From Planctomycetota bacterium (GTDB taxonomy: Bacteria; Planctomycetota; UBA8108; SXIK01), in contig OZ244999.1 of NCBI GenBank assembly GCA_965223265.1, forward strand, positions 1,152,001 through 1,216,000: a stretch of 64,000 nt of DNA. The letters run 5' to 3'. The position numbers and the translations under genes are program-made. The notes beneath the pieces were generated by a model, which saw nothing but the letters and a program-made list of their open reading frames with translations, was not told where the DNA came from and did no database searches. Shown in pieces: positions 1 through 64,000 of this stretch (positions are counted from its first letter, which is position 1; every line of letters begins with the position of its first letter).

Positions 1-2
1 TC

Positions 3-644
3 GGGCTGTTCTTGCTCGTAACGATTCAGAGGTACCGCAAGCAGTCGTTCACGTACTCCAGTCTCTCCTCGCAGTTCCTGGAAAACCGTCACCACTTCTG
101 GGGTATGGTTCCGTTTCATTATGGCATCCTCGTGATCCTCGCTGGGCATGTCATTGCCTTTCTGATTCCTCGGCAGGTACTGCTTTGGAACCAGAACCCG
201 CTGCGCCTCTACGTTCTCGAGATCTCGGCGCTCATCTTCGGCCTTCTGTGCCTCGTCGGTTTGGTCAACGTCATCATCCGGCGCTTTACGAGCCCGAAGC
301 TCCGACAAGTGACGACGGTCTCCGATTGGATCATCTACGCCATGCTCCTCTTTCAGGTGTTCAGCGGTATCTACGTAGCAATCTTCGTAGGCTGGGGATC
401 ATCCTGGTTCGCTTCAACCCTGACCCCCTACCTGTGGTCGCTACTCAAGCTCAACCCGGACATCTCTTACGTCACCTCCATGCCTTGGTGGGTGAAGTTG
501 CACATCCTGTCGGCCTTTTCGCTGATTGCCTTTTTTCCGTTCACCCGACTGGTTCACATCCTCGTCATCCCCAACATGTACCTTTGGCGCCGGCCTCAGG
601 TCGTGCGCTGGAACTGGGACCGCGAAAGAAGAAGGGTGGACTGA
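3..644 (+). CDS. narI: Respiratory nitrate reductase gamma subunit (cytochrome b), 5'-partial
   Basis: The frame is open from the window edge. It carries NarI motifs: SSLSSQFLE, FHYGIL...GH, KLHIL...PFTRLVH (four heme-ligand His) and YLWRRPQVV, with several TM helices. Confidence 0.93.
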   Translation, partial: GLFLLVTIQRYRKQSFTYSSLSSQFLENRHHFWGMVPFHYGILVILAGHVIAFLIPRQVLLWNQNPLRLYVLEISALIFGLLCLVGLVNVIIRRFTSPKLRQVTTVSDWIIYAMLLFQVFSGIYVAIFVGWGSSWFASTLTPYLWSLLKLNPDISYVTSMPWWVKLHILSAFSLIAFFPFTRLVHILVIPNMYLWRRPQVVRWNWDRERRRVD

Positions 645-753
645 ATACGACTGTGGCCATGCGTGAAGACCTCACTTCCGCGGGAGACAAGCGGCCTGCC
701 GGGCCTGTCACGAACGGCTCGCGCAATACGCGAGCAACAAAAAAGGAAGGACC

Positions 754-2370
754 ATGGCACGATTAGAACGCTGGGAACCCGAAGACCCGCAGTTCTGGGA
801 GGATACGGGCAAGGCCACGGCCCGTCGCAACCTCTGGGTCTCGATCCCCAACTTGCTATTAGGCTTCGCTGTTTGGATCTACTGGGGGATGGTCGCCAAG
901 TACATTCAAAGACTCCACTTCGCGAGTGACGGTGAGCTTTTCAACTTCACCTTCATGAACGAAGGTCAACCCTTCGGCGACGACGGATACCGCGCTCTCT
1001 TGTTCACGCTACCGGCGGTGGCCGGCCTTGCCGGCGCAACCCTCCGGATTCCTAACTCGTTCATGATCGCGGTCTGCGGCGGGCGGAACGTGAAGTTCAC
1101 GACGACGCTGCTGCTGATCCTACCAGCCTTGGGCGCGGGGATCGCACTGCGCGATCACACGACGCCGTTTTACATCTTCATTCTCCTCGCTGCGCTCTCC
1201 GGCGTCGGCGGCGGCGCGTTCGCCTCCTCCATGTCCAACATCAGCTTCTTTTACCCCAAGCGGATGCAGGGGCTCGCGCTGGGCCTGAACGCGGGACTCG
1301 GAAACCTCGGCGTCAGCGTGATGCAGTTCCTGATTCCGTGGGTGATCACGTTTGGCCTCTTCGGGGCGTTGGGGGGAGAGCCCTATGAGACGATGAAGGA
1401 CGGCGAGACCTCGCAGCTCTGGATCCAGAATGCCGGTTTGGTCTGGGTGCCCATTCTCCTGACGTGTGCGATCCTGGCGTTCTTCTGCATGAACAACCTG
1501 CCTTTCCACAAGTGCGGACCGACGCCCATCGCCGTCTCGAAGTTCCTCTGGCTGACCGTGCTCGGATACCTCGGCGCAGGCGTCGGTATCTTCTTGCTCA
1601 TCATCCCCTGGGGCGGATTTCCGATGCTCCTGAAGACTTTCCTCGTCGTCGTCGTCGCCGTCGTCGTCACGCTGTCAGCCATGCGCTACCTCACTCCGAC
1701 CGAGACGAGGAAGAACCTCCATGACCAGTTCGGCATCTTCAAGGAGAAGCACAACTGGGTCATGACCTGGCTCTACGTCATGACTTTTGGTTCTTTCATC
1801 GGTTATGCCAACGCCTTTCCAAAACTCATCGATGACGTCTTCGGCGTCTACCGGGTCGGAGCGCGCGCGGGCGAGCTGACGGGACTTTCCAGCGCCGGCT
1901 ACATCTATATTGGAGCAGGCGTGGGTGCTCTGATCCGTCCGCTGGGCGGCTGGCTCTCGGACAAGCTAGGCGGCGCCCGGGTGACGCACTGGGATACGAT
2001 CATCATGATTGCGGCGACCATCGGCGCGGGCTACTTCTGTGCCATCGCGATGGAGTCCGAAACACCACAGCAGTATTTCACTCCTTTCCTGCTCACGTTC
2101 ATCGTGCTGTTCGCAACCACCGGCATCGGCAACGGTTCGACATTCCGCATGATCGGCGTGATCTTCCAAAAGGATCAGCGCGGACCGGTGCTCGGGTGGA
2201 CGTCGGCCATCGCAGCCTACGGCGCCTACCTCATTCCGAAGATCTTTGCGACGCAGATCAAGGCCGGGACGCCCCAGTACGCGCTGTACGGTTTTGCGGG
2301 CTACTATCTGTCGTGCCTCTTGGTGAACTGGTGGTTCTACGCTCGAAAGAACGCAGAGATCGAATGTTAG
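754..2370 (+). CDS. narK: NarK-family (NarK2-like) nitrate/nitrite MFS transporter
   Basis: N-terminus WEPEDPQFWE...ARRNLWVSIP, GATLRIP, nitrate signature GLNAGLGNLG, RPLGGWLSD and GIGNGSTF. RBS AGGAAGG lies upstream. Confidence 0.93.
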   Translation: MARLERWEPEDPQFWEDTGKATARRNLWVSIPNLLLGFAVWIYWGMVAKYIQRLHFASDGELFNFTFMNEGQPFGDDGYRALLFTLPAVAGLAGATLRIPNSFMIAVCGGRNVKFTTTLLLILPALGAGIALRDHTTPFYIFILLAALSGVGGGAFASSMSNISFFYPKRMQGLALGLNAGLGNLGVSVMQFLIPWVITFGLFGALGGEPYETMKDGETSQLWIQNAGLVWVPILLTCAILAFFCMNNLPFHKCGPTPIAVSKFLWLTVLGYLGAGVGIFLLIIPWGGFPMLLKTFLVVVVAVVVTLSAMRYLTPTETRKNLHDQFGIFKEKHNWVMTWLYVMTFGSFIGYANAFPKLIDDVFGVYRVGARAGELTGLSSAGYIYIGAGVGALIRPLGGWLSDKLGGARVTHWDTIIMIAATIGAGYFCAIAMESETPQQYFTPFLLTFIVLFATTGIGNGSTFRMIGVIFQKDQRGPVLGWTSAIAAYGAYLIPKIFATQIKAGTPQYALYGFAGYYLSCLLVNWWFYARKNAEIEC

Positions 2371-2387
2371 CCTCTCCTGGAAGCCCG

Positions 2388-3062
2388 ATGTGGAAACGAA
2401 CGATCTCCGTAGTCCTGGGGATCAGTCTCGTTCTCGTTCTCGTGTCCGTGTTCGGACTCGTGGGGGAGGTCCACCTTCCAGGCAACCACGTGGGATACTC
2501 GCCGGCGCAGCCCATCGCCTACTCCCACCGGCTGCACGCGGGGGAGCTCGGAATCCCCTGCCTCTACTGCCACTTCGGCGCCGAGAAGAGTCGGCACGCT
2601 GGGGTCCCCTCAGCGGACATCTGCATGAACTGTCACAAATTCGTGACCGCGCCACTGGTGGAGGTGCGCGACGAGGAGAAACGCGCAACTCAGGAGAAGC
2701 GCCCAACCGTGCCAGTCGTGTCCAGTGAGATCCGAAAGATCTACGACGCTTTGGGGCTCGACGACAACCGCCAGCCCGACCCCACCAAAACGCCGACGCC
2801 CATCGCCTGGACCCAAGTCCACCGCTTACCAGATTACGTTTACTTCGACCACCGACCGCACGTCCATGCGGGTGTCGCCTGTCAGACCTGCCACGGACCG
2901 GTCGAGCAGATGGAGAAAGTGTACCAGGTCGAAACCCTCTCCATGGGCTGGTGCGTCCACTGCCACCGCAGTGAAAAACCAACCGGCCAACAGGTAGTAC
3001 GGTCGGGCACATCAGAGATACCGAAGCACGTTTCGACCGACTGCGCAGCGTGCCACTACTGA
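2388..3062 (+). CDS. actA: Alternative complex III pentaheme cytochrome c subunit ActA
   Basis: N-terminal TM helix, QPIAYSHRLHAG, five CxxCH motifs (CLYCH, CMNCH, CQTCH, CVHCH, CAACH), LPDYVYFDHRPH and LSMGWC. An alternative start is at 2364. Confidence 0.9.
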   Translation: MWKRTISVVLGISLVLVLVSVFGLVGEVHLPGNHVGYSPAQPIAYSHRLHAGELGIPCLYCHFGAEKSRHAGVPSADICMNCHKFVTAPLVEVRDEEKRATQEKRPTVPVVSSEIRKIYDALGLDDNRQPDPTKTPTPIAWTQVHRLPDYVYFDHRPHVHAGVACQTCHGPVEQMEKVYQVETLSMGWCVHCHRSEKPTGQQVVRSGTSEIPKHVSTDCAACHY

Positions 3063-3076
3063 GTCAGGGTCATTTC

Positions 3077-6000
3077 ATGGCTTCGAACGCGGACGGCAAA
3101 GAGTATTGGAAGGCGCTCCACGAGCACGAGCGGGTGGACGTGCTAAGGGAGGATCTCGGGAATGAGTTTCCTCGCGGTCTCGTCGGCGACGCCGACTCCA
3201 CCGGGAAGCCCGCATCACCGGATGTGAAGCGTCGAGACTTCTTGAAGCTTTGTGGTTTCTCTTTGGGTGGTGCAACCATCGCGGGCTGCACGCGCGGCAA
3301 GGAGGAGAAACTCATCCCCTTCCTCATCAAGCCCGAAGAGGTGACGCCGGGCCGGGCGACGTGGTACAGCACCTCCTGTGGCGGCTGCCCCGCTGGTTGT
3401 GGTGTCCTCGCTAAGAACCGCGACGGGCGCCCCATCAAATTGGAAGGGCATCCGCAACACCCGCTCAACCGTGGTGGGCTCTGCGCTACAGGGCAGGCCT
3501 GCCTACTGGGTCTCTACGACTCGCGCCGCTTGAAACGACCTCGTGCCGACGGAGCCGATGCGAGCTGGCCGGAGGTGGATCGTCTCATTCGCCAAGAGTT
3601 GACGCGGATACGTTCCGAGGGCGGCAAGGTGCGCTTTTTGACCGAGACGCTCAACAGTCCGACGCTCACGGCGTCCATCGACGCGTTCCTTGCAACGTTC
3701 GAGGACGCCCGTCGAGTCGAATACGACCCAGTGTCCACCTCCGCTCTCCTTGATGCCCACGCAGAAGCGTACGGAGCTCGAGTCCTGCCGAGACTCCACT
3801 TCGAACGTGCCAAAGTGATCGTCAGCTTCGACGCCGACTTTCTCGGCACATGGATTTCACCTGTTGAGTTCACGGCTGGCTACCAGGATGGTCGCCAGCT
3901 TGAGGGCGAGAGCTCCACGTTCTCCTATCACGTGCAGGTGGAATCGCGCCTCTCCCTGACCGGTAGCAACGCGGACCATCGCCTCGTGATCCGCCCCGCT
4001 GATCAGACACTGATCATGGCGCACCTGGCGGAGCGGTTGGCGAAGAAAGCTGCAGTAGACTCTCCCTGGACGGCTCTCGACGCGGCGCCGATCGCCGCTT
4101 CAGAATTGGATGCTCTGGCCGACCGTCTCTGGGGGGCCCCGCGAGGCGAGACTCTTGTCGTCTGCGGAACGGACGACTTGGAAGCGCAGCGGCTCACAAT
4201 CTTCCTCAACAACATCCTAGGAAACGACCGCCCGGACGGCGGCGGATCTGTCGACCTGACGCGACCATCATTTCAGCGCCAAGGCAGCGACCGCGACCTC
4301 AGCGCACTCATCGAAGAGATGCGCTCGGGAGAGGTAACGGCGCTCTTCGTGGACAGCGTTGACCCCGTCTACGATCTTCCCGCAGTCGCGGGATTCACCG
4401 AGGCGCTGAAGCAGGTGCGTTTCGTCGTTAGTTTCGCAGAGCGTATGAACGATACGGCCGCAGTGGCGCGTTACGTCTGTCCCCGTCACGACGCCTTCGA
4501 GTCGTGGCGAGATGCCGAGCCGATCGCCGGCGTGCTCACGGTCGGCCAACCGCTCATCGCGCCGCTGGGTGATACGCGCTCCGTCGTCGAGAGTTTGGCC
4601 ATCTGGCAGGAGAAGGGCGCCGATCATCTTCAGATCCAGCGAGACGTCTGGCGTCAGAAGGTGTTTCCGCGACAGCAAGACGAGAACGACTTCGACGCTT
4701 TTTGGGATCGGTCCGTCCACGACGGCTTCGCGGTGGTCTCCGCTGGCGTCGCCGGTGAACTCTCCACGTATCGAAAACCACCGCTGAGGCGCCCTACGCC
4801 GACCCCATCGGAGCAAGCAATGCTGGAGCTGGTCCTCTACTCGAAAGTGAGCCTCGGTGACGGGCGTCACGCCTACAACCCTTGGCTCCAGGAGCTCCCC
4901 GATCCGATCAGCAAGGTGACTTGGGATAACTACGCTTCGCTCGCCCCGCGGACGGCTGCCGAACTCGGGCTGCAGACAGGTGACGTCGTCCGTGTCGGCG
5001 ATGGAAAAGCCTCGATTGATGTGCCAGTCCTGCTGCAACCAGGACAGCACCCCTCGACGGTCGCAGTCGCGCTCGGCTATGGCCATAGGGGCAGTGAACG
5101 CTTCGCGGACATTGGGCCTGAGTGGATTCACAAGCGGCCGACGATTTCGACAGGGGAGCGAGTCGGCCGCAATGCTGCCGCACTCATCCGGCTTGCAGAT
5201 GGGCGTCGGCGCTACAGCGCGTCGCCCGTTTCCATAGAGAAGACCTCTGGGGGGCATTCTCTGGCCACTACCCAGTCGCACCACTCCCTGAGCGTCCCCG
5301 CGCATCTCGCCGGTACGCATGAAGGTCCGCGTCCGATCGTTCAGGAGACAACCCTCGAAGCGTACCGGAAGGATCCAAGCTCTGGTTCCCACAAGCACCA
5401 CGAGCTCCTGTCAATCTGGAGCGAGGACCATCGATACGACGGGCACCACTGGGGGATGGCAATCGACCTCAGCCGGTGTACGGGCTGCAGTGCATGCGTG
5501 CTCGGCTGCCAGGCGGAGAACAATATCCCCGTCGTGGGTAAGGACGAAGTCCTGCGAGAGCGTGAGATGAGCTGGCTTCGCATCGATCGCTACTACAGCG
5601 GCGACGACGATATCGAGGTTGTCCACCAACCCATGATGTGTCAGCACTGCGACAACGCACCGTGCGAAAACGTGTGCCCTGTGTTGGCCACAGTGCACAG
5701 CTCTGAAGGCCTCAATCAGCAGGTCTACAATCGCTGTGTCGGCACGCGCTACTGCGCCAACAACTGCCCCTACAAGACACGACGTTTCAACTGGTTCGAT
5801 TACCCCCGGGAGGACTCAGTTGAGAACATGGTGCTCAATCCGGACGTCACTGTCCGATCGCGGGGCATCATGGAGAAATGCTCGTTTTGTGTCCAGCGCA
5901 TCCAAGAAGCCAAGGCTGAAGCGAAACGAACTGGACGTTCACTCCGCGATGGGGATGTCCAGCCTGCTTGCCAGCAGTCCTGCCCGAGCAAGGCGATCGT

Positions 6001-6160
6001 TTTCGGCGACCGCAATGACCCCAAGAGTGAGATCTCGAGAAGGATGAAGGACCCGCGGCACTTCCGTGTCCTCGAGGAATTGAACGTACTGCCTTCCGTC
6101 GGGTATCTCACCTCCGTCAAGAACCGCGCTCCGAAGGAGGGAGACGAGCACCATGGCTAG
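3077..6160 (+). CDS. actB: Alternative complex III ActB (Tat lipoprotein; molybdopterin-oxidoreductase-like domain fused to an Fe-S domain)
   Basis: YWKAL N-terminus, Tat motif KRRDFLK followed by [23 protein letters not shown]-terminal Cys clusters [35 protein letters not shown] and CSFC...CQQSC. Confidence 0.93.
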
Positions 6161-7526
6161 CGTCACTTCACCCCTCCGACAACCGCTCGTCAGCGGCGAT
6201 AAGGACTGCGCACAGGTCACGATAGACGTTTGCAGCCCTCTGGAACGGAAACCAACCCGGCTGTGGTACATCGCTTTCGCGGTCGCCTTGGCGCTGCTTC
6301 TTATCGGCGTGATCGCCGTGGCCTATCAGATCGCCGTTGGCATCGGGACCTGGGGGCTGAACAAGACGGTGGGCTGGGCGTTCGACATCACGAACTTTGT
6401 GTTTTGGATCGGCATCGGTCACGCGGGAACGCTGATTTCGGCGATCCTTTTTCTCTTTCGCCAGCGCTGGCGCACCGCGGTGAACCGATCGGCCGAGGCG
6501 ATGACGATCTTCGCCGTCATGTGTGCGGGGATCTTTCCTTTGATCCACATGGGTCGCCCTTGGCTGGCCTATTGGGTCCTACCCTATCCGAACACGCGTG
6601 GTCCCCTGTGGGTCAACTTCCGCTCCGCTCTTCTGTGGGATGTATTCGCTATCAGTACGTATTTTCTTATCTCTCTCGTCTTCTGGTATCTCGGTCTCGT
6701 GCCCGACTTCGCTACTCTGCGCGACCGCGCCAAAACAAAAATCCGCCGCGCCCTCTTCGGCTTCTTTAGTCTCGGTTGGAACGGCTCCAACAGAACGTGG
6801 CGGCACTACGAGATCGTTTACCTTTTGCTTGCCGGCCTGGCTACTCCCCTTGTGCTATCCGTCCACACGATCGTCAGTTTCGATTTCGCGACGTCGGTGA
6901 TTCCTGGCTGGCACACGACGATTCTACCGCCGTACTTCGTGGCCGGAGCGATCTTCAGCGGCATGTCCATGGTCTTAACTCTGATGCTCATCGCCCGAAA
7001 GGTCATGAACTTTGAAGACTACATCACGACGAACCACATCGACGCGATGTGCAAGCTCGTGCTCGCGACGGGAGGGATGGTCGCTTTAGCCTACGGCACT
7101 GAGTTCTTTATCGCGCTCTACTCGGGCAACCAGTACGAACGCTTTGCGTTCGTCAACCGAGCGATGGGCCCCTTCGCGTGGGCCTACTGGATTATGGTGA
7201 GCTGCAACGTCCTCGTGCCGCAGCTCTTTTGGTCACGGAGGATTCGCAGAAGTGTGGGCCTCGTCTTCATCCTCGCACTTCTCGTCAACGTCGGCATGTG
7301 GTTTGAGCGCTTCGTCATCATAGTGATCTCACTCCATCGCGATTTCCTGCCTTCGAGCTGGGCGGACTACACGCCGACTTCGATCGAGATCGCTACTCTG
7401 GCCGGCAGCTTCGGCCTTTTCTTCACCTGCTTTCTGATCTTCTGCCGCTTCCTGCCGATGATCGCCATCGGCGAGGTAAAAGGTGTACTCAGCTACGCCC
7501 GTGCAAAGAGAGAACGTCACCGATGA
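6153..7526 (+). CDS. actC: Alternative complex III ActC (NrfD/PsrC-family quinol-binding membrane subunit)
   Basis: [52 protein letters not shown] and GMWFERF. It overlaps the actB stop. Confidence 0.95.
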
Positions 7527-8050
7527 AAGCCAACGGATCACGTCACTGGATCGCCGCTTTCGCGTCCGAGGAGGACATCCTGGGCGTTACCAACACCTCA
7601 CGTCAGCGAGGCTACAGAATCGTCGATGTCTACACTCCGTACGCGGTGCACGGGCTCGACGACGCCATGGGCCTGAAGCGATCGCGGATCACCTGGGTGT
7701 GTTTCTTTGCCGGCCTGGCCGGAGCCGTCGGGATGCTCTGGCTGGGCACGTGGACCCTGGCGGTGGACTGGCCCACGAACATCGGCGGCAAACCGTTCAA
7801 CTCGCTTCCAGCGATCATCCCCGTTGTCTTCGAAGTAACCGTCCTGCTCGCCGGCTTTGGCAGCGTGTTCGCTCTGCTGATCTGCTGCCGCCTCTTTCCC
7901 GGCAAGCAGGCAACGCTGCCTGCGCCCGGTGTGACGGACGACCGGTTCGTCCTCGTCTTGGAGGAGACAGACTCATCCGTCGATCCGCGTGACGTCGAAG
8001 ATCTCTTCGAGGAGTACGGAGCCGTCGAAGTCGAGACTCGCTACGAGTAG
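7523..8050 (+). CDS. actD: Alternative complex III ActD (DUF3341)
   Basis: [32 protein letters not shown] and TDDRF, with two TM helices. ATGA overlap with actC. Confidence 0.92.
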
Positions 8051-8057
8051 AGATACC

Positions 8058-8630
8058 ATGAAACTCGGCAAACTGAACGTGACGCTTATCGCCTTTCTCT
8101 GCGTCGGCGTGGGCGTCCACCTGAGTGTTCGTCCAGACGCGAGCCGGAGAAACTTCGAGTTCTTGCCGGAAATGGTAGAGTCAGTGCCCTTCGACGCCCA
8201 GGGGCCGAACGACAACTTTCTGGATGGCAAGAATCTACGTTCCCCCGTTCCTGGAACGATCGCGCGTGGTTACCTGCCTCTACGCTACGCCCCGACTCCA
8301 GAGGATGCCCTGCGCGCGGGCAAGGAGCTGGTGAACCCCTTTGATTCTGCGGACGAGGCAGCGCTGGCGCGCGGCGCGTTCGTCTACCAAAACTTCTGTC
8401 AGGTTTGTCACGACTCCGCCGGACTCGGTAAGGGAGTCCTCAGCACGCGTGGAGTTCCGCCGCCGCCGTCGCTTAAGGCCGAGCGTGCGCTGGCAATGAA
8501 AGACGGTCAGATGTTCCACGTCCTCAGCTTCGGACAGGGCAACATGGGTTCCTACGCCTCCCAGCTGGACCGAGATGATCGGTGGAAAACCATTCTTTAC
8601 GTGCGTTCGCTACAGAAGAAAGAACCATGA
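8058..8630 (+). CDS. actE: Alternative complex III monoheme cytochrome c ActE
   Basis: PVPGTIARG, NPF, a single CQVCH, DGQMFHVLSFGQGNMGSYASQL..DDRW. Positioned between actD and actF. Confidence 0.88.
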   Translation: MKLGKLNVTLIAFLCVGVGVHLSVRPDASRRNFEFLPEMVESVPFDAQGPNDNFLDGKNLRSPVPGTIARGYLPLRYAPTPEDALRAGKELVNPFDSADEAALARGAFVYQNFCQVCHDSAGLGKGVLSTRGVPPPPSLKAERALAMKDGQMFHVLSFGQGNMGSYASQLDRDDRWKTILYVRSLQKKEP

Positions 8631-9823
8631 AGGAACAGAAGCGCAGCGTGCCAGCACAACTGCCGCGGGTCGAGCTTCGGAGAGATTGGGGCATCACCCT
8701 CGGGGTGCTCGTCGGCCTCGGCGCCGTGGCCGTCCTCGTCGGCCTAGCCATCGACCCGCAGCGAGCCGGAGGCAACTTTCTCCTGTCACTATTCTTCCTT
8801 CTCGGTCTAGGCCTCGCCGGGCTCCTGTTTATCGCGCTTGTCGCAATCTCGAGTGGATCCTGGGCCGTCGTCCTGCGTCGCATTCCCGAGGCGATGGCCG
8901 CAACTCTTCCGGTCTGCATGGTCCTGTCGATCGGGCTCTTCGCGCTGATCCCTTTTCTCTACGAATGGAGTCATGCCGAAGCGGTGGCAAGTGACGAGCT
9001 CCTTGCACACAAGAGCGCGTGGCTAAACACTACGTCCTTCATCGTCCGGACACTCATCTGCAGTGCACTGTGGTTGCTGTTCGCTCATCTCTTGGTCGGA
9101 CGATCGCGCCGACGGGATATCGAATCGAGCGCGAGCGAGGGAGGTGTGAGCATCGGCCTACCTGCGCTCTTTGTTGTGCTGTTTGCGATCACCTTTTCAG
9201 TGGTCAGCTTCGATTGGGTCATGTCGCTCGAGCCTCACTGGTTCAGCACGATCTTTGCCGTCTACAACTTCGCGGGGCTGTTTCTCAGCGGTCTTGCCGC
9301 GATCACATTGCTCGTCATTGTGCTGCGGAGGCTGGGGCCGCTGCGGGATCTTGTCACTGTGGACCATCTGCACGATCTCGCCAAACTCTTATTGGGGTTC
9401 AGCGTCTTCTGGGCATACATCTGGTTCAGCCAGTTCATGCTGATCTGGTACGGTAACATTCCCGAGGAGAGTTCCTATTTCCACTTGCGACAACGAGGGA
9501 GTTGGGAGGTCCTCTTCGTCCTCAACATCTTCGTCAACTGGATCATTCCGTTCCTGGTCCTTCTGCCGAGGACGTCGAAACGCAATGAGACCGTTCTCCT
9601 CAACGTCTGTCTCCTCCTCATCGCTGGGCGATGGCTGGACCTCTACTTGATGGTCCTGCCACCGCTGGTAGGCGATGAACCGAAATTCGGCTTCTACGAG
9701 GCGCTGCCTTTCGCTGGAGCGGTCGCGCTCTTTCTTCTGGTCGCCTTCCGTTCGCTTGGGAAGTTCAACATCATCCCGGTGAGGGATCCTCTGTTGGAGG
9801 AGAGCTTGCACCACCACCAGTGA
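8627..9823 (+). CDS. actF: Alternative complex III membrane subunit ActF
   Basis: RRIPEA, YEWSH, DWVMSLEPHWFSTIF, HLHDLAKLL, WAYIWFSQFMLIWYGNIPEE and DPLLEESLHHH. ATGA overlap with actE. Confidence 0.93.
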   Translation: MKEQKRSVPAQLPRVELRRDWGITLGVLVGLGAVAVLVGLAIDPQRAGGNFLLSLFFLLGLGLAGLLFIALVAISSGSWAVVLRRIPEAMAATLPVCMVLSIGLFALIPFLYEWSHAEAVASDELLAHKSAWLNTTSFIVRTLICSALWLLFAHLLVGRSRRRDIESSASEGGVSIGLPALFVVLFAITFSVVSFDWVMSLEPHWFSTIFAVYNFAGLFLSGLAAITLLVIVLRRLGPLRDLVTVDHLHDLAKLLLGFSVFWAYIWFSQFMLIWYGNIPEESSYFHLRQRGSWEVLFVLNIFVNWIIPFLVLLPRTSKRNETVLLNVCLLLIAGRWLDLYLMVLPPLVGDEPKFGFYEALPFAGAVALFLLVAFRSLGKFNIIPVRDPLLEESLHHHQ

Positions 9824-10214
9824 CGTTCCGTCCGATCGAGAAGAGCCAAGAGATCGTTGGCGCGCTGCCGTTCGAGAAACCGAGTCACTGGAACGGGCGC
9901 CTCCAACCATACGACACTTGTCTCGTGCAAGCGAAGGAAGGTGTGCCACTGCGGCCGAGCCGCGCATACCGCAGTATGCGGACACAACTCTCTGGGGCGA
10001 CCACAGTTGCGCTATCGCCTTGCGAAGCACCGCCGCTCCGAGTACGCACCAGCACGCCGAGGCCTCGGATTCGGCGGCCATTCTCATTTCCACAAGGCAA
10101 TTCGTCGCAATGCGTTACAACCTGACATGCTTTGCGAGTCCGAGCGGCACGGCGTTTCCTTGAGAGACTGCGGGCGGACGAGTATGCAAAGGAACGCCGG
10201 CGCGGAGGACATCG

Positions 10215-11996
10215 ATGGAAGTCCGTAACAAGGCAACGAGTATTGATCTGTTCACGTTGAGGACGCCCCAAATGCGGGCGTTCCATATGAGTTGGTTCGC
10301 CTTCTTCCTTTGCTTCTTCGCGTGGTTTGGCATCGCGCCCTTGATGGCGGTCGTGAGGGAAGAGCTGGCTCTCACGAAGCAGCAGATCGGCAATACGATC
10401 ATCGCGTCCGTGGCGATCACGATTTTGGCGCGTCTGCTCATCGGCTGGCTTTGTGACCGCGTTGGTCCGCGGCTCAGCTACACTCTTCTGCTCGTCTTCG
10501 GGTCGCTGCCCGTCATGGGCATCGGCCTGTCACAAGACTACACGACATTCCTGCTGTTTCGGCTCGGCATCGGCACCATCGGCGCGTCTTTCGTCATCAC
10601 GCAGTATCACACGTCGGTGATGTTCGCCCCGAACGTCGTTGGAACGGCCAATGCGACGTCCGCCGGCTGGGGCAACCTGGGAGGTGGCGTCACGCAGATG
10701 GTGATGCCACTCGTCATGGCAGCGTTCCTCGCGATGGGGCTGAGTGACGCCGCGAGCTGGCGTGCGGCGATGGTTGTCGCGGGAGCGGTCTGCCTCGTGA
10801 CTGGCGTTGGGTACTGGTTCTTTACTACCGACCTGCCAGACGGGAACTTCAAGGAGCTGCGGGCCAAAGGCGAGTTAGCGACCGTCGCGAAGACGAAAGG
10901 CACCTTCTGGTCGGCGGTCAAGGACTACCGAGTCTGGGCCCTCTTCGTCATCTATGCTGCTTGTTTTGGCATCGAGCTCACGATTAACAACATCGCCGCG
11001 ATCTACTACAAGGACTACTTCGGCCTTGGTCTCAAGACTGCTGGGCTCGTCGCCGGACTCTTCGGCCTGATGAACATTTTCGCGCGGACACTCGGTGGGT
11101 ACATCAGCGATCGTTTTGTGCGCAACGGTGGTCTTCGGGGTCGTGTCCGCTGGCTCTTTATTGCCCTTCTCGTTGAGGGGGTTGCGCTCGTGATCTTCTC
11201 GCGGATGACGGTGATTGCCCTAGCCGTTCCGTCCATGATTCTCTTCAGCCTCTTCGTTCAGATGTCGGAGGGCGCCACGTATTCGGTCGTCCCCTTCATC
11301 AACAAGAAAGCCCTTGGTGCGGTGGCCGGCATCGTCGGCGCCGGTGGCAACATGGGTGCCGTCTGCGCCGGGTTCCTCTTTCGGGCGGAGAACATCTCTT
11401 ATCCCCAGGCTCTACTGATCTTGGGGTGCTGCGTCACCGTCTGCGCCTTCTGCACGTTTCTCGTGCGCTTCAGTCCCGCTCAAGAGGAAGTCGCCGCCAA
11501 AGAGTTCGCTCATGCCATGGCGAGGCGCCGAGTCGAACGGAGGGAGCGTGTGCCCCTGGGTGAACTCATACCGGGTATCCGACACATCCGACCGATGGAC
11601 GCTCTGCGGATCTATCTCGGCATCGCTTTGATGATCAAAGGGATCTACTACATCATGAACATGTCGGAGCTCGAGGCTTCGCTGAGTGAAGGACTGGGTC
11701 TCGGGCAGCAGATGATTGCCTGGTCGGTCGTGTTTGCGCACGTCATCGCCGGTGCAAGTCTCGCGCTGGGGTTCGTGACTCGAATGGCTGCCGGGGCGAA
11801 CGCCATCGTCATGGCGGGCGCTGTCGTGGTCAGCCTGACTGGCGCCGAAGGAAGCCTGTGGGGATCGAACCTGAGCTTTCAATTCACGCTGCTCATCCTG
11901 TTCTCGCTGGTGCTGCTGGTCTGGCGAGGGTCCGGACCCTTCTCACTCGATCACCTGCTGCGCATCGACGAGGAGAAGGAGCCGGAAGTCTTCTGA
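10215..11996 (+). CDS. NRT2/NasA/NarK1-like nitrate MFS transporter with a C-terminal DoxX-family domain
   Basis: MRAFHMSWFAFF, AGWGNLGGG, FARTLGGYISD, EGATYSVVPF and GAGGN. From about 11595 a DoxX-like part follows: LRIYLG...KG...AG..LALGFVTR.AA...GSGPFSLD. RBS GGAGG. Confidence 0.88.
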   Translation: MEVRNKATSIDLFTLRTPQMRAFHMSWFAFFLCFFAWFGIAPLMAVVREELALTKQQIGNTIIASVAITILARLLIGWLCDRVGPRLSYTLLLVFGSLPVMGIGLSQDYTTFLLFRLGIGTIGASFVITQYHTSVMFAPNVVGTANATSAGWGNLGGGVTQMVMPLVMAAFLAMGLSDAASWRAAMVVAGAVCLVTGVGYWFFTTDLPDGNFKELRAKGELATVAKTKGTFWSAVKDYRVWALFVIYAACFGIELTINNIAAIYYKDYFGLGLKTAGLVAGLFGLMNIFARTLGGYISDRFVRNGGLRGRVRWLFIALLVEGVALVIFSRMTVIALAVPSMILFSLFVQMSEGATYSVVPFINKKALGAVAGIVGAGGNMGAVCAGFLFRAENISYPQALLILGCCVTVCAFCTFLVRFSPAQEEVAAKEFAHAMARRRVERRERVPLGELIPGIRHIRPMDALRIYLGIALMIKGIYYIMNMSELEASLSEGLGLGQQMIAWSVVFAHVIAGASLALGFVTRMAAGANAIVMAGAVVVSLTGAEGSLWGSNLSFQFTLLILFSLVLLVWRGSGPFSLDHLLRIDEEKEPEVF

Positions 11997-12407
11997 GCAG
12001 TGCGGGACGAGGCGTGGCAGTGGGTACGAAGACCACGTGGAGTACGTCAAGACCGCGTGCCTAATGTCGGACCAGGAGGCCGAGATGAAGAAGGACTTCG
12101 TGGACGACGTCGTGAAGGCATGCCAGTGGTGTTGGGAACCATATCTCTTACGACGGTCGTTTGATTGTATCCGTACGACTCTCACGACGGTCGGCTCTTC
12201 CCGTGCACGTCGTTGACCGCCAGGATCTCGGTAGGAGGTCACCACCAATCCGAAAAGAACCTGAGGACGCAACCCGTGCACGGCCGTCGTTCTGGGGCTT
12301 GCCGTCCGGACGTTCGCGTACCAGACGCCCGGTGCCAGAGTTGACGTCCTTGCGTCCAATCATTAAAGACCGTGCCCGAATCGACTGTGCCGCCAAACCG
12401 CCCTGTC

Positions 12408-14831
12408 CTACCGACAACTGTCCTGCGGCGTCTCGCACCCAAGACTTTCGTCGGAGTCGAGCGCGCTCTGGCCACACAGCGGAAACGGCGCGACGGGCGG
12501 TGGCCCAGCCGCGAAATTGTGCATGAGCATGTACACCGCGTCGTGCGTCTGCCCTTCGACTCGTCCGTCGCCGTTGGCGTCACAGGCCGCGAGGCACGGG
12601 GGGCTTTGGCCGCCGGAAAAGTTGTAGCGCAGCAGAAAGATAGCGTCGGTCACGGCGCCTGTAGCCACGCCGTCGCCGTTGCAATCGCCACGCAGCAAGA
12701 GGGGAACACGACGCAGCCGAAAGATCACACCTCCATCGCGGGGGCCCGAGGACACCGTCGTGCCATAGAAGCTTCCGTCGGAAGCTTCCATGAGCGCGGC
12801 AGCGGGATTGCTCCCGTCCGGTCCGCTGAAGGAGTGGAGAGTCGTCAGCTCGCCTGCTGCTGTCAGCTGAAAGGCGGTGCCGCGGGAGCTGGCGCCGCCC
12901 TCCATGGTGGTGCCGTAGAGGTTTCCGTCGGAGGCTTCGACGAGCGCGGCAGCGGGATTGCTCCCGTCCGGTCCGCTGAAGGAGTGGAGAGTCGTCAGCT
13001 CGCCCGACGGCGTCAACCTGAACACGGTGCCCGGACCGTTTGCACCGCCGAAGCGAGTCGTGCCGTAGAAGTTCCCGTCGGAAGCCTCGATGAGCGCGGC
13101 CTCAGGCCTTCTTCCGTCAGGCCCCTGGAAGGAGTGGAGAGTCGTCAGCTCGCCCGACGGCGTCAACCTGAAGACGGTTCCCGGGCCGTTTGCGCCGCCG
13201 TGCGTGGTCGTGCCGTAGAAGTTCCCGTCTGAAGCCTCAACCAAGCCCTCGGGAAACATCCCGTTCGGTCCGCTGAAGGAGTGGAGAGTCGTCAGCTCGC
13301 CTGCCGGTGTGAGCTTAAAGACCGTGCCCCGGCCGGCTTCGCCGCCGTGCGTGGTCGTGCCGTAGAAGTTTCCGTCTGAAGCCTCAACCAAGCCCCCGGG
13401 AAACATCCCGTCCGGTCCGCTGAAGGAGTGGAGAGTCGCGAGCTCGCCCGACGGCGTCAACCTGAAGACGGTGCCCGGGCCGCTTGCGCCGCCGAAGCGA
13501 GTCGTGCCGTAGAAGTTCCCGTCGGAAGCCTCGATGAGCGCGGTCTCGGGCCTTCTTCCGTCAGGCCCCTGGAAGGAGTGGAGAGTCGTCAGCTCGCCCG
13601 ACGGCGTCAACCTGAAGACGGTTCCCGGGCCGTTTGCGCCGCCGAAGCGAGTCGTGCCGTAGAAGTTCCCGTCGGAAGCTTCGACGAGCGCCGCTCTGGG
13701 CTCGCTTCCTTTAGGTCCGTCGAAAAAGTGGAGCGTCGTTAGCTCGCCCGCTGGCGTCAGCTTGAAAACGGTCCCTGGGCGGTCTGCAAGGAGTCCCGAA
13801 GTCGTGCCGTAGAAATTTCCGTCGGAAGCCTCGATGAGCGTGGCCTCGGGCCCGCTTCCGTCAGGTCCCCCGAAGGAGTGGAGGGTCGTCACCTTTCCTG
13901 ACGGTGTCAGTTTGAAGGCGGTTCCCAGGTTGGCTGTACCGCCTCTCCAGTTCGTGCCGTAGAAGTTCCCGTCGGAGGCTTCGATGAGGGCGGCCCGAGG
14001 AGAACTCCCTCCAGGTCCCCGGAAATCGTGAAACGTTGTGAGCCTTCCCGCCGGCGTGAGCTTGAAAACGATGCCGCAGCAGTCCTCTTCGTCGGCTGTG
14101 CCGTAGAGGTTTCCATCCGAGGCTTCGATGAGTGCGGCTCGGGGGGCCATCCCCCTGAAGGAGTGGAGAGTCGTGAGCTCGCCCGCCGGTGTGAGCTTGA
14201 AGACGGTTCCCCGGCTGATTTCTCCCTCGCTGTCACTGGTTGTGCCGTAGAAGTTTCCGTCCGAAGCTTCAATGAGCGCGGCTTCAGGAAACTCTCCGTC
14301 AGGTCCGCTGAAGGAGTGGAGGGTGGTGAGGTCTCCCGCTGGAGTGAGTTTGTACACAGTTCCCAGCTCGAATGCTCCGCCTCTCGCGGTTGTGCCGTAG
14401 AAGTTTCCGTCTGAAGCTTCGATGAGCGCGGCGCGCGGTATGGCGCCGTCGAGTCCTTCGAAGGCGTGGAGAGTCGTCAACTCCCCCGCCCGCGTCAGTT
14501 TGAAGACAGTGCCCGAGGTCGTGCCGTAGAAATTTCCGTCGGAAGCTTCTACGAGAGCGGCCAGGGCGCCCCCTCCATCAGCCGAGCTGAAGGAGTGGAG
14601 CGTTGTCAGTTCGCCCGCTGGCGTGAGTTTGAACACGGTGCTAGGGGCGCCACCTGTTCGTCGCGAGGTCGTGCCGTAGAAGTTTCCATCGGAAGCCTCG
14701 ATGAGTGAGCTCGGCTGACCCGGGAGCGGTTCAAAACCGTGCAGGACTTCGGAGGCCAGTTCTCCGCGGGCGCTGCGGATGAACGCCACGACCACGAAAG
14801 TTAGCACGACCGTTTGTTTCAGATTGTTCAT
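12408..14831 (-). CDS. Secreted GloVer-type (Gloeo/Verruco) tandem-repeat beta-propeller protein with a C-terminal dockerin-like domain
   Basis: Signal peptide and 14 repeats of L[IV]EASDGNFYGTT...GTVF[KR]LTP.GELTTLHSF. The tail reads RGDCNGDG...DAIFLL...CDANGDG...PFPLCG. Confidence 0.85.
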   Translation of the reverse strand: MNNLKQTVVLTFVVVAFIRSARGELASEVLHGFEPLPGQPSSLIEASDGNFYGTTSRRTGGAPSTVFKLTPAGELTTLHSFSSADGGGALAALVEASDGNFYGTTSGTVFKLTRAGELTTLHAFEGLDGAIPRAALIEASDGNFYGTTARGGAFELGTVYKLTPAGDLTTLHSFSGPDGEFPEAALIEASDGNFYGTTSDSEGEISRGTVFKLTPAGELTTLHSFRGMAPRAALIEASDGNLYGTADEEDCCGIVFKLTPAGRLTTFHDFRGPGGSSPRAALIEASDGNFYGTNWRGGTANLGTAFKLTPSGKVTTLHSFGGPDGSGPEATLIEASDGNFYGTTSGLLADRPGTVFKLTPAGELTTLHFFDGPKGSEPRAALVEASDGNFYGTTRFGGANGPGTVFRLTPSGELTTLHSFQGPDGRRPETALIEASDGNFYGTTRFGGASGPGTVFRLTPSGELATLHSFSGPDGMFPGGLVEASDGNFYGTTTHGGEAGRGTVFKLTPAGELTTLHSFSGPNGMFPEGLVEASDGNFYGTTTHGGANGPGTVFRLTPSGELTTLHSFQGPDGRRPEAALIEASDGNFYGTTRFGGANGPGTVFRLTPSGELTTLHSFSGPDGSNPAAALVEASDGNLYGTTMEGGASSRGTAFQLTAAGELTTLHSFSGPDGSNPAAALMEASDGSFYGTTVSSGPRDGGVIFRLRRVPLLLRGDCNGDGVATGAVTDAIFLLRYNFSGGQSPPCLAACDANGDGRVEGQTHDAVYMLMHNFAAGPPPVAPFPLCGQSALDSDESLGCETPQDSCR
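12740..14710 (-). repeat. Intragenic tandem repeats of about 150 bp, several nearly identical at nucleotide level
   Basis: For example, about 13080-13200 and about 13524-13644 differ at only a couple of positions. Confidence 0.85.
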
Positions 14832-15005
14832 GCCGCCATCATCCCTTTGTCAAAACCATTTGCTGGAAGCACGCGAAGGTGACGTCCCGCCTCTCATCAT
14901 GCATCCCGTACGTACAGACTCTCTGTCCGTGAAGAAAAGACCAGAATCTCGTGGAACGTTCGGCCGTTCTCTACGGATGATGGATGGGAGGCACGCCTCG
15001 GACCT

Positions 15006-15659
15006 ATGGCTGCGGATTCCGCCAACATGGACGACAGCGAAACGAAAGAGATGGTTAGGCTCGGAGCCCAAGGGGACGAGCGTGCCTTGGACGACCTCTT
15101 CTCGCGTCATCGCGACAGGCTCCGCCGTATGTTGCGCGTGCGTCTTGACCCCCGGGTGCGCGTTCGCATCGACGTCTCCGACGTCATCCAGGAGGTCTAC
15201 CTGGAGGCGTCACGACGTCTCCCTAAGTACAACGACAGTCCCACGGTGCCGTTTTTCGTGTGGCTGCGCTCCATCGTCGGACAGAAGTTGGTCGACCTAC
15301 ACCGCTTCCACTTAGGTGCGAAAGCGAGGGATGCGCGCCGTGAAGTGAGGTTCCGCCGGTGGCCCATGCCGGCGGCGACTTCTGCCGTTCTTGCTGCCGA
15401 GCTACTCGGCGTTCTTTCGACCCCGAGCGAGAAGGCGATGCAGGGCGAGCTGGAGAATCGCTTGCGTGAGGCGTTGGAGAGCATGGACGCGAAGTTGCGC
15501 GAGGTACTCGTTCTGCGCCACTTCGAAGGTTTGAGTAACGGCGAGGTTGCCCATGAGCTGGAGGTCCCGGTTTCGACTGCTAGCCAGCGTTACATCCAGG
15601 CGCTGAAGAAGCTGCGTAGTGTGCTGGCCGATATGCCCGGGGGGTTGGAAGCGTTGTGA
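15006..15659 (+). CDS. ECF RNA polymerase sigma-70 factor (planctomycete, kinase-associated type)
   Basis: GDERALDDLFSRHRDRLRRM, DVSDVIQE, STPS and VLVLRHFEGLSNGEVA. GTGA overlap with the kinase gene. Confidence 0.9.
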   Translation: MAADSANMDDSETKEMVRLGAQGDERALDDLFSRHRDRLRRMLRVRLDPRVRVRIDVSDVIQEVYLEASRRLPKYNDSPTVPFFVWLRSIVGQKLVDLHRFHLGAKARDARREVRFRRWPMPAATSAVLAAELLGVLSTPSEKAMQGELENRLREALESMDAKLREVLVLRHFEGLSNGEVAHELEVPVSTASQRYIQALKKLRSVLADMPGGLEAL

Positions 15660-18600
15660 AGAATACGGAGTGGGTGGATCACAGCGAAAGGAATCCCGTC
15701 GAGGAGTTCGCGGAGTCCTTCGTCGCTCGCTATCGCCGTGGCGAGGAGCCGCGCATCTCTGAATACACCGAAAAGTACCCTGAGCACGCGGCGGAGATCC
15801 GTGAGCTCTTTCCCGCGTTGCCTCTCGTCGAGAGACTCGGCGCGCAGGACAACGAGTCGTCTGCGAACGTCTGCGAAGAGGTCGCCACCGCATCGGCGAG
15901 TGCGCAAAAGGCACTGCCGCGCCAACTTGGCGAGTACGTGATCCTTCGCGAGGTGGGCCGCGGCGGGATGGGTGTCGTCTACGAAGCCGAACAAAAATCG
16001 CTCGGGCGGCGTGTGGCACTGAAAGTGCTGCCGTTTCACCGTCTCATGGATGATCGACGCTTGGAACGCTTTCAGCGCGAGGCGCGCGCTGCGGCAGCGC
16101 TGCAGCATCCGAACATCGTCCCGGTCTTCGGTGTCGGCGAAGAGGAAGGCGTCCACTACTACACGATGCAGTTCATCCCGGGGCAGAGCCTCGACGAGGT
16201 GCTGAATGAGCTGAGAGTCCTCCGCAACTCCGACGGTTTTCCAAGTGGGGCGACGGATCAGAGGCGAGGCAACCAAGGGCCGGGACCCAGCACCATTAGC
16301 CTCTTGCACGAATTGTTGATGCCAAGCGAAGAAGGCAGCGACGGAGCCGTCCCGGCCCCGAGCCCTGGCGGCAAGTCGAGATCTTTGTCTTCCAACACTC
16401 TTCTGGAGAGCACCTCGGACGGTAGCGATCTGAAGTACTTTCGCAACGTTGCGACCTTGGGAGTGCACATCGCCGAGGCGCTCGACTACGCCCATGGCGA
16501 GGGAGTGATTCACCGCGACATTAAGCCGTCGAACTTGCTCCTGGAGCCGGCCGGTCAGGTGTGGGTGACTGACTTTGGGCTCGCCAAGTCGGCCGAGAGC
16601 GACGCAGTGACACTCAGCGGCGAGGTCGTCGGCACGCTCGCTTACATGGCGCCGGAGCGCCTCGAAGGTTGGTCGGACCCGCGCAGCGATCTCTACAGCC
16701 TCGGCGTCACGCTCTACGAGCTGCTTACTCTGCGAGCGGCATTTGAGGACAGCGACCGTGGCCGGTTGATGAAGCGAATTAGCGAAGAGGAACCGAAGGC
16801 GCCGCGCCTTCTGGAGCCACGCCTGCCGCGCGACCTGGAGACGGTGGTCCTCAAGGCGATGGAGAAGGAGCCCGCGCGGCGCTACCGCAATATGGAGGAG
16901 CTTGCGGGCGATCTCAATCGCTACTTACGGAGCGAACCGCTGCGGGCGCGGCGTCCGAGCGTCGTCGATCGTCTCACCAAGTGGTCGCGGCGACACCAAC
17001 GAGCGGTGTTGGCGGCCCTCCTCATTTTGGTCCTCGCGTTTGTCGGACTGATCTTCTCGAGCTACCGAATCACGCAGGAACAAACGCTTACGGAGAAGGC
17101 GCTCACGGAGCGCAGCACGGCGCTGACGGAATCGCAGAGACAAGCCTATGTCGCCAACGTTTCGCGGGCGGGAATGCACTTCCACCTCGCCGACCCCTCG
17201 TCAGCGCGTGAAAGTCTCGACAGGTGTCCACCAGAGCTCCGCGGCTGGGAGTGGCGCCACCTCGACGCACGGACAAAGGCCAACTTCAACCTCTTGCACA
17301 CGATCAACATTGGTCACCGTCGCATCCGCGAGCCAAACTTCTCCGCGAGGGGAAATCGCCTCGTGGCGTTGATCGACGACGTGGTGAAGGTTTGGGACGT
17401 CCAGAGCGGCGAGCTTCTCTTATCGCTCGACGACCACAAGCAGAGGGCGACGCAGCTCGCGTTCAGTCCCGAAGGCTCACGGTTTGTTAGCTGGACGCGA
17501 GAAAAACTACGGCTCTGGCGCATTGAGGACGGCGATCTGCTCGCGAACGCAACCAGTCGACTCCATTCCTGGAACAACTTGCCACTCCGTTACAGTCCGA
17601 ACGGCGAACTCGTCGCGATGGGCGGCCCGGGAGGTGAGATTCAGCTCTGGCGCCCGGAGAGCGGACAGGACGTTACGACCTTCATCGAGCGTCGCCCGAC
17701 TCAGGGCGAGTTGCATTGGAGTTTTACCTTCACTCCTGACAGCCGGCGCCTGGTGATCGCGTTCGGCTGGGATGATGGGAAGTCGCTCAACGAGCTAACC
17801 ATAACCGGACTCACTGTGGAGGTCTGGGAGGTCGAAACGAGGAAGCGTCTCTCGACCCTCACTATCCCACGTGGATTTATCAAGAAGATCGCGTTCGACA
17901 GCGACGCACGCCGCGTTGCCGTTGTCGGAGACCAGAGCATCCAGGTGTGGGCTGCAAGGACGGGGACACTCCTTGCGCAGTGGCGTTACGCGCACCGGGT
18001 GACGTCCCTCGCGTTCAGTCCAGACGGTCGACTGCTCTCGGGGGCTTGCGTCGATCGGAAGGTGCCGCTCTGGAACTCGCGATCGGGCGAACTTCTGGCG
18101 ACTCTCAGCGGGCACGTGAGACTGTCTCGGACTGTGGCGTTTCATCCCAATGAACCGCTACTGGTCAGTGGCTCCGACGATGGTGCCCTGAAGCTGTGGG
18201 ACATCGAGTACGCCGACGTCGTGCCGGCGCTGCGCGGCCACCAAGGGAGGGTGGACTCGGTCACGTTCAGCCCGGACGGACTTCTCCTGGCGAGCTGTGA
18301 CCACAGTGGCGTCGTCAGAATCTGGGATGCGCAGACGGGCGATCCAGTGCAGTCCTGTCGCGGCCACGTAGGTGTTGTCCGGTCGGTCGCGTTCAGTCCC
18401 GACGGCACCATCCTGGCCAGCGGCGGTGGCGACACAACAGTGAGGCTCTGGCAGCCTCAGACTGGGGAGCTACTCGCGACGCTTCGGGGGCATGACGAAA
18501 CCGTGTGGTCCGTCGTTTTCGATCCGCTTGGTCGCCGCCTGCTCACCTCTTCCGGCGACGAATCGATCCGTCTCTGGGAGGTACCCAGCGGCCAGCCGTT

Positions 18601-19903
18601 GGCTAGGAACTCGACCGCGCTTGGCTACATCACCGACGTGGCGTTTCATCCTGATGGGAATCGCCTCGTTGCCGTCGCCAGCAAAACACACGGAATCGTC
18701 TGGGACTCCGAGACACTAGAGGTCATCGCTCGTCTGGAGGGTCACACCATGGTGATCCGAGCTGTGGCCTTCAGCCCAGACGGCGCGCTGATCGCGACTG
18801 GCGGTGGCGACACTACACTTCGGCTGTGGGACAGCGAAATGGGAACGCTCGTGGAGACTATCAAAGTCGGGCATCGAATCCGCGGCTTGACGTTCAGCCC
18901 GGACGGGACGCGTTTGGTGGCGGCGCTCGAGGATGCGAGCGTCGGCATCTGGGACCTGGGCAGTCACGATCTACTCTTGCGCCTACGCGGCCACGACAGT
19001 CGAGTCATGTCGGTCGCCTTCAGCCCCGACGGCAAACGCCTGGCGAGCTCCTCCGACGATGGAACGGTGCGCATTTGGGAAACCGAGCTGGAGTCGACGC
19101 GGCGGATGTGGGATGCCGCGAAACGTCGCCGTCGCCTCGAACGACTCGTCGATCGCCTCCTTGAGGAACACCTTCTAGCTGACCGGGTGGTGGCGGCTCT
19201 GCGCAAGGACCCTTCTCTGTCGACGAAGGAACTGAAGGCGGCTGTCCGGATCGCGCACAGCGCTGCAAAATCGCCGGAACAACTCAACCGCGAGAGCTGG
19301 GTCGTAGTGCGGAGTCCAGGCGCAGCGGCCGAGGCGTACGCCCGCGCGCTGAGAAAGGCGGAGGCCGCCGCTACGCTTCAGCCAACAGGCTATGTTTTGA
19401 ACAACCTCGGCGTCGCCCATTACCGCGTCGGGCAATTCGCAGAGGCGATCGATGCCCTGAGGCGCGCCGACGATCAGCATCCGAAGGTGTTCTTGGGAGT
19501 GCGCTTCGGCGCCGACAGAGCCGATGGCGGCGGAGCGTTGATCGGCGTGGTCGAACCGGGGGCAGGGGCCGAACTCGCGGGGCTGCAGGGCGGCGACCTT
19601 GTGACCGAATTTGCCGGCAAGAGCATCGCGTCTGCGCGCGATCTCCGTGACTCGCTTCGTGTTCTCTCCGCGGGTGACTTGGTCCCGGTGAAGGCGCGGC
19701 GGGGCGACAAGACGCTCGAGCTCGACGTCCGACTCGGACCGAACCCAGATCGCGCCTTCAACCTGGCGTTTCTGGCCATGTGCCACAACCAGCTCGGCGA
19801 TGATGACAAAGCGAAGAGTCTGCTCGATGAGTGTCGGCGCATGCTCAAAGTTGACGGCGACTTGAAGGCGTTCCTCTGGGAAGCCGAAGCGCTGATCGAG
19901 TGA
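15656..19903 (+). CDS. Membrane Ser/Thr protein kinase with WD40 repeats, TPR-like helices and a PDZ domain
   Basis: GRGGMG, VALK, HRDIKPSN, DFGLA and YMAPE, then a TM helix, RGWEW and about a dozen GH...WD repeats. A PDZ domain (FLGV...AGLQGGD) lies at about 19487-19738. Confidence 0.92.
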   Translation: MKNTEWVDHSERNPVEEFAESFVARYRRGEEPRISEYTEKYPEHAAEIRELFPALPLVERLGAQDNESSANVCEEVATASASAQKALPRQLGEYVILREVGRGGMGVVYEAEQKSLGRRVALKVLPFHRLMDDRRLERFQREARAAAALQHPNIVPVFGVGEEEGVHYYTMQFIPGQSLDEVLNELRVLRNSDGFPSGATDQRRGNQGPGPSTISLLHELLMPSEEGSDGAVPAPSPGGKSRSLSSNTLLESTSDGSDLKYFRNVATLGVHIAEALDYAHGEGVIHRDIKPSNLLLEPAGQVWVTDFGLAKSAESDAVTLSGEVVGTLAYMAPERLEGWSDPRSDLYSLGVTLYELLTLRAAFEDSDRGRLMKRISEEEPKAPRLLEPRLPRDLETVVLKAMEKEPARRYRNMEELAGDLNRYLRSEPLRARRPSVVDRLTKWSRRHQRAVLAALLILVLAFVGLIFSSYRITQEQTLTEKALTERSTALTESQRQAYVANVSRAGMHFHLADPSSARESLDRCPPELRGWEWRHLDARTKANFNLLHTINIGHRRIREPNFSARGNRLVALIDDVVKVWDVQSGELLLSLDDHKQRATQLAFSPEGSRFVSWTREKLRLWRIEDGDLLANATSRLHSWNNLPLRYSPNGELVAMGGPGGEIQLWRPESGQDVTTFIERRPTQGELHWSFTFTPDSRRLVIAFGWDDGKSLNELTITGLTVEVWEVETRKRLSTLTIPRGFIKKIAFDSDARRVAVVGDQSIQVWAARTGTLLAQWRYAHRVTSLAFSPDGRLLSGACVDRKVPLWNSRSGELLATLSGHVRLSRTVAFHPNEPLLVSGSDDGALKLWDIEYADVVPALRGHQGRVDSVTFSPDGLLLASCDHSGVVRIWDAQTGDPVQSCRGHVGVVRSVAFSPDGTILASGGGDTTVRLWQPQTGELLATLRGHDETVWSVVFDPLGRRLLTSSGDESIRLWEVPSGQPLARNSTALGYITDVAFHPDGNRLVAVASKTHGIVWDSETLEVIARLEGHTMVIRAVAFSPDGALIATGGGDTTLRLWDSEMGTLVETIKVGHRIRGLTFSPDGTRLVAALEDASVGIWDLGSHDLLLRLRGHDSRVMSVAFSPDGKRLASSSDDGTVRIWETELESTRRMWDAAKRRRRLERLVDRLLEEHLLADRVVAALRKDPSLSTKELKAAVRIAHSAAKSPEQLNRESWVVVRSPGAAAEAYARALRKAEAAATLQPTGYVLNNLGVAHYRVGQFAEAIDALRRADDQHPKVFLGVRFGADRADGGGALIGVVEPGAGAELAGLQGGDLVTEFAGKSIASARDLRDSLRVLSAGDLVPVKARRGDKTLELDVRLGPNPDRAFNLAFLAMCHNQLGDDDKAKSLLDECRRMLKVDGDLKAFLWEAEALIE

Positions 19904-20011
19904 ACTATGAAGCGACAGGAAGTCGCACCGCGTGTCGCCCTCGACAAAGAGCGCGACAAGGACACTGCCCACGACCGAACCCGCGCAAACGACGAGCTGG
20001 AGGATTCCGTC

Positions 20012-20280
20012 TCAACCCACCTGAACACCCGGCTGACCATTCTCAACCACGAATGACGCCAGTGTGTCGATGGGAGCGTTTGGCGCCGTCACGAACTCGA
20101 CGACGCGGAAGTCGCTACGCCATAGGTCCGGTGTGACCTCGCAGCGAACGTAGCCGCGCTGCGCGTTGAAGAACTTGAAGAAGGGGTTCTCAGAAAGAAC
20201 AGCAGGTGTTTCAGGACGTACCGTGAATCCATCGCCGCTGGAGCTGAGCGACGTGCCGACGAACTCCGCCGCGACGGCCT
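20012..20280 (-). pseudogene. phoD: C-terminal fragment of a PhoD alkaline phosphatase
   Basis: [13 protein letters not shown]...[20 protein letters not shown]...W.SDFRVV...SFVVENG matches a PhoD C-terminus. The catalytic 5' part is absent. Confidence 0.72.
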
Positions 20281-20540
20281 CAGTGCACTCGAATCCGCTG
20301 GCCCACAATCGGAACCGGGCCAAGCGACACGGCCGGTGCGTCCGTCAGGGGGTTCGGCTCGATGACGCTGATGGGAAAGCCGTCCGACCCTATTCCCAGA
20401 GTGGTCGCGGGATAAATGTCCAAATCCAAGCTGCCCGAGAACGTGTCGGTATCGATCAGCTCCAAGGTACCGCGAGATTTCTGCAGAGCCGTCAGGGTGC
20501 CGTCGGCATCATAGAGAAACTCGATAGCTGTCAGATGCCA
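20280..20540 (-). pseudogene. 3' fragment of an unidentified protein gene
   Basis: Open protein-like frame WHLTAIEFLYDADGTLTALQKSRGTLELIDTDTFSG...GQRIRVH* with no credible start or RBS. Confidence 0.4.
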
Positions 20541-20563
20541 GGCCGTCCAGCCTGCGCGATCGC

Positions 20564-22993
20564 GTGACGCGTCTGCTCGTCCCCGGCTACCGGCCGGGCT
20601 TATGCCTGTCGTGGTACGCGATCGGCGCGACGCTCATCGCCTCCGCGGCGGTGCTCCTTGCGCTTTGGTCCGGGGTGAGCGGCGTTGTGCAGATCGGGGC
20701 GCAGATCCTGACTCCGCAGGAGCGCATCCGGCGCGTCGCGGAGGTGGAAGAGACGCACGGCAATGGCGCCGCGCTCGACGACAAGCACGGCTACATTCTG
20801 CACGGGGTGTTGCGAACCGATGATGGAGAGCCGATTCCCGAAGGCTCTCGCGTCTCCCTGATTTCGTCGCGACGCGGGGTCACGGCGACTTTTCGCGCCG
20901 CTCTCGAAGACGACCGTTTCTCGGGCTGGGTGAGCGCAGGGCAGGTGTTCGTTCGCGCCGACGCGCCCGGATACGCGGTCGAATTGGCCGGTCCCTTCGA
21001 ACCAAGCATCGAGGGGCTCCCCGAGGCCGCCGTCGTGCTGCGCCGCGGGTTCACGGCGACGATCCGCGTCGTCGACGCCGCGGGCTCGCCGCTGCAAGGC
21101 GCAACGATCACCGCCTCACTCCAAAATCCCGTCAACGCCTCCACGCCTCTCTTCGCGACAGTGGCGAGCGATGGGAACGGCGTCGCCCTCATTGAGCACT
21201 GCTCCGCGTTGGAGACACAGCTCACCGCGAGCGCTCCAGGATACGCACAGGACCGAAAAGACGAGGTCCGTCTCAGTCCCGACGAGCCGCTCACTTGGAC
21301 GCTGCGCCCGGCGAAGATTACTCGCGGGGTCGTCGTCCGCCACCCGGACGGTCAACCGGTCGTCGACGCCGTGATACGCATCGCTGTTGTAAGCGGCCCG
21401 GCTCCTTCTTCTTATGCTCCCGACGGTAACGCTCCCGAGATCGCGCGCACGAACGAAAAGGGAGAATTCTCCCTCACTTCGCTACGCTCCGACAGCTTCT
21501 ACCACCTGCTGGTGGACGCTCCGGGTCGCGAACGCCAACTCCTGCGCGAAGTGGGGGCTGGACAAGAAGAGCTGCGTGTGGCGCTGGGTCCCGAGCTCTA
21601 TGTGCGCGGTACGGTCGTCGGATCACCCGAACGGGTCAAGAACTTGATTTTGAACTGCAACAGTCCGATTCACGTTCGTAGCAGAGTGTACCGCACGGGA
21701 AGAGACGTGGAACTCACCCGACAGGACGACAAGATCTCTTTCGAGATTCGCGATGTCCTCCGCGGCAAGCTTGAGATTACCGGCGGCAACCACGGCATCG
21801 AGCTTGACGTGACAGAGCCGATCGACGACCTCGTTTACGACCTCACTGAGAAAAAGCCGAAGCCCAGACCGCGACAGCGGATCACGCTTGTTTTGGAAGC
21901 ACCGGCTGGTCACCCGCCACCGGAGGGCATAGTGATCGCGCAGAGTTTTCCGACGCCTCGTGGGAAGAGTGTCATCCATAGAGATGTATCGATTGAGGAT
22001 GGGCGTGCCGAAATCGAGGTCTACGTTCCGGGGCGCTTGGTCGTCCAGAGGAAGAAACTTGCGGGCTACGCGTTCGAAGATCATCAAGTCCACCTCGATG
22101 CGAACACCTCGTCGTCCACCGTTACGGTTCCTGTCAGTGCGTCGGGCGCGATCTACGGTCACGTCGTATCGCCGACTGGATCGGTGGCGCTCGAGAGTGT
22201 GAACATCAGCTGCTACGAGCGCGACAAGCCTGAACAGGGGCAGCGCTTGACTGTACACGAAATCGACGTCGATGCCGACGGCTCTTTCGTCGTGCCATCG
22301 CTACCGCTCGGCAAAAAGTACGTCGTCATCGCACAACACGAAAAGTACAGAACGCCGAGTGCGCCGATCGATCTAGACAAGACACAGCCACTCCGCGAGA
22401 TCCGCATCGAGATAGGCGACGGAGTCGAGGTCGAAGGACGGCTCGTCGGACCGAATGGCGAGCCGCTCTCTCGAGTCGCGGTCGAGCTCCGGCTGAAGCA
22501 TGAGGTGTTCGGCACCGGCTGGGGGCCGCCGGCGTACACAACTCCGGACGGAGTCTTTCGACTCGGAAAGGCCAACCCGGAGCTCGACTACACGGTTACC
22601 ATCCAGTCGCGCCGCGACTATCAGCCCGCCACGCTCGAATTCCGTCGGGATGGGAGGCGGATGCAGGTGACGCTGCAGAAAGGCTCCGTCTTAGAGGGCC
22701 AATTGCTCGAGGAGTCGACGGGCTGGCCGATCCCTGGCGCCAAGGTCTACGTCCTCCACCCCACCGAAGATGGCGAATCGGGTCTCGTCTACGACGCCGA
22801 GAAAGAAACCGACGCGCGGGGCCGCTTTCGCTTCAGCAACCTGCCGAACGAGCCGGTGGCCGTGTCGGTGCGGCTCGTGAACAGCTTCGGCTCGAGTCAG
22901 GTGACACCCGGATCGGACGTTCCTCTCGAGATTCGAGGTCGCATTCCGAAAGGCAGTCCGCTGAAGGCGTTCCCGCCCGGCGACTCGCCGTGA
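20564..22993 (+). CDS. Carboxypeptidase-regulatory-like (beta-sandwich repeat) membrane protein, probably a 5'-truncated M56/BlaR1 protein
   Basis: Repeated G.VVD..G.P..GA...T...G.F units after a TM helix. The frame begins SSLRDRVTRLL, which resembles the end of an M56 domain, and has an in-frame stop at 20525. Confidence 0.65.
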   Translation: MTRLLVPGYRPGLCLSWYAIGATLIASAAVLLALWSGVSGVVQIGAQILTPQERIRRVAEVEETHGNGAALDDKHGYILHGVLRTDDGEPIPEGSRVSLISSRRGVTATFRAALEDDRFSGWVSAGQVFVRADAPGYAVELAGPFEPSIEGLPEAAVVLRRGFTATIRVVDAAGSPLQGATITASLQNPVNASTPLFATVASDGNGVALIEHCSALETQLTASAPGYAQDRKDEVRLSPDEPLTWTLRPAKITRGVVVRHPDGQPVVDAVIRIAVVSGPAPSSYAPDGNAPEIARTNEKGEFSLTSLRSDSFYHLLVDAPGRERQLLREVGAGQEELRVALGPELYVRGTVVGSPERVKNLILNCNSPIHVRSRVYRTGRDVELTRQDDKISFEIRDVLRGKLEITGGNHGIELDVTEPIDDLVYDLTEKKPKPRPRQRITLVLEAPAGHPPPEGIVIAQSFPTPRGKSVIHRDVSIEDGRAEIEVYVPGRLVVQRKKLAGYAFEDHQVHLDANTSSSTVTVPVSASGAIYGHVVSPTGSVALESVNISCYERDKPEQGQRLTVHEIDVDADGSFVVPSLPLGKKYVVIAQHEKYRTPSAPIDLDKTQPLREIRIEIGDGVEVEGRLVGPNGEPLSRVAVELRLKHEVFGTGWGPPAYTTPDGVFRLGKANPELDYTVTIQSRRDYQPATLEFRRDGRRMQVTLQKGSVLEGQLLEESTGWPIPGAKVYVLHPTEDGESGLVYDAEKETDARGRFRFSNLPNEPVAVSVRLVNSFGSSQVTPGSDVPLEIRGRIPKGSPLKAFPPGDSP

Positions 22994-23188
22994 GCGCGGA
23001 TCGGGTCGTGACTACGAATCTTTGGGCTGCGCAGCTTCCTACGTCTACCTTCACACATGAAGGCGTACCGCGAGAATCTCGTTCCACCATCGTGGCAATA
23101 CAACGTGCCCTTGCTCCCCGGGCCGGCGAGCAGTATAACGCCCCCTCGGGGTGTTACTGCATAGCCACCACTTTCGAGATTCACGATC

Positions 23189-23770
23189 ATGACGTTTCGA
23201 TGTCTTCTGCTTTTCGCCGTTGTCGTTTTGGTCAGCTGTTCTACCGCGGACCCCCGCTTGGAAGGGAGCAAGACGAGGCCCTACGGTGGTAAGCCCCATA
23301 GGATCCCGGGCACGATCGAAGCGGAGCACTACGATGAGGGTGCGCCTGGAGAAGCCTATCTCGACGTCGACGAAAAGAACCACGGTGCGCCGTATCGCGA
23401 CGAGACTCAGGTCGACATCGAGCCGCGCCCCGACGCCTCGAACGGTTACGGCATCGGCTGGATTAAGGCCGGCGAGTGGGTGCTTTACACGGTCGATATT
23501 CGCGAGGCGGGCCGCTACATCGTGGAGATACCAGCGGCGTCGGCCAAGGAGGGTGGAACGTTTCACCTTGAGCTCGACGGCCGGCCCATCACCGGACCGA
23601 TCCACGTGGCGAGCACGGGCAGTTGGAAGAAACTGGGGACGCTCAAGGCCGAGACCGTGTCACTCAGCACCGGTGTCCAGCGCCTGAAGGTTGTGATGGA
23701 CACTGAAGGCGCTGAAACCAACTGGGTCGCCGACATCGACCTGTTGCGTTTCACGAGAGTGGAGCGCTAG
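23189..23770 (+). CDS. CBM6-like carbohydrate-binding lipoprotein
   Basis: Lipobox LVSC, IPGTIEAEHYD, IGWIKAGEWVLYTVD and TGSW. Confidence 0.82.
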   Translation: MTFRCLLLFAVVVLVSCSTADPRLEGSKTRPYGGKPHRIPGTIEAEHYDEGAPGEAYLDVDEKNHGAPYRDETQVDIEPRPDASNGYGIGWIKAGEWVLYTVDIREAGRYIVEIPAASAKEGGTFHLELDGRPITGPIHVASTGSWKKLGTLKAETVSLSTGVQRLKVVMDTEGAETNWVADIDLLRFTRVER

Positions 23771-23949
23771 CGGACGCGCGCTTCGCGAACTTCTGGCGGG
23801 AGCGTCTGCTATCTCGGCCGCACGCAGAGCACTGCTCGAAACCGAGGATCGAGTCTTTTCACCATTTCCGATTCTCGAGCTGCTCTTTGAGCGGAGAGAA
23901 CGCGAGAGGCATTTTGGCGGCGTCAAGAAAGAGCGAGGGCGGGACGCTG

Positions 23950-25221
23950 TCACTCGCGCAGCGAATTTGCGGGTGGCCGCTCCCGGGGAATTCGATTCTT
24001 CAGGTCGCCGAGCCACGGCCACAACGTCCTCTCGTTCAAGTCCACCTCGACGACGACCACCGGCTCCGCGTTCGATCCCTCTTTGACTAGAGTTCCCTCC
24101 TTGTCGAAGACCGCGGTTTTCATGTGGTAGCTCGATGTGACCAAGTGCACCTGGTTCTCGATGGCGCGCGCCTTCGTAAGGGTCAGGTTTCCACCCCAGA
24201 TCGGTATGAGGATCACCTCGGCGCCTTTTCGCGCCAGCACCTGCGCCGGCTCCGCGAAGTGGACGTCCCAGCAGATCATCAGACCGATGCGGCCGAAGTC
24301 GACGTCGAAGACCGGAAACACCTCGCCTGGCGTGATGCCGCCTTCAATTTCTTCGCGTGGCAAGCAGACCTTACGGTAGCGTCCGATGAGTTCACCGCGT
24401 CGATCGATCAGGACCGCTGTGTTGTAGACGGTCGGGCCAACGCGCTCGAAGAGGCCCGCTACGATGTAAAGCGCATGCTCTTTCGCTTTCTCGCCGAGGC
24501 GACGCGTCGTGGGTCCAGGAATCGACTCAGCGACGTCGACGTACGTCTTCTTCGTACCAGCGAGCGTGATCCCCTCTGGAAGGCAGACGATGTCTGCTCT
24601 CTTCGCCGCCGCCTGCGCGATCAACTCGCAGAATTCCTCGACGTTTTCCTCGGGGCCCGTGCCTTTGGGATGGCGGTGAATGGAGGCGAGGCGCACGCGG
24701 CGCGCCGCTGGTTTCTCCACCTTCGCCATCGTCGTGCCCCCGAAGTGGACGCTCCCGTTAGCGTCCCACCGAAAGACGAGTTCGACGTCAGCTCGAGCGG
24801 CACCTGGCGGTACCTCATACGTTTGACGGAGAACGCTCCAATCGGTCTCGGAGGTGCCGGACGTGCGAGCCAGCGTTGCGGGGTACTCCGTTCGACGAAC
24901 GCGTTTCTCCATTTCGTCGCGCCATATGATCCGAGCTAGCACGGAACGTAGAGGCTCGTCGACGTTCTTTGCGAAGTAGTGCGTCTCGAATCGGTAGTGC
25001 GTCCCTGGTTCAACGGCAAAGCGCTTGGACCAGTGACCGTTTGCGGCCGCAAGTCCCCGTCCCGCTAGCGCCAGTGTCGGTTTGCCGGCGAAGAGGATCG
25101 TCTCATCCTTCCAAGCACGCGGAGCGATCTCCTCGCGAGGCGAAGCGAACCGCCAGGCGGAATGCTCAGGCGAAGGAGCTCCAAGCGAGAGAGCCAGAAT
25201 GAACGACATGGTGACGGACAT
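23950..25221 (-). CDS. Carbon-nitrogen hydrolase (nitrilase superfamily) with a signal peptide and an extra N-terminal domain
   Basis: Glu-Lys-Cys triad motifs LPEG, YRKVCL and ICWD, plus ARAIEN. Confidence 0.88.
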   Translation of the reverse strand: MSVTMSFILALSLGAPSPEHSAWRFASPREEIAPRAWKDETILFAGKPTLALAGRGLAAANGHWSKRFAVEPGTHYRFETHYFAKNVDEPLRSVLARIIWRDEMEKRVRRTEYPATLARTSGTSETDWSVLRQTYEVPPGAARADVELVFRWDANGSVHFGGTTMAKVEKPAARRVRLASIHRHPKGTGPEENVEEFCELIAQAAAKRADIVCLPEGITLAGTKKTYVDVAESIPGPTTRRLGEKAKEHALYIVAGLFERVGPTVYNTAVLIDRRGELIGRYRKVCLPREEIEGGITPGEVFPVFDVDFGRIGLMICWDVHFAEPAQVLARKGAEVILIPIWGGNLTLTKARAIENQVHLVTSSYHMKTAVFDKEGTLVKEGSNAEPVVVVEVDLNERTLWPWLGDLKNRIPRERPPANSLRE

Positions 25222-25306
25222 GTGTACGCCCCTTTCTGAGAGGTGAGGTAGACTATGTTCTACTTAAGGTATGGACGTCGTTTGGTCGCCTCAGCGCCTC
25301 CACTAG

Positions 25307-26905
25307 CTACTCGGTGTCCCAGCAACCAACGACCCACGAATCAGCACCTTGCCCGTTGGCCGAACCGGTGAGAAGCGAGTTTCCATGAGTCGCGATGTAG
25401 GCGCTCTGCCAGCCTCGAAACCCGAGCGGAATCTCGCGCAGAACGTTTCCCGTCGCGATCTCTATGATGAGAACCTTCGCTTGGGAGCTCCTGTCCTCGC
25501 GGGATGGGCGCAGCACGACCGCGAATCGTCGCTCGTCGAGCACGACGGCGTCGGCGGCAGTCTGCGATAGCGGAATCTCATGGAGTCGCGAGAGAGTTTC
25601 GGAGTCGACCACTCTTAGAGCGCCTTCGTTCCTTTTTGTCGAGACAGCATATGCAAGCAGCTCGTCGTTGAGCGGAGTCATGAACGGCTCGAACATCGTG
25701 CGCCCAGTGCAGTCGTCTACGGTCGTCGGGTCGCCGAGGTCGGGAAGGGACAGCCGAATGAGGAGATTGAAGCTCGTGCCCAACAAAAATACCGAGCGTC
25801 CGACAGCAGCTACCTGCAGCATGCTTGGCACTTCGTATGACTTTTCATTTTCCATTCGTCCCTCAACGTAGTGCGTCGCAGCAGGTGTTTGCCCCGGCGG
25901 ATTTGCGCACGCGTAAACCACGCCCAGATCGTCGTCGGTCGCGGTCGCAATCACCTCACTCCCGGAAAACGCGAGGCGCGTATAGACCGGACCTGGTACC
26001 CAGTCAGCCCACCAGAGAACTCGCCCAGTAGAGCATTCGACGTTGTACAAGCAGCCGCCTTCGGTGCCGAAGGCCACCGCGTCTTCGCCGGTACGCGTCG
26101 GCGGCGCCGTAACACGTCCCTTGACGTCGACGCTCCAGAGCGTTTCACCAGAATCGCACGCGAGGCCATAGACACTCGGCGCGTCTCCAGCCACGACGAC
26201 AGCCGAGGGCGTGGGTGTGACCAGCATTGCTCCAGTCGACCACTGCCGCGTCCAGACGACCGAGCCCGTAGGAAGTTCCAGGCACGCGATGGAATCCGAA
26301 GCGGACAAGAAGACCCTATCGTCTAAAGCGGTGACCGGACTTTGCGTGTTGAGGTGTGCAGAGGTTTGTATCGCCCAGCGAAGTCCCGTCTTATCAGGAA
26401 ATGGCGCTCTTGACAGCGGCAGGAGTGACACGACCTGGTCGAGGGAATCCGCAGGAGAAGAAGGGCGATACTTGTCCGGGTCGTACACGCGGTCGTCCGT
26501 TTCACACCAAATGCCGAAAGGCGACAACTCGGGAAATGCGTCTACGATCGGTAGCAAATCGCGGGGCGACGGCTTGCGGAAGCGAATCTTTTCGACCGGG
26601 TCTCCCCAGAAAGTCATGTCTATAAATCGCCCGTCGTCAGCGTGGACCTGAACGCTCCAGTGTTTGGGAATCTCAAGGGAGAGCGGACTCGCCGACAAGT
26701 CTCCTTCCTTTAGTTCACTGACGCCTTCCTCGACGTCGGAACTCACCAAGTCCACCCCGTACACCTTCGATTCGAGAAGCCGTTTTTGTACCTTCTTCAC
26801 GGAACCGAATGTGAGGCCCTTCGTCAGTTCCTCGAGCAGCTCGATGCTCTCGCCGTCATCGCCGACAGCTCTGTGCAGACGGAAGAGCGTGTAATTCACT
26901 CCCAT
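25307..26905 (-). CDS. PQQ-like beta-propeller repeat protein
   Basis: Repeated C/AL...TG...W units (TGSVVW, SGETLW, TGRVLW) after an unknown N-terminal domain. Confidence 0.7.
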   Translation of the reverse strand: MGVNYTLFRLHRAVGDDGESIELLEELTKGLTFGSVKKVQKRLLESKVYGVDLVSSDVEEGVSELKEGDLSASPLSLEIPKHWSVQVHADDGRFIDMTFWGDPVEKIRFRKPSPRDLLPIVDAFPELSPFGIWCETDDRVYDPDKYRPSSPADSLDQVVSLLPLSRAPFPDKTGLRWAIQTSAHLNTQSPVTALDDRVFLSASDSIACLELPTGSVVWTRQWSTGAMLVTPTPSAVVVAGDAPSVYGLACDSGETLWSVDVKGRVTAPPTRTGEDAVAFGTEGGCLYNVECSTGRVLWWADWVPGPVYTRLAFSGSEVIATATDDDLGVVYACANPPGQTPAATHYVEGRMENEKSYEVPSMLQVAAVGRSVFLLGTSFNLLIRLSLPDLGDPTTVDDCTGRTMFEPFMTPLNDELLAYAVSTKRNEGALRVVDSETLSRLHEIPLSQTAADAVVLDERRFAVVLRPSREDRSSQAKVLIIEIATGNVLREIPLGFRGWQSAYIATHGNSLLTGSANGQGADSWVVGCWDTE

Positions 26906-27015
26906 CGCTTCCTCGTCTGAGTGACCGTGGGTGAGAGTGGCATTTCTATATCGTGGCCGTTTACCGCGGATCGAAACGTCGGTGGCCTCGGTATCGACGA
27001 CTCAGGTCCACCGCT

Positions 27016-27315
27016 TCATCGACGCTTCTTAGACGCATAGTCTAACTCATCGAGATCGAAGACCGCCGTCCAGCACCCATGCGTGGCGTCGAACGTGACC
27101 GTGGCGTCTACTTCGAGACGGTCTGGATTGCCGTATTCGTCAACATCGTCCGGTTGGTACAGTGTGACCAGCAGACCCTCGGATAGCTCAAGATCAAGTC
27201 GTTGCAGATCCTCGATTGTTCCGCGGCAGACCAGCGGAGCGACCCCAGGCCCGCCAGGGACTCCGATAAGCGCGTTGAAATCATGATACAGTTCCAAGCG
27301 TTTTAGGTCCGACAT
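27016..27315 (-). CDS. Small acidic hypothetical protein
   Basis: A 99-aa ORF with protein-like composition; no family recognised. Confidence 0.6.
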   Translation of the reverse strand: MSDLKRLELYHDFNALIGVPGGPGVAPLVCRGTIEDLQRLDLELSEGLLVTLYQPDDVDEYGNPDRLEVDATVTFDATHGCWTAVFDLDELDYASKKRR

Positions 27316-27705
27316 GTCAAGTCGTACGCAAGTGACTTATTCATACTCAAGATCTCTTTTTTCTCTTGGTCGTTTAGTTTCTACACCCGATTCCATTGCT
27401 CGTTCGCTTTGCGCGGAGCTACAGACCTAGGACATCATCCCGGAGGGTAACGCACGCGTCAACACGGGTTGGTAGGTCCTCCTCATTGATCGAACTCGCT
27501 TGCGGGGACGAGGGAGCCAGCAGCATTGAGCTTCGGTGCTTTCGAGTTCGCCGTTCAGAATGAAGAACAGTTTCTCTCGCCGAAGTGTTTCGTAGCGGTC
27601 AAAAAAATGCGTCATTCTACCGGCCCGTTTATGATGGCTTTGCGATCGAGCTCGTCACCGACGAGCCGAATGCTGGAAGAGTCTCTTGAACGTTCTGGGA
27701 CGCGG

Positions 27706-28419
27706 ATGACGACGCTACCACGCACTATACTCTTTGACCTAGACGACACGCTATTGCGCTTCGGCGCCGGCGGCGAGGGTCTTTGGCGCGAGGTGGCGAC
27801 GCCCTTTGCTCCGCGTTTGGGCGTCGCCGTCGAAGTGCTCGTCGCCGCGCTCGACGCGAGTCGGTCGGCGTTCTGGGGCCAGCCGGCAAACGACGCGCGT
27901 GGTCGCCTGGACATGATCAACGCGCGACGCGAGATCGTCGCGGACGCGTTGGTGGCTTTGGGCGTGAGCGCGACGACGCTCGGCCACGAGCTCGCCGACA
28001 CCTTGACGTGGGAGCGCGAAGCGCGCGTCGCTCCCTTCCCCGGCGCCGTCGAGACACTGCAGGCGCTCCGCTCGCGCGGTCACAGCCTCGGGCTCCTCAC
28101 CAATGGGTCTCGCGAGTTCCAACGTGGTAAGATCGAGCGCTTCGACTTGGCACCGCTTTTCGACATCATTCTCATCGAGGGCGAGATAGGCTTCGGCAAG
28201 CCGGACGCACGCGTGTTTGAGCGAGCGCTCAAGGCCACCGGCTCAGCGCCGCGCGAGGCCTGGATGGTGGGGGACAACCTCCGCGCCGACATTGCCGGAG
28301 CTCGAGCATTGGGTATCGGTGGTGTCTGGGTCGACTCGCAAGGGCATGGATTACCAGCGGATCCCCCAACCCAACCCGACCGCATCGTGCGAGCGGTTGC
28401 GGAGCTGTTGCGGGAGTGA
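27706..28419 (+). CDS. HAD-superfamily hydrolase (YjjG-like)
   Basis: FDLDDT, LTNG, GKPD and MVGDNLRADIAGA. Confidence 0.9.
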   Translation: MTTLPRTILFDLDDTLLRFGAGGEGLWREVATPFAPRLGVAVEVLVAALDASRSAFWGQPANDARGRLDMINARREIVADALVALGVSATTLGHELADTLTWEREARVAPFPGAVETLQALRSRGHSLGLLTNGSREFQRGKIERFDLAPLFDIILIEGEIGFGKPDARVFERALKATGSAPREAWMVGDNLRADIAGARALGIGGVWVDSQGHGLPADPPTQPDRIVRAVAELLRE

Positions 28420-28690
28420 GTCCGCCTTTCGCGGTCTGACCGTTCTCTTAAAAGTTTTGGCGACGCTGCAGAGTCTTTTTGCCGCGATAGCCTCGCTCGG
28501 TAAAATGAATCCTCCATGCGAACCATCGCCACTCTCTCGCTTGTTTTGATCGCTGTCGGTTGTCACGTTGCACGACGTCAGCCGAACGGCGAGTCGTCTG
28601 TCGACAGACGGCGTAACGATCGTGCGTCTCGGCTCGACGCTCTACGACGAAACCGGTTGACGTCGTAGTTAGCCGGCAGTGGGAACTGGA

Positions 28691-29926
28691 ATGATGCAGC
28701 AGAAACTCTCTATAGCGATCGTGCTGTGGCTCATGCTTTCGAGCTTGGGGTGTGGGTCGGGAGACCCAACGCCACGCGGTACGGAAACGCCATCGCTCGA
28801 ACCGCGAGGTACAGAGGTGCCGCCCAAGCGTGCGCCGCCGCCGCGCCCCACGCCATCTCGAGCCGTCGAGGAAGCGGTAAACGACCTCGACTCAGACGAC
28901 AAAAACGTACGTGTCAATGCGCTCCGGGACCTCGCTCTCCACGGCGAGGTGGCCCGCGAGGTGGTGCCACGCCTCGTGGACATGGTCGAGACCCAGGGTC
29001 CACAGCAGCACGAACGGCTCCTTGCCCTGCGCGCGATCGGTAAAATCGGTGGACATGGTGATCGGGTTTTGCCACTCCTCGTCGATTTGATCAAAAGCGA
29101 GAATAGTCAGATCTTCATTGAAGCGACCAGGGCCTTGGGGATCTACGGCACCTCCGCAACGACGGCGGTCGAGCCACTCATGGCGACCATCGATCGCGGC
29201 GATTCGACATATGCTGAGGTGGTCGGCGAAACACTCGGGAAGATCACTGATGACCCGGTGTCAGAGCTGCTCAAGCGACTCGAAGACCCCAACTTCTACG
29301 TGCGCAGTCACGTCGGGGTTGCTCTCGCCATGTTTTCGACGGAAGCCTATCCGCCTTTGCGTGCACGGCTGGACTCATCTGCCGCGAAGACTCGTGCGAC
29401 AGCCGCCGAGGCGCTTCGGGGCTTCGGCAACCACGCCACCGGTGCTGTCGAGCGACTTATTGAGCTGATCGACGACTCGGATCCGGAGGTCCGTGCGCAA
29501 GCCCTGTGGGCCCTCTCGAACATCGATCCCCACCAGAAGAAGCTGGTGCCAAGGCTTCGTCGACTGCTGCGCGAAGAGAAGGAACGCAAGCCGTACTTCG
29601 GCACGGTTACCCTCTTGGGGGCGATGGGACCACTAGCCGAACCGGCACTGCCGGAGCTGATCGACGCACTAAGGTTACCTCTCATGCGCGCAGAGGCGCG
29701 ACACGGTGTGGAGAGCGCGCTGCGCAGCATCGGTGAGCCGGCGATTCCAGCACTTGTTGACGCTCTCGACGATCCCTTCCGCGCCCAGGGCGCTTGTGCC
29801 GTCTTAGGTTCCATGGGCGCTAGGGCAAAGGGTGCCGTGAAAGCTCTCGAGAAAACGGTGGAAACGACTGACGATCCGCGGTTGCGCGGTGCAGCCGAAA
29901 GCGCATTAAGCAGAATCGAACGATAA
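28691..29926 (+). CDS. HEAT-repeat lipoprotein
   Basis: Lipobox SLGC, a Pro-rich linker and repeated VR..A..ALG.IG...A.P.L units. Confidence 0.85.
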   Translation: MMQQKLSIAIVLWLMLSSLGCGSGDPTPRGTETPSLEPRGTEVPPKRAPPPRPTPSRAVEEAVNDLDSDDKNVRVNALRDLALHGEVAREVVPRLVDMVETQGPQQHERLLALRAIGKIGGHGDRVLPLLVDLIKSENSQIFIEATRALGIYGTSATTAVEPLMATIDRGDSTYAEVVGETLGKITDDPVSELLKRLEDPNFYVRSHVGVALAMFSTEAYPPLRARLDSSAAKTRATAAEALRGFGNHATGAVERLIELIDDSDPEVRAQALWALSNIDPHQKKLVPRLRRLLREEKERKPYFGTVTLLGAMGPLAEPALPELIDALRLPLMRAEARHGVESALRSIGEPAIPALVDALDDPFRAQGACAVLGSMGARAKGAVKALEKTVETTDDPRLRGAAESALSRIER

Positions 29927-30138
29927 GTCGCGATCGCACGTTGCGCACCTCAACGTCTTCGACACGCCGCTCCCCGCGAAGGGCAACGACTCCTGTGTGG
30001 CGAGAATCGACGTGCCTCACTGTTGCGATTCGCCGACTCTGCGTCTGCGAGTTCATGGTACGATGCAGTCCAATGGCCGCGCAGTCGAATGGCTGTACAG
30101 TCGAATGGCGGCGCAGTCCGGTGGCCACAAACAGGAGA

Positions 30139-32346
30139 ATGCGAAACGTGCCAGCGAAATCGATGCGCGGGCTAATTCACCTCGCCCTTGCGACGGGTCT
30201 TGCAGGTTCGGTGCGTGCGGGCGACGACGCGGCGATCCACTGGTCATTCCAGACGCCGGTCCGCCCGGCGGTCCCGGCCAGCGAGGGACTGAAACACGGC
30301 GATCGAGTCAGCCATCCGATCGACGCTTTCGTGCTCGCGAAGCTACAGGAGAACGGACTCGAGCCGGCGCCACTCGCTGACAAACTCATCCTGGTTCGCC
30401 GCGCCTATTTCGATCTCCTTGGACTGCCGCCTTCGCCTGAGCAGGTCGACAAGTTCCTCGAGGACTCATCGCCTGGCGCCTGGGCGAGCCTCATCGATGA
30501 ACTGCTGGATTCGAAACACTACGGCGAACGCTGGGCTCGCCATTGGCTGGACGTGGCGCGCTACGCAGACTCGGGTGGATTCGAGAGCGACGTCGCGTAC
30601 CCCAATGCCTGGCGGTACCGAGACTACGTCGTGCGTTCGTTCAACAGCGACAAGCCCTACGACCTCTTCGTCAAGGAGCAAATCGCCGGTGACGAGATCT
30701 GGCCGGACAACCGGGATCTCGACCCCAAGCGAGTCTACATCCTGTCCGACAAAAAAAAGCGGCACCTCGAAGCGCGGATTGGTACAGGGCTCTATGGACT
30801 CGGGCCGCGAGTTCCCGAATCGACGCTCGATGCGCGCCGCTTGCACTACGAGACCCTCACCGATTGGGCCGACACCACCGGTTCGGTGTTTCTGGGGCTG
30901 ACTCTTCAATGCGCCCGCTGCCACGACCACAAATTCGATCCTGTGACACAGGAAGACTATTTCGCTCTGCAGGCGATCTTCAGCAGCAGCATCGAAGTGG
31001 AGGAGCCGATCATATCTCCCGTCGAGATCGTCTCCTGGCAGGATCGCTATCCTCTCATCGTCCAAGTCCACGAAGCCCGCCTCGCCTACAAGCATTTCCG
31101 CGAGCAAACTAGGAGCGGCGAACTGTCGGAGGAGGAACGGACAGAGGAGAAGCGGCTTCGTGATAGGATCGTGGATGGAGTCATGGCGCTCGACGACGTC
31201 AACATCTCCGTGCCAAGAACCCCGTTCGATCCGCTCATGCGTATTCCAAAGGCGACGACTCTCGGGCACGAACGACCAGAACTCATCAAAGCGGTGCACC
31301 TTCTCGAGCGCGGCGAGCTGTACCGACCTCTGCGAGAGATCAAACCGGCCCTCCCCGCGTCACTGGCGAGCACAACGAATCGGCGCAAGGAAGTGACGGG
31401 GCCCTACGGCAGTCGCAAAGAACTGGCCCTCTGGCTGACGCGAACGGACCATCCACTCACCGCTCGCGTGATGGTCAACAGAATCTGGCAATGGCACTTT
31501 GGGCAAGGCATCGTGGCGACCGCGAATGATTTCGGCGAACACGGCGCGCGGCCGACGCATCCGGCGCTTCTGGACTGGTTGGCGACCGAGTTCGTTGCGG
31601 GTGGCTGGAGCATCAAGAAGCTGCACCGGTTGATCATGACGTCGAGCACCTACCGCATGACCAGTCGCTTCTCGACCGACGAGCACCAACGGCTTGACCC
31701 GGAGAACCGATACCTGTGGAGAATGAATCGGCGGCGACTGGAAGGGGAGGCGCTTTGGGACGCCGTTCACTCGACAGCCGGCACGATCAACCTCGAGATC
31801 GGCGGCCGCCCCGTCATGCCGCCGCTCGCCGAAGATGAGATCGCTGCCCTCCGCGTGAAAACGCATTGGCCTGTCTCCGGCGATCCCTCCCAGCACACTC
31901 GACGCGGGCTATACATCTTGGTCTTGAGAAACTTTCGCTTTCCGATGTTTGACGTCTTTGACGCACCGGTGTCGTCGGTGAGCTGTCCGCAGCGTGACGT
32001 GACGACCGTGGCACCCCAGGCGCTGTTCGGCCTGAACAGTCCATCGGTGTACCGGCAAGCCAAGCAACTAGCCGGCCGCGTCGTGAAGGAGGCGGGCGGC
32101 GGTCCCGACGACTGGATGGAACGACTCTGGAAGATTGCGTTGGCACGCCCGATCGCGCGTGACGAGAAGAAGGAGGCGCTCGGCCTGTTCGATTCGCTTG
32201 TCGCGGCGCAAAACGAAGAGCAGATCCGAGAAACACTCCGAGAGTCTCCGGAGCACCTCGCCGCGATTCCATCGGCTCAGGCGGCGGCGCTCGTGAAGCT
32301 CTGCCTCGCCGTTTACAATCTGAACGAGTTCGCATTCGTTCACTGA
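30139..32346 (+). CDS. Planctomycete DUF1549/DUF1553 (PSD1) cytochrome-like protein
   Basis: HWSF, RRAYFDLLGLPP, YGERWARHWLDVARYADS, CARCHDHKFDP, ARVMVNRIWQWHFG and PTHPALLDWLA. Confidence 0.92.
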   Translation: MRNVPAKSMRGLIHLALATGLAGSVRAGDDAAIHWSFQTPVRPAVPASEGLKHGDRVSHPIDAFVLAKLQENGLEPAPLADKLILVRRAYFDLLGLPPSPEQVDKFLEDSSPGAWASLIDELLDSKHYGERWARHWLDVARYADSGGFESDVAYPNAWRYRDYVVRSFNSDKPYDLFVKEQIAGDEIWPDNRDLDPKRVYILSDKKKRHLEARIGTGLYGLGPRVPESTLDARRLHYETLTDWADTTGSVFLGLTLQCARCHDHKFDPVTQEDYFALQAIFSSSIEVEEPIISPVEIVSWQDRYPLIVQVHEARLAYKHFREQTRSGELSEEERTEEKRLRDRIVDGVMALDDVNISVPRTPFDPLMRIPKATTLGHERPELIKAVHLLERGELYRPLREIKPALPASLASTTNRRKEVTGPYGSRKELALWLTRTDHPLTARVMVNRIWQWHFGQGIVATANDFGEHGARPTHPALLDWLATEFVAGGWSIKKLHRLIMTSSTYRMTSRFSTDEHQRLDPENRYLWRMNRRRLEGEALWDAVHSTAGTINLEIGGRPVMPPLAEDEIAALRVKTHWPVSGDPSQHTRRGLYILVLRNFRFPMFDVFDAPVSSVSCPQRDVTTVAPQALFGLNSPSVYRQAKQLAGRVVKEAGGGPDDWMERLWKIALARPIARDEKKEALGLFDSLVAAQNEEQIRETLRESPEHLAAIPSAQAAALVKLCLAVYNLNEFAFVH

Positions 32347-32368
32347 ATCCGAGGGAGAATCCCACACG

Positions 32369-33769
32369 ATGGAAACGAGCTGCTGCCGAGGCTTTACACC
32401 GGTGCGATCTCGTCGCGATTTTCTGAGAACCTTTGGTCTCGGGCTCGGCTCCATGGCGCTCGGAGATCTCCTGCTTCGCGACCGCCGGGCTCTCGGGGAG
32501 AGTTCGCCGCCGGCGACAGCAAAGAGCGTCATCTTCCTCTTCATGCAGGGCGGGCCGAGTCACCTCGAGACCTTCGATCCCAAGCCAGAAATGAGGAAGT
32601 ACGACGGACAGTTGCTTCCCGAGAGCCTGCGCGATTACGACCTGGCTCAGATCAATACGGCCGACGCGAAGATCATGGCACCGAGCTTTCCATTCAAGCG
32701 GTATGGAGAATCAGGCGTCGCGGTCTCGAGTATCTTCCCCGAACTGTCGAGGCACGCCGACAAACTGGCTGTGATCCGATCGTGCTATCACGACCTGTTC
32801 ATCCACGGTTCAGCCTTGACCCTGATGCATTCGGGAACCCAGCTGATGGGTCATCCGAGTGTCGGTTCGTGGGTCGTCTACGGTCTGGGTTCCGAGACTG
32901 ACGAGCTGCCGGCCTACATCGCTATGACCGATGGGATCTTCCGCAACGGGACGACAACCTTCAGTTCGGGTTTCTTGCCGGCGGTCTATCAGGGGACTTA
33001 CGTCCGCAGCGAAGGTGTGCCGATCCAGAACCTCCAGCGCCCTGCCGGGCTAGACGCAACGCAACAGCGGTTGATCCTGGACCAGATCAACCGCTGGAAT
33101 CGCCGCTATCGCGGCGGAGCACCCGGCGATAGCCGGCTCGATGCTCGGATCGCCAACTACGAACTTGCTTTCCGCATGCAGTCGGCGGCGCCGGAGCTCG
33201 TCGACGCGTCCGGGGAGACGAACGCGACGCGGGAGCTGTATGGTTTAACACAGGAACCTTCTCGAACGTTCGGAAGCATGTGCTTGCTTGCGCGACGGAT
33301 GGTGGAGCGTGGCGTGCGCTACATCCACTTGGTCAGTAACGGCTGGGACGCGCACGGCGGTTGCAAGCGAAACCACGAAGCGCGCGCCAGTAAGGTCGAC
33401 CGACCGATCGCTGGCCTGATCGCAGACTTGGAGCAGCGTGGTCTCCTGGACAGTACACTTCTCGTTTGGGGGGGCGAGTTCGGACGCACGCCGATTAGAC
33501 AGGGCAGTGATGGACGGGACCATCATCCGTACGGCTTCAGCATGTGGATGGCCGGCGGCGGGATCAAGGGTGGCCAGGTCATTGGCGCCACCGACGACTT
33601 CGGCTTCCACGCCGTCGAAGACAAGGTGCACGTCAATGACGTGCATGCGACGATGTTGTCACTGCTCGGACTGGACCACGAGAAGCTCACCTATCTGTTC
33701 GAAGGCCGCGAACGCCGGCTGACCGACGTCGGCGGCGGCAATGATCTGTCGGAGCGTCTGACGACATAG
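32369..33769 (+). CDS. DUF1501 protein (Tat-exported)
   Basis: SRRDFL, FLFMQGGPSHLETFDPKP, YELAFRMQ, GEFGRTP and GRDHHP. Confidence 0.93.
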   Translation: METSCCRGFTPVRSRRDFLRTFGLGLGSMALGDLLLRDRRALGESSPPATAKSVIFLFMQGGPSHLETFDPKPEMRKYDGQLLPESLRDYDLAQINTADAKIMAPSFPFKRYGESGVAVSSIFPELSRHADKLAVIRSCYHDLFIHGSALTLMHSGTQLMGHPSVGSWVVYGLGSETDELPAYIAMTDGIFRNGTTTFSSGFLPAVYQGTYVRSEGVPIQNLQRPAGLDATQQRLILDQINRWNRRYRGGAPGDSRLDARIANYELAFRMQSAAPELVDASGETNATRELYGLTQEPSRTFGSMCLLARRMVERGVRYIHLVSNGWDAHGGCKRNHEARASKVDRPIAGLIADLEQRGLLDSTLLVWGGEFGRTPIRQGSDGRDHHPYGFSMWMAGGGIKGGQVIGATDDFGFHAVEDKVHVNDVHATMLSLLGLDHEKLTYLFEGRERRLTDVGGGNDLSERLTT

Positions 33770-33818
33770 CCCTGTAGGCGGGTCCCTCACCGACCAGAAC
33801 AACCCACGGAGATATGAC

Positions 33819-36800
33819 GTGAAGAACGTCGTTGTGCTCGCGCTCCTCTGCGTGAGCTTTTTTTTCTCTGCACTCACATCCAGTGTTTCCGGCGTTGAAG
33901 CCGCGGAGCGCGCCCCGGTCCGTGCACTCTTTCTGGGGGACAATCGCAGCCACCGTCCGCGCGAGCGGGCCGACCAGCTTCTCCCCGTGCTTCAAGCGCG
34001 TGGGATCGACGTGACGTACACCGAGAGCCTTGGCGCTCTCCGTCCGAAGAGACTCGCCGGCTACGACTGCCTCATCGTCTTCGCCAACCACCCCGAGATT
34101 ACGCCGGCGCAAGAAGATGCGCTGCTCGACTATGTGGCGAGTGGTGGGGGATTCGTGCCGATCCACTGCGCCTCGTATTGCTTTCTCAACTCGCCTCGAT
34201 ACATCGCGCTCGTCGGTGGCCAGTTCAAGAGTCACGGCAGAGAGGTCTTTCGCGCCGAGATCATCGCGCCTGAGCATCCCGTGATGAAAGGTTTTCGCGA
34301 GTTCGAGACGTGGGATGAGTCCTATGTCCACACCAAGCACAACGAGGATCGCGTCGTCCTCATGGAGCGACCGAAGGGCGATCACCGCGAGCCGTACACG
34401 TGGGTCCGCACCCATGGGAAGGGGCGTGTGTTCTATACGGCTTACGGTCACGACCATCGCACATGGTCTCACCCAGCGTTCCACCAACTCATCGAGCGCG
34501 GCATCCGCTGGGTCGTCGAGTCGAAACGCTCGCTCGAGCCGCCGCCGGCAGGGCTGCCATCGTTCGAATACAAGGAAGAGAAGATCGCCTTCTATCCGCC
34601 CGGCCAAGGGCGACGGGGAGACGGCGTCTGGAATCGCATGCAGCTGCCTCTCGAGCCGCTCGCGTCGCAGCGACACCTGCGGCTTCCACCCGGGTTTCGC
34701 GCCGAGCTCTTTACGTCCGAGCCGGACATCGTCAAACCGATGGCGATGGCCTGGGACGCCCGCGGGCGACTGTGGATCTGCGAATCCACTGACTACCCGA
34801 ACGACTTGCAGCGCCGGGGCGAAGGCAACGATCGCATCAAGATCTGTGAAGATCGCGACGGTGACGGCGTCGCCGAGACCTTCACGACGTTCGCCGACAA
34901 GCTCAGCATCCCGACGAGTCTGACGTTCTCTAACGGCGGTGTGCTCGTGGCGCAGCCTCCCGACATGCTGTTTCTCGCGGACACCGACGGCGACGATCGG
35001 GCTGACGTGCGCAGGGTCTTGTTCACGGGCTTTCGGGTGTACGACACGCACGCCGGTCCGAACAACCTGCGTTGGGGGCCCGACAACTGGATCTGGGGCA
35101 CGATTGGCTACGCAGGCTTTGACGGAGAGGTCGGCGGCGAAAAGCTGGACTTTCGCAATGGCTTCTTTCGGATGCGACCGGACGGCTCGAAGCTCGAGTT
35201 TCTGCGCTCGACGACTAACAATACGTGGGGGTTTGGGTTCAGCGAAGAGGGCTTCGCGTTCGCGTCGACCGCGAACAACGATCCTTCCGTCTTCCTGCCC
35301 ATCGTGAACCGGTACTACGACGCAGTCGAGGGGATGACGCCGCAGCGTCTCCAGTCCATCGCCGACGACCTGTCGTTCTATCCGGTCACGGACAAAGTGC
35401 GACAGGTAGACTGGCACGGCCGCTACACGGCGGCCGCGGGTCACGCACTCTACACCGCCAGGAGCTTTCCCCCGGAGTATTGGAACCGCGCGGCGTTCGT
35501 CACCGGCCCGACCGGTCACCTTGTCGGCGAGTTCGTGCTCGAGCGTCGCGGTAGCGAGTTCGTTGCTCGCAATCGAGAGAGTTTTCTGGCGAGCGACGAT
35601 GAGTGGACTGCGCCGATCATGGCGGAAGTCGGCCCGGACGGCGCGCTATGGGTCATCGATTGGTACAACTACATCGTCCAGCACAACCCAACCCCCTACG
35701 GCTACGAGCGGGGGAAAGGGAGGGCATACGTGACGCCGCTTCGCGACAAACAGCGAGGTCGAATCTATCGCGTCGTGCACGAAAACGCTGAGAGGTACGA
35801 ACCCGCGAGTCTTGAGGGGGCGTCGAGCGCTGAGCTCGTCGCGGCGCTGTCCCACGACAACCAGCTGTGGCGCATGACGGCTCAGCGCCTACTCGTCGAG
35901 CGCGGAGATGCCGCGTTCGCTGGAGCCCTGGCCGAGCGCGTCCGCAATCGCGACGTCGATGCCACTGGACTGAACGTCGGCGCGATGCACTCACTTTGGG
36001 CGCTTCAGGGTCTTGGTCTACTCGGCGGGCAGCACCCGGAAGCAAACGCCGTCGCCGTGGAAGCGCTCTCGCATCCCGCCGCCGGCGTTCGCCGAGCTGC
36101 CGTTCAAGTGCTGCCGCGCACCGAGTTCGGTCTGGGCGCGCTCCTCGCAGCGAAGAAACTGGACGATTCGGACGCACACGTCCGCCTCGAGACATTTCTG
36201 GCGCTCTCGGAGATGCCGACGACCGTGGGCGTGGGCCCGGCGATTTTCGCTGCCCTCAACGAGCGCCGAAACTTCGACGATCGTTGGATCCCAGACGCTG
36301 GAACGTCCGCTGCGCTCCGCCACGCGCGTGGGTTTCTCGACGCCACGCTCGCAGGAGACGCAGCGCACCCGTCTCTCGCCACCGTCGTTCGTCTGGTCAC
36401 GGCCAACTACATTCGTGAGGCTCGGTTCGAAGACGCGATCGTTCTCCTTGAGACGATGACGGATGCCGACGATGCCATCCGCGGCGCCGTTTTCGATGGA
36501 CTTGCTCTTGGATGGCCACGCGAGCGGCACGTCCGACTCACCGAGTCGCACCTCGAGATCCTCGAGAAGCTTTTCGCGGATCTGCCGACGTCCGGGCGTG
36601 ATTACGTGATCGCCTTCGCGCGGGCCGTGGGGAATCGCGAACTCTTCGGCGACGCGATCTCTGACTCGAGGAAATACCTCGCCTCGATCATCGCCGATCC
36701 CAAGCTCGAGAACGCATCGCGGATCGAAGCGGCGGCTCGAATGATCCGTGCGGATGACAGCACCGATTCAATCCGCACGATTCTTGAGCAAGTGGGGCCA

Positions 36801-37568
36801 CAGGTACCACCGCGTCTCGCACGCGGTATCTTCCAGGAGATCGGCGACAGCCGGCTCGCGGAGACGGGGGCGATCATCACTGAGCATTGGGATCGCGTCA
36901 CGCCACGGACCCGCAGCACGGCGATCTCGATCTTGCTACGGCGACCGGCGTGGACAGGCGCGCTCTTGAGGGCGACCGAGCAAGGTGCGCTCGACAAGAG
37001 CGACATCGGCGATAGCGCCTGGCAGCGGATTCTCGATCACCCCGACGAAGAGATCCGCGACCTCGGAAAGAAACTCGTCGGTCGAGAAGGCATCCCAGAT
37101 CCGGATCGAGACAAGGTGTATCGTGAGCTCCTTCCGGTCGTCGGTCTGCCGGGAGACATCGCCAAGGGAAAGGAAATCTTCCACACCAAGTGTTCGCCGT
37201 GTCACAAGGTCAAGGGCGAAGGAGGGAGCGCCGGTCCTGATCTGACGAATGTCAACGGGCGGTCGAGCAAGGATGTGCTCCTCGAGATCATCGATCCGAA
37301 CCGCTCCGTCGAGGGCAACTACCGTCAATGGACAGCGATCACTCGCGACGGCGCGATCCTGAACGGCCTCTTGGCATCCGAGACGAGGACGACGGTCGAG
37401 ATCATCGATGCGACGGGGCAGCGTCATGCGATCGAACGCCGGCGGATCGAGCAGCTCGTGTCGTCGAAGCTTTCGCTCATGCCGATCGGACTCGAGAAGG
37501 ACCTCTCGCGGGAGGATTTGGCGTCGCTCCTCGAGTACCTGGCGAGCATGGAGGTCGCGGACGAGTAG
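33819..37568 (+). CDS. PVC-type heme-binding membrane dehydrogenase with an N-terminal ThuA-like domain
   Basis: Signal peptide, ThuA-like GGGFVPIH...GKGRVFYTAYGH, propeller WDARGRLW/DTHAGPN/GPDGALWVIDWY, HEAT region and C-terminal CSPCH...GPDL...SLMP. Confidence 0.92.
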   Translation: MKNVVVLALLCVSFFFSALTSSVSGVEAAERAPVRALFLGDNRSHRPRERADQLLPVLQARGIDVTYTESLGALRPKRLAGYDCLIVFANHPEITPAQEDALLDYVASGGGFVPIHCASYCFLNSPRYIALVGGQFKSHGREVFRAEIIAPEHPVMKGFREFETWDESYVHTKHNEDRVVLMERPKGDHREPYTWVRTHGKGRVFYTAYGHDHRTWSHPAFHQLIERGIRWVVESKRSLEPPPAGLPSFEYKEEKIAFYPPGQGRRGDGVWNRMQLPLEPLASQRHLRLPPGFRAELFTSEPDIVKPMAMAWDARGRLWICESTDYPNDLQRRGEGNDRIKICEDRDGDGVAETFTTFADKLSIPTSLTFSNGGVLVAQPPDMLFLADTDGDDRADVRRVLFTGFRVYDTHAGPNNLRWGPDNWIWGTIGYAGFDGEVGGEKLDFRNGFFRMRPDGSKLEFLRSTTNNTWGFGFSEEGFAFASTANNDPSVFLPIVNRYYDAVEGMTPQRLQSIADDLSFYPVTDKVRQVDWHGRYTAAAGHALYTARSFPPEYWNRAAFVTGPTGHLVGEFVLERRGSEFVARNRESFLASDDEWTAPIMAEVGPDGALWVIDWYNYIVQHNPTPYGYERGKGRAYVTPLRDKQRGRIYRVVHENAERYEPASLEGASSAELVAALSHDNQLWRMTAQRLLVERGDAAFAGALAERVRNRDVDATGLNVGAMHSLWALQGLGLLGGQHPEANAVAVEALSHPAAGVRRAAVQVLPRTEFGLGALLAAKKLDDSDAHVRLETFLALSEMPTTVGVGPAIFAALNERRNFDDRWIPDAGTSAALRHARGFLDATLAGDAAHPSLATVVRLVTANYIREARFEDAIVLLETMTDADDAIRGAVFDGLALGWPRERHVRLTESHLEILEKLFADLPTSGRDYVIAFARAVGNRELFGDAISDSRKYLASIIADPKLENASRIEAAARMIRADDSTDSIRTILEQVGPQVPPRLARGIFQEIGDSRLAETGAIITEHWDRVTPRTRSTAISILLRRPAWTGALLRATEQGALDKSDIGDSAWQRILDHPDEEIRDLGKKLVGREGIPDPDRDKVYRELLPVVGLPGDIAKGKEIFHTKCSPCHKVKGEGGSAGPDLTNVNGRSSKDVLLEIIDPNRSVEGNYRQWTAITRDGAILNGLLASETRTTVEIIDATGQRHAIERRRIEQLVSSKLSLMPIGLEKDLSREDLASLLEYLASMEVADE

Positions 37569-37840
37569 GCGCGCACTCACTCCGTCGTTGTGAGGTGACG
37601 CGTCCTCGTCTCACGGTACTACGGGCTTCCCTGCCTGGAACGTGACGTCGCTCAGGAGTTTTCCGTCTGCCCCCGAGCGTCGCGTTCGGCCTTCGCACTT
37701 GTGATGGCGCCAGGTGGATTCGGTCTTCTTGTGACCCTCGCTCCAGACGTGGCTCCCATCCTCGGAGCGTCACGCTGTTCTTCGCTGCCACCGCAAGAAT
37801 CGGGTGGGAACGCGGCAGGGACATCGAGAAGAATGGGCGC

Positions 37841-38734
37841 ATGAGCGACTTCGAACGAATTGCGAGCGTGATCCGCTACCTCGACGAGCACCATGTCGAA
37901 CAGCCGAGTCTGTCATATCTCGCTGAACAGGTTGGATTGAGTCAGTTCCACTTCCAGCGACTCTTCAAGCATTGGGCAGGAGTCACTCCAAAGGACTTTC
38001 TCAAGTGCTTGACTCTGTCCGAAGCGAAGAGGGCTTTGCGCGCTGGTAGGAGCGTGCTCGACGCGGCATTGGATGTGGGACTCTCCGGACCGGGGCGCTT
38101 GCATGATCTGTGCGTCACCATGGAAGCGGCTTCTCCCGGCGAGGTGCGAACTCGCGGCGACGGGTGGACGATCAAAGCCGGCCTTGCCGAGAGCCCGTTC
38201 GGAAAGTGTCTCATCGGCGAAAGCCCGCGAGGGATTTGTCACTTGTCGTTCGTCGAGTCGGAAGATCGCGAGGCTCACGCGAGCGTGATTCAAACGGATT
38301 GGCCGCTCGCTCGAGTCGAATGGACGCGAGATGTCGCAGACGTCGTCGCGACTCTTTTTGATCACTCCGCCAACGCGAGTCCGCGGTCTTCCCTTCGGGT
38401 TTTTGTTCGTGGAACGAAGTTTCAAGTGCGTGTTTGGCGAGCTTTGCTGCGAGTCCCCAGGGGTACGTTAACGAGCTATGGGCGGATCGCCGAATCGCTT
38501 GGAGATCGTAGGTCGTCACGGGCTGTGGGCTCTGCCGTCGGGCAGAATCGGTTGGCGTACCTCATTCCATGCCATCGTGTGATCCGCGAGACGGGGATGT
38601 TCGGCGAGTACCGCTGGGGAACGACGCGCAAGAAGGCTATGATTGCTTGGGAACGCGCCGGTGGATCGACGCACATTGAGGAGGCGGCGTCCGCCGGTTC
38701 ACTGGAAGGCGTAGCTTCGCGCCGACGGAAATGA
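37841..38734 (+). CDS. AraC-HTH plus O6-methylguanine-DNA methyltransferase (Ada-like, lacking the N-terminal Zn domain)
   Basis: LSQFHFQRLF..WAGVTPK, GTKFQVRVW and active site IPCHRV. Confidence 0.9.
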   Translation: MSDFERIASVIRYLDEHHVEQPSLSYLAEQVGLSQFHFQRLFKHWAGVTPKDFLKCLTLSEAKRALRAGRSVLDAALDVGLSGPGRLHDLCVTMEAASPGEVRTRGDGWTIKAGLAESPFGKCLIGESPRGICHLSFVESEDREAHASVIQTDWPLARVEWTRDVADVVATLFDHSANASPRSSLRVFVRGTKFQVRVWRALLRVPRGTLTSYGRIAESLGDRRSSRAVGSAVGQNRLAYLIPCHRVIRETGMFGEYRWGTTRKKAMIAWERAGGSTHIEEAASAGSLEGVASRRRK

Positions 38735-38737
38735 CGC

Positions 38738-38986
38738 ATGACAACGAAGGCCCGCGTCGCGCTCGCTGACTTTCTCGATCGCGTCTTGCATTCCGAGACG
38801 CGACCGGAGGATTTCGACGTGCAGTGGGGCTCACTCGAGCTTTCAGAACCGCTCGACAGACTGTACGCCGTGCTCCCGCACTACCTCAGTGACTACCGCA
38901 TTCGTGCGCGTGATCCATGGTATCGAGAGATGCAAGAGCACGAACTGAAGAAGATGATTTGTCTCCTGCGGGAAGAGGCCCAATGA
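38738..38986 (+). CDS. Small hypothetical protein, possibly frameshifted at the 3' end
   Basis: An 82-aa ORF starting 3 nt after the ada-like stop. Confidence 0.55.
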   Translation: MTTKARVALADFLDRVLHSETRPEDFDVQWGSLELSEPLDRLYAVLPHYLSDYRIRARDPWYREMQEHELKKMICLLREEAQ

Positions 38987-39320
38987 GCGCGATCGAGCGG
39001 ATCTCGTTCCTCCAGTATACGAAGGATCAGCCATAGCACGCTCCTGGCATGTCTCTGGAGTTGCTCGCTTCTCGCGGAGTGATTGTTGGGCGAGGCGCTA
39101 ACCTTTGGAGCTGTGGGACAAGGCCTGGCCACTGCAGCGAACCCTGGCGCCGCGCGCTCAAGCGTTTTCGGTTGGCGGCGGTATGGATCACCTTGATCCA
39201 AGATCTACCGGCCGATTTCGCGATGGGTCGCCGTTAGGAAAGGAGGTGTGACGGTGAAGTTTTCTCGTTTACGATGCGCCGTTCAGGCCCGTTGCGGCAT
39301 CCTTCACCCGAACCTGCGTC

Positions 39321-39659
39321 ATGGATAAACCGGAGGATCGTTATTTGAAACACCCAGTCACTTTCGTAGCCGCGCTAGTCTTCGGCTTCGCCGCGTTGGT
39401 TCCGGGCTGTACGCAGGCGTTGTCGGAGCCGCCGCAGTCCACCATCGAAGCTGTCGCCGCTTCGCCCGGATCGATCACCGGGAGGTTTCAAGTGACCTTC
39501 AAGTATCGTACCTCCCCGACGAGCACCTCCGGGGGAGCGAGAGCGGCGACGCGTATCGATTTTTACGAGAGCTACGTTGTCATGCACAACGAAGACCGCA
39601 CGGGGCAGCTATTCCCGTTGCGGTTGATCGAAGAGTTCCGTTGGGAAACCGAGAAGTAG
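39321..39659 (+). CDS. Hypothetical lipoprotein
   Basis: Hydrophobic stretch ending in LVPGC. Confidence 0.6.
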   Translation: MDKPEDRYLKHPVTFVAALVFGFAALVPGCTQALSEPPQSTIEAVAASPGSITGRFQVTFKYRTSPTSTSGGARAATRIDFYESYVVMHNEDRTGQLFPLRLIEEFRWETEK

Positions 39660-39670
39660 TCTGCACGAAC

Positions 39671-39967
39671 ATGAAGAAGCGAATCAAGATCACGGAAAAT
39701 ACTCCGGTTCCAGTTCACCTGAGCGCCAGGGCGCGAGAGTTGATCGAAGAGGTTCTTCCCGGCTCCCCGTCGGTGAAGCAGTTTTCGTTGGCGCTGCCGG
39801 GGAAAGACTTCACAGCAAACTACACACTCTACGACATTGAAGAGATTATGGGTTTCGTTGCCGTGGAGGCCAACCACACGACGAACCGAAAGAGGCAACG
39901 GGAGCTTGACAACCTTCGAGTTTTTCTCGACGGCGAGATGCAGAAATACGATGACGGCAATTGGTAG
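39671..39967 (+). CDS. Small hypothetical protein
   Basis: Helical, protein-like ORF (TLYDIEEIMGFVAVEANH...QRELD) co-oriented with its neighbours. Confidence 0.6.
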   Translation: MKKRIKITENTPVPVHLSARARELIEEVLPGSPSVKQFSLALPGKDFTANYTLYDIEEIMGFVAVEANHTTNRKRQRELDNLRVFLDGEMQKYDDGNW

Positions 39968-40015
39968 ATCATCCACTGACCATCGGAATGGTGCCTGCTG
40001 GACTTGGTCGGCACG

Positions 40016-40813
40016 ATGAGCACCGTCCGCATCGCCCTCGCAAACATCCGCGTGCCGACGACACCGGAAGAGTCGGTCCTCTTGGCGACATCGGCAGTCG
40101 CTGAGGCGGGCGGGCAGGGTGCGGCGGTGGTCTGCTTTCCCGAGTGCTTCGTCCCCGGGTACCGATGGCCGGACACGACACTGCCGTCGCCTGACCCGGC
40201 GTTTCTCGAACGGGCTTGGACTGATGTGGCCGCTGCTGCCAAGGCTGCTCAGATCACAGTCATACTAGGCACGGAACGAGTGACCGCGAGTGTTCTCCAG
40301 ATCACTGCCTGCGTGATCAACCCCGACGGCACCGTCGCCGGGTGGCAAGACAAAGCACAGCTCGACCCGTCGGAGGAATCCACCTATCCGGCGTTCTCGA
40401 CCGAACGTCGGACTTTCACCGCCGGGCCGCTGACCTTCGGTGTGGTGATTTGCCACGAGGGGTGGCGGTATCCGGAGACCGTGCGGTGGGCCGCGCGACG
40501 AGGCGCGCAGGTCGTGTTTCATCCACACGTCCATGTTGCTGAACCCGGAAGCTATCGCCCCGTCACATTTGCCGACCCCGCGAACACGTTCCACGAAAAG
40601 GCGATCCTTTGTCGAGCGGCCGAGAACACCTGCTACTTCGCGTCAGTGAACTGCGCGAGCGAAGGTTCCGGCACGACGTCGGCGATTGCACGCCCCGACG
40701 GTACGCTGCACTGCTTTCAGCCATATGGACAAGAAGGGTTGCTCGTCGCGGACTTGGACCTCAGTCTAGCGACCAGATCCCTCGCCACGCGATGCCGGAC
40801 GTCGCCGATGTAA
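40016..40813 (+). CDS. Carbon-nitrogen hydrolase (nitrilase superfamily)
   Basis: CFPEC, QDKAQL, ICHEG and CRAAEN. Confidence 0.9.
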   Translation: MSTVRIALANIRVPTTPEESVLLATSAVAEAGGQGAAVVCFPECFVPGYRWPDTTLPSPDPAFLERAWTDVAAAAKAAQITVILGTERVTASVLQITACVINPDGTVAGWQDKAQLDPSEESTYPAFSTERRTFTAGPLTFGVVICHEGWRYPETVRWAARRGAQVVFHPHVHVAEPGSYRPVTFADPANTFHEKAILCRAAENTCYFASVNCASEGSGTTSAIARPDGTLHCFQPYGQEGLLVADLDLSLATRSLATRCRTSPM

Positions 40814-40859
40814 CGACGAGTTGCGAGGCAGCTTCAGTTCGGTATCTGTCTCGACGAAT

Positions 40860-41056
40860 CTAAGAAAGTCCCACGACCCGCCTGGCTGTCTGAGACTGAT
40901 CCGCGGCCAGAAGATCTGAGGCCGGTCATGACAAGGTCCTGGTGGGAGGCGAACGGCTTTCCCAACTCGTGGGCGAGTTCCGTGAACTTGTTCCATGAAG
41001 GTTCACCATGAGCATGTAACCGACATACCGCTTAAGGTTTCCAGATGAAAGAGTTC
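40860..41056 (-). pseudogene. Internally deleted, frameshifted remnant paralogous to the Gfo/Idh/MocA gene at 43277-44338
   Basis: It reads YVGYMLM../SWNKFTELAHELGKPFA fused to SHQDLVMTGL..AADQSQTARRVVGLS*. The intact gene has YVGYILMTHPSWSKFTEIAHDLGKPLA and SHQDRVMTSLKIVFAADQSQKAKQVVELT*. Confidence 0.85.
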
Positions 41057-41140
41057 GAGCACCTGGCCTGCAATGACTCGCCCTCGACGCTCCGTGCACG
41101 GCCGCGCGTCAAGGTCGTGACGTTAGTTGGGCGCCAGATT

Positions 41141-42361
41141 TCAACCGGCTGGTTCCCTGCGCCTTTCGGCAACTCTCTGGAACGCTGTGAGAATCCTGAG
41201 TGTTCTGTGCGCCGCTGTGCGTCCTTCGTTGATTTTCAGATCAGGACGCGCTCGCAACTCATCAGGCACATTCCACGGTACAGAATTCGACTTCAAAACC
41301 AGCGAGCGTAGCTTCTTGAGTCGAAGTAGCGGCGACAGGTCATTGGCACGTCCGCACCGACCCAAGGAGAGACTCTCCAGCTCACTCAGTTCACCGAGCA
41401 CTACGAGATCCGAAGGCGAAAGGTTCCAGATTTCTAAGTGCCGAAGCGCAGGAAGTTGCCCGAGCACACGAAGATCCGTGACGTACGGTAGGTTGTACAG
41501 CTGCAAGTCTCGAAGTCGGGTCAGTGCGTCGAGTGGCGCAATGGACTCGACACGAGGAAAATCGCGTTTCGCCAGCTCTGGTGGAGCAAATCGCAGGAAG
41601 AAACGCGCGAGCCGATGACGACCGGCCCTACGATAGATTTCACGAATCGTGTCGACATCGAGATCGTTCGGACTCGCGAGAAGGCGCATCGTTATGCCCC
41701 CTCGAGCCTCACCTCCGAAGGTCAGCTTCTCAAGACGTGTCAGTGATCGAAAGACGTTTAGATCGATGGCCTCGCGACAGTCCCGAAGCTCGAGATTTTG
41801 GAGATAAAGGCAACCCTCCAGTGGCATAAGATTCTTCAAACGCCAGCAGCCTTCTATCGATGCTTCCTGGAGTCCTTCCGAACCCGCCAGTCCTGAGAGA
41901 TCACGAAGGAATTCGGCGTCCCGAACGCGTAGCTTCTGCAGCTCGACGAAGTCTCCCGTGAGTCGCTCCAAAAGCTTGCAGCGCTCGACAGTAAGGGTCA
42001 GAAGTTTGCGTAAACTCGCACCCGCGTGGATTTGCCGAAAGAATGGGCAACGATCGACGCGGACATGCCGCAGCCAAGGTAGCACCGGGAGATCGCGAAG
42101 ATCACGCAGTTTCGAAATCCCGCGAAACGTAAGATGACGTAGAGCCGGAAGCTGCTGTAGAGGGGCGAGATCGGGGCACCGTGCGTAGTCCTCGAAGCTA
42201 ACGGCACGCAACTTGGGAAGCCGTGTCAACGTTGATACGTTCGAGATGCGTCGGAGCTTGATCGCCGTGACCTCGCCGAGAGCTTCGTGGGTCAGCTCTT
42301 TGTCTTTCAGCTGCTCCCGGACGGCGGCTTCGATACCAGGGTCGAGTGTGGACGCGTCCAC
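41141..42361 (-). CDS. Leucine-rich repeat protein
   Basis: Repeated L..L..LR.L.L..C..L.DL units. Confidence 0.85.
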   Translation of the reverse strand: MDASTLDPGIEAAVREQLKDKELTHEALGEVTAIKLRRISNVSTLTRLPKLRAVSFEDYARCPDLAPLQQLPALRHLTFRGISKLRDLRDLPVLPWLRHVRVDRCPFFRQIHAGASLRKLLTLTVERCKLLERLTGDFVELQKLRVRDAEFLRDLSGLAGSEGLQEASIEGCWRLKNLMPLEGCLYLQNLELRDCREAIDLNVFRSLTRLEKLTFGGEARGGITMRLLASPNDLDVDTIREIYRRAGRHRLARFFLRFAPPELAKRDFPRVESIAPLDALTRLRDLQLYNLPYVTDLRVLGQLPALRHLEIWNLSPSDLVVLGELSELESLSLGRCGRANDLSPLLRLKKLRSLVLKSNSVPWNVPDELRARPDLKINEGRTAAHRTLRILTAFQRVAERRREPAG

Positions 42362-42367
42362 AGCGTA

Positions 42368-43198
42368 TCATTCCTCCCGGAAGCAAACGCCCGCCTGGGG
42401 CGTCGCCGTGCAATCAGTGGTTTCAAAAATCAATGGAAACGAGGTCGTCGACCACCGCAGCTCGTAGAACTTTCCGTCGCGTCCCGTGAGTGGCCAGGAC
42501 TCGTAGGTGTCTTCAAATCGACGTGGCGCATCGGGCATCAGCGTTACATCCTCCAGCGGTTCTTCGACGCGCTGCACCTGCAAACGATTCGGCCAGAGAA
42601 CGTTAGAAAAAGAAAAGCCCCGAAAAAGCGGTTGGCCGGGAGCGAGATGCACGCCCGTTGCTGAATAGAGGTCGTGAAAGATTGTCACACCTGCGGCGTT
42701 ACGGTAGACATTGATCGTCGCTGCAAAGTATTTCCGTCGCACCAAGGAGAAGAGATAGGGTCCCGGACTGTCGCCCACTCCGCACTCCTCGTGTGGCTTC
42801 ATTCGCCATCGAATCAGTTGATCTTCTCGATCGTCGACGAAGTAGTTCACGTCGCTGACGATGACGTCCAGATCATCAACGGTTTGGCCTGCGCCAAAAA
42901 AGTCACGTTCCGAGCTCAGAACGTTGCTGGTAAGTTGCTGCCATAGGGTGTGAGCCGAGACGTAGGTAGTCAGGCGGTGCACGACTCCGTCTGTATCGGG
43001 CACCAGGTACTCCACACGAAGGACGTCGGCGCCCTCCGAATCTTCTGCGGAGAATCTCTCAGCGCGAACCCAATCGGTAAGACTCTGAGTCTCAACGAAC
43101 AACTCTCCGCCGTTCGCGTGACCGAACGCTGTACCCTTTCTGGGAAGAGGTATGTGGACTTTGAAAAGTCCCGCTAACGTATCACTCGGTGCGCCCAT
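42368..43198 (-). CDS. Hypothetical protein
   Basis: A 276-aa ORF ending 6 nt before the LRR gene start. Confidence 0.6.
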   Translation of the reverse strand: MGAPSDTLAGLFKVHIPLPRKGTAFGHANGGELFVETQSLTDWVRAERFSAEDSEGADVLRVEYLVPDTDGVVHRLTTYVSAHTLWQQLTSNVLSSERDFFGAGQTVDDLDVIVSDVNYFVDDREDQLIRWRMKPHEECGVGDSPGPYLFSLVRRKYFAATINVYRNAAGVTIFHDLYSATGVHLAPGQPLFRGFSFSNVLWPNRLQVQRVEEPLEDVTLMPDAPRRFEDTYESWPLTGRDGKFYELRWSTTSFPLIFETTDCTATPQAGVCFREE

Positions 43199-43276
43199 GT
43201 CGGCGAGTATAACCGGTTCTCATGCCCGCAATTCTCTACGGAGGTCAGTGCTCCGTGGGATCCTGAAGAATCCCTA

Positions 43277-44338
43277 CTACGTGAGTTCCACGACCTGCTT
43301 GGCTTTCTGAGATTGATCCGCGGCGAAAACAATCTTGAGACTGGTCATGACCCGATCTTGGTGCGAGGACATGTCGGAGTCGTTGCGGATGCAGTCGACA
43401 AAAGCTCTCTGTTCGAGCAGTGCGAGTCCATCATGGTCAGGCTCGTCCACCGTGATCACATCGTCTTCGCGGACGAACTCCTTCGCCTTTTGCTCGGCGT
43501 AGTGCCGGATGATGGTGTTCGCCTCCACGTGGTGGTCCTTGTCATCGGAGCGCCCTTTGGCCGGGACGATGCTGGCAGCGCCTCCCGGTCCGACGACGTC
43601 TTTAACGAAGTAAGCCGTCTCGCTCATCATCGGTCCCCACCCCGCCTCATACCAGCCCACCGAGCCGTCCTCGAATTCCACCTGCAGTTGGCCGTAGTTG
43701 CAGATGTGCTCCGGAACCAGATCCCAGTTGCGACACCCGATGGCATGCACTCTCACCGGCCGGCACTGGGCCATTTGATACATGATGTCGACGTAGTGAA
43801 CTCCGCAGTCAACGATCGGCGACTGCACCTGCATGATATTGTACAGCGTGTCGTAGAACTCACCTTTGGCCTGTTGGTTCAGGTTCATCCGCATGGCGAG
43901 CGGCTTTCCCAAATCGTGGGCGATTTCGGTGAACTTGCTCCACGAGGGGTGCGTCATGAGTATGTATCCGACATACAGCTTACGGTTCAGCCGGTTGGCC
44001 AGATCGAACAGTTCCTGGGATTCCTCCATGGTTTCCGCGAGCGGTTTCTCCACGAAGACGTGCAATCCGCGGTTCAGAGCGGTCGACACATAGTGGTAGT
44101 GGGAATCGGTATAGGTGCTGATGGCCACGGCGTCGGGGGACGTTTTTTTGAGAGCTTCCTCGAAGTCTGTGAAGCGAGGCACGTCGCCGGTCAGGATGTC
44201 GGCCAGCTTTTCCGAGCTGCTGAGATTCCTCGTGACGATTCCGACGTTCTGAACTCCGTCGATCTGTTCGTAGGCTTTAGCGTGCAGGGTCCCCATGAAC
44301 CCGGCACCCACGCTCAACACTTTGATTGCATCGCTCAT
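43277..44338 (-). CDS. Gfo/Idh/MocA-family NAD(P)-dependent oxidoreductase
   Basis: VGAGFMG, HVFVEKPLA, DCGVHYVD and WYEAGWGP. Confidence 0.92.
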   Translation of the reverse strand: MSDAIKVLSVGAGFMGTLHAKAYEQIDGVQNVGIVTRNLSSSEKLADILTGDVPRFTDFEEALKKTSPDAVAISTYTDSHYHYVSTALNRGLHVFVEKPLAETMEESQELFDLANRLNRKLYVGYILMTHPSWSKFTEIAHDLGKPLAMRMNLNQQAKGEFYDTLYNIMQVQSPIVDCGVHYVDIMYQMAQCRPVRVHAIGCRNWDLVPEHICNYGQLQVEFEDGSVGWYEAGWGPMMSETAYFVKDVVGPGGAASIVPAKGRSDDKDHHVEANTIIRHYAEQKAKEFVREDDVITVDEPDHDGLALLEQRAFVDCIRNDSDMSSHQDRVMTSLKIVFAADQSQKAKQVVELT

Positions 44339-45174
44339 GGTATAGATTCCTTTCTCCATGACGACTCCGTGTGGAAATCTTCCAGGAATCGTTCGAGGCA
44401 CGCCTCCTTGGTTCCCTTGAAGAGGTAGATCTTGCCGCGGATTTCGCGGGTTTCTCCTCGTCGCAGCGGGCCGACCCGGATCGACAGATGCATGCACTCC
44501 CAGGGATTGTGCCCTTGTGCGGAGAGAAAGTCTTCCCATGCGATTCCGGTGACCCACTGGCCGTCAGTTGACTCTCGGATCAGAATCCCCCGAGTGGCGT
44601 TGACCTCGGAGGTCGGCCACTTGTGGGAGAACGCAAATTCTCCGTTCGGTGAGACCGCCCCCAATTGGGGGCGCAGCTCGGCGTTGAAGTGGATCTCACG
44701 TTTTTGCTGCCTATGAAGCCCGGCCTCCGAGAGAAAGTAGGTGCGGGTGTTGGCGAGCTGACGGTTGCGCTCGTCTTTCGGGCCGGGATTGAAACAAGGA
44801 ATGATCGCCGCAAGCGGCGGCCAGTCATGATCAGAGCGGTTCGATATCGCGAGCTGCAGCTCCACGCCGTCCGAGACGGTCTGAAGACTCAGGCGGATCG
44901 CGTCCGAACTCACGGTGGCAGCGTCTTTGCCGGGACTGACTTCTCTTTTGAAGCCATCAAAGCCGCCGGCGGTATGCTCCCCTTTTTCGACAGCGTCGAA
45001 CATGTGCCACTCGTAGAACCACAAATACATCGCCATGGTCCCATGCTCGCGCGGGGCGACGGCGATGCCGCGCTCCCACTCTGACAACGCGAGCGTCCCT
45101 TGGTGGGAAGCGCATCCTATGCTCGTGAGGAAGCACAGCGTCAGAGCCGTGAGTTGCAGACTACGCCTTGGCAT
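44335..45174 (-). CDS. Hypothetical lipoprotein
   Basis: Lipobox SIGC. ATGA overlap with the oxidoreductase. Confidence 0.7.
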   Translation of the reverse strand: MPRRSLQLTALTLCFLTSIGCASHQGTLALSEWERGIAVAPREHGTMAMYLWFYEWHMFDAVEKGEHTAGGFDGFKREVSPGKDAATVSSDAIRLSLQTVSDGVELQLAISNRSDHDWPPLAAIIPCFNPGPKDERNRQLANTRTYFLSEAGLHRQQKREIHFNAELRPQLGAVSPNGEFAFSHKWPTSEVNATRGILIRESTDGQWVTGIAWEDFLSAQGHNPWECMHLSIRVGPLRRGETREIRGKIYLFKGTKEACLERFLEDFHTESSWRKESIP

Positions 45175-45421
45175 GGTTCCGTCCTGAGTGAAACGCACGG
45201 GAGTGCCGGAGGATGGACGTCGTGAAGGCAAGATACCAAAACACCCCGACATCGCCAGACGAAAGAACTCGAGCGACCGCCCAGTGACAAAAAATCGATC
45301 GGACACGGGTGGGATTAGTAGCGTCGTACCGACGTCATCGGTGTTGGAGAGTTCAACGACTCTGTTGGTCTTTTAGACTGATCAAGATCTGCGGCTGAGT
45401 CCCGTTTGAGATCACTCGACC

Positions 45422-47210
45422 TCACTCGGAGTGTTCACACAGGCGCACCGACTCCCGCGCGTCTTCCAGTTTATCGGTGACCCAGCCCACCCACGCGCTG
45501 TTCGGGATCCGTGCGTCCTTTTTCAACATTTCTCGCCACCGTTCGTCGGCCTCGGCCAAGACTTTTCTGGCCTCTTCGCATCGCTTGGCAGCGGCAAGAC
45601 GACTTGCCAGCTGAACGGTATAAACCGGGGTGCTCGACATACTGCTGGCCGCCCGTAGCAAAACAATGGCGCCACCGAGGTCCCCTCGCGCCTCATAACT
45701 CTCCGAGATGCTTGCCAGATCGTAGGCACTCCCGTCGATCGCCAGAGAGATGAACGCTCCACGTTCCCCTTCGAGCCCCAGTGTGGAGAGACCCATGTCT
45801 CCGATCACTCTCACCATGAGATAGCCAAGCACAGTCAGCAAGAGGATCGCGTAAAACGTTACCCGCGACCGAAATCTCGACGGCGGCTTAGCAGCCTGTT
45901 GAAAAAGTGCTTCGAGCCGAAAACTGGTCTCTTCGCGTCCAGATCGGCCGCGGCAAACGCAGGTAATCTCCGAGATTTTCGAGTATTGACGCGGTCGAGC
46001 TGGGCGTGAAGAGGCCGGTTTCTCGGCCGAATGACTTTTTCAACGGGCTGTTAGGCCGGGGATAGTCTGGTTGAACTCCCGTAGCGATGAGTCGATCGTA
46101 GAGTTCCGGATGAGTTTGTCTTTTCTGGCCCAGGACCGCAGGTGTGAGGTTGTACTCATAAATGCGTTCCAACGCGCTGGCGTAGATGCCAGCGTCCTCG
46201 TGGCTCTCTTGACCGACGCGGTCGGCTCTCGTTTCCATTCGCTGCGACAACCGACTGAACAGTAGCGACACGGCCGTGTATCCAAGTAGAGCCCCAACGA
46301 AGGCCTCAAGTCCGAATTGCCGCGGAATCAGGGGGGCCGCTGCTACCGGTAGAAACATAAGATGCGCCGCGAAACGCAGACGTCGAATGCGACGCGGTTC
46401 GTCGAGGTGGGCGAGTTCGTGCGCGCAAATCGCTGCGAGCTCACGATCGTTAAGGATTCGCAGCGCGACATCGCTGAAGGCGACCACGCGAGCGTGCACA
46501 AACGCGAACGCCTGCGCATCGTTGTAGGTGAGCTCAAGCACGCCTTGTGGTTCAATGTCCACTCGTTCGCTTACGTCCCGGACGATGCGTTGTACGTGCT
46601 CTGGCGCCGGTCGGGCCAGCCCGAGTGCACGCGCTACAGCGAGGGATCGATCGTGGACGGCCGCGACTGTCAGCACGAGCGCTAACGCCAGGAGAAACAC
46701 TGGAGCGATTCCAAACTCCTTCGGCATGACGAACGCGAAAATCAAAGGGATGGCAAAATGTGGCAGCATAACCACAGTGAAGCAAGTGGTTCCGGCTAGC
46801 ATCGATCGCAGCGGTCGTGGTTCTTCGACAAGTCGATTATGGAGTCTGGCGTGATTCATGTAGGCGCCGAGGAACGCACACAGCGCAAGGACCGGCACCG
46901 GAACTTTCCAGAGCGTTTTGGTGCTCGCTGCGGCGACTGTGGCGATGACGGGGAAGAACCACAAACAACTCGCCGAAAACCTCTGCGCCGGAAACGACCG
47001 CCGTGCGCGATCCACCCAGGAAGCCGCGGGAGCTCTTCGCAGAGGACGAAGCAAATACGCGGTCCCCATGCGCGAGAGCAAGTAAGCTCCAAAAGCCGCA
47101 AACAGACTGTAGTAGATTGTCCTCATCCATGGGATCCACGCGGGAAGCAGATCGCGTGCCGCTTCCAGAGCCGCTTCCTGCTCTGGAGTGAACGACACGG
47201 CCATGAACAT
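45422..47210 (-). pseudogene. M48-family membrane metallopeptidase interrupted by a MITE
   Basis: HELAH and METRAD motifs. Removing 45892-46054 restores a continuous frame (PDYPRPKPPSRFRSRVTFYAILLL...) of 541 aa. Confidence 0.88.
45892..46050. mobile_element. 159-bp non-autonomous MITE
   Basis: 17-bp TIRs CAGCCTGTTGAAAAAGT / ACTTTTTCAACGGGCTG (one mismatch), flanked by TTAG at 45888-45891 and 46051-46054. Confidence 0.92.
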
Positions 47211-47564
47211 GGACTAACCTCGAAGCGGAGAGTTGTTTAAAGGAACGCCCGAATCACGCGCACGCCTCCATAGCCTATACGCGAACCGTGTCGTTCGAAA
47301 CAGCATCGATGCGTCGTCTATGCCGCAGCGCGACGGATTGCACGTACTCCTGACCTGTGGGATGAAGTCTATGGCGAGCTCGACTCATGCCGGGCGATAA
47401 GACGTTTGATCAAGCTCGCGATGGTGCCAATCAGCAGAGACGCTCATCTAGCGTAGGAGAGTACAGCTTCAGTTGCGGCGGTGGCTTCGCGGTAGAAAGT
47501 TCGCAGTTTGCCAAAGAGCTCGACGAGCTGTTCCAGCTCGTCGTCGGATTCGTCTCCTTCGTAC

Positions 47565-49052
47565 GGGTGCAGATGTCGCATAACGTCGGTTTCGTAGGGA
47601 TTTACGAAGGCGTAGCAGCTTGACACGGCACGAAAAAAGTCCTTTCTCTTCGAATTGGAAAGTCAGTGAAGAGAAAGGACATGACAATGCTGGAGAAGAT
47701 CGACGATTTGCTTGGAGAGTTCAAGCGTCAGCTCTGTGAAACGCTCGGGGATTTCGAGTCGGCGGGCTTGAGCCCGCGGTCATTGTCGGCTTTCGAGCGG
47801 TCGCTGTTCGAACAGCTCGGGGAGCTTGGGCGAACGATCGAACGGACGGTTCTTGAAGAGAGCGACGTTGACGAACCGCACCTCGACATCGATGGCGAAC
47901 GGCACTACCGCAAGTACCGCGGCCCCAAGGAGTATCAGTGCTTTCTTGGGAAAATCGAAGTGAAGCGGACGGTCTATCAGGCCAACGGGGCGAGGGCTCG
48001 CACCATGTGTCCGTTGGAGCGCAATGCAGGCATTTTGCACCACGGCATGACACCGCTGGCCGCCGAATTCGTGAGCTACTCGACGGCATTGTCAGTCCCC
48101 GCGGAAGTCGAAGAGTTCTGTCGGCGCTGGCACTTTCTTCGTCCATGCGCGACGGTGATCAAGCACGTAGCAAGCGAAGTCGGCGAGCTAGGAGAGGATC
48201 TCTCTGAGATCTATTTCGAGCACGCTGTGTCCACCGAAGACGAAGCCGAGTCGGCTAAGGTCGCCGCCGTGAGTCGAGACGGCACCATGGTGAACGTTCG
48301 CGGCGAGGGCTGGCGTCAGGCGGAGGTCGGCACGATTGCGCTCTACGACAAAGCTGGTGAACGACTCTCAACAAAGTACGTCGCTGAAATGCCCGATGGA
48401 AGCGTGGAAGGTTTGAACGAGAAGCTCGACCGAGAGGTCCGAGCTGTCAAGGGCAGCCTTCCTCGGGGCGCGAAGTTGGTCTTTCTCGCCGACGGAGCGC
48501 TCTCGAACTGGACGTATCAGTCTGAGCATCCGATCCTCAAGCGCGCCACAGGCATCCTCGATTTCTTTCACGCTGCCGAGAAGCTGCGCGAAGCTTCCGA
48601 AGCTCTGTTTGGTCCCGGGAACCCGGAAGCGACAACGTGGTTCCGAGAGCAACGTGCGAAGCTTCTCGAGCAGAAGGACGGGGTCGAACGCGTACTTCAG
48701 TCCCTACGCAACCGTCGCACGCGGCGAGGTATCACGTCAGGGAAACGAGCGAAGACTCTTCACGAAACCGAACGATACTACGACCGAAAACGTGAACACA
48801 TGCGCTACTCGACCTATCTCACCAAGGGACTGCCGATTGGCAGCGGTGTCGTCGAAGCTGCGTGCAAGACCGTCGTCGGACACCGTCTCAAACGATCCGG
48901 CATGCGGTGGTCCTCTCGCGGCGGTCAGCAGATCTTGAATCTACGTTGCGCCGTCTTGAGTCGACGGTGGGATTCGTTCTGGGGCGCTCATGAGCAAATA
49001 CTCGGCGAGATGAAGATCGCGGCCTGATCCGCGTTATGCTGCGACTGCACCC
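47565..49052 (+). mobile_element. Insertion sequence, ISKra4/ISLre2-like (1488 bp)
   Basis: Imperfect 21-bp TIRs GGGTGCAG-N5-GCATAACG and an 8-bp target duplication CTTCGTAC at 47557-47564 and 49053-49060. Confidence 0.92.
47666..49027 (+). CDS. DDE transposase (ISKra4/ISLre2, UPF0236-like)
   Basis: SRDG, LADGA, LDFFHA and GLPIGSGVVEAACK.VVGHRLKRSGMRWS. Confidence 0.92.
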   Translation: MKRKDMTMLEKIDDLLGEFKRQLCETLGDFESAGLSPRSLSAFERSLFEQLGELGRTIERTVLEESDVDEPHLDIDGERHYRKYRGPKEYQCFLGKIEVKRTVYQANGARARTMCPLERNAGILHHGMTPLAAEFVSYSTALSVPAEVEEFCRRWHFLRPCATVIKHVASEVGELGEDLSEIYFEHAVSTEDEAESAKVAAVSRDGTMVNVRGEGWRQAEVGTIALYDKAGERLSTKYVAEMPDGSVEGLNEKLDREVRAVKGSLPRGAKLVFLADGALSNWTYQSEHPILKRATGILDFFHAAEKLREASEALFGPGNPEATTWFREQRAKLLEQKDGVERVLQSLRNRRTRRGITSGKRAKTLHETERYYDRKREHMRYSTYLTKGLPIGSGVVEAACKTVVGHRLKRSGMRWSSRGGQQILNLRCAVLSRRWDSFWGAHEQILGEMKIAA

Positions 49053-49480
49053 CTTCGTACTTATAGACGCGAGATCCTCGCCGCCGCAGCGCAGGAAAAC
49101 GTGATCGGATTTGCTCTTCAGTGACTTGCTCCAGTGCGGCGGAAACGCGGGCCACGTCGATCGGTTGCTGGTACGCAACTGGATCGATCGTCCGGTGCCG
49201 AACTTCCTTGCCGCCGAATACAGCATCTGCAAGCGGTGACGGACCACCCCGTAGTTCACCCGTCAACAGAAAGTGGAGAGCTTGCCAATCCGCGCCCACA
49301 TCGACTGCACGCGCGTGCTCAGCTTCCTCTCCATCGGGAAAGAGAAAGTCTACGATCGACGACGGGTCGTCCAGAAGAGACTCCAGCTGAGTCGCGGGTA
49401 TTGCGACTAGGTTCACGTACATCGTCATCGATCACTCTCCGAAGGGGCTCATCTCGACATCCGGCGTCGAGTCACTCGTG

Positions 49481-50308
49481 CTATGCTCTCGCCACGAGCA
49501 CGAACAGTTCTCCGTCGCTTTCTGAACCATCGCCGGTGAGTGCCGCGTGGCGCTCGACGTTCTCGAGTCCGACCTCACGCAGAAGCGCGGTGTAATCGGA
49601 ATCTGAGTACGCTTGTAGCGTGTCGACGTAGCTGGCGTCGCATCCGATCACGAAGTGCTGCTCGGTAGCGGCACGGCACTCAGGGTGCCACAAGCAGGTT
49701 CGGAGACAAAGGTGGGGTTCGTCCGCGAAGACGCTCCGTAGGGACGTGAACCAACGATCACTCCGTTCGCCCACCGAGCGTACATATTCTTCTGAGTGAA
49801 CTTCCAACACCAACACGCCCGAGGGCGCCAGCGCACGCCGAGCACGAATCAGGATCTCCTTAGCGTCTCGAGGTGAAAACGTGTTCAGCTCCCCGAAACA
49901 GAAAAGGACCAAGTGAAAGCCAGCGCCGAAGTCGGACTGACGCAGATCTTCGAGGCGGTACTCGCATGGGAGAGATAGCCTCTTTGCCTTGGATTCAGCG
50001 TATGCAATCGCAGCGGGAGAGAAATCAATTCCAACGCACGTGTGCCCGTGTCGGGCGAGACCGGTGGTGTAGAAACCGGGCCCACAGCCAAGGTCCAAGA
50101 CATGTCCCGAACTGCCATCGAGAATCGTCTGATGGAGCCACGAGACATGTCGGTCGATGGTTTCCAACGGACGGCTGGCACGATCATGTTGCTGCGAGAG
50201 GTGCTCGCGGAGCATGCGGGCACTGAAGTCGGCATCGTGCCACGGGATCTTCCCGTCGTCGGCCCACGGGACTACAGGTGTTCTGGCAATCAAGTCGGCA
50301 AGATTCAC
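49481..50308 (-). CDS. Class I SAM-dependent methyltransferase
   Basis: KIPWHDADFSARML.EHL, VLDLGCGPG and GIDFSP. The start is uncertain. Confidence 0.88.
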   Translation of the reverse strand: MNLADLIARTPVVPWADDGKIPWHDADFSARMLREHLSQQHDRASRPLETIDRHVSWLHQTILDGSSGHVLDLGCGPGFYTTGLARHGHTCVGIDFSPAAIAYAESKAKRLSLPCEYRLEDLRQSDFGAGFHLVLFCFGELNTFSPRDAKEILIRARRALAPSGVLVLEVHSEEYVRSVGERSDRWFTSLRSVFADEPHLCLRTCLWHPECRAATEQHFVIGCDASYVDTLQAYSDSDYTALLREVGLENVERHAALTGDGSESDGELFVLVARA

Positions 50309-50455
50309 AAGGGCTATTCTCCCAGACGACGGTTCGCCGTCCAGCGAGCGGATCGGCAACTCGAAGACCACACGGGATCACCTGATTCACTTCCAACAGC
50401 ATAGGTCAGAACCCGGTTTCCTCGATACAGTCGCCGTAAAGGTTTCACATAACAC

Positions 50456-50501
50456 TTGTATCTACGATAAACATCGTAGATACTACGACGAACATCGTAG
50501 A
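50456..50501 (+). promoter_or_regulatory. Tandem palindromic BlaI-type operators overlapping a probable sigma-70 promoter
   Basis: TCTACGAT-AAAC-ATCGTAGA (50461-50480) and ACTACGAC-GAAC-ATCGTAGA (50482-50501). TTGTAT-17 bp-GATACT overlaps them. Confidence 0.75.
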
Positions 50502-50531
50502 AACGGTGAGCCCTATGTCCGGAGAGTTGGC

Positions 50532-50915
50532 ATGGTTAAGCGCGTTCCTCCACGTCCCACCAAAGCTGAGTTGGCTATCTTAAGCGTCCTTTGGGAGCAT
50601 GGCCCGAGCACTGTCCGTCAGGTGCATGAGGAGCTGCGTCGATCCCAGCCCACGGGATACACGACGACGCTCAAGCAAATGCAGGTGATGGCGGAGAAGG
50701 GCCTTTTGTCACGCGGCGAGGCAGGTCGGGCGCATGTGTACCGCCCGACCCGCACGGAAGAGCGAACCTTACGCGCGGTGACGCGCGACCTGTTGCAGCG
50801 AGCTTATCGCGGGTCTGCGGAGAAGCTGGTGTTGCATGCTCTTCAGGCGAAGAAAGTTTCGTCCGACGAGCTCGCGAAGATTCGCCAGCTGCTCGATGAG
50901 TTGGAGAATCGCTAA
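50532..50915 (+). CDS. BlaI/MecI/CopY-family repressor
   Basis: PTKAELAILSVLWEHGPSTVRQV, GYTTTLKQMQVMAEKG and RAHVY. Confidence 0.93.
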   Translation: MVKRVPPRPTKAELAILSVLWEHGPSTVRQVHEELRRSQPTGYTTTLKQMQVMAEKGLLSRGEAGRAHVYRPTRTEERTLRAVTRDLLQRAYRGSAEKLVLHALQAKKVSSDELAKIRQLLDELENR

Positions 50916-53900
50916 TGGGGGAACTTCACGATCTTCTCTCTCGACCGGTTTTCCAGCGTGTCGGCTGGGCACTCGTTCACTTCCTGTGGCAGGGAGCGGT
51001 ACTGGGATCCCTGGTGGCGTTTGGACTGCTGTGTCTTCGGCAACGGTCGGCGAACTTGCGCTATCTTGTAGCTTGCGCGGGATTGCTGGTGGCGGCCGTC
51101 TGTCCCGTCGTCACGATGATGTGCGTCGATCCTCGGCCTGCTCCAGCGAATGTCGAGGAGCTACCGCTACCGATCGCAGGGAGCGATCCGTTCGGGGAGC
51201 CGTTTAGCCTCACAACCGTAGGGGGGCGGTCTTCAGTCGTTCGGTCGAAGGAAACTTCGGTGGAACCTCAACCCGGCCTCTCGCCCTCGGCGCCGGTGCC
51301 GACCCATTCCGCCGCGGCGACTCCTCCGCCGCGGAAAGATTGGCGCCTAGCCATCGACAGGGTCCTCCGCACGAATCTCCCGTGGTTTGTCGTTGTGTGG
51401 TTTCTAGGGGTCCTCGTGCTCGCGGTGCGTTTACTCGCGGGATGGTTGGAGATTCGGCGCATTGCGCGCACCGCTACGCTGACTGGGTGCGAACCTTGGC
51501 TACCGGTCGTCCGACGGTTGTCCAAGCAGCTCGGTGTTAGCCGTCCCGTCCGCCTGGTGAAGACGACGGCTGCCGCTGTGCCCATGGTGGTGGGGTGGTT
51601 GCGTCCGGTGATTTTGCTTCCGGTAGCCGTTCTCTCAGGACTTGCGCCGACGCAGTTGGAACTCATCCTCGCACATGAATTGGCGCACGTGCGCCGCCAC
51701 GACTACGTAGTGAACTTGCTGCAGGTGGTGATGGAGACGCTGCTTTTTTATCACCCCGCCGTGCACTGGTTGTCGCGGCAGATTCGCATCGAGCGCGAAA
51801 ATTGTTGTGACGATGTGGCCGTAGCGGCATGCGGCAGCGCGAAGGGTTACGCTCGCGCCCTGGCCGAACTCGCCGATTTGGCTTCTAACGGCGCCGAACC
51901 GAACACCGGGGCTGCGGTCGCAGCCACCGACGGATCGCTTCTCGATCGCACCCGACGCCTACTTGGGTTGCGGGCAGACGATCGCAAGACAAGGGTGTGG
52001 CGCGGCGCCGGCGCTGTGGCTTTGCTTCTCGTCAGTGTGCTCGTCGCCGGAATCGTATTGACCGCCGAAGGCGAGGGTGTTCCGGGACGCGTCTCGGGAG
52101 ATCCGTCAACGATCATCTTGCAGGGCGTGCGTGCCGACGGCGACGCCCAGCTGTATGACCCAGGCGGAATGCCGATCGAGGCGCGGCGCGATGTCTGGTC
52201 CGGGCCGGTGATCTTCGCACCGTCGAGCTGGGACGTCGACGAACAGCGACGGGATTTCTTGTTCCAGGTCTCCACGAGCGACGAACCGATTTCTTTTCTG
52301 CCCTGGGCACGAGTCTACGCTGCGGGAACCGAGTCGCGTGTCGGCGGCGGTTGGCGACCACAATTTGGCGCTGGCGACGGCGGTGCCAAGATGGTGCTTC
52401 CATGCATCATCGATCGAACGTTCACGAAGCGCATCGCGACGATTCCTCTTCGGGGCGAGTCCGTTGACGTCGAGGTTCCGGTCCAGCGGGTCGATGTGAC
52501 CCTGCGCTACTATCAAGGCCCACCCGACCCAGCCGCTATTCGGTTCGCGGGGCCTTTTCGCGCAGGGGTCGTGACACGGCCGGTAGATGGATCGGCCTAC
52601 GAGTTCACGCCCCAGCCGCAGCGACCCTGGATGGACAAATCGGTGAGGTTTCACCTCTCTACGAAGCTAGCATTCGATTCCAAAACGGTGGTGCTCGTCT
52701 ACGATACGTCCGGTCAGCGCCATCTCCTAGAATCAGCTGGTGGTAGTTTCGGGGATCGAGGTGCAGAGTGCGGCTTCAAAACGGAAGAGCTGCCTCTGGA
52801 CAGTATCGCGTTCGTCACCATCGGGGAGGAGCCGCGCGAGAGGACGTTTCATGATGTCGTGATCACGTACTCGGATCGACCGGCGTCCGAGTTTGCTCCG
52901 CACCTCGAGGCAATGGCCGAGCGCCTTGGTCGGACGAATCTCACCGCACAGCAGCTGGCCGAGAATGAAATTCGATCCGCGCGGGAGGCGCTCCAAGTGA
53001 TCGACCTCGTCCGCGGGTCAGAGATCTGGCACTCGGCGCAGACCATTCTCAATCCGCACGGGATCGACCTCGACAACCTGGAGCCCGAGGTGGAGGAACG
53101 CCTCCGTCGCACGTGTCGGGCTTGGCTGCAAGCGGACGATCCGGTCGTACGTAGCTGCGGAGTCGCGATCGGACTACGAAGGAATTGGCCTGAGTTCGTT
53201 GCTCCTGCGGTGGAGCTCTTGCGTCACCCGAGCGAACGGGCCCGCGGCAAATCAGCCGAGGAGCTCTACCGCTACAGGCAGCCACTGGCTGCGGAGGAAA
53301 TCTGCGAACTTGCTGACGTCCTCCTGGCGAACAAGGACCCGCAGGTGCACGGGCCCGCCCTGCGCCACCTGTTGTCTCGGAAGACGCCCGCGTCCACTGC
53401 CGCTTGCTGGGAACTAGCGCGAACCGCCGACCACCAAGCCTGGTTGTGGTTGCCAGCGATCCGGAAACTGAATTCCTGGGGTGAGCTGAAGAAAGCGCCG
53501 CTCAGCGAGCAGCTGCGAATCCGGCGCGATTTGGCGTTCCGAGTCAACAGCTCCGAATCGCTCGGAGATGAGAAAACTCGCGCGTTACTCCTCAAGCTTC
53601 TGACACCCGATTTGCAGGCTATCGACCAGAGCGTGTGGAGCAGTATCCTTCACGTCGCTGTTCAAGAAATCGATCGAAAGCGCGTGACCGCCGCGATGAT
53701 CGACTTCTTGCGCGGTGTCACAAACTACAAGCGCGCCTGGCGGGCTATCGATCGAATTGCTCGACAGATCAACCTGTGGCATGACGTCGACATCGGTCAT
53801 CTCGGAAAGGATGTCTCCAGGGAGACCTTGGATCTGAACCTGCCGTGGCCGACGATCGCGGCCGACGCGGTTCAATGGTACGAGACCGCACCTCGCCCGG

Positions 53901-53986
53901 ACGAGGCTGGCGCGCATCGCACCGGCGGACAAAGGGGTCGTCGCGGAGATACGGCTTCGCCTCCTCGAGGCAGCGTTAAAGAGTGA
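50915..53986 (+). CDS. BlaR1/M56-family peptidase with a large extracytoplasmic C-terminal region
   Basis: GWALVHFLWQG, GWLRPVILLP, HELAHVRRHD and ERENCCDD. TAATG coupling to blaI. Confidence 0.92.
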   Translation: MGELHDLLSRPVFQRVGWALVHFLWQGAVLGSLVAFGLLCLRQRSANLRYLVACAGLLVAAVCPVVTMMCVDPRPAPANVEELPLPIAGSDPFGEPFSLTTVGGRSSVVRSKETSVEPQPGLSPSAPVPTHSAAATPPPRKDWRLAIDRVLRTNLPWFVVVWFLGVLVLAVRLLAGWLEIRRIARTATLTGCEPWLPVVRRLSKQLGVSRPVRLVKTTAAAVPMVVGWLRPVILLPVAVLSGLAPTQLELILAHELAHVRRHDYVVNLLQVVMETLLFYHPAVHWLSRQIRIERENCCDDVAVAACGSAKGYARALAELADLASNGAEPNTGAAVAATDGSLLDRTRRLLGLRADDRKTRVWRGAGAVALLLVSVLVAGIVLTAEGEGVPGRVSGDPSTIILQGVRADGDAQLYDPGGMPIEARRDVWSGPVIFAPSSWDVDEQRRDFLFQVSTSDEPISFLPWARVYAAGTESRVGGGWRPQFGAGDGGAKMVLPCIIDRTFTKRIATIPLRGESVDVEVPVQRVDVTLRYYQGPPDPAAIRFAGPFRAGVVTRPVDGSAYEFTPQPQRPWMDKSVRFHLSTKLAFDSKTVVLVYDTSGQRHLLESAGGSFGDRGAECGFKTEELPLDSIAFVTIGEEPRERTFHDVVITYSDRPASEFAPHLEAMAERLGRTNLTAQQLAENEIRSAREALQVIDLVRGSEIWHSAQTILNPHGIDLDNLEPEVEERLRRTCRAWLQADDPVVRSCGVAIGLRRNWPEFVAPAVELLRHPSERARGKSAEELYRYRQPLAAEEICELADVLLANKDPQVHGPALRHLLSRKTPASTAACWELARTADHQAWLWLPAIRKLNSWGELKKAPLSEQLRIRRDLAFRVNSSESLGDEKTRALLLKLLTPDLQAIDQSVWSSILHVAVQEIDRKRVTAAMIDFLRGVTNYKRAWRAIDRIARQINLWHDVDIGHLGKDVSRETLDLNLPWPTIAADAVQWYETAPRPDEAGAHRTGGQRGRRGDTASPPRGSVKE

Positions 53987-54050
53987 CAACCCACGGTAGG
54001 CCTCTATGGGCCATGGACGCATTGCGCGCCCCGTGGCTCCGTCCGCGCAA

Positions 54051-55394
54051 TCAGCCGACGAGATCCAGACGGCCGGTGCTGTCTCCCAACTGGTCGGTGG
54101 GAGCGCCGACGCGGTCCAACATCGACAGGTAGAGGTTGGTCAGCGGTGTACCTTGTTCATAGCGCACGTGCCGACCCGTGTTGATGGTGCCGCCAGCGTT
54201 GCCCGCAACCAAAATCGGCAAGTCCATGGGATCGTGAGCGTTGCCATCACCGAAGGCGCATCCGTACAGGATCATCGAGTTGTCAAGCAACGTGGCGTCC
54301 GCTTCCTGGACTGACTTTAGCTTCTTGAGGAAGTACGCCAGGTTCGTCATGAAGTGGCGGTTGATGCGGCTGAGCTTGGCGTGCTTCTTCGTGTCGCCGA
54401 TGTGATGCGACAGGTTGTGGTGTCCCTCGGAAATGCCGATCTGCGGATAGGGCCGATTGTCACTGCCGTTACCGATCATGAACGAGATCGTGCGCGTCGA
54501 ATCCGTCTGAAACGCCAGCACCATCATGTCCATCATGAGGCGAACGTGTTCATCCGAATCCCCTGGCACACCAGCTGGGCGAATGGAATCGACACTGCTC
54601 TCGATTTCACCGGACTCTTCCAACTTCGCCACTCGGCGTTCGATCTCACGCACGGCATATAGGTACTCGTCCAGCTTGCGCCGGTCGTTGATTCCCAGGC
54701 GGCGGTGCAGAGCTCGGCCTTCCTCGGCGACGAAGTCCAGAAGGCTCTGTTTTCTCTGGTCGCGTTTGTAGCCGCTCTCACGCTCCTCTCGCTTGATGCG
54801 ATTGCCGAACAAGCGATCGAACACGGCTCGCGGGTTGACCGCCTTGGGCAGCGGCGATGTTTCGGTCCGCCACGAGATGTGCGTTGTGTACACGCAGCTG
54901 AACCCTGCGTCGCAGTCGCCCGAGTACTTGCTGGGGATACAGCCGAGCTCGAGCGACGGAAAGCGAGTGTGGTGGCCGATTTCGCGCGCGGCGACTTGGT
55001 CGACCGATACGCCGTTACGTAGATCCGTGCCCAAGGTCCGTCTCGGCAAAGTGCCCGTGAGAAACTGACCAACCGTGCAGGAGTGCCCACCGCAGCCTTG
55101 CGCCTTGGCAGTCGTCAGCGCCAGACCGCTGGGCAAAAAGATGTCCGACTTGAAAGCATCGAGCGGTTCAAGGATCGGAGGTAATTTGTCAAGGCGCCCT
55201 TCGTCCTGCGGTGTCCAGTGCGGCATGTGTTTGCCGTTCGGAGCAAAGACGAAAGCCATCCGGACCGGCGGCTTATCGTCGGAGGTCTTGGCCGCAGCGC
55301 GCGCAACGCGAGGCATCATACTCTCGAGGAGCGGAAGCGCCATCGCAGTGCCCAATCCCCGTAAGACGGCTCGCCGAGAGATTTGCTGATTCAC
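54051..55394 (-). CDS. DUF1552 protein (Tat-exported)
   Basis: SRRAVLRGLG..MALPLLESM, SVDQVAA, SLELG, AFQTDSTR and HHNLSHH. Confidence 0.92.
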   Translation of the reverse strand: MNQQISRRAVLRGLGTAMALPLLESMMPRVARAAAKTSDDKPPVRMAFVFAPNGKHMPHWTPQDEGRLDKLPPILEPLDAFKSDIFLPSGLALTTAKAQGCGGHSCTVGQFLTGTLPRRTLGTDLRNGVSVDQVAAREIGHHTRFPSLELGCIPSKYSGDCDAGFSCVYTTHISWRTETSPLPKAVNPRAVFDRLFGNRIKREERESGYKRDQRKQSLLDFVAEEGRALHRRLGINDRRKLDEYLYAVREIERRVAKLEESGEIESSVDSIRPAGVPGDSDEHVRLMMDMMVLAFQTDSTRTISFMIGNGSDNRPYPQIGISEGHHNLSHHIGDTKKHAKLSRINRHFMTNLAYFLKKLKSVQEADATLLDNSMILYGCAFGDGNAHDPMDLPILVAGNAGGTINTGRHVRYEQGTPLTNLYLSMLDRVGAPTDQLGDSTGRLDLVG

Positions 55395-58210
55395 GAGTCG
55401 CTCCTTTGCCGGCCACGGCGTTTTTGGAAGGGGGCGCTCTCTACGATCTCAGTAACGAGGATCGAAAACTTGTAGTCGTGTTCCGACAGCGTCTTTGAGA
55501 GCTGTTCTACGGTACAGCGGTCGAAGTACTCGAGCTCGCGGCCCAGCGCATAGCTTAGCATTTTTTCGACAAGACAGACAACGAACCTATCCCTGCGGTG
55601 TGTACTGAGGACGGTTTTGAGCTCCCCGGGACCCTGAAACGAATGCCCGTCCGGCAGCACGCCCGATGGGTCAATGGGGAACTTCCCCTCGTGCGTCCGC
55701 CAGCGTCCGATCGCATCGAAGTTCTCGAGCGCAAATCCGAGGCTGTCCATCTGCTCGTGACACACCGCGCACCTCGGGTTCTCACGGTGTTGCTCCATCC
55801 GCTTTCGTAGCGACTCAGATGTCGCAGACTTGCGGTCTTCCACAAGCTCTGACACACCGGGCGGCGGCGCCGGCGGCGGTGTTCCCAGGATGTTTTCCAT
55901 GATCCACTTGCCACGTTTCACCGGTGAAGTGCGATCCGGATTGGAGGTCAGGGTGAGCACGCTCGCCTGCGTGATGACACCGCCGCGGTGCGCTGCGCCA
56001 AGAGACACGCGCGCGAACTCGCTGCCGCGGAACTCGGGAAGGACGATGTCAGGACTACCCCCTTCGACGAGACCGGCGAGATCATAGTGACGCGCCAGAC
56101 GGTCGTTGACGAACGTGAAGTCTGCATCGATGAACTGCAAGACACTGCGATCTTCTTGCAGGATCGCCGCGAAGAATAGCTCCGATTCGGTCCTCATCGC
56201 CTGGCGGAGTTCGTCATCGAATTCCGGGAAGAGTTGTTGGTCGGGCGCGATCGTTTGCAGCTTCGGGAGCTGTAGCCAAACGTGCCCGCCGAAGTCTTCA
56301 ACGAGAGCCTGGGACTTCGGATCCTTGAGCATCCTGGCCACCTGGCTCTGGATGTTCTCTCGCAGTGTTTCCTGCCGCGCATGTTCGAGGAGCTCTTGGT
56401 CGGGCATGCTGCTCCACAGGAAGTAGCTCATACGTGTGGCGAGTTCGTACTCGTTCAGCGATCGCACGGCCGCGGGGTCGTTCGGCTTCGGGTCCGCTTC
56501 CACTTTGAACAGAAAGTGCGGTGAGACGAGGATGACCTGGAGCGCGAGTTCGATCGTCTCGTCGAAGCTGCTACCCTGCTCGTGCGCTCGGTCGACGACG
56601 AGCCGTAGAATCCGCTCCAGTTCCAAATCGGAGGCGGGGCGTCGAAAGGCTCGAAGCATCAGCTTCTCAATGATCTCGCGGGCCGCCTCTCCGCGGGACA
56701 CTTGTTCGTTCGGTCGCGTGACGAAGACTCGAGGAGAACCATCGCGTGCGCCGCGCTGATCGTTGGCGAGCGCCTTGCTCGCGATCTCTTCTGCTGCGTC
56801 GAGATAATTCTCCATCAGCAGCGGCGGGAGCGAGAGCGCATCGCCGGTGGCACCCGTGTCGTCGGCGGGGAAATCGTCGGCCGCCTTGAAGTCAACTCCC
56901 AGGAGATCGCGAACGGTATTCTTGTATTCGCTTCGCGTCAACCGGCGGAGGGGTTCATGCCCCGGGTCGCTTGGGCCGCTGCAGTCGAGCTCTGAGAGCG
57001 TTGAGTCGATCCACTGGGTGAGGAACTCGACTTCGGCGTCTTCGGGCTGTTTTTCGTCTTCGGGAGGCATGGCGCGAGCCACCAACTGGCCCCAGATGCG
57101 CTTCCACTCAGGGCGTCCCGTCGTCGTGACCTGTGAGAGATGCTCGAACCGATCGATGGCCAGATCTCCCGCCGGTGCCTCACCGCCATGACACTCGACG
57201 CAATAGGTCGCAAGCAGCGGCCGCACTTGAGTCTGAAACGCGATTTCTCTCTCGCTCAGTTCCTTCTCGACCTCGCTTGCTGAAGCTTCCGTCTTCTCCG
57301 CCCTCTTCGCGATCGGGTCTGATCCAGCTTGTCGCATGACCACCCGGAAACCGCGGCTTTGGTAGCGACGCACCGGCAGCACGTTGTAGCGGTACCTTGA
57401 GCGGCAATTCATCGCATCGCTTCCCCAACTGCCACCGCGGACGACGCGGTCGCTGCTGCCTGCCACGTCAAAAGGATCGTCCGTCGGTGAGCCTTTGTAG
57501 TAGTCTCCGTGGTACCAATCGCCACACCATTCCCAGACGTTTCCGTGCATGTCGAACAGGCCGAAAGCGTTTGGTTCGTAGGATCCCACCTCGGTCGGCC
57601 GTCCCACAAACGGCCCTTTGTCAGCGCCCGGCGAGGGAAACTGGCCGTTGAAGTTGGCCTGGGCCGATGACAGTGAGTTCCCAAAGTGAAAGACCGTCGT
57701 TGTGCCCGCGCGGCAGGCGTACTCCCACTCGGCCTCCGTCGGCAATCGGTAGACGCGCCCTTCTGTTTTCTCGCGCGGTAGGGATGACAGTTTCTTGCAA
57801 AAGGCATCTGCGTCTTCCCAGCGGATGTACTCGACAGGGAAGCGCTTCGTATCGAGGCCGACCACCTCCTCCGCTGCTCTGCCTTTCGCGGAGAAGTAAC
57901 TGGGGTTGACCCCCATGACTTTCTCGTACTCTTCCTGGGTGACTTCATAGACACCGATGTGGAAAGGCTCGGTGATGTTCACCCGGTGCTGAGGCTTCTC
58001 ATCGTCGTTGGCCTCCGCGTCGCTTTCGGGCGAACCCATGAGAAACTCGCCTGCCGGAATTGCGGCCAACTTCATACCGATCGAGTTTGTCATGATCGCC
58101 GCGGGCGTGATCGCAGGAGCCTCCTCCGCGCGTGCTGGATCGTGACAGACAGCGATCGACAGCGCGAACAGCGTCGCGGTGAGCCCTAGCGATCGACGGG
58201 TGTTGTTCAT
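55391..58210 (-). CDS. FGE/SUMF1-like domain fused to a planctomycete cytochrome (DUF1587/1595/1592/1588/1585) protein
   Basis: FLMGSP, YEVTQ, RLPTEAEWEYACRAG and DMHGNVWEW, then CVECH, RRLTRSEY, SYFLWSSMPD, TSPVKRGKW and CAVCH. Confidence 0.9.
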   Translation of the reverse strand: MNNTRRSLGLTATLFALSIAVCHDPARAEEAPAITPAAIMTNSIGMKLAAIPAGEFLMGSPESDAEANDDEKPQHRVNITEPFHIGVYEVTQEEYEKVMGVNPSYFSAKGRAAEEVVGLDTKRFPVEYIRWEDADAFCKKLSSLPREKTEGRVYRLPTEAEWEYACRAGTTTVFHFGNSLSSAQANFNGQFPSPGADKGPFVGRPTEVGSYEPNAFGLFDMHGNVWEWCGDWYHGDYYKGSPTDDPFDVAGSSDRVVRGGSWGSDAMNCRSRYRYNVLPVRRYQSRGFRVVMRQAGSDPIAKRAEKTEASASEVEKELSEREIAFQTQVRPLLATYCVECHGGEAPAGDLAIDRFEHLSQVTTTGRPEWKRIWGQLVARAMPPEDEKQPEDAEVEFLTQWIDSTLSELDCSGPSDPGHEPLRRLTRSEYKNTVRDLLGVDFKAADDFPADDTGATGDALSLPPLLMENYLDAAEEIASKALANDQRGARDGSPRVFVTRPNEQVSRGEAAREIIEKLMLRAFRRPASDLELERILRLVVDRAHEQGSSFDETIELALQVILVSPHFLFKVEADPKPNDPAAVRSLNEYELATRMSYFLWSSMPDQELLEHARQETLRENIQSQVARMLKDPKSQALVEDFGGHVWLQLPKLQTIAPDQQLFPEFDDELRQAMRTESELFFAAILQEDRSVLQFIDADFTFVNDRLARHYDLAGLVEGGSPDIVLPEFRGSEFARVSLGAAHRGGVITQASVLTLTSNPDRTSPVKRGKWIMENILGTPPPAPPPGVSELVEDRKSATSESLRKRMEQHRENPRCAVCHEQMDSLGFALENFDAIGRWRTHEGKFPIDPSGVLPDGHSFQGPGELKTVLSTHRRDRFVVCLVEKMLSYALGRELEYFDRCTVEQLSKTLSEHDYKFSILVTEIVESAPFQKRRGRQRSDS

Positions 58211-58435
58211 GGCCGGCTCCAGAGAAACGATGAAATCTCCGACCAGTATACCCAGGCTGCACGGGCAGGAGTATGCTGCTTCACGGCTTGAGCGTCGGCG
58301 TCCCGTTCCGTGCGTTGGCGTTTGGAATCTGGTGACGCGAAGCACTCCAGATCGCCCTGCCTCGACTGCACGGATTGCTCTCCTACCTCGCCTGCGAAGC
58401 CGCGCCGATCATCGTTTCGCTACTGTTGCCCAACA

Positions 58436-61400
58436 CTATTTCCCGGCTTGAACTCCATCGTCTGAGGGTCGGATCTCGATGGCAGAGACGCTCGCCAGCC
58501 AGTTCGCGGGCCGAAGTACGATGTTGAGTGATCCGTCGTCGACCTCGACTCGATACGTCTTTGTATGAGCGACACGCATTCCCGCTGACAGCGGCTCGTA
58601 GGCTGCCTCGACGATCTTGCCTTCGAGCTCGATGTCGAAACGACACGGATGCGGATTCAAACCCGTTTCCAGGAAATAGAGAGACACGTCATACTCGCCG
58701 CAGGGCAGCGGGATGCGGTAGCCGGGCTTCAACCAGTAGTCTTGGAAGAAAAACCGCAAGCTCGCAAAGAGCCAGGGATCTTCCGTTCCCTCAATCGGCG
58801 GAAAGAAGCGCCAGTCACTCCGCCCGCCGTCCGCGAAGCCGTCTCCGCGTTCCCAGATGCGGCCCTCGGAGTCTTCGTACCTTCCGCGTCCACAGTTGAG
58901 GCGGAGAGCCCCATCCTCTCTGAGCTTGTTCAGAATCCTCTCGACCTCGCGCGCAGAGGCGCTCTTATGTTCCGCGGCCAAGATCGGACGCCTTAAGAGT
59001 GCTTCGGCGGACCAGGTGCGATCCGCTGTGGCGGTCGCAAGCCATGTCTCCCAGACGACCAAAGACTCCTTCGGGTGCTTCAGGACGTAGCGCTCAAGAC
59101 ACGCGAGCGCCTCATCGCCGCGGCCAGCTTTCATAAGAACTTTAGCCAGTCGGACGTGTGCTGCTTCATCTTCAAGGTCGAACTCGTCGAGGAGAGTCTC
59201 GAGCTGTTTGCCGGCCGCGACGACGTTCCCGGCCTGCTCGAGAAGACGAGCTTCAAGGTACGCCGTCAAGTGCGGATCCTGCAGGGTGAGGCTTTCACGG
59301 ACTTCTCTGAACGCGTGACTCCTTGGCGCGAGGGCGAGCCTGTCGACAAAGGCGTCGACGGATCGGCAGGAGGCCATTCGGGGGAACAGCGCTATTCGGT
59401 AGGTGGTCAGTTGTTCAGAAAGTCCTCGGTGGCGCTGGCCGCACTCTAGCCCCGACTCGACGGCGCGCACGGCTTCCGAAAGTTCACCTCGTGCGAAGTG
59501 CACTTCGGCTAAGCGACTGAACGCTTCAGCTCTGTAACTGAGGGGCGATCGGTCCACTGCCGCCCGGGCGAGCTCCAGCGCCTCGTCCAGATCCGGTTGC
59601 CGCCGGTAGAGCGCTGCCAGCGCGTGGAATCCAAGCCCGCGGCTGCGAATCACTCCACGATTCGCCGCAAGCTGAAACGTCTCGCTCAGCCGATCCCAGT
59701 GCCCGGCGAAATCTTCCTTGGTCGACAGGGCATAAATCTCACTGAGAGTCCGGCCGCCGCGACCGCGGAAAAGAGCCAACGCCTCGACTGCGTCCGACAC
59801 GGCACCGTCCATGTCGTTCGTCCGTGATCGTATGAAAGCGCGTGCGTCATAGATACCTCCGTTTCGCGGACTCCTCGCGATCGCGCGGTCAAGAGAAGCG
59901 AGCGCCTCCTGAGTTTCACCGAGACGGTAGTGACACCACGCGGAGGCGATCAACGCACGTCGATCTTTGGGTTTCCGACGCACGCGAGCAAGGAGCTCTT
60001 CAAGGCGACCACGGCGGTAAGCCACTGGACCGTCTAGCAATGCAGTCAGGGCGCGGTCCCCTGGAAACTCTTGGAGGCCCTGGCGCAATAGCTGCTCCGC
60101 TTGGTCAATTCGTTGTCTTTCGATGGAAGAGAAAGCCATGGCCACATAGATCGCGGGCTCGCGGGTCCCCGCTTCCAAGGCCACACGGCCGGACTCGATG
60201 GCCTCTCTGTGTCTTCCTGCCCGGTGAAGAAACGTCGCCTCCATGCGTAACCTTGTCGATGAAGGGAGCGATGCGACGAGTGAGAGTGCGTACTCTTTGT
60301 CACCGCGCTGAAGGCACACGTCCAGCACAGCGAGAGCGTCGTTCGGCGCTGAAAACCCGGCGAGTGTCTCCTCAAGCGTACGGCGCGCCTCCTCTGGCGC
60401 TTCGAGTTGGTAGTACTGCTCGGCAACCAGGAGATGCGTCGCGATGACGTCGGGCGCCATCCTCCGCGCCTCGAGAAAGTCCTCCAGAGCCGCCAGGTGT
60501 CGGCCCAGCCGCACGCGGACTCGACCTCGCTTGAGGAGATGCTCGAAGCGGAACCCACGATAGGGTTCCACAGTCGCGCTTTGATCGAGGAGCTCACCAC
60601 AGAGACGCTCCAACTCCTCCCAGTTTGATTCGAGCGCAGTGAGGTGGCTCTCGATCCAGAGCCGCTGCCAGCGGGCGTCGACACCACGGAGAAGCGTCTC
60701 GAAAGAGTCCCGCGTCGCGTCACCCTCCACCGCACGACCAACGTGGCGCGCTTTGTGGACGAGGGCCGGAATGAAGAACGGCGAACTCTGTAGAGCATGG
60801 TCAAGCGCTGAGAGCGCAGCGTCTTCTTCGCCGAGAGTCAGCCAGCCCCGGCTGAGGTGCAGCCACGCTTCCGGACGATCTGGGCGGACCTCGGCCGCCT
60901 CCTCCAGGCGCGCGACCGCAGACTCATGAATTGAGGTCTGAGGAACCCGCTCGCCGAACCATCCGCTCAGTCGAAACGAATCAGCGAGTCCCAAAGAGAG
61001 CTTCTCCCCCTCGTCGAGCTCGCCGGGCACGCTCTCGAAGCCGATCTCCAACCCCGCCATGCCCTCAACGAGCAGACGATCGTAACGCCAGTCTCGTTCC
61101 TGCACCGCTTGCCGCCAGAACGACAGGAGAGTCGTCGCTCCGAGGACAAAGACAGCCAGGGAGAGCGCGATGAGAGTGACGCGCATGCGATTCTGAACGA
61201 AGCGTCGTCGCATGGCGTCAAATCTGGACGGCGGTCGCGCTTCAATGACATCCCCGCGCACAAACCGCTGAAGATCCTGTGTCAGCGCCTCGGCGGTACC
61301 ATACCGGTCGCGTGCACTCTTGCAGAGACACTTGAGCACGATCGTCTCGAGGTCTTTCGGTATCCCCGGACTCAACCGACTTGGGGATGTCGGTTCCCGT

Positions 61401-62704
61401 TCAGTGACGGCGTCTGCGACAGCGTGTCAGCGTGATTCTTGCCGTGAAACGGTGGATGGCCGGTCACGGTCTCGTACATCACCGCGCCGACCGAGTACAC
61501 GTCCGTACGGTGGTCGATGGGGATCCTCTTTGCCTGGGCCTGCTCCGGGCTCATGTAGGATGGCGTGCCGACGATCTCGCCGGTGATCGTTAGACTCTCC
61601 TGGCCCTCCAGTCGAGCGAGTCCGAAGTCGAGGACGCGTAGGCGGCAGCCGTGGCTTCCGGCGTCGTCCGCCTTGGCGCTGCCTCCACCTGCTTCGAGGT
61701 TCACCCTTCCGTCGAGTTCGGGATCGAGGACTATGTTGGAGGGTTTGATGTCGCGGTGGACAACACCCTTGGAGTGCGCATGCTGGAGCCCATCGCTTAC
61801 GTCGGCGAACGCCGCTGCTATGGAACGGTAGAAGCGAAGATCGTTCTTCGGACCAAACTCGGTCTCTGCGCCGGGCACCGCTTCTCGAATCGTCGTGAGG
61901 ACCTGCGCCAGCGTCTGCCCCTCGACGTACTCCATGCTGTAGTACGGTGTATCAGTTTCGACCCCCATGCCGTACACTGGAACTATATTCGCGTGACTCA
62001 GCCGGGCGGCAGTTTTTGCCTCACGCACAAAACGTGTCATGGCTTTGGTGTCCGCCGCGAAACCGGGTGGAAGTACTTTTACCGCTACCCGCCGATCCAC
62101 CGAGTTTTGCCAAGCCTCGTACACGACCCCCATGCCACCGCGTCCGACTTCACGGCGCAGTGTGTAGTCTCCCAGTCGCCCGCGAGCGGGCGGCGTAGGG
62201 CTGCTGCCCCTCGACGTACTCCATGCTGTAGTACGGTGTATCAGTTTCGACCCCCATGCCGTACACTGGAACTATATTCGCGTGACTCAGCCGGGCGGCA
62301 GTTTTTGCCTCACGCACAAAACGTGTCATGGCTTTGGTGTCCGCCGCGAAACCGGGTGGAAGTACTTTTACCGCTACCCGCCGATCCACCGAGTTTTGCC
62401 AAGCCTCGTACACGACCCCCATGCCACCGCGTCCGACTTCACGGCGCAGTGTGTAGTCTCCCAGTCGCCCGCGAGCGGGCGGCGTAGGGCTGCTTCCGTT
62501 CAAGCGCTCAAACGTTCGAAGGCGTTTGACGATCTGGGGGCCGAGGTGCGGCTCTTCTGCCAAGAGCCGTTGGTCGTCGATCGACTCTCCCGCGCTCAGA
62601 CGGTCGACGTAGACGGCGACCAACTCCGCCAGACGGCGGTCGTCCTGGCGATCGTCGATGCGACCCTCGTCCCCGGTCCCAAGAGAGGATCGCTCACTGG
62701 CCAT
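58436..62704 (-). pseudogene. Ser/Thr kinase with TM helix, TPRs and a C-terminal malectin-like domain, broken by two lesions
   Basis: GRGGMG, HRDIKPSN, DFGLA and YMSPEQ are spread over three ORFs. There is a 289-bp duplication and a frameshift near 61409-61413. The tail reads LNCGRGRYEDSEGRIW...YRIPLPCGEYDVSLYFLE...VSAIEI. Confidence 0.85.
61915..62492. repeat. Perfect 289-bp tandem duplication
   Basis: 61915-62203 appears identical to 62204-62492, with 2-bp CT microhomology at the junction. Confidence 0.93.
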
Positions 62705-63311
62705 GGCGCTCTCCTTCCTGAACATCGAGCCGGCGGTCCGGCAAGTGTAGGCTGTCGGTATCCCCGAAGGCGTGCTTGAGCCGATCGAGAGCCCGCAGTA
62801 GCTGCTGCGACACCGCAGCCGGACTGCGGCCGGTTCGCCGCGCGATCTCCTTGACGGGGACTCGCTCGATTCTTGCCATCAGGATCACCTGGCGGTGTTC
62901 GGGGCTGAGGGCATTGAGCGCAGTCTCCAGCCGGTCGAATCGCTCCTCGCGGCGCAGCCCTTGGCTTGGCGTGGCTTGCGGCGCCGAGACTTCCTTATCC
63001 AGGTGCACTTCCCCTCTTCGTTTTCTCAGGCTGGCCGCTTCGCGGAGAACGTTGAGCGCGATCCCGCAGAGCCAACCAAAGACCGCCCTCTCGTCCTTCC
63101 ACTCGACCCGCGCGAGTCCTCTAAACGCCCGGCAAGAGGTTTCCTGGAGGACGTCGTGCGCATCGACCAGCGGCTGCAACGCTTCACCGAGGCGCGAGCG
63201 AACGAATGCGCGCAGACGCGCGTCGTACTGACCTAAGAGCTCGTCGACCGCGGCACGGTCGCCGCGCTGCGCCTTCCTGAGTAGAGCTTGCATGGGTTGC
63301 TCGGAGGTCAT
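62694..63311 (-). CDS. ECF RNA polymerase sigma-70 factor
   Basis: GDRAAVDELL, DVLQET, TPSQGLRREERFDRL and HRQVILMARIE...EIA. It overlaps the kinase start. Confidence 0.9.
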   Translation of the reverse strand: MTSEQPMQALLRKAQRGDRAAVDELLGQYDARLRAFVRSRLGEALQPLVDAHDVLQETSCRAFRGLARVEWKDERAVFGWLCGIALNVLREAASLRKRRGEVHLDKEVSAPQATPSQGLRREERFDRLETALNALSPEHRQVILMARIERVPVKEIARRTGRSPAAVSQQLLRALDRLKHAFGDTDSLHLPDRRLDVQEGERHGQ

Positions 63312-63607
63312 TCTTCACGCTCCGCAAGGTAATGAAAGAGCGCCGCGACATCTAACGCGAAAAAATTGAGAGATTTGACGTCACCGATCGACTCGATGAT
63401 ATCTCGGCAGCAGCCCATCAACACGACGTTTCACGTGCTGACGGAGGCCGTAGGTCTCTCAGCTGCGGATTCCGCGAACGCTTCTTTTCGAAATGCTGCG
63501 TTGGATTCCGCCGCGCTGATTCATGACTCAGCGGAACGAAAGCCAAACATGGCTTTCGCGATGCGATCCGATGTCATTGTTTACCTGGAGACACAGGAGC
63601 CGAACCG

Positions 63608-64000
63608 TTGCTACGAGATCGAGAGTCCGCTTCACTTCGTCGATTCCGGTTTGGGCTTTTGATCGCTGCTGGAGCTTGCGTCGTCGGGTGGACCGGAGAT
63701 GGCCAAGGAGCCTCGCTGCGACGACTGACCGAGATTCCCGGTGTCGAGACGGCGTTTCCGGTGGACCAGGACTTTGGAATTGAGCCAGCATTCGTCGCCG
63801 TTGGCGAGAGACTCTTTTTCTGGGCCCTATTGGGTCCCGAAGGCGGCCACGGTAACACAGGCCTCTACGTGACCGACGGGACAAGCAAAGGCACTCAAGT
63901 CCTGCGGGAGTTCCGAGCGCCGTGGTCGTCGCCGCATGGATGGTCGACTCCCCAGGAGCTCACGGCGTTCGGCAACCGCCTGTTCTTCTCGGCCTCGGAT
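63608..64000 (+). CDS. Secreted ELWxxDGT-repeat protein, 3'-partial (not in the ORF track)
   Basis: AGGAG then TTG at 63608, a signal peptide, and VGERLFFWA...GLYVTDGTSKGT...PQELTAFGNRLFFSASD open to the window end. Confidence 0.75.
   Translation, partial: MLRDRESASLRRFRFGLLIAAGACVVGWTGDGQGASLRRLTEIPGVETAFPVDQDFGIEPAFVAVGERLFFWALLGPEGGHGNTGLYVTDGTSKGTQVLREFRAPWSSPHGWSTPQELTAFGNRLFFSASD

Follow-up and report, generated by a model that had tools for sequence, protein, structure and literature searches.

In the planctomycete genome analysed here, the genes of a complete alternative complex III (ACIII) lie directly behind those of a NarC-bearing respiratory nitrate reductase, in the order narCGHJI-narK-actABCDEF-narK and on the plus strand throughout, a setting documented here by the genes present and their cofactor motifs, by regulatory motifs common to the cluster, and by the conservation and joint inheritance of nar and act. 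We posit, with a confidence just short of even, that electrons run from menaquinol through ACIII, NarC and NarI to nitrate, with nar and act likely co-expressed from a sigma-54 promoter. The most likely link between the two complexes is NarC, which is encoded upstream of the window (the whole 64,000-nucleotide stretch of contig OZ244999.1 that was analysed) and was hence invisible to an earlier note made from that stretch.

The tight, one-strand arrangement of narI, narK, actABCDEF and a second transporter that the earlier note had described was confirmed from the sequence (Table 1). Gaps of 109 bp (narI-narK), 17 bp (narK-actA), 14 bp (actA-actB) and 7 bp (actD-actE) alternate with overlaps of 8 bp (actB/actC), 4 bp (actC/actD) and 4 bp (actE/actF), and the second narK follows actF after 391 bp, a gap holding no ORF of at least 80 aa with a nameable match. 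Retrieval of the upstream DNA recovered narC-narGHJI and a sigma-54 two-component pair. Short-read contigs of run X1, a possible source sample, bridge narI-narK, narK-actA-actB and actC-actF-second narK with zero differences, supporting the synteny at these three stretches, and no single X1 piece spans the whole. Beyond the second narK lie genes for a repeat protein (minus strand), an ECF-like sigma factor and a kinase (all named by eye), and inspection of the neighbouring genes bore out the earlier observation that no oxidase or SCO gene follows. No caa3 or cbb3 oxidase genes adjoin act; the oxidases of this genome are located about 3.9 and 4.1 Mb away.

Table 1 Features of the nar-act cluster, in window positions unless marked as contig positions (window start = contig 1152001)
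Feature	Position	Strand	Remarks
Histidine kinase and sigma-54 regulator	contig 1141293-1144974		Upstream of window
Palindrome, second perfect copy	contig 1145003		264 bp before narC
narC	contig 1145267-1146142	+	Upstream of window; first gene of nar operon
narG	contig 1146139-1149783	+	Upstream of window; followed by narH and narJ (block ends 1151907)
narI	3..644	+	Dihaem b subunit; 5' end 96 bp before window start
narK (first)	754..2370	+	NarK-family nitrate/nitrite transporter
actA	2388..3062	+	c cytochrome with five haems; membrane helix at the N-terminus; 6BTM_A, E 1e-48
actB	3077..6160	+	Mo-enzyme-like domain and Fe-S part; Tat signal and lipobox Cys71
actC	6153..7526	+	NrfD-type quinol-binding subunit; aligned to 6F0K_C
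actD	7523..8050	+	Pfam ActD, E 4e-54
actE	8058..8630	+	Monohaem c; N-terminal hydrophobic helix, no clear lipobox
actF	8627..9823	+	6F0K_F, E 3e-68
Palindrome GCATAC-N4-GTATGC	9964..9979	none	Perfect; 251 bp before second transporter; candidate enhancer
Sigma-54-like -24/-12 element CGGCACGGCGTTTCC	10145..10160	+	Before second transporter
narK (second)	10215..11996	+	NarK-family transporter with C-terminal DoxX domain

All six core ACIII subunits are encoded in conserved order, with E-values of 4e-187 for ActC, 6e-179 for ActB and 3e-21 for ActE (the remainder in Table 1). The CXXCH motifs, five in ActA and one in ActE, are invariant in the alignments, as are 15 C-terminal cysteines of ActB in 32 of 32 copies, which fit three [4Fe-4S] clusters and one [3Fe-4S] cluster. 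A further Fe-S motif of ActB, FS0 (C101, C104, C108, C136), is present in 28-30 of the 32 nar-linked copies and in some non-nar ActBs, and absent from those of Rhodothermus marinus and Flavobacterium johnsoniae. Loss of the Mo-bisPGD cofactor, a mark of ACIII ActBs, has mixed indications here: the presumed ligand segment contains no conserved Cys, but FS0 is kept, unlike in 6F0K and 6BTM. Alignment to 6F0K_C revealed equivalents of R. marinus His139, Asp169 and Asp253 and of the gate residue Arg395 in ActC, the quinol-site and gate residues being those named in passages of PMC8076601. The cluster encodes a complete ACIII, for which quinol:cytochrome c activity is predicted.

Judged by its sequence, the Nar is a cytoplasmic respiratory nitrate reductase of the Thermus type. 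NarG and NarH exceed the cut-offs of their families (TIGR01580, 1492 vs 1084; TIGR01660, 646 vs 524), and NarG lacks a Tat signal, carries the Asp ligand and the FS0 motif, and groups on the Thermus Nar branch of a tree whose references were Thermus, Bacillus, Paracoccus and Tistrella only; identities to Thermus thermophilus are 62% for NarG, 39% for NarI and 31% for NarC. NarI keeps all four haem histidines and has Arg aligned with E. coli Lys86, a pattern identical in act-linked, unlinked and Thermus copies. A degraded quinol site specific to act-linked NarI was sought among these copies and none was found, so nothing marks a loss of direct quinol oxidation. NarC is a membrane-anchored dihaem cytochrome, the model of which (pLDDT 86.5) had no PDB match at E <= 0.001; its haems are presumably of the His/Met type, and from their likely potentials we take entry into NarI to be uphill unless tuned. 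A complex prediction of ActA and ActE with NarC (score 0.01, mark 0.32) weighs neither way. Passages of PMC7694296 describe Thermus NarC as binding NarI and as thought to carry electrons outward, to Nir and Nor.

Shared regulation is suggested by a perfect palindrome that occurs twice in the 9.18-Mb genome (0.06 expected), both times in the nar-act cluster and at none of the oxidase loci. In genome G001 the palindromes occupy the same positions, again marking only narC and the second narK. Allowing up to 2 mismatches, 22 of 33 loci carry the palindrome ahead of narC, compared with 0/33 coding controls and 1% of shuffles; of its other sites in four additional genomes, most fell within coding sequence, and overall they did not outnumber those of a reversed control. 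A first scan with a strict sigma-54 pattern gave few matches, and a relaxed pattern, drawn up after viewing the upstream sequences and missing the variant narC element of this genome, matched 21 of 33 upstream regions vs 1 of 33 coding regions. A scan for sigma-70 promoters and terminators did not rise above chance (1 vs 2.5 and 9 vs 10.4, respectively). Since the second narK has its own enhancer and promoter motifs, it is probably a separate transcription unit, so that act would have nitrate genes on either side without sharing one message with all of them. This qualifies the earlier description of an ACIII embedded in a nitrate cluster.

The association extends well beyond this contig. In a 401-genome sample of the phylum, actC lies 3.7-7.4 kb downstream of narI on the same strand in 40 of the 53 NarI-bearing genomes, and NarC is encoded in 52 of the 53, including all 40 act-linked ones; the same synteny was found in other phyla. 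All 33 nar-linked ActC rows fell within one 43-row branch spanning several phyla (SH-aLRT 94), which FastTree matched with a 57-row branch (support 100), the branch also holding nap-linked, nos-linked, unlinked and one oxidase-linked copies. A nitrate-associated ACIII lineage exists, in support of the earlier interpretation. Both trees were built without solved-structure ACIII sequences; the FastTree analysis left out duplicates (L097, L060, L086), the outlier L128 and low-identity short-context rows, and the 43-row-branch tree left out four long branches, all short-context rows but L080, and a randomly drawn part of the non-nar rows. Both locus searches were queried with proteins of this genome, a choice that may have overlooked nar-linked ACIIIs of other lineages.

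NarI and ActC distances covary across 29 loci (Mantel r 0.75, 0/2000 permutations; kin are not independent). At six loci a NarI-like gene lies directly 5' of actA without narGH, accompanied in four of the six by a NarC-like gene, and such NarC/NarI-like genes beside act occur in at least two lineages, which ties ACIII genetically to NarC/NarI. The His56-equivalent haem ligand is lost in 6/6 of these NarI-like copies, so the module there cannot easily pass electrons across the membrane. Coupling is not obligatory, since Nar with NarC exists without a nar-linked ACIII: only a caa3-linked ACIII was shown in G300 and G382, and act lies apart from narGH in G350 and G281.

The nar-linked ACIII is the only ACIII of this genome (91.65% complete), but it is not the only complex III of the cell, as three Rieske/cytochrome b loci are present, one beside an aa3-type oxidase. 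Searches of the genome for NirS, NirK, NrfA, NorB and NosZ found none, NrfA giving only short weak PF02335 matches. Across the 40 act-linked genomes, NirS was found in 2, NirK in 0, NosZ in 1 and NrfA in 17, and 22 genomes had none of these four. The one N-oxide reductase shown throughout the 40 is Nar; cytochrome b was found in 39 and haem-copper-family enzymes in 40. These counts weaken the earlier suggestion that the ACIII feeds nitrite, NO or N2O reductases.

In the relay that we favour, nar and act would likely be co-expressed from the sigma-54 promoter, perhaps as a single narC-to-actF message induced by nitrate or low oxygen. ACIII would likely pass menaquinol electrons via its c haems to NarC, which ActA or ActE may contact, and electrons would flow on through NarI, NarH and NarG to nitrate, the ACIII route perhaps contributing extra charge translocation. 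Direct quinol oxidation by NarI likely persists, making the ACIII route a higher-yield second entry rather than the sole one; by analogy, the system would work as an ACIII-oxidase pair with Nar in the place of the oxidase. The relay is favoured by the 40/53 linkage, the single ActC branch, the NarI-ActC covariation, the palindrome pair, the status of Nar as the one N-oxide reductase in all 40 linked genomes, an oxygen respiration with its own complex III, the NarC/NarI-like genes kept before actA without narGH, and precedents in Thermus (NarC bound to NarI), Streptomyces and haloarchaea. Against it stand the intact NarI, the outward role supposed for Thermus NarC, the presumably uphill NarC haems, Nar without linked ACIII, the His56 loss, the mixed ActC branch, and possible electron sinks in the form of the haem-copper enzymes (40/40) and of cbb3-like, MtrC-like and HAO-like proteins. 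We are more doubtful of an extended form of this proposal, a widespread ACIII-NarC-NarGHI supercomplex that would be the nitrate equivalent of the ACIII-oxidase supercomplex, with a dedicated sigma-54 regulator and FS0 as an additional cluster, in which menaquinol electrons would leave via ACIII and return via NarC/NarI, with more charge moved for each nitrate than in the textbook NarGHI scheme, and NarC/NarI would be a detachable adaptor of the ACIII lineage that outlasts narGH.

A possible, if rather unlikely, alternative is that the ACIII is a parallel, co-regulated complex III for low oxygen or nitrate, with quinol electrons passing outward from both ACIII and NarC into a pool of periplasmic cytochromes and thence to the sink of the host (cbb3 oxidase, NrfA, NO reductase, HAO-like or MtrC-like cytochromes). 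Candidate sinks are present, namely the cbb3-like, MtrC-like and HAO-like proteins of this genome, the NrfA and haem-copper enzymes counted above, and cox genes downstream of act at two Marinimicrobia loci, yet no N-oxide sink is common to the linked genomes, 39 of 40 of which already have Rieske/cytochrome b complexes. Outward flow is also consistent with Thermus NarC (PMC7694296), with sister ACIIIs that adjoin napA-like and nosZ genes and have a seven-haem ActE, and with the NarI-like copies minus the proximal-haem ligand, which fit an outward or structural role; however, in this genome and G001 narC and the second narK are the only genes marked by the palindrome, and this alternative would not account for act keeping its place right after nar in different phyla.

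That the ACIII runs in reverse, a direction raised in the earlier note, like QrcABCD, with periplasmic cytochromes or another low-potential donor reducing menaquinone and NarI reoxidising the quinol in a redox loop, we regard as improbable. It would suit the intact quinol-site residues of NarI and make a downstream acceptor unnecessary, and the FS0 of nar-linked ActB could be its low-potential entry point, although the motif is also present in some non-nar ActBs; the cluster itself yielded no recognisable donor enzyme and its surroundings no conserved one, and the six subunits all find their matches among ACIIIs that work in the forward direction.

A purely historical adjacency, with act riding along on a transferred island and having no functional tie to nar, is very unlikely: the separation of nar and act in some lineages and their patchy spread over phyla would fit transfer, but gene order is kept over deep divergences in several phyla, with the 17-bp spacing here, and NarC/NarI-like genes remain with act where narGH is absent. 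We give hardly any credence to the hypothesis of Suarez et al. (2023) that the act genes form a novel membrane-bound nitrite reductase, which draws on their adjacency to nar and on the 22 linked genomes without NirS, NirK, NosZ or NrfA, since each of the six subunits is homologous to its ACIII counterpart, ActA has no match to NrfA models and its five CXXCH motifs are of the ordinary kind, and ActB, by sequence alone, has no conserved Cys in the presumed Mo-ligand segment (placed by eye). The nitrite oxidation raised in the earlier note, with NarG as a cytoplasmic nitrite oxidoreductase and ACIII carrying reverse electron flow, is likewise weakened and most improbable: Nitrobacter has a similar cluster including a NarC homologue (passages of PMC7694296) and act locus L062, the upstream DNA of which is absent, is labelled Nitrospiraceae, but RuBisCO and CdhC were not found in the genome (working controls; the ATP-citrate-lyase search was without a positive control), and NarG groups with Thermus Nar in a tree without Nitrobacter-type NxrA.

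If ACIII does feed Nar, nitrate respiration could conserve more energy than assumed in many uncultured lineages, comprising planctomycetes, Bacteroidota/Ignavibacteria, Acidobacteriota, Hydrogenedentota, Hinthialibacterota and Marinimicrobia, and yields in nitrogen-cycle models would be affected. The usual teaching presents NarGHI as a quinol oxidase complete in itself, and ACIII as the partner of an oxidase or photosystem. ActB is described in passages of PMC10100899 as known exclusively from aerobic respiration; the relay would provide an oxygen-free setting in which to ask whether ACIII translocates protons, and would give NarC a role beyond replacing complex III.

The nar-ACIII pairing has apparently been noted once in print. 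Suarez et al. (PMC10732223) reported 13 instances of a nar-linked six-gene cluster in marine subsea-tunnel MAGs, in which Nar is followed, as here, by a five-haem cytochrome, a 4Fe-4S/molybdopterin fusion, NrfD, actD and ccoP-like and ccoII-like genes. By this description the cluster is the same, so that calling the system undescribed, as the earlier note did, was overstated. The authors knew of no complex that matched it and suggested that it might be a nitrite reductase or have a part in respiration, and section 10 of their paper gives no whole-cluster ACIII identity, NarC, clade, regulatory motif or FS0 motif. The synteny does not appear in the passages of PMC3362086, PMC9270275, PMC8076601, PMC10100899, PMC9324843 and PMC13608581 considered here.

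The ACIIIs of F. johnsoniae (6BTM) and R. marinus (6F0K) and the photosynthetic 6LOD and 8K9E are homologous in all six subunits, and the residues of the quinol site and gate are kept, as is the Fe-S pattern of 15 Cys; the present cluster differs from them in that no oxidase genes follow, ActB carries the FS0 Cys motif, and the membrane helix of ActE comes with no clear lipobox. The present ActA has five haems, and the 6BTM chain is longer (444 aa). QrcABCD, the menaquinone reductase of sulfate reducers, is related in architecture, with partial NCBIfam matches to QrcA, QrcB and QrcC; identity with it was rejected, as scores were far below cut-off (63/180, 131/440 and 227/400, respectively) and ActD, ActE and ActF are present here. 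Haloarchaeal Nar faces outward. A nitrate reductase tied to a complex III, through dependence or through its gene neighbourhood, is likewise known from Streptomyces coelicolor, where the abstract of PMC7931247 states that Nar1 needs the bcc-aa3 supercomplex and does not describe the genes as one operon, and from haloarchaea, where nar operons carry a Rieske/cytochrome b pair, NarB/NarC, with pNar (passages of PMC2483277); both use Rieske/cytochrome b rather than ACIII. Closest in nar gene order is the narCGHJIKT of T. thermophilus, encoding a heterotetrameric NarCGHI, which has no act genes in 15.6 kb of the nar region and is governed by Dnr/Drp regulators rather than a sigma-54 pair; NarC is thought to replace complex III in Thermus, whereas here a complex III is added.

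Judged from sequence, the act genes downstream of narI encode a true alternative complex III (ACIII), and the feature is real and widespread. ActA, B, C, E and F match solved ACIIIs, ActD is matched by Pfam, and ActC aligns with equivalents of Rhodothermus marinus His139, Asp169, Asp253 and Arg395, residues named in the accessible text of PMC8076601. ActB carries a Tat signal and a lipobox Cys, and 15 Cys in its C-terminal part are invariant. As described in the earlier note, narI, narK, actA-F and a second NarK-family transporter all lie on the + strand (ORF list and family scans), with narK and actA 17 bp apart, act genes overlapping or at most 14 bp apart, and no oxidase gene after them; the upstream narGHJ genes that the note had wanted recovered were retrieved from the source genome (G000; 9.18 Mb, single contig, 91.65% complete). 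The narI-narK, narK-actA-actB and actC-actF-second narK stretches are each bridged, with zero differences, by short-read contigs of one run, and such contigs also bridge the regulator-narC-narG and narH-narJ-narI junctions. Because the runs may represent the source sample and each bridging piece covers part of the stretch and none all of it, misassembly is better countered by the conservation seen in other genomes.

Features upstream of the window and act loci lacking narGH
Feature	Locus	Coordinates	Remark
Histidine kinase and NtrC-like sigma-54 regulator	G000	C1:1141293-1144974	upstream of window
Dihaem cytochrome (NarC)	G000	C1:1145267-1146142	upstream of window
narG, narH, narJ	G000	C1:1146139-1151907	upstream of window
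narGH-free act locus	L171	2475-11533	
narGH-free act locus	L220	4845-13647	
narGH-free act locus	L258		G350:C3
narGH-free act locus	L278		G319:C1
narGH-free act locus	L279		G119:C34
narGH-free act locus	L282		G281:C32

Around the cluster, the second NarK (window 10215-11996) has a C-terminal DoxX domain (residues 463-539); the interval between actF and this gene is only a 391-bp gap in G000 (window 9824-10214) and in a compared genome, G001, holds a 302-aa amidohydrolase-like gene (by eye; L039:8790-9698). Further downstream, on the - strand (window 12408-14831), lies a protein of 807 aa that looks secreted, carries many 'EASDGNFYGTT' repeats and has a dockerin-like C-terminus (by eye). After it come genes for an ECF-like sigma factor and for a 1415-aa Ser/Thr kinase containing WD40-like repeats (window 15006-19903, + strand), a pairing typical of planctomycetes. 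An integrase-like transposase and ATPase pair (by eye; G000:C1:1113361-1116056) lies upstream of the cluster, ~25 kb before the regulator genes.

In six loci a NarI-like gene stands directly before actA without narGH, preceded in four (L171, L258, L278, L279) by a NarC-like dihaem cytochrome gene that was not recognised in L220 or L282. Four of the six come from one family and form one branch (tree without L220), which indicates at least two origins. All six NarI-like copies have lost the equivalent of the proximal-haem ligand His56 and kept the distal-haem His pair; the L258 copy is split into frames of 117 and 157 aa. By their gene content these loci tie ACIII to NarC and NarI, and the module can occur in a setting that makes electron transfer across the membrane to NarH unlikely.

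We tentatively favour a relay in which menaquinol electrons would enter ACIII at ActC/ActB, pass to ActA/ActE and then NarC, and proceed through NarI and NarH/NarG to nitrate. With menaquinone at about -74 mV and nitrate/nitrite at about +420 mV, the potential difference could support charge movement both at ACIII and at NarI; the relay would need tuned haems and would compete with direct quinol oxidation at NarI. Possible, and somewhat less probable, is an outward route parallel to Nar; an outward or structural role also fits the NarI-like copies missing the His56-equivalent ligand, and ACIII may have sinks other than Nar, such as the MtrC-like cluster and 23 ORFs with >=4 haem motifs in G000. 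The earlier note had proposed feeding nitrite, NO or N2O reduction; a search of the G000 genome did not find NrfA, NirS, NirK, NosZ, NorB or bd oxidase. Among the 40 genomes with linked nar and act genes, NirS occurs in 2, NirK in 0, NosZ in 1 and NrfA in 17, with none of the four in 22, and given such patchy counts Nar is the sole N-oxide sink shown in all 40. Haem-copper-family enzymes are present in 40/40 (NO reductases counted together with oxidases) and cytochrome b in 39/40, so another complex III is usually available for oxygen respiration. In G000, where the earlier note had suggested looking for a second complex III, ACIII is single copy and three Rieske/cytochrome b loci are present; one adjoins the aa3-type oxidase, another includes an HAO-like octahaem. 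A cbb3-like oxidase is also encoded. Reverse, Qrc-like operation of ACIII, likewise raised in the earlier note, we consider improbable.

At L143 (G000:C1:5047876-5055205), a Rieske/cytochrome b locus, a 1548-aa 8-haem cytochrome lies just upstream of aa3-type oxidase genes. L144 (G000:C1:5730623-5733879) is a Rieske-cytochrome b-octahaem operon whose HAO/HDH-like octahaem (below cut-off) may act on nitrite or hydroxylamine and have a complex III of its own; an octahaem after actF in L059 is 44% identical to it. The multihaem cluster L290 (G000:C1:4833053-4843582), with an OmcA/MtrC-family decahaem above cut-off, possibly serves extracellular electron transfer.

Searches with ActB and ActC yielded 80 GTDB and 80 metagenome loci. 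Counted together with ten loci of relatives, these give 41 distinct loci with ActC identity >=68%, of which 24 carry nar or narK upstream, 16 have too little upstream DNA and 1 is nap-linked; below 64%, 0/98 are nar-linked, with enough upstream DNA in 57. Among the nar-linked loci, those with a name belong to Planctomycetota, Bacteroidota/Ignavibacteria, Acidobacteriota, Hydrogenedentota, Hinthialibacterota and Marinimicrobia. An even sample of 401 genomes of the phylum contains 55 with a match to NarI (counting G000 and one weak match); the other 53 have ActC in 53/53 and NarC in 52/53, with actC 3.7-7.4 kb downstream of narI on the same strand in 40/53. Among the 13 unlinked genomes, several (ActC at 69-78%) seem to owe the missing link to contig breaks, and at least four show true separation (G300 and G382, with only a caa3-linked ACIII shown; G350 and G281, with act elsewhere). 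On the earlier note's question whether nar-linked copies form a clade, nar-linked ActCs fall in one branch (33/33 within 43 rows, SH-aLRT 94; FastTree agrees). The branch additionally contains nap-linked, nos-linked, one oxidase-linked, two unlinked and five NarI-only copies and is thus enriched for nar, not restricted to it. Distances among NarIs covary with those among ActCs (r 0.75). Hitchhiking of act genes with no functional link appears very unlikely. Two sister ACIIIs (L090:1076-18477 and L080:3-11499) have a 7-haem ActE of ~790 aa; a Tat NapA-like enzyme (below cut-off) is encoded ahead of one, and the other precedes clade II nosZ, a context that suggests reuse of the lineage for several N-oxide reductases. 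By eye, the molybdenum-cofactor genes moaA, moaC, moeA and mobA-like follow actF in L067 and L081 (Bacteroidota/Ignavibacteria), and genes for Rrf2, RIC and hemerythrin-like proteins lie on the flanks of L058, L187, L064 and L151.

The palindrome GCATAC-N4-GTATGC has two perfect copies in G000 against 0.06 expected, one ahead of narC and one ahead of the second narK, and G001 has just two near-perfect sites in the same places. With <=2 mismatches it lies upstream of narC in 22/33 loci versus 0/33 coding controls, in most cases with a sigma-54-like GGCAC element after it (21/33 versus 1/33 coding regions, the pattern having been fitted after inspection of the upstream sequences); RpoN is presumably present in G000, going by a motif match. 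At <=1 mismatch no palindrome was found in G000 between narC and actF or at the oxidases. We infer that narC to actF form a single transcript of ~16.6 kb and that the last transporter has its own, both probably under the adjacent regulator. A near-perfect palindrome also lies between genes at L307:9927 (G293:C24:29927), downstream of a Rieske-cytochrome b-octahaem operon.

NarG and NarH both pass curated cut-offs. NarG lacks a Tat signal, keeps the FS0 motif and Asp ligand, and groups with Thermus (27-row tree), its best plasmid matches (62%; others among the matches listed <49%); nitrite oxidation, the earlier note's third suggestion, appears very unlikely. NarI keeps four haem His and, like Thermus NarI, has Arg where E. 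coli has Lys86, and NarC is homologous to Thermus NarC (31%, E 7e-18), with two CXXCH and two Met all invariant. The synteny, for the earlier note the best candidate for an undescribed system, is already in print: the accessible portion of Suarez et al. 2023 (PMC10732223) places nar genes upstream of the same six-gene cluster in 13 instances, matched to no known complex, and proposes a nitrite reductase or respiratory role, the former highly improbable for genes that match ACIII. No further description was found in the searchable open-access literature, where the ACIII identification, NarC link, regulon motif, FS0 motif and narGH-free module also did not turn up. Functional precedents, as far as the accessible texts go, are Thermus NarC (PMC7694296), Streptomyces Nar1 with bcc-aa3 (PMC7931247) and haloarchaeal Nar with Rieske/cytochrome b (PMC2483277). 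ActB here keeps an FS0 motif, C-x2-C-x3-C-x27-C, which sets it apart from the R. marinus (6F0K) and Flavobacterium johnsoniae (6BTM) ACIIIs; each Cys of the motif is present in 28-30 of 32 nar-linked copies, and the motif also occurs in some non-nar ActBs. Canonical ActE is a lipoprotein, and most nar-linked ActEs, unlike those of 6F0K and 6BTM, begin with a membrane helix and have no clear lipobox (by eye).
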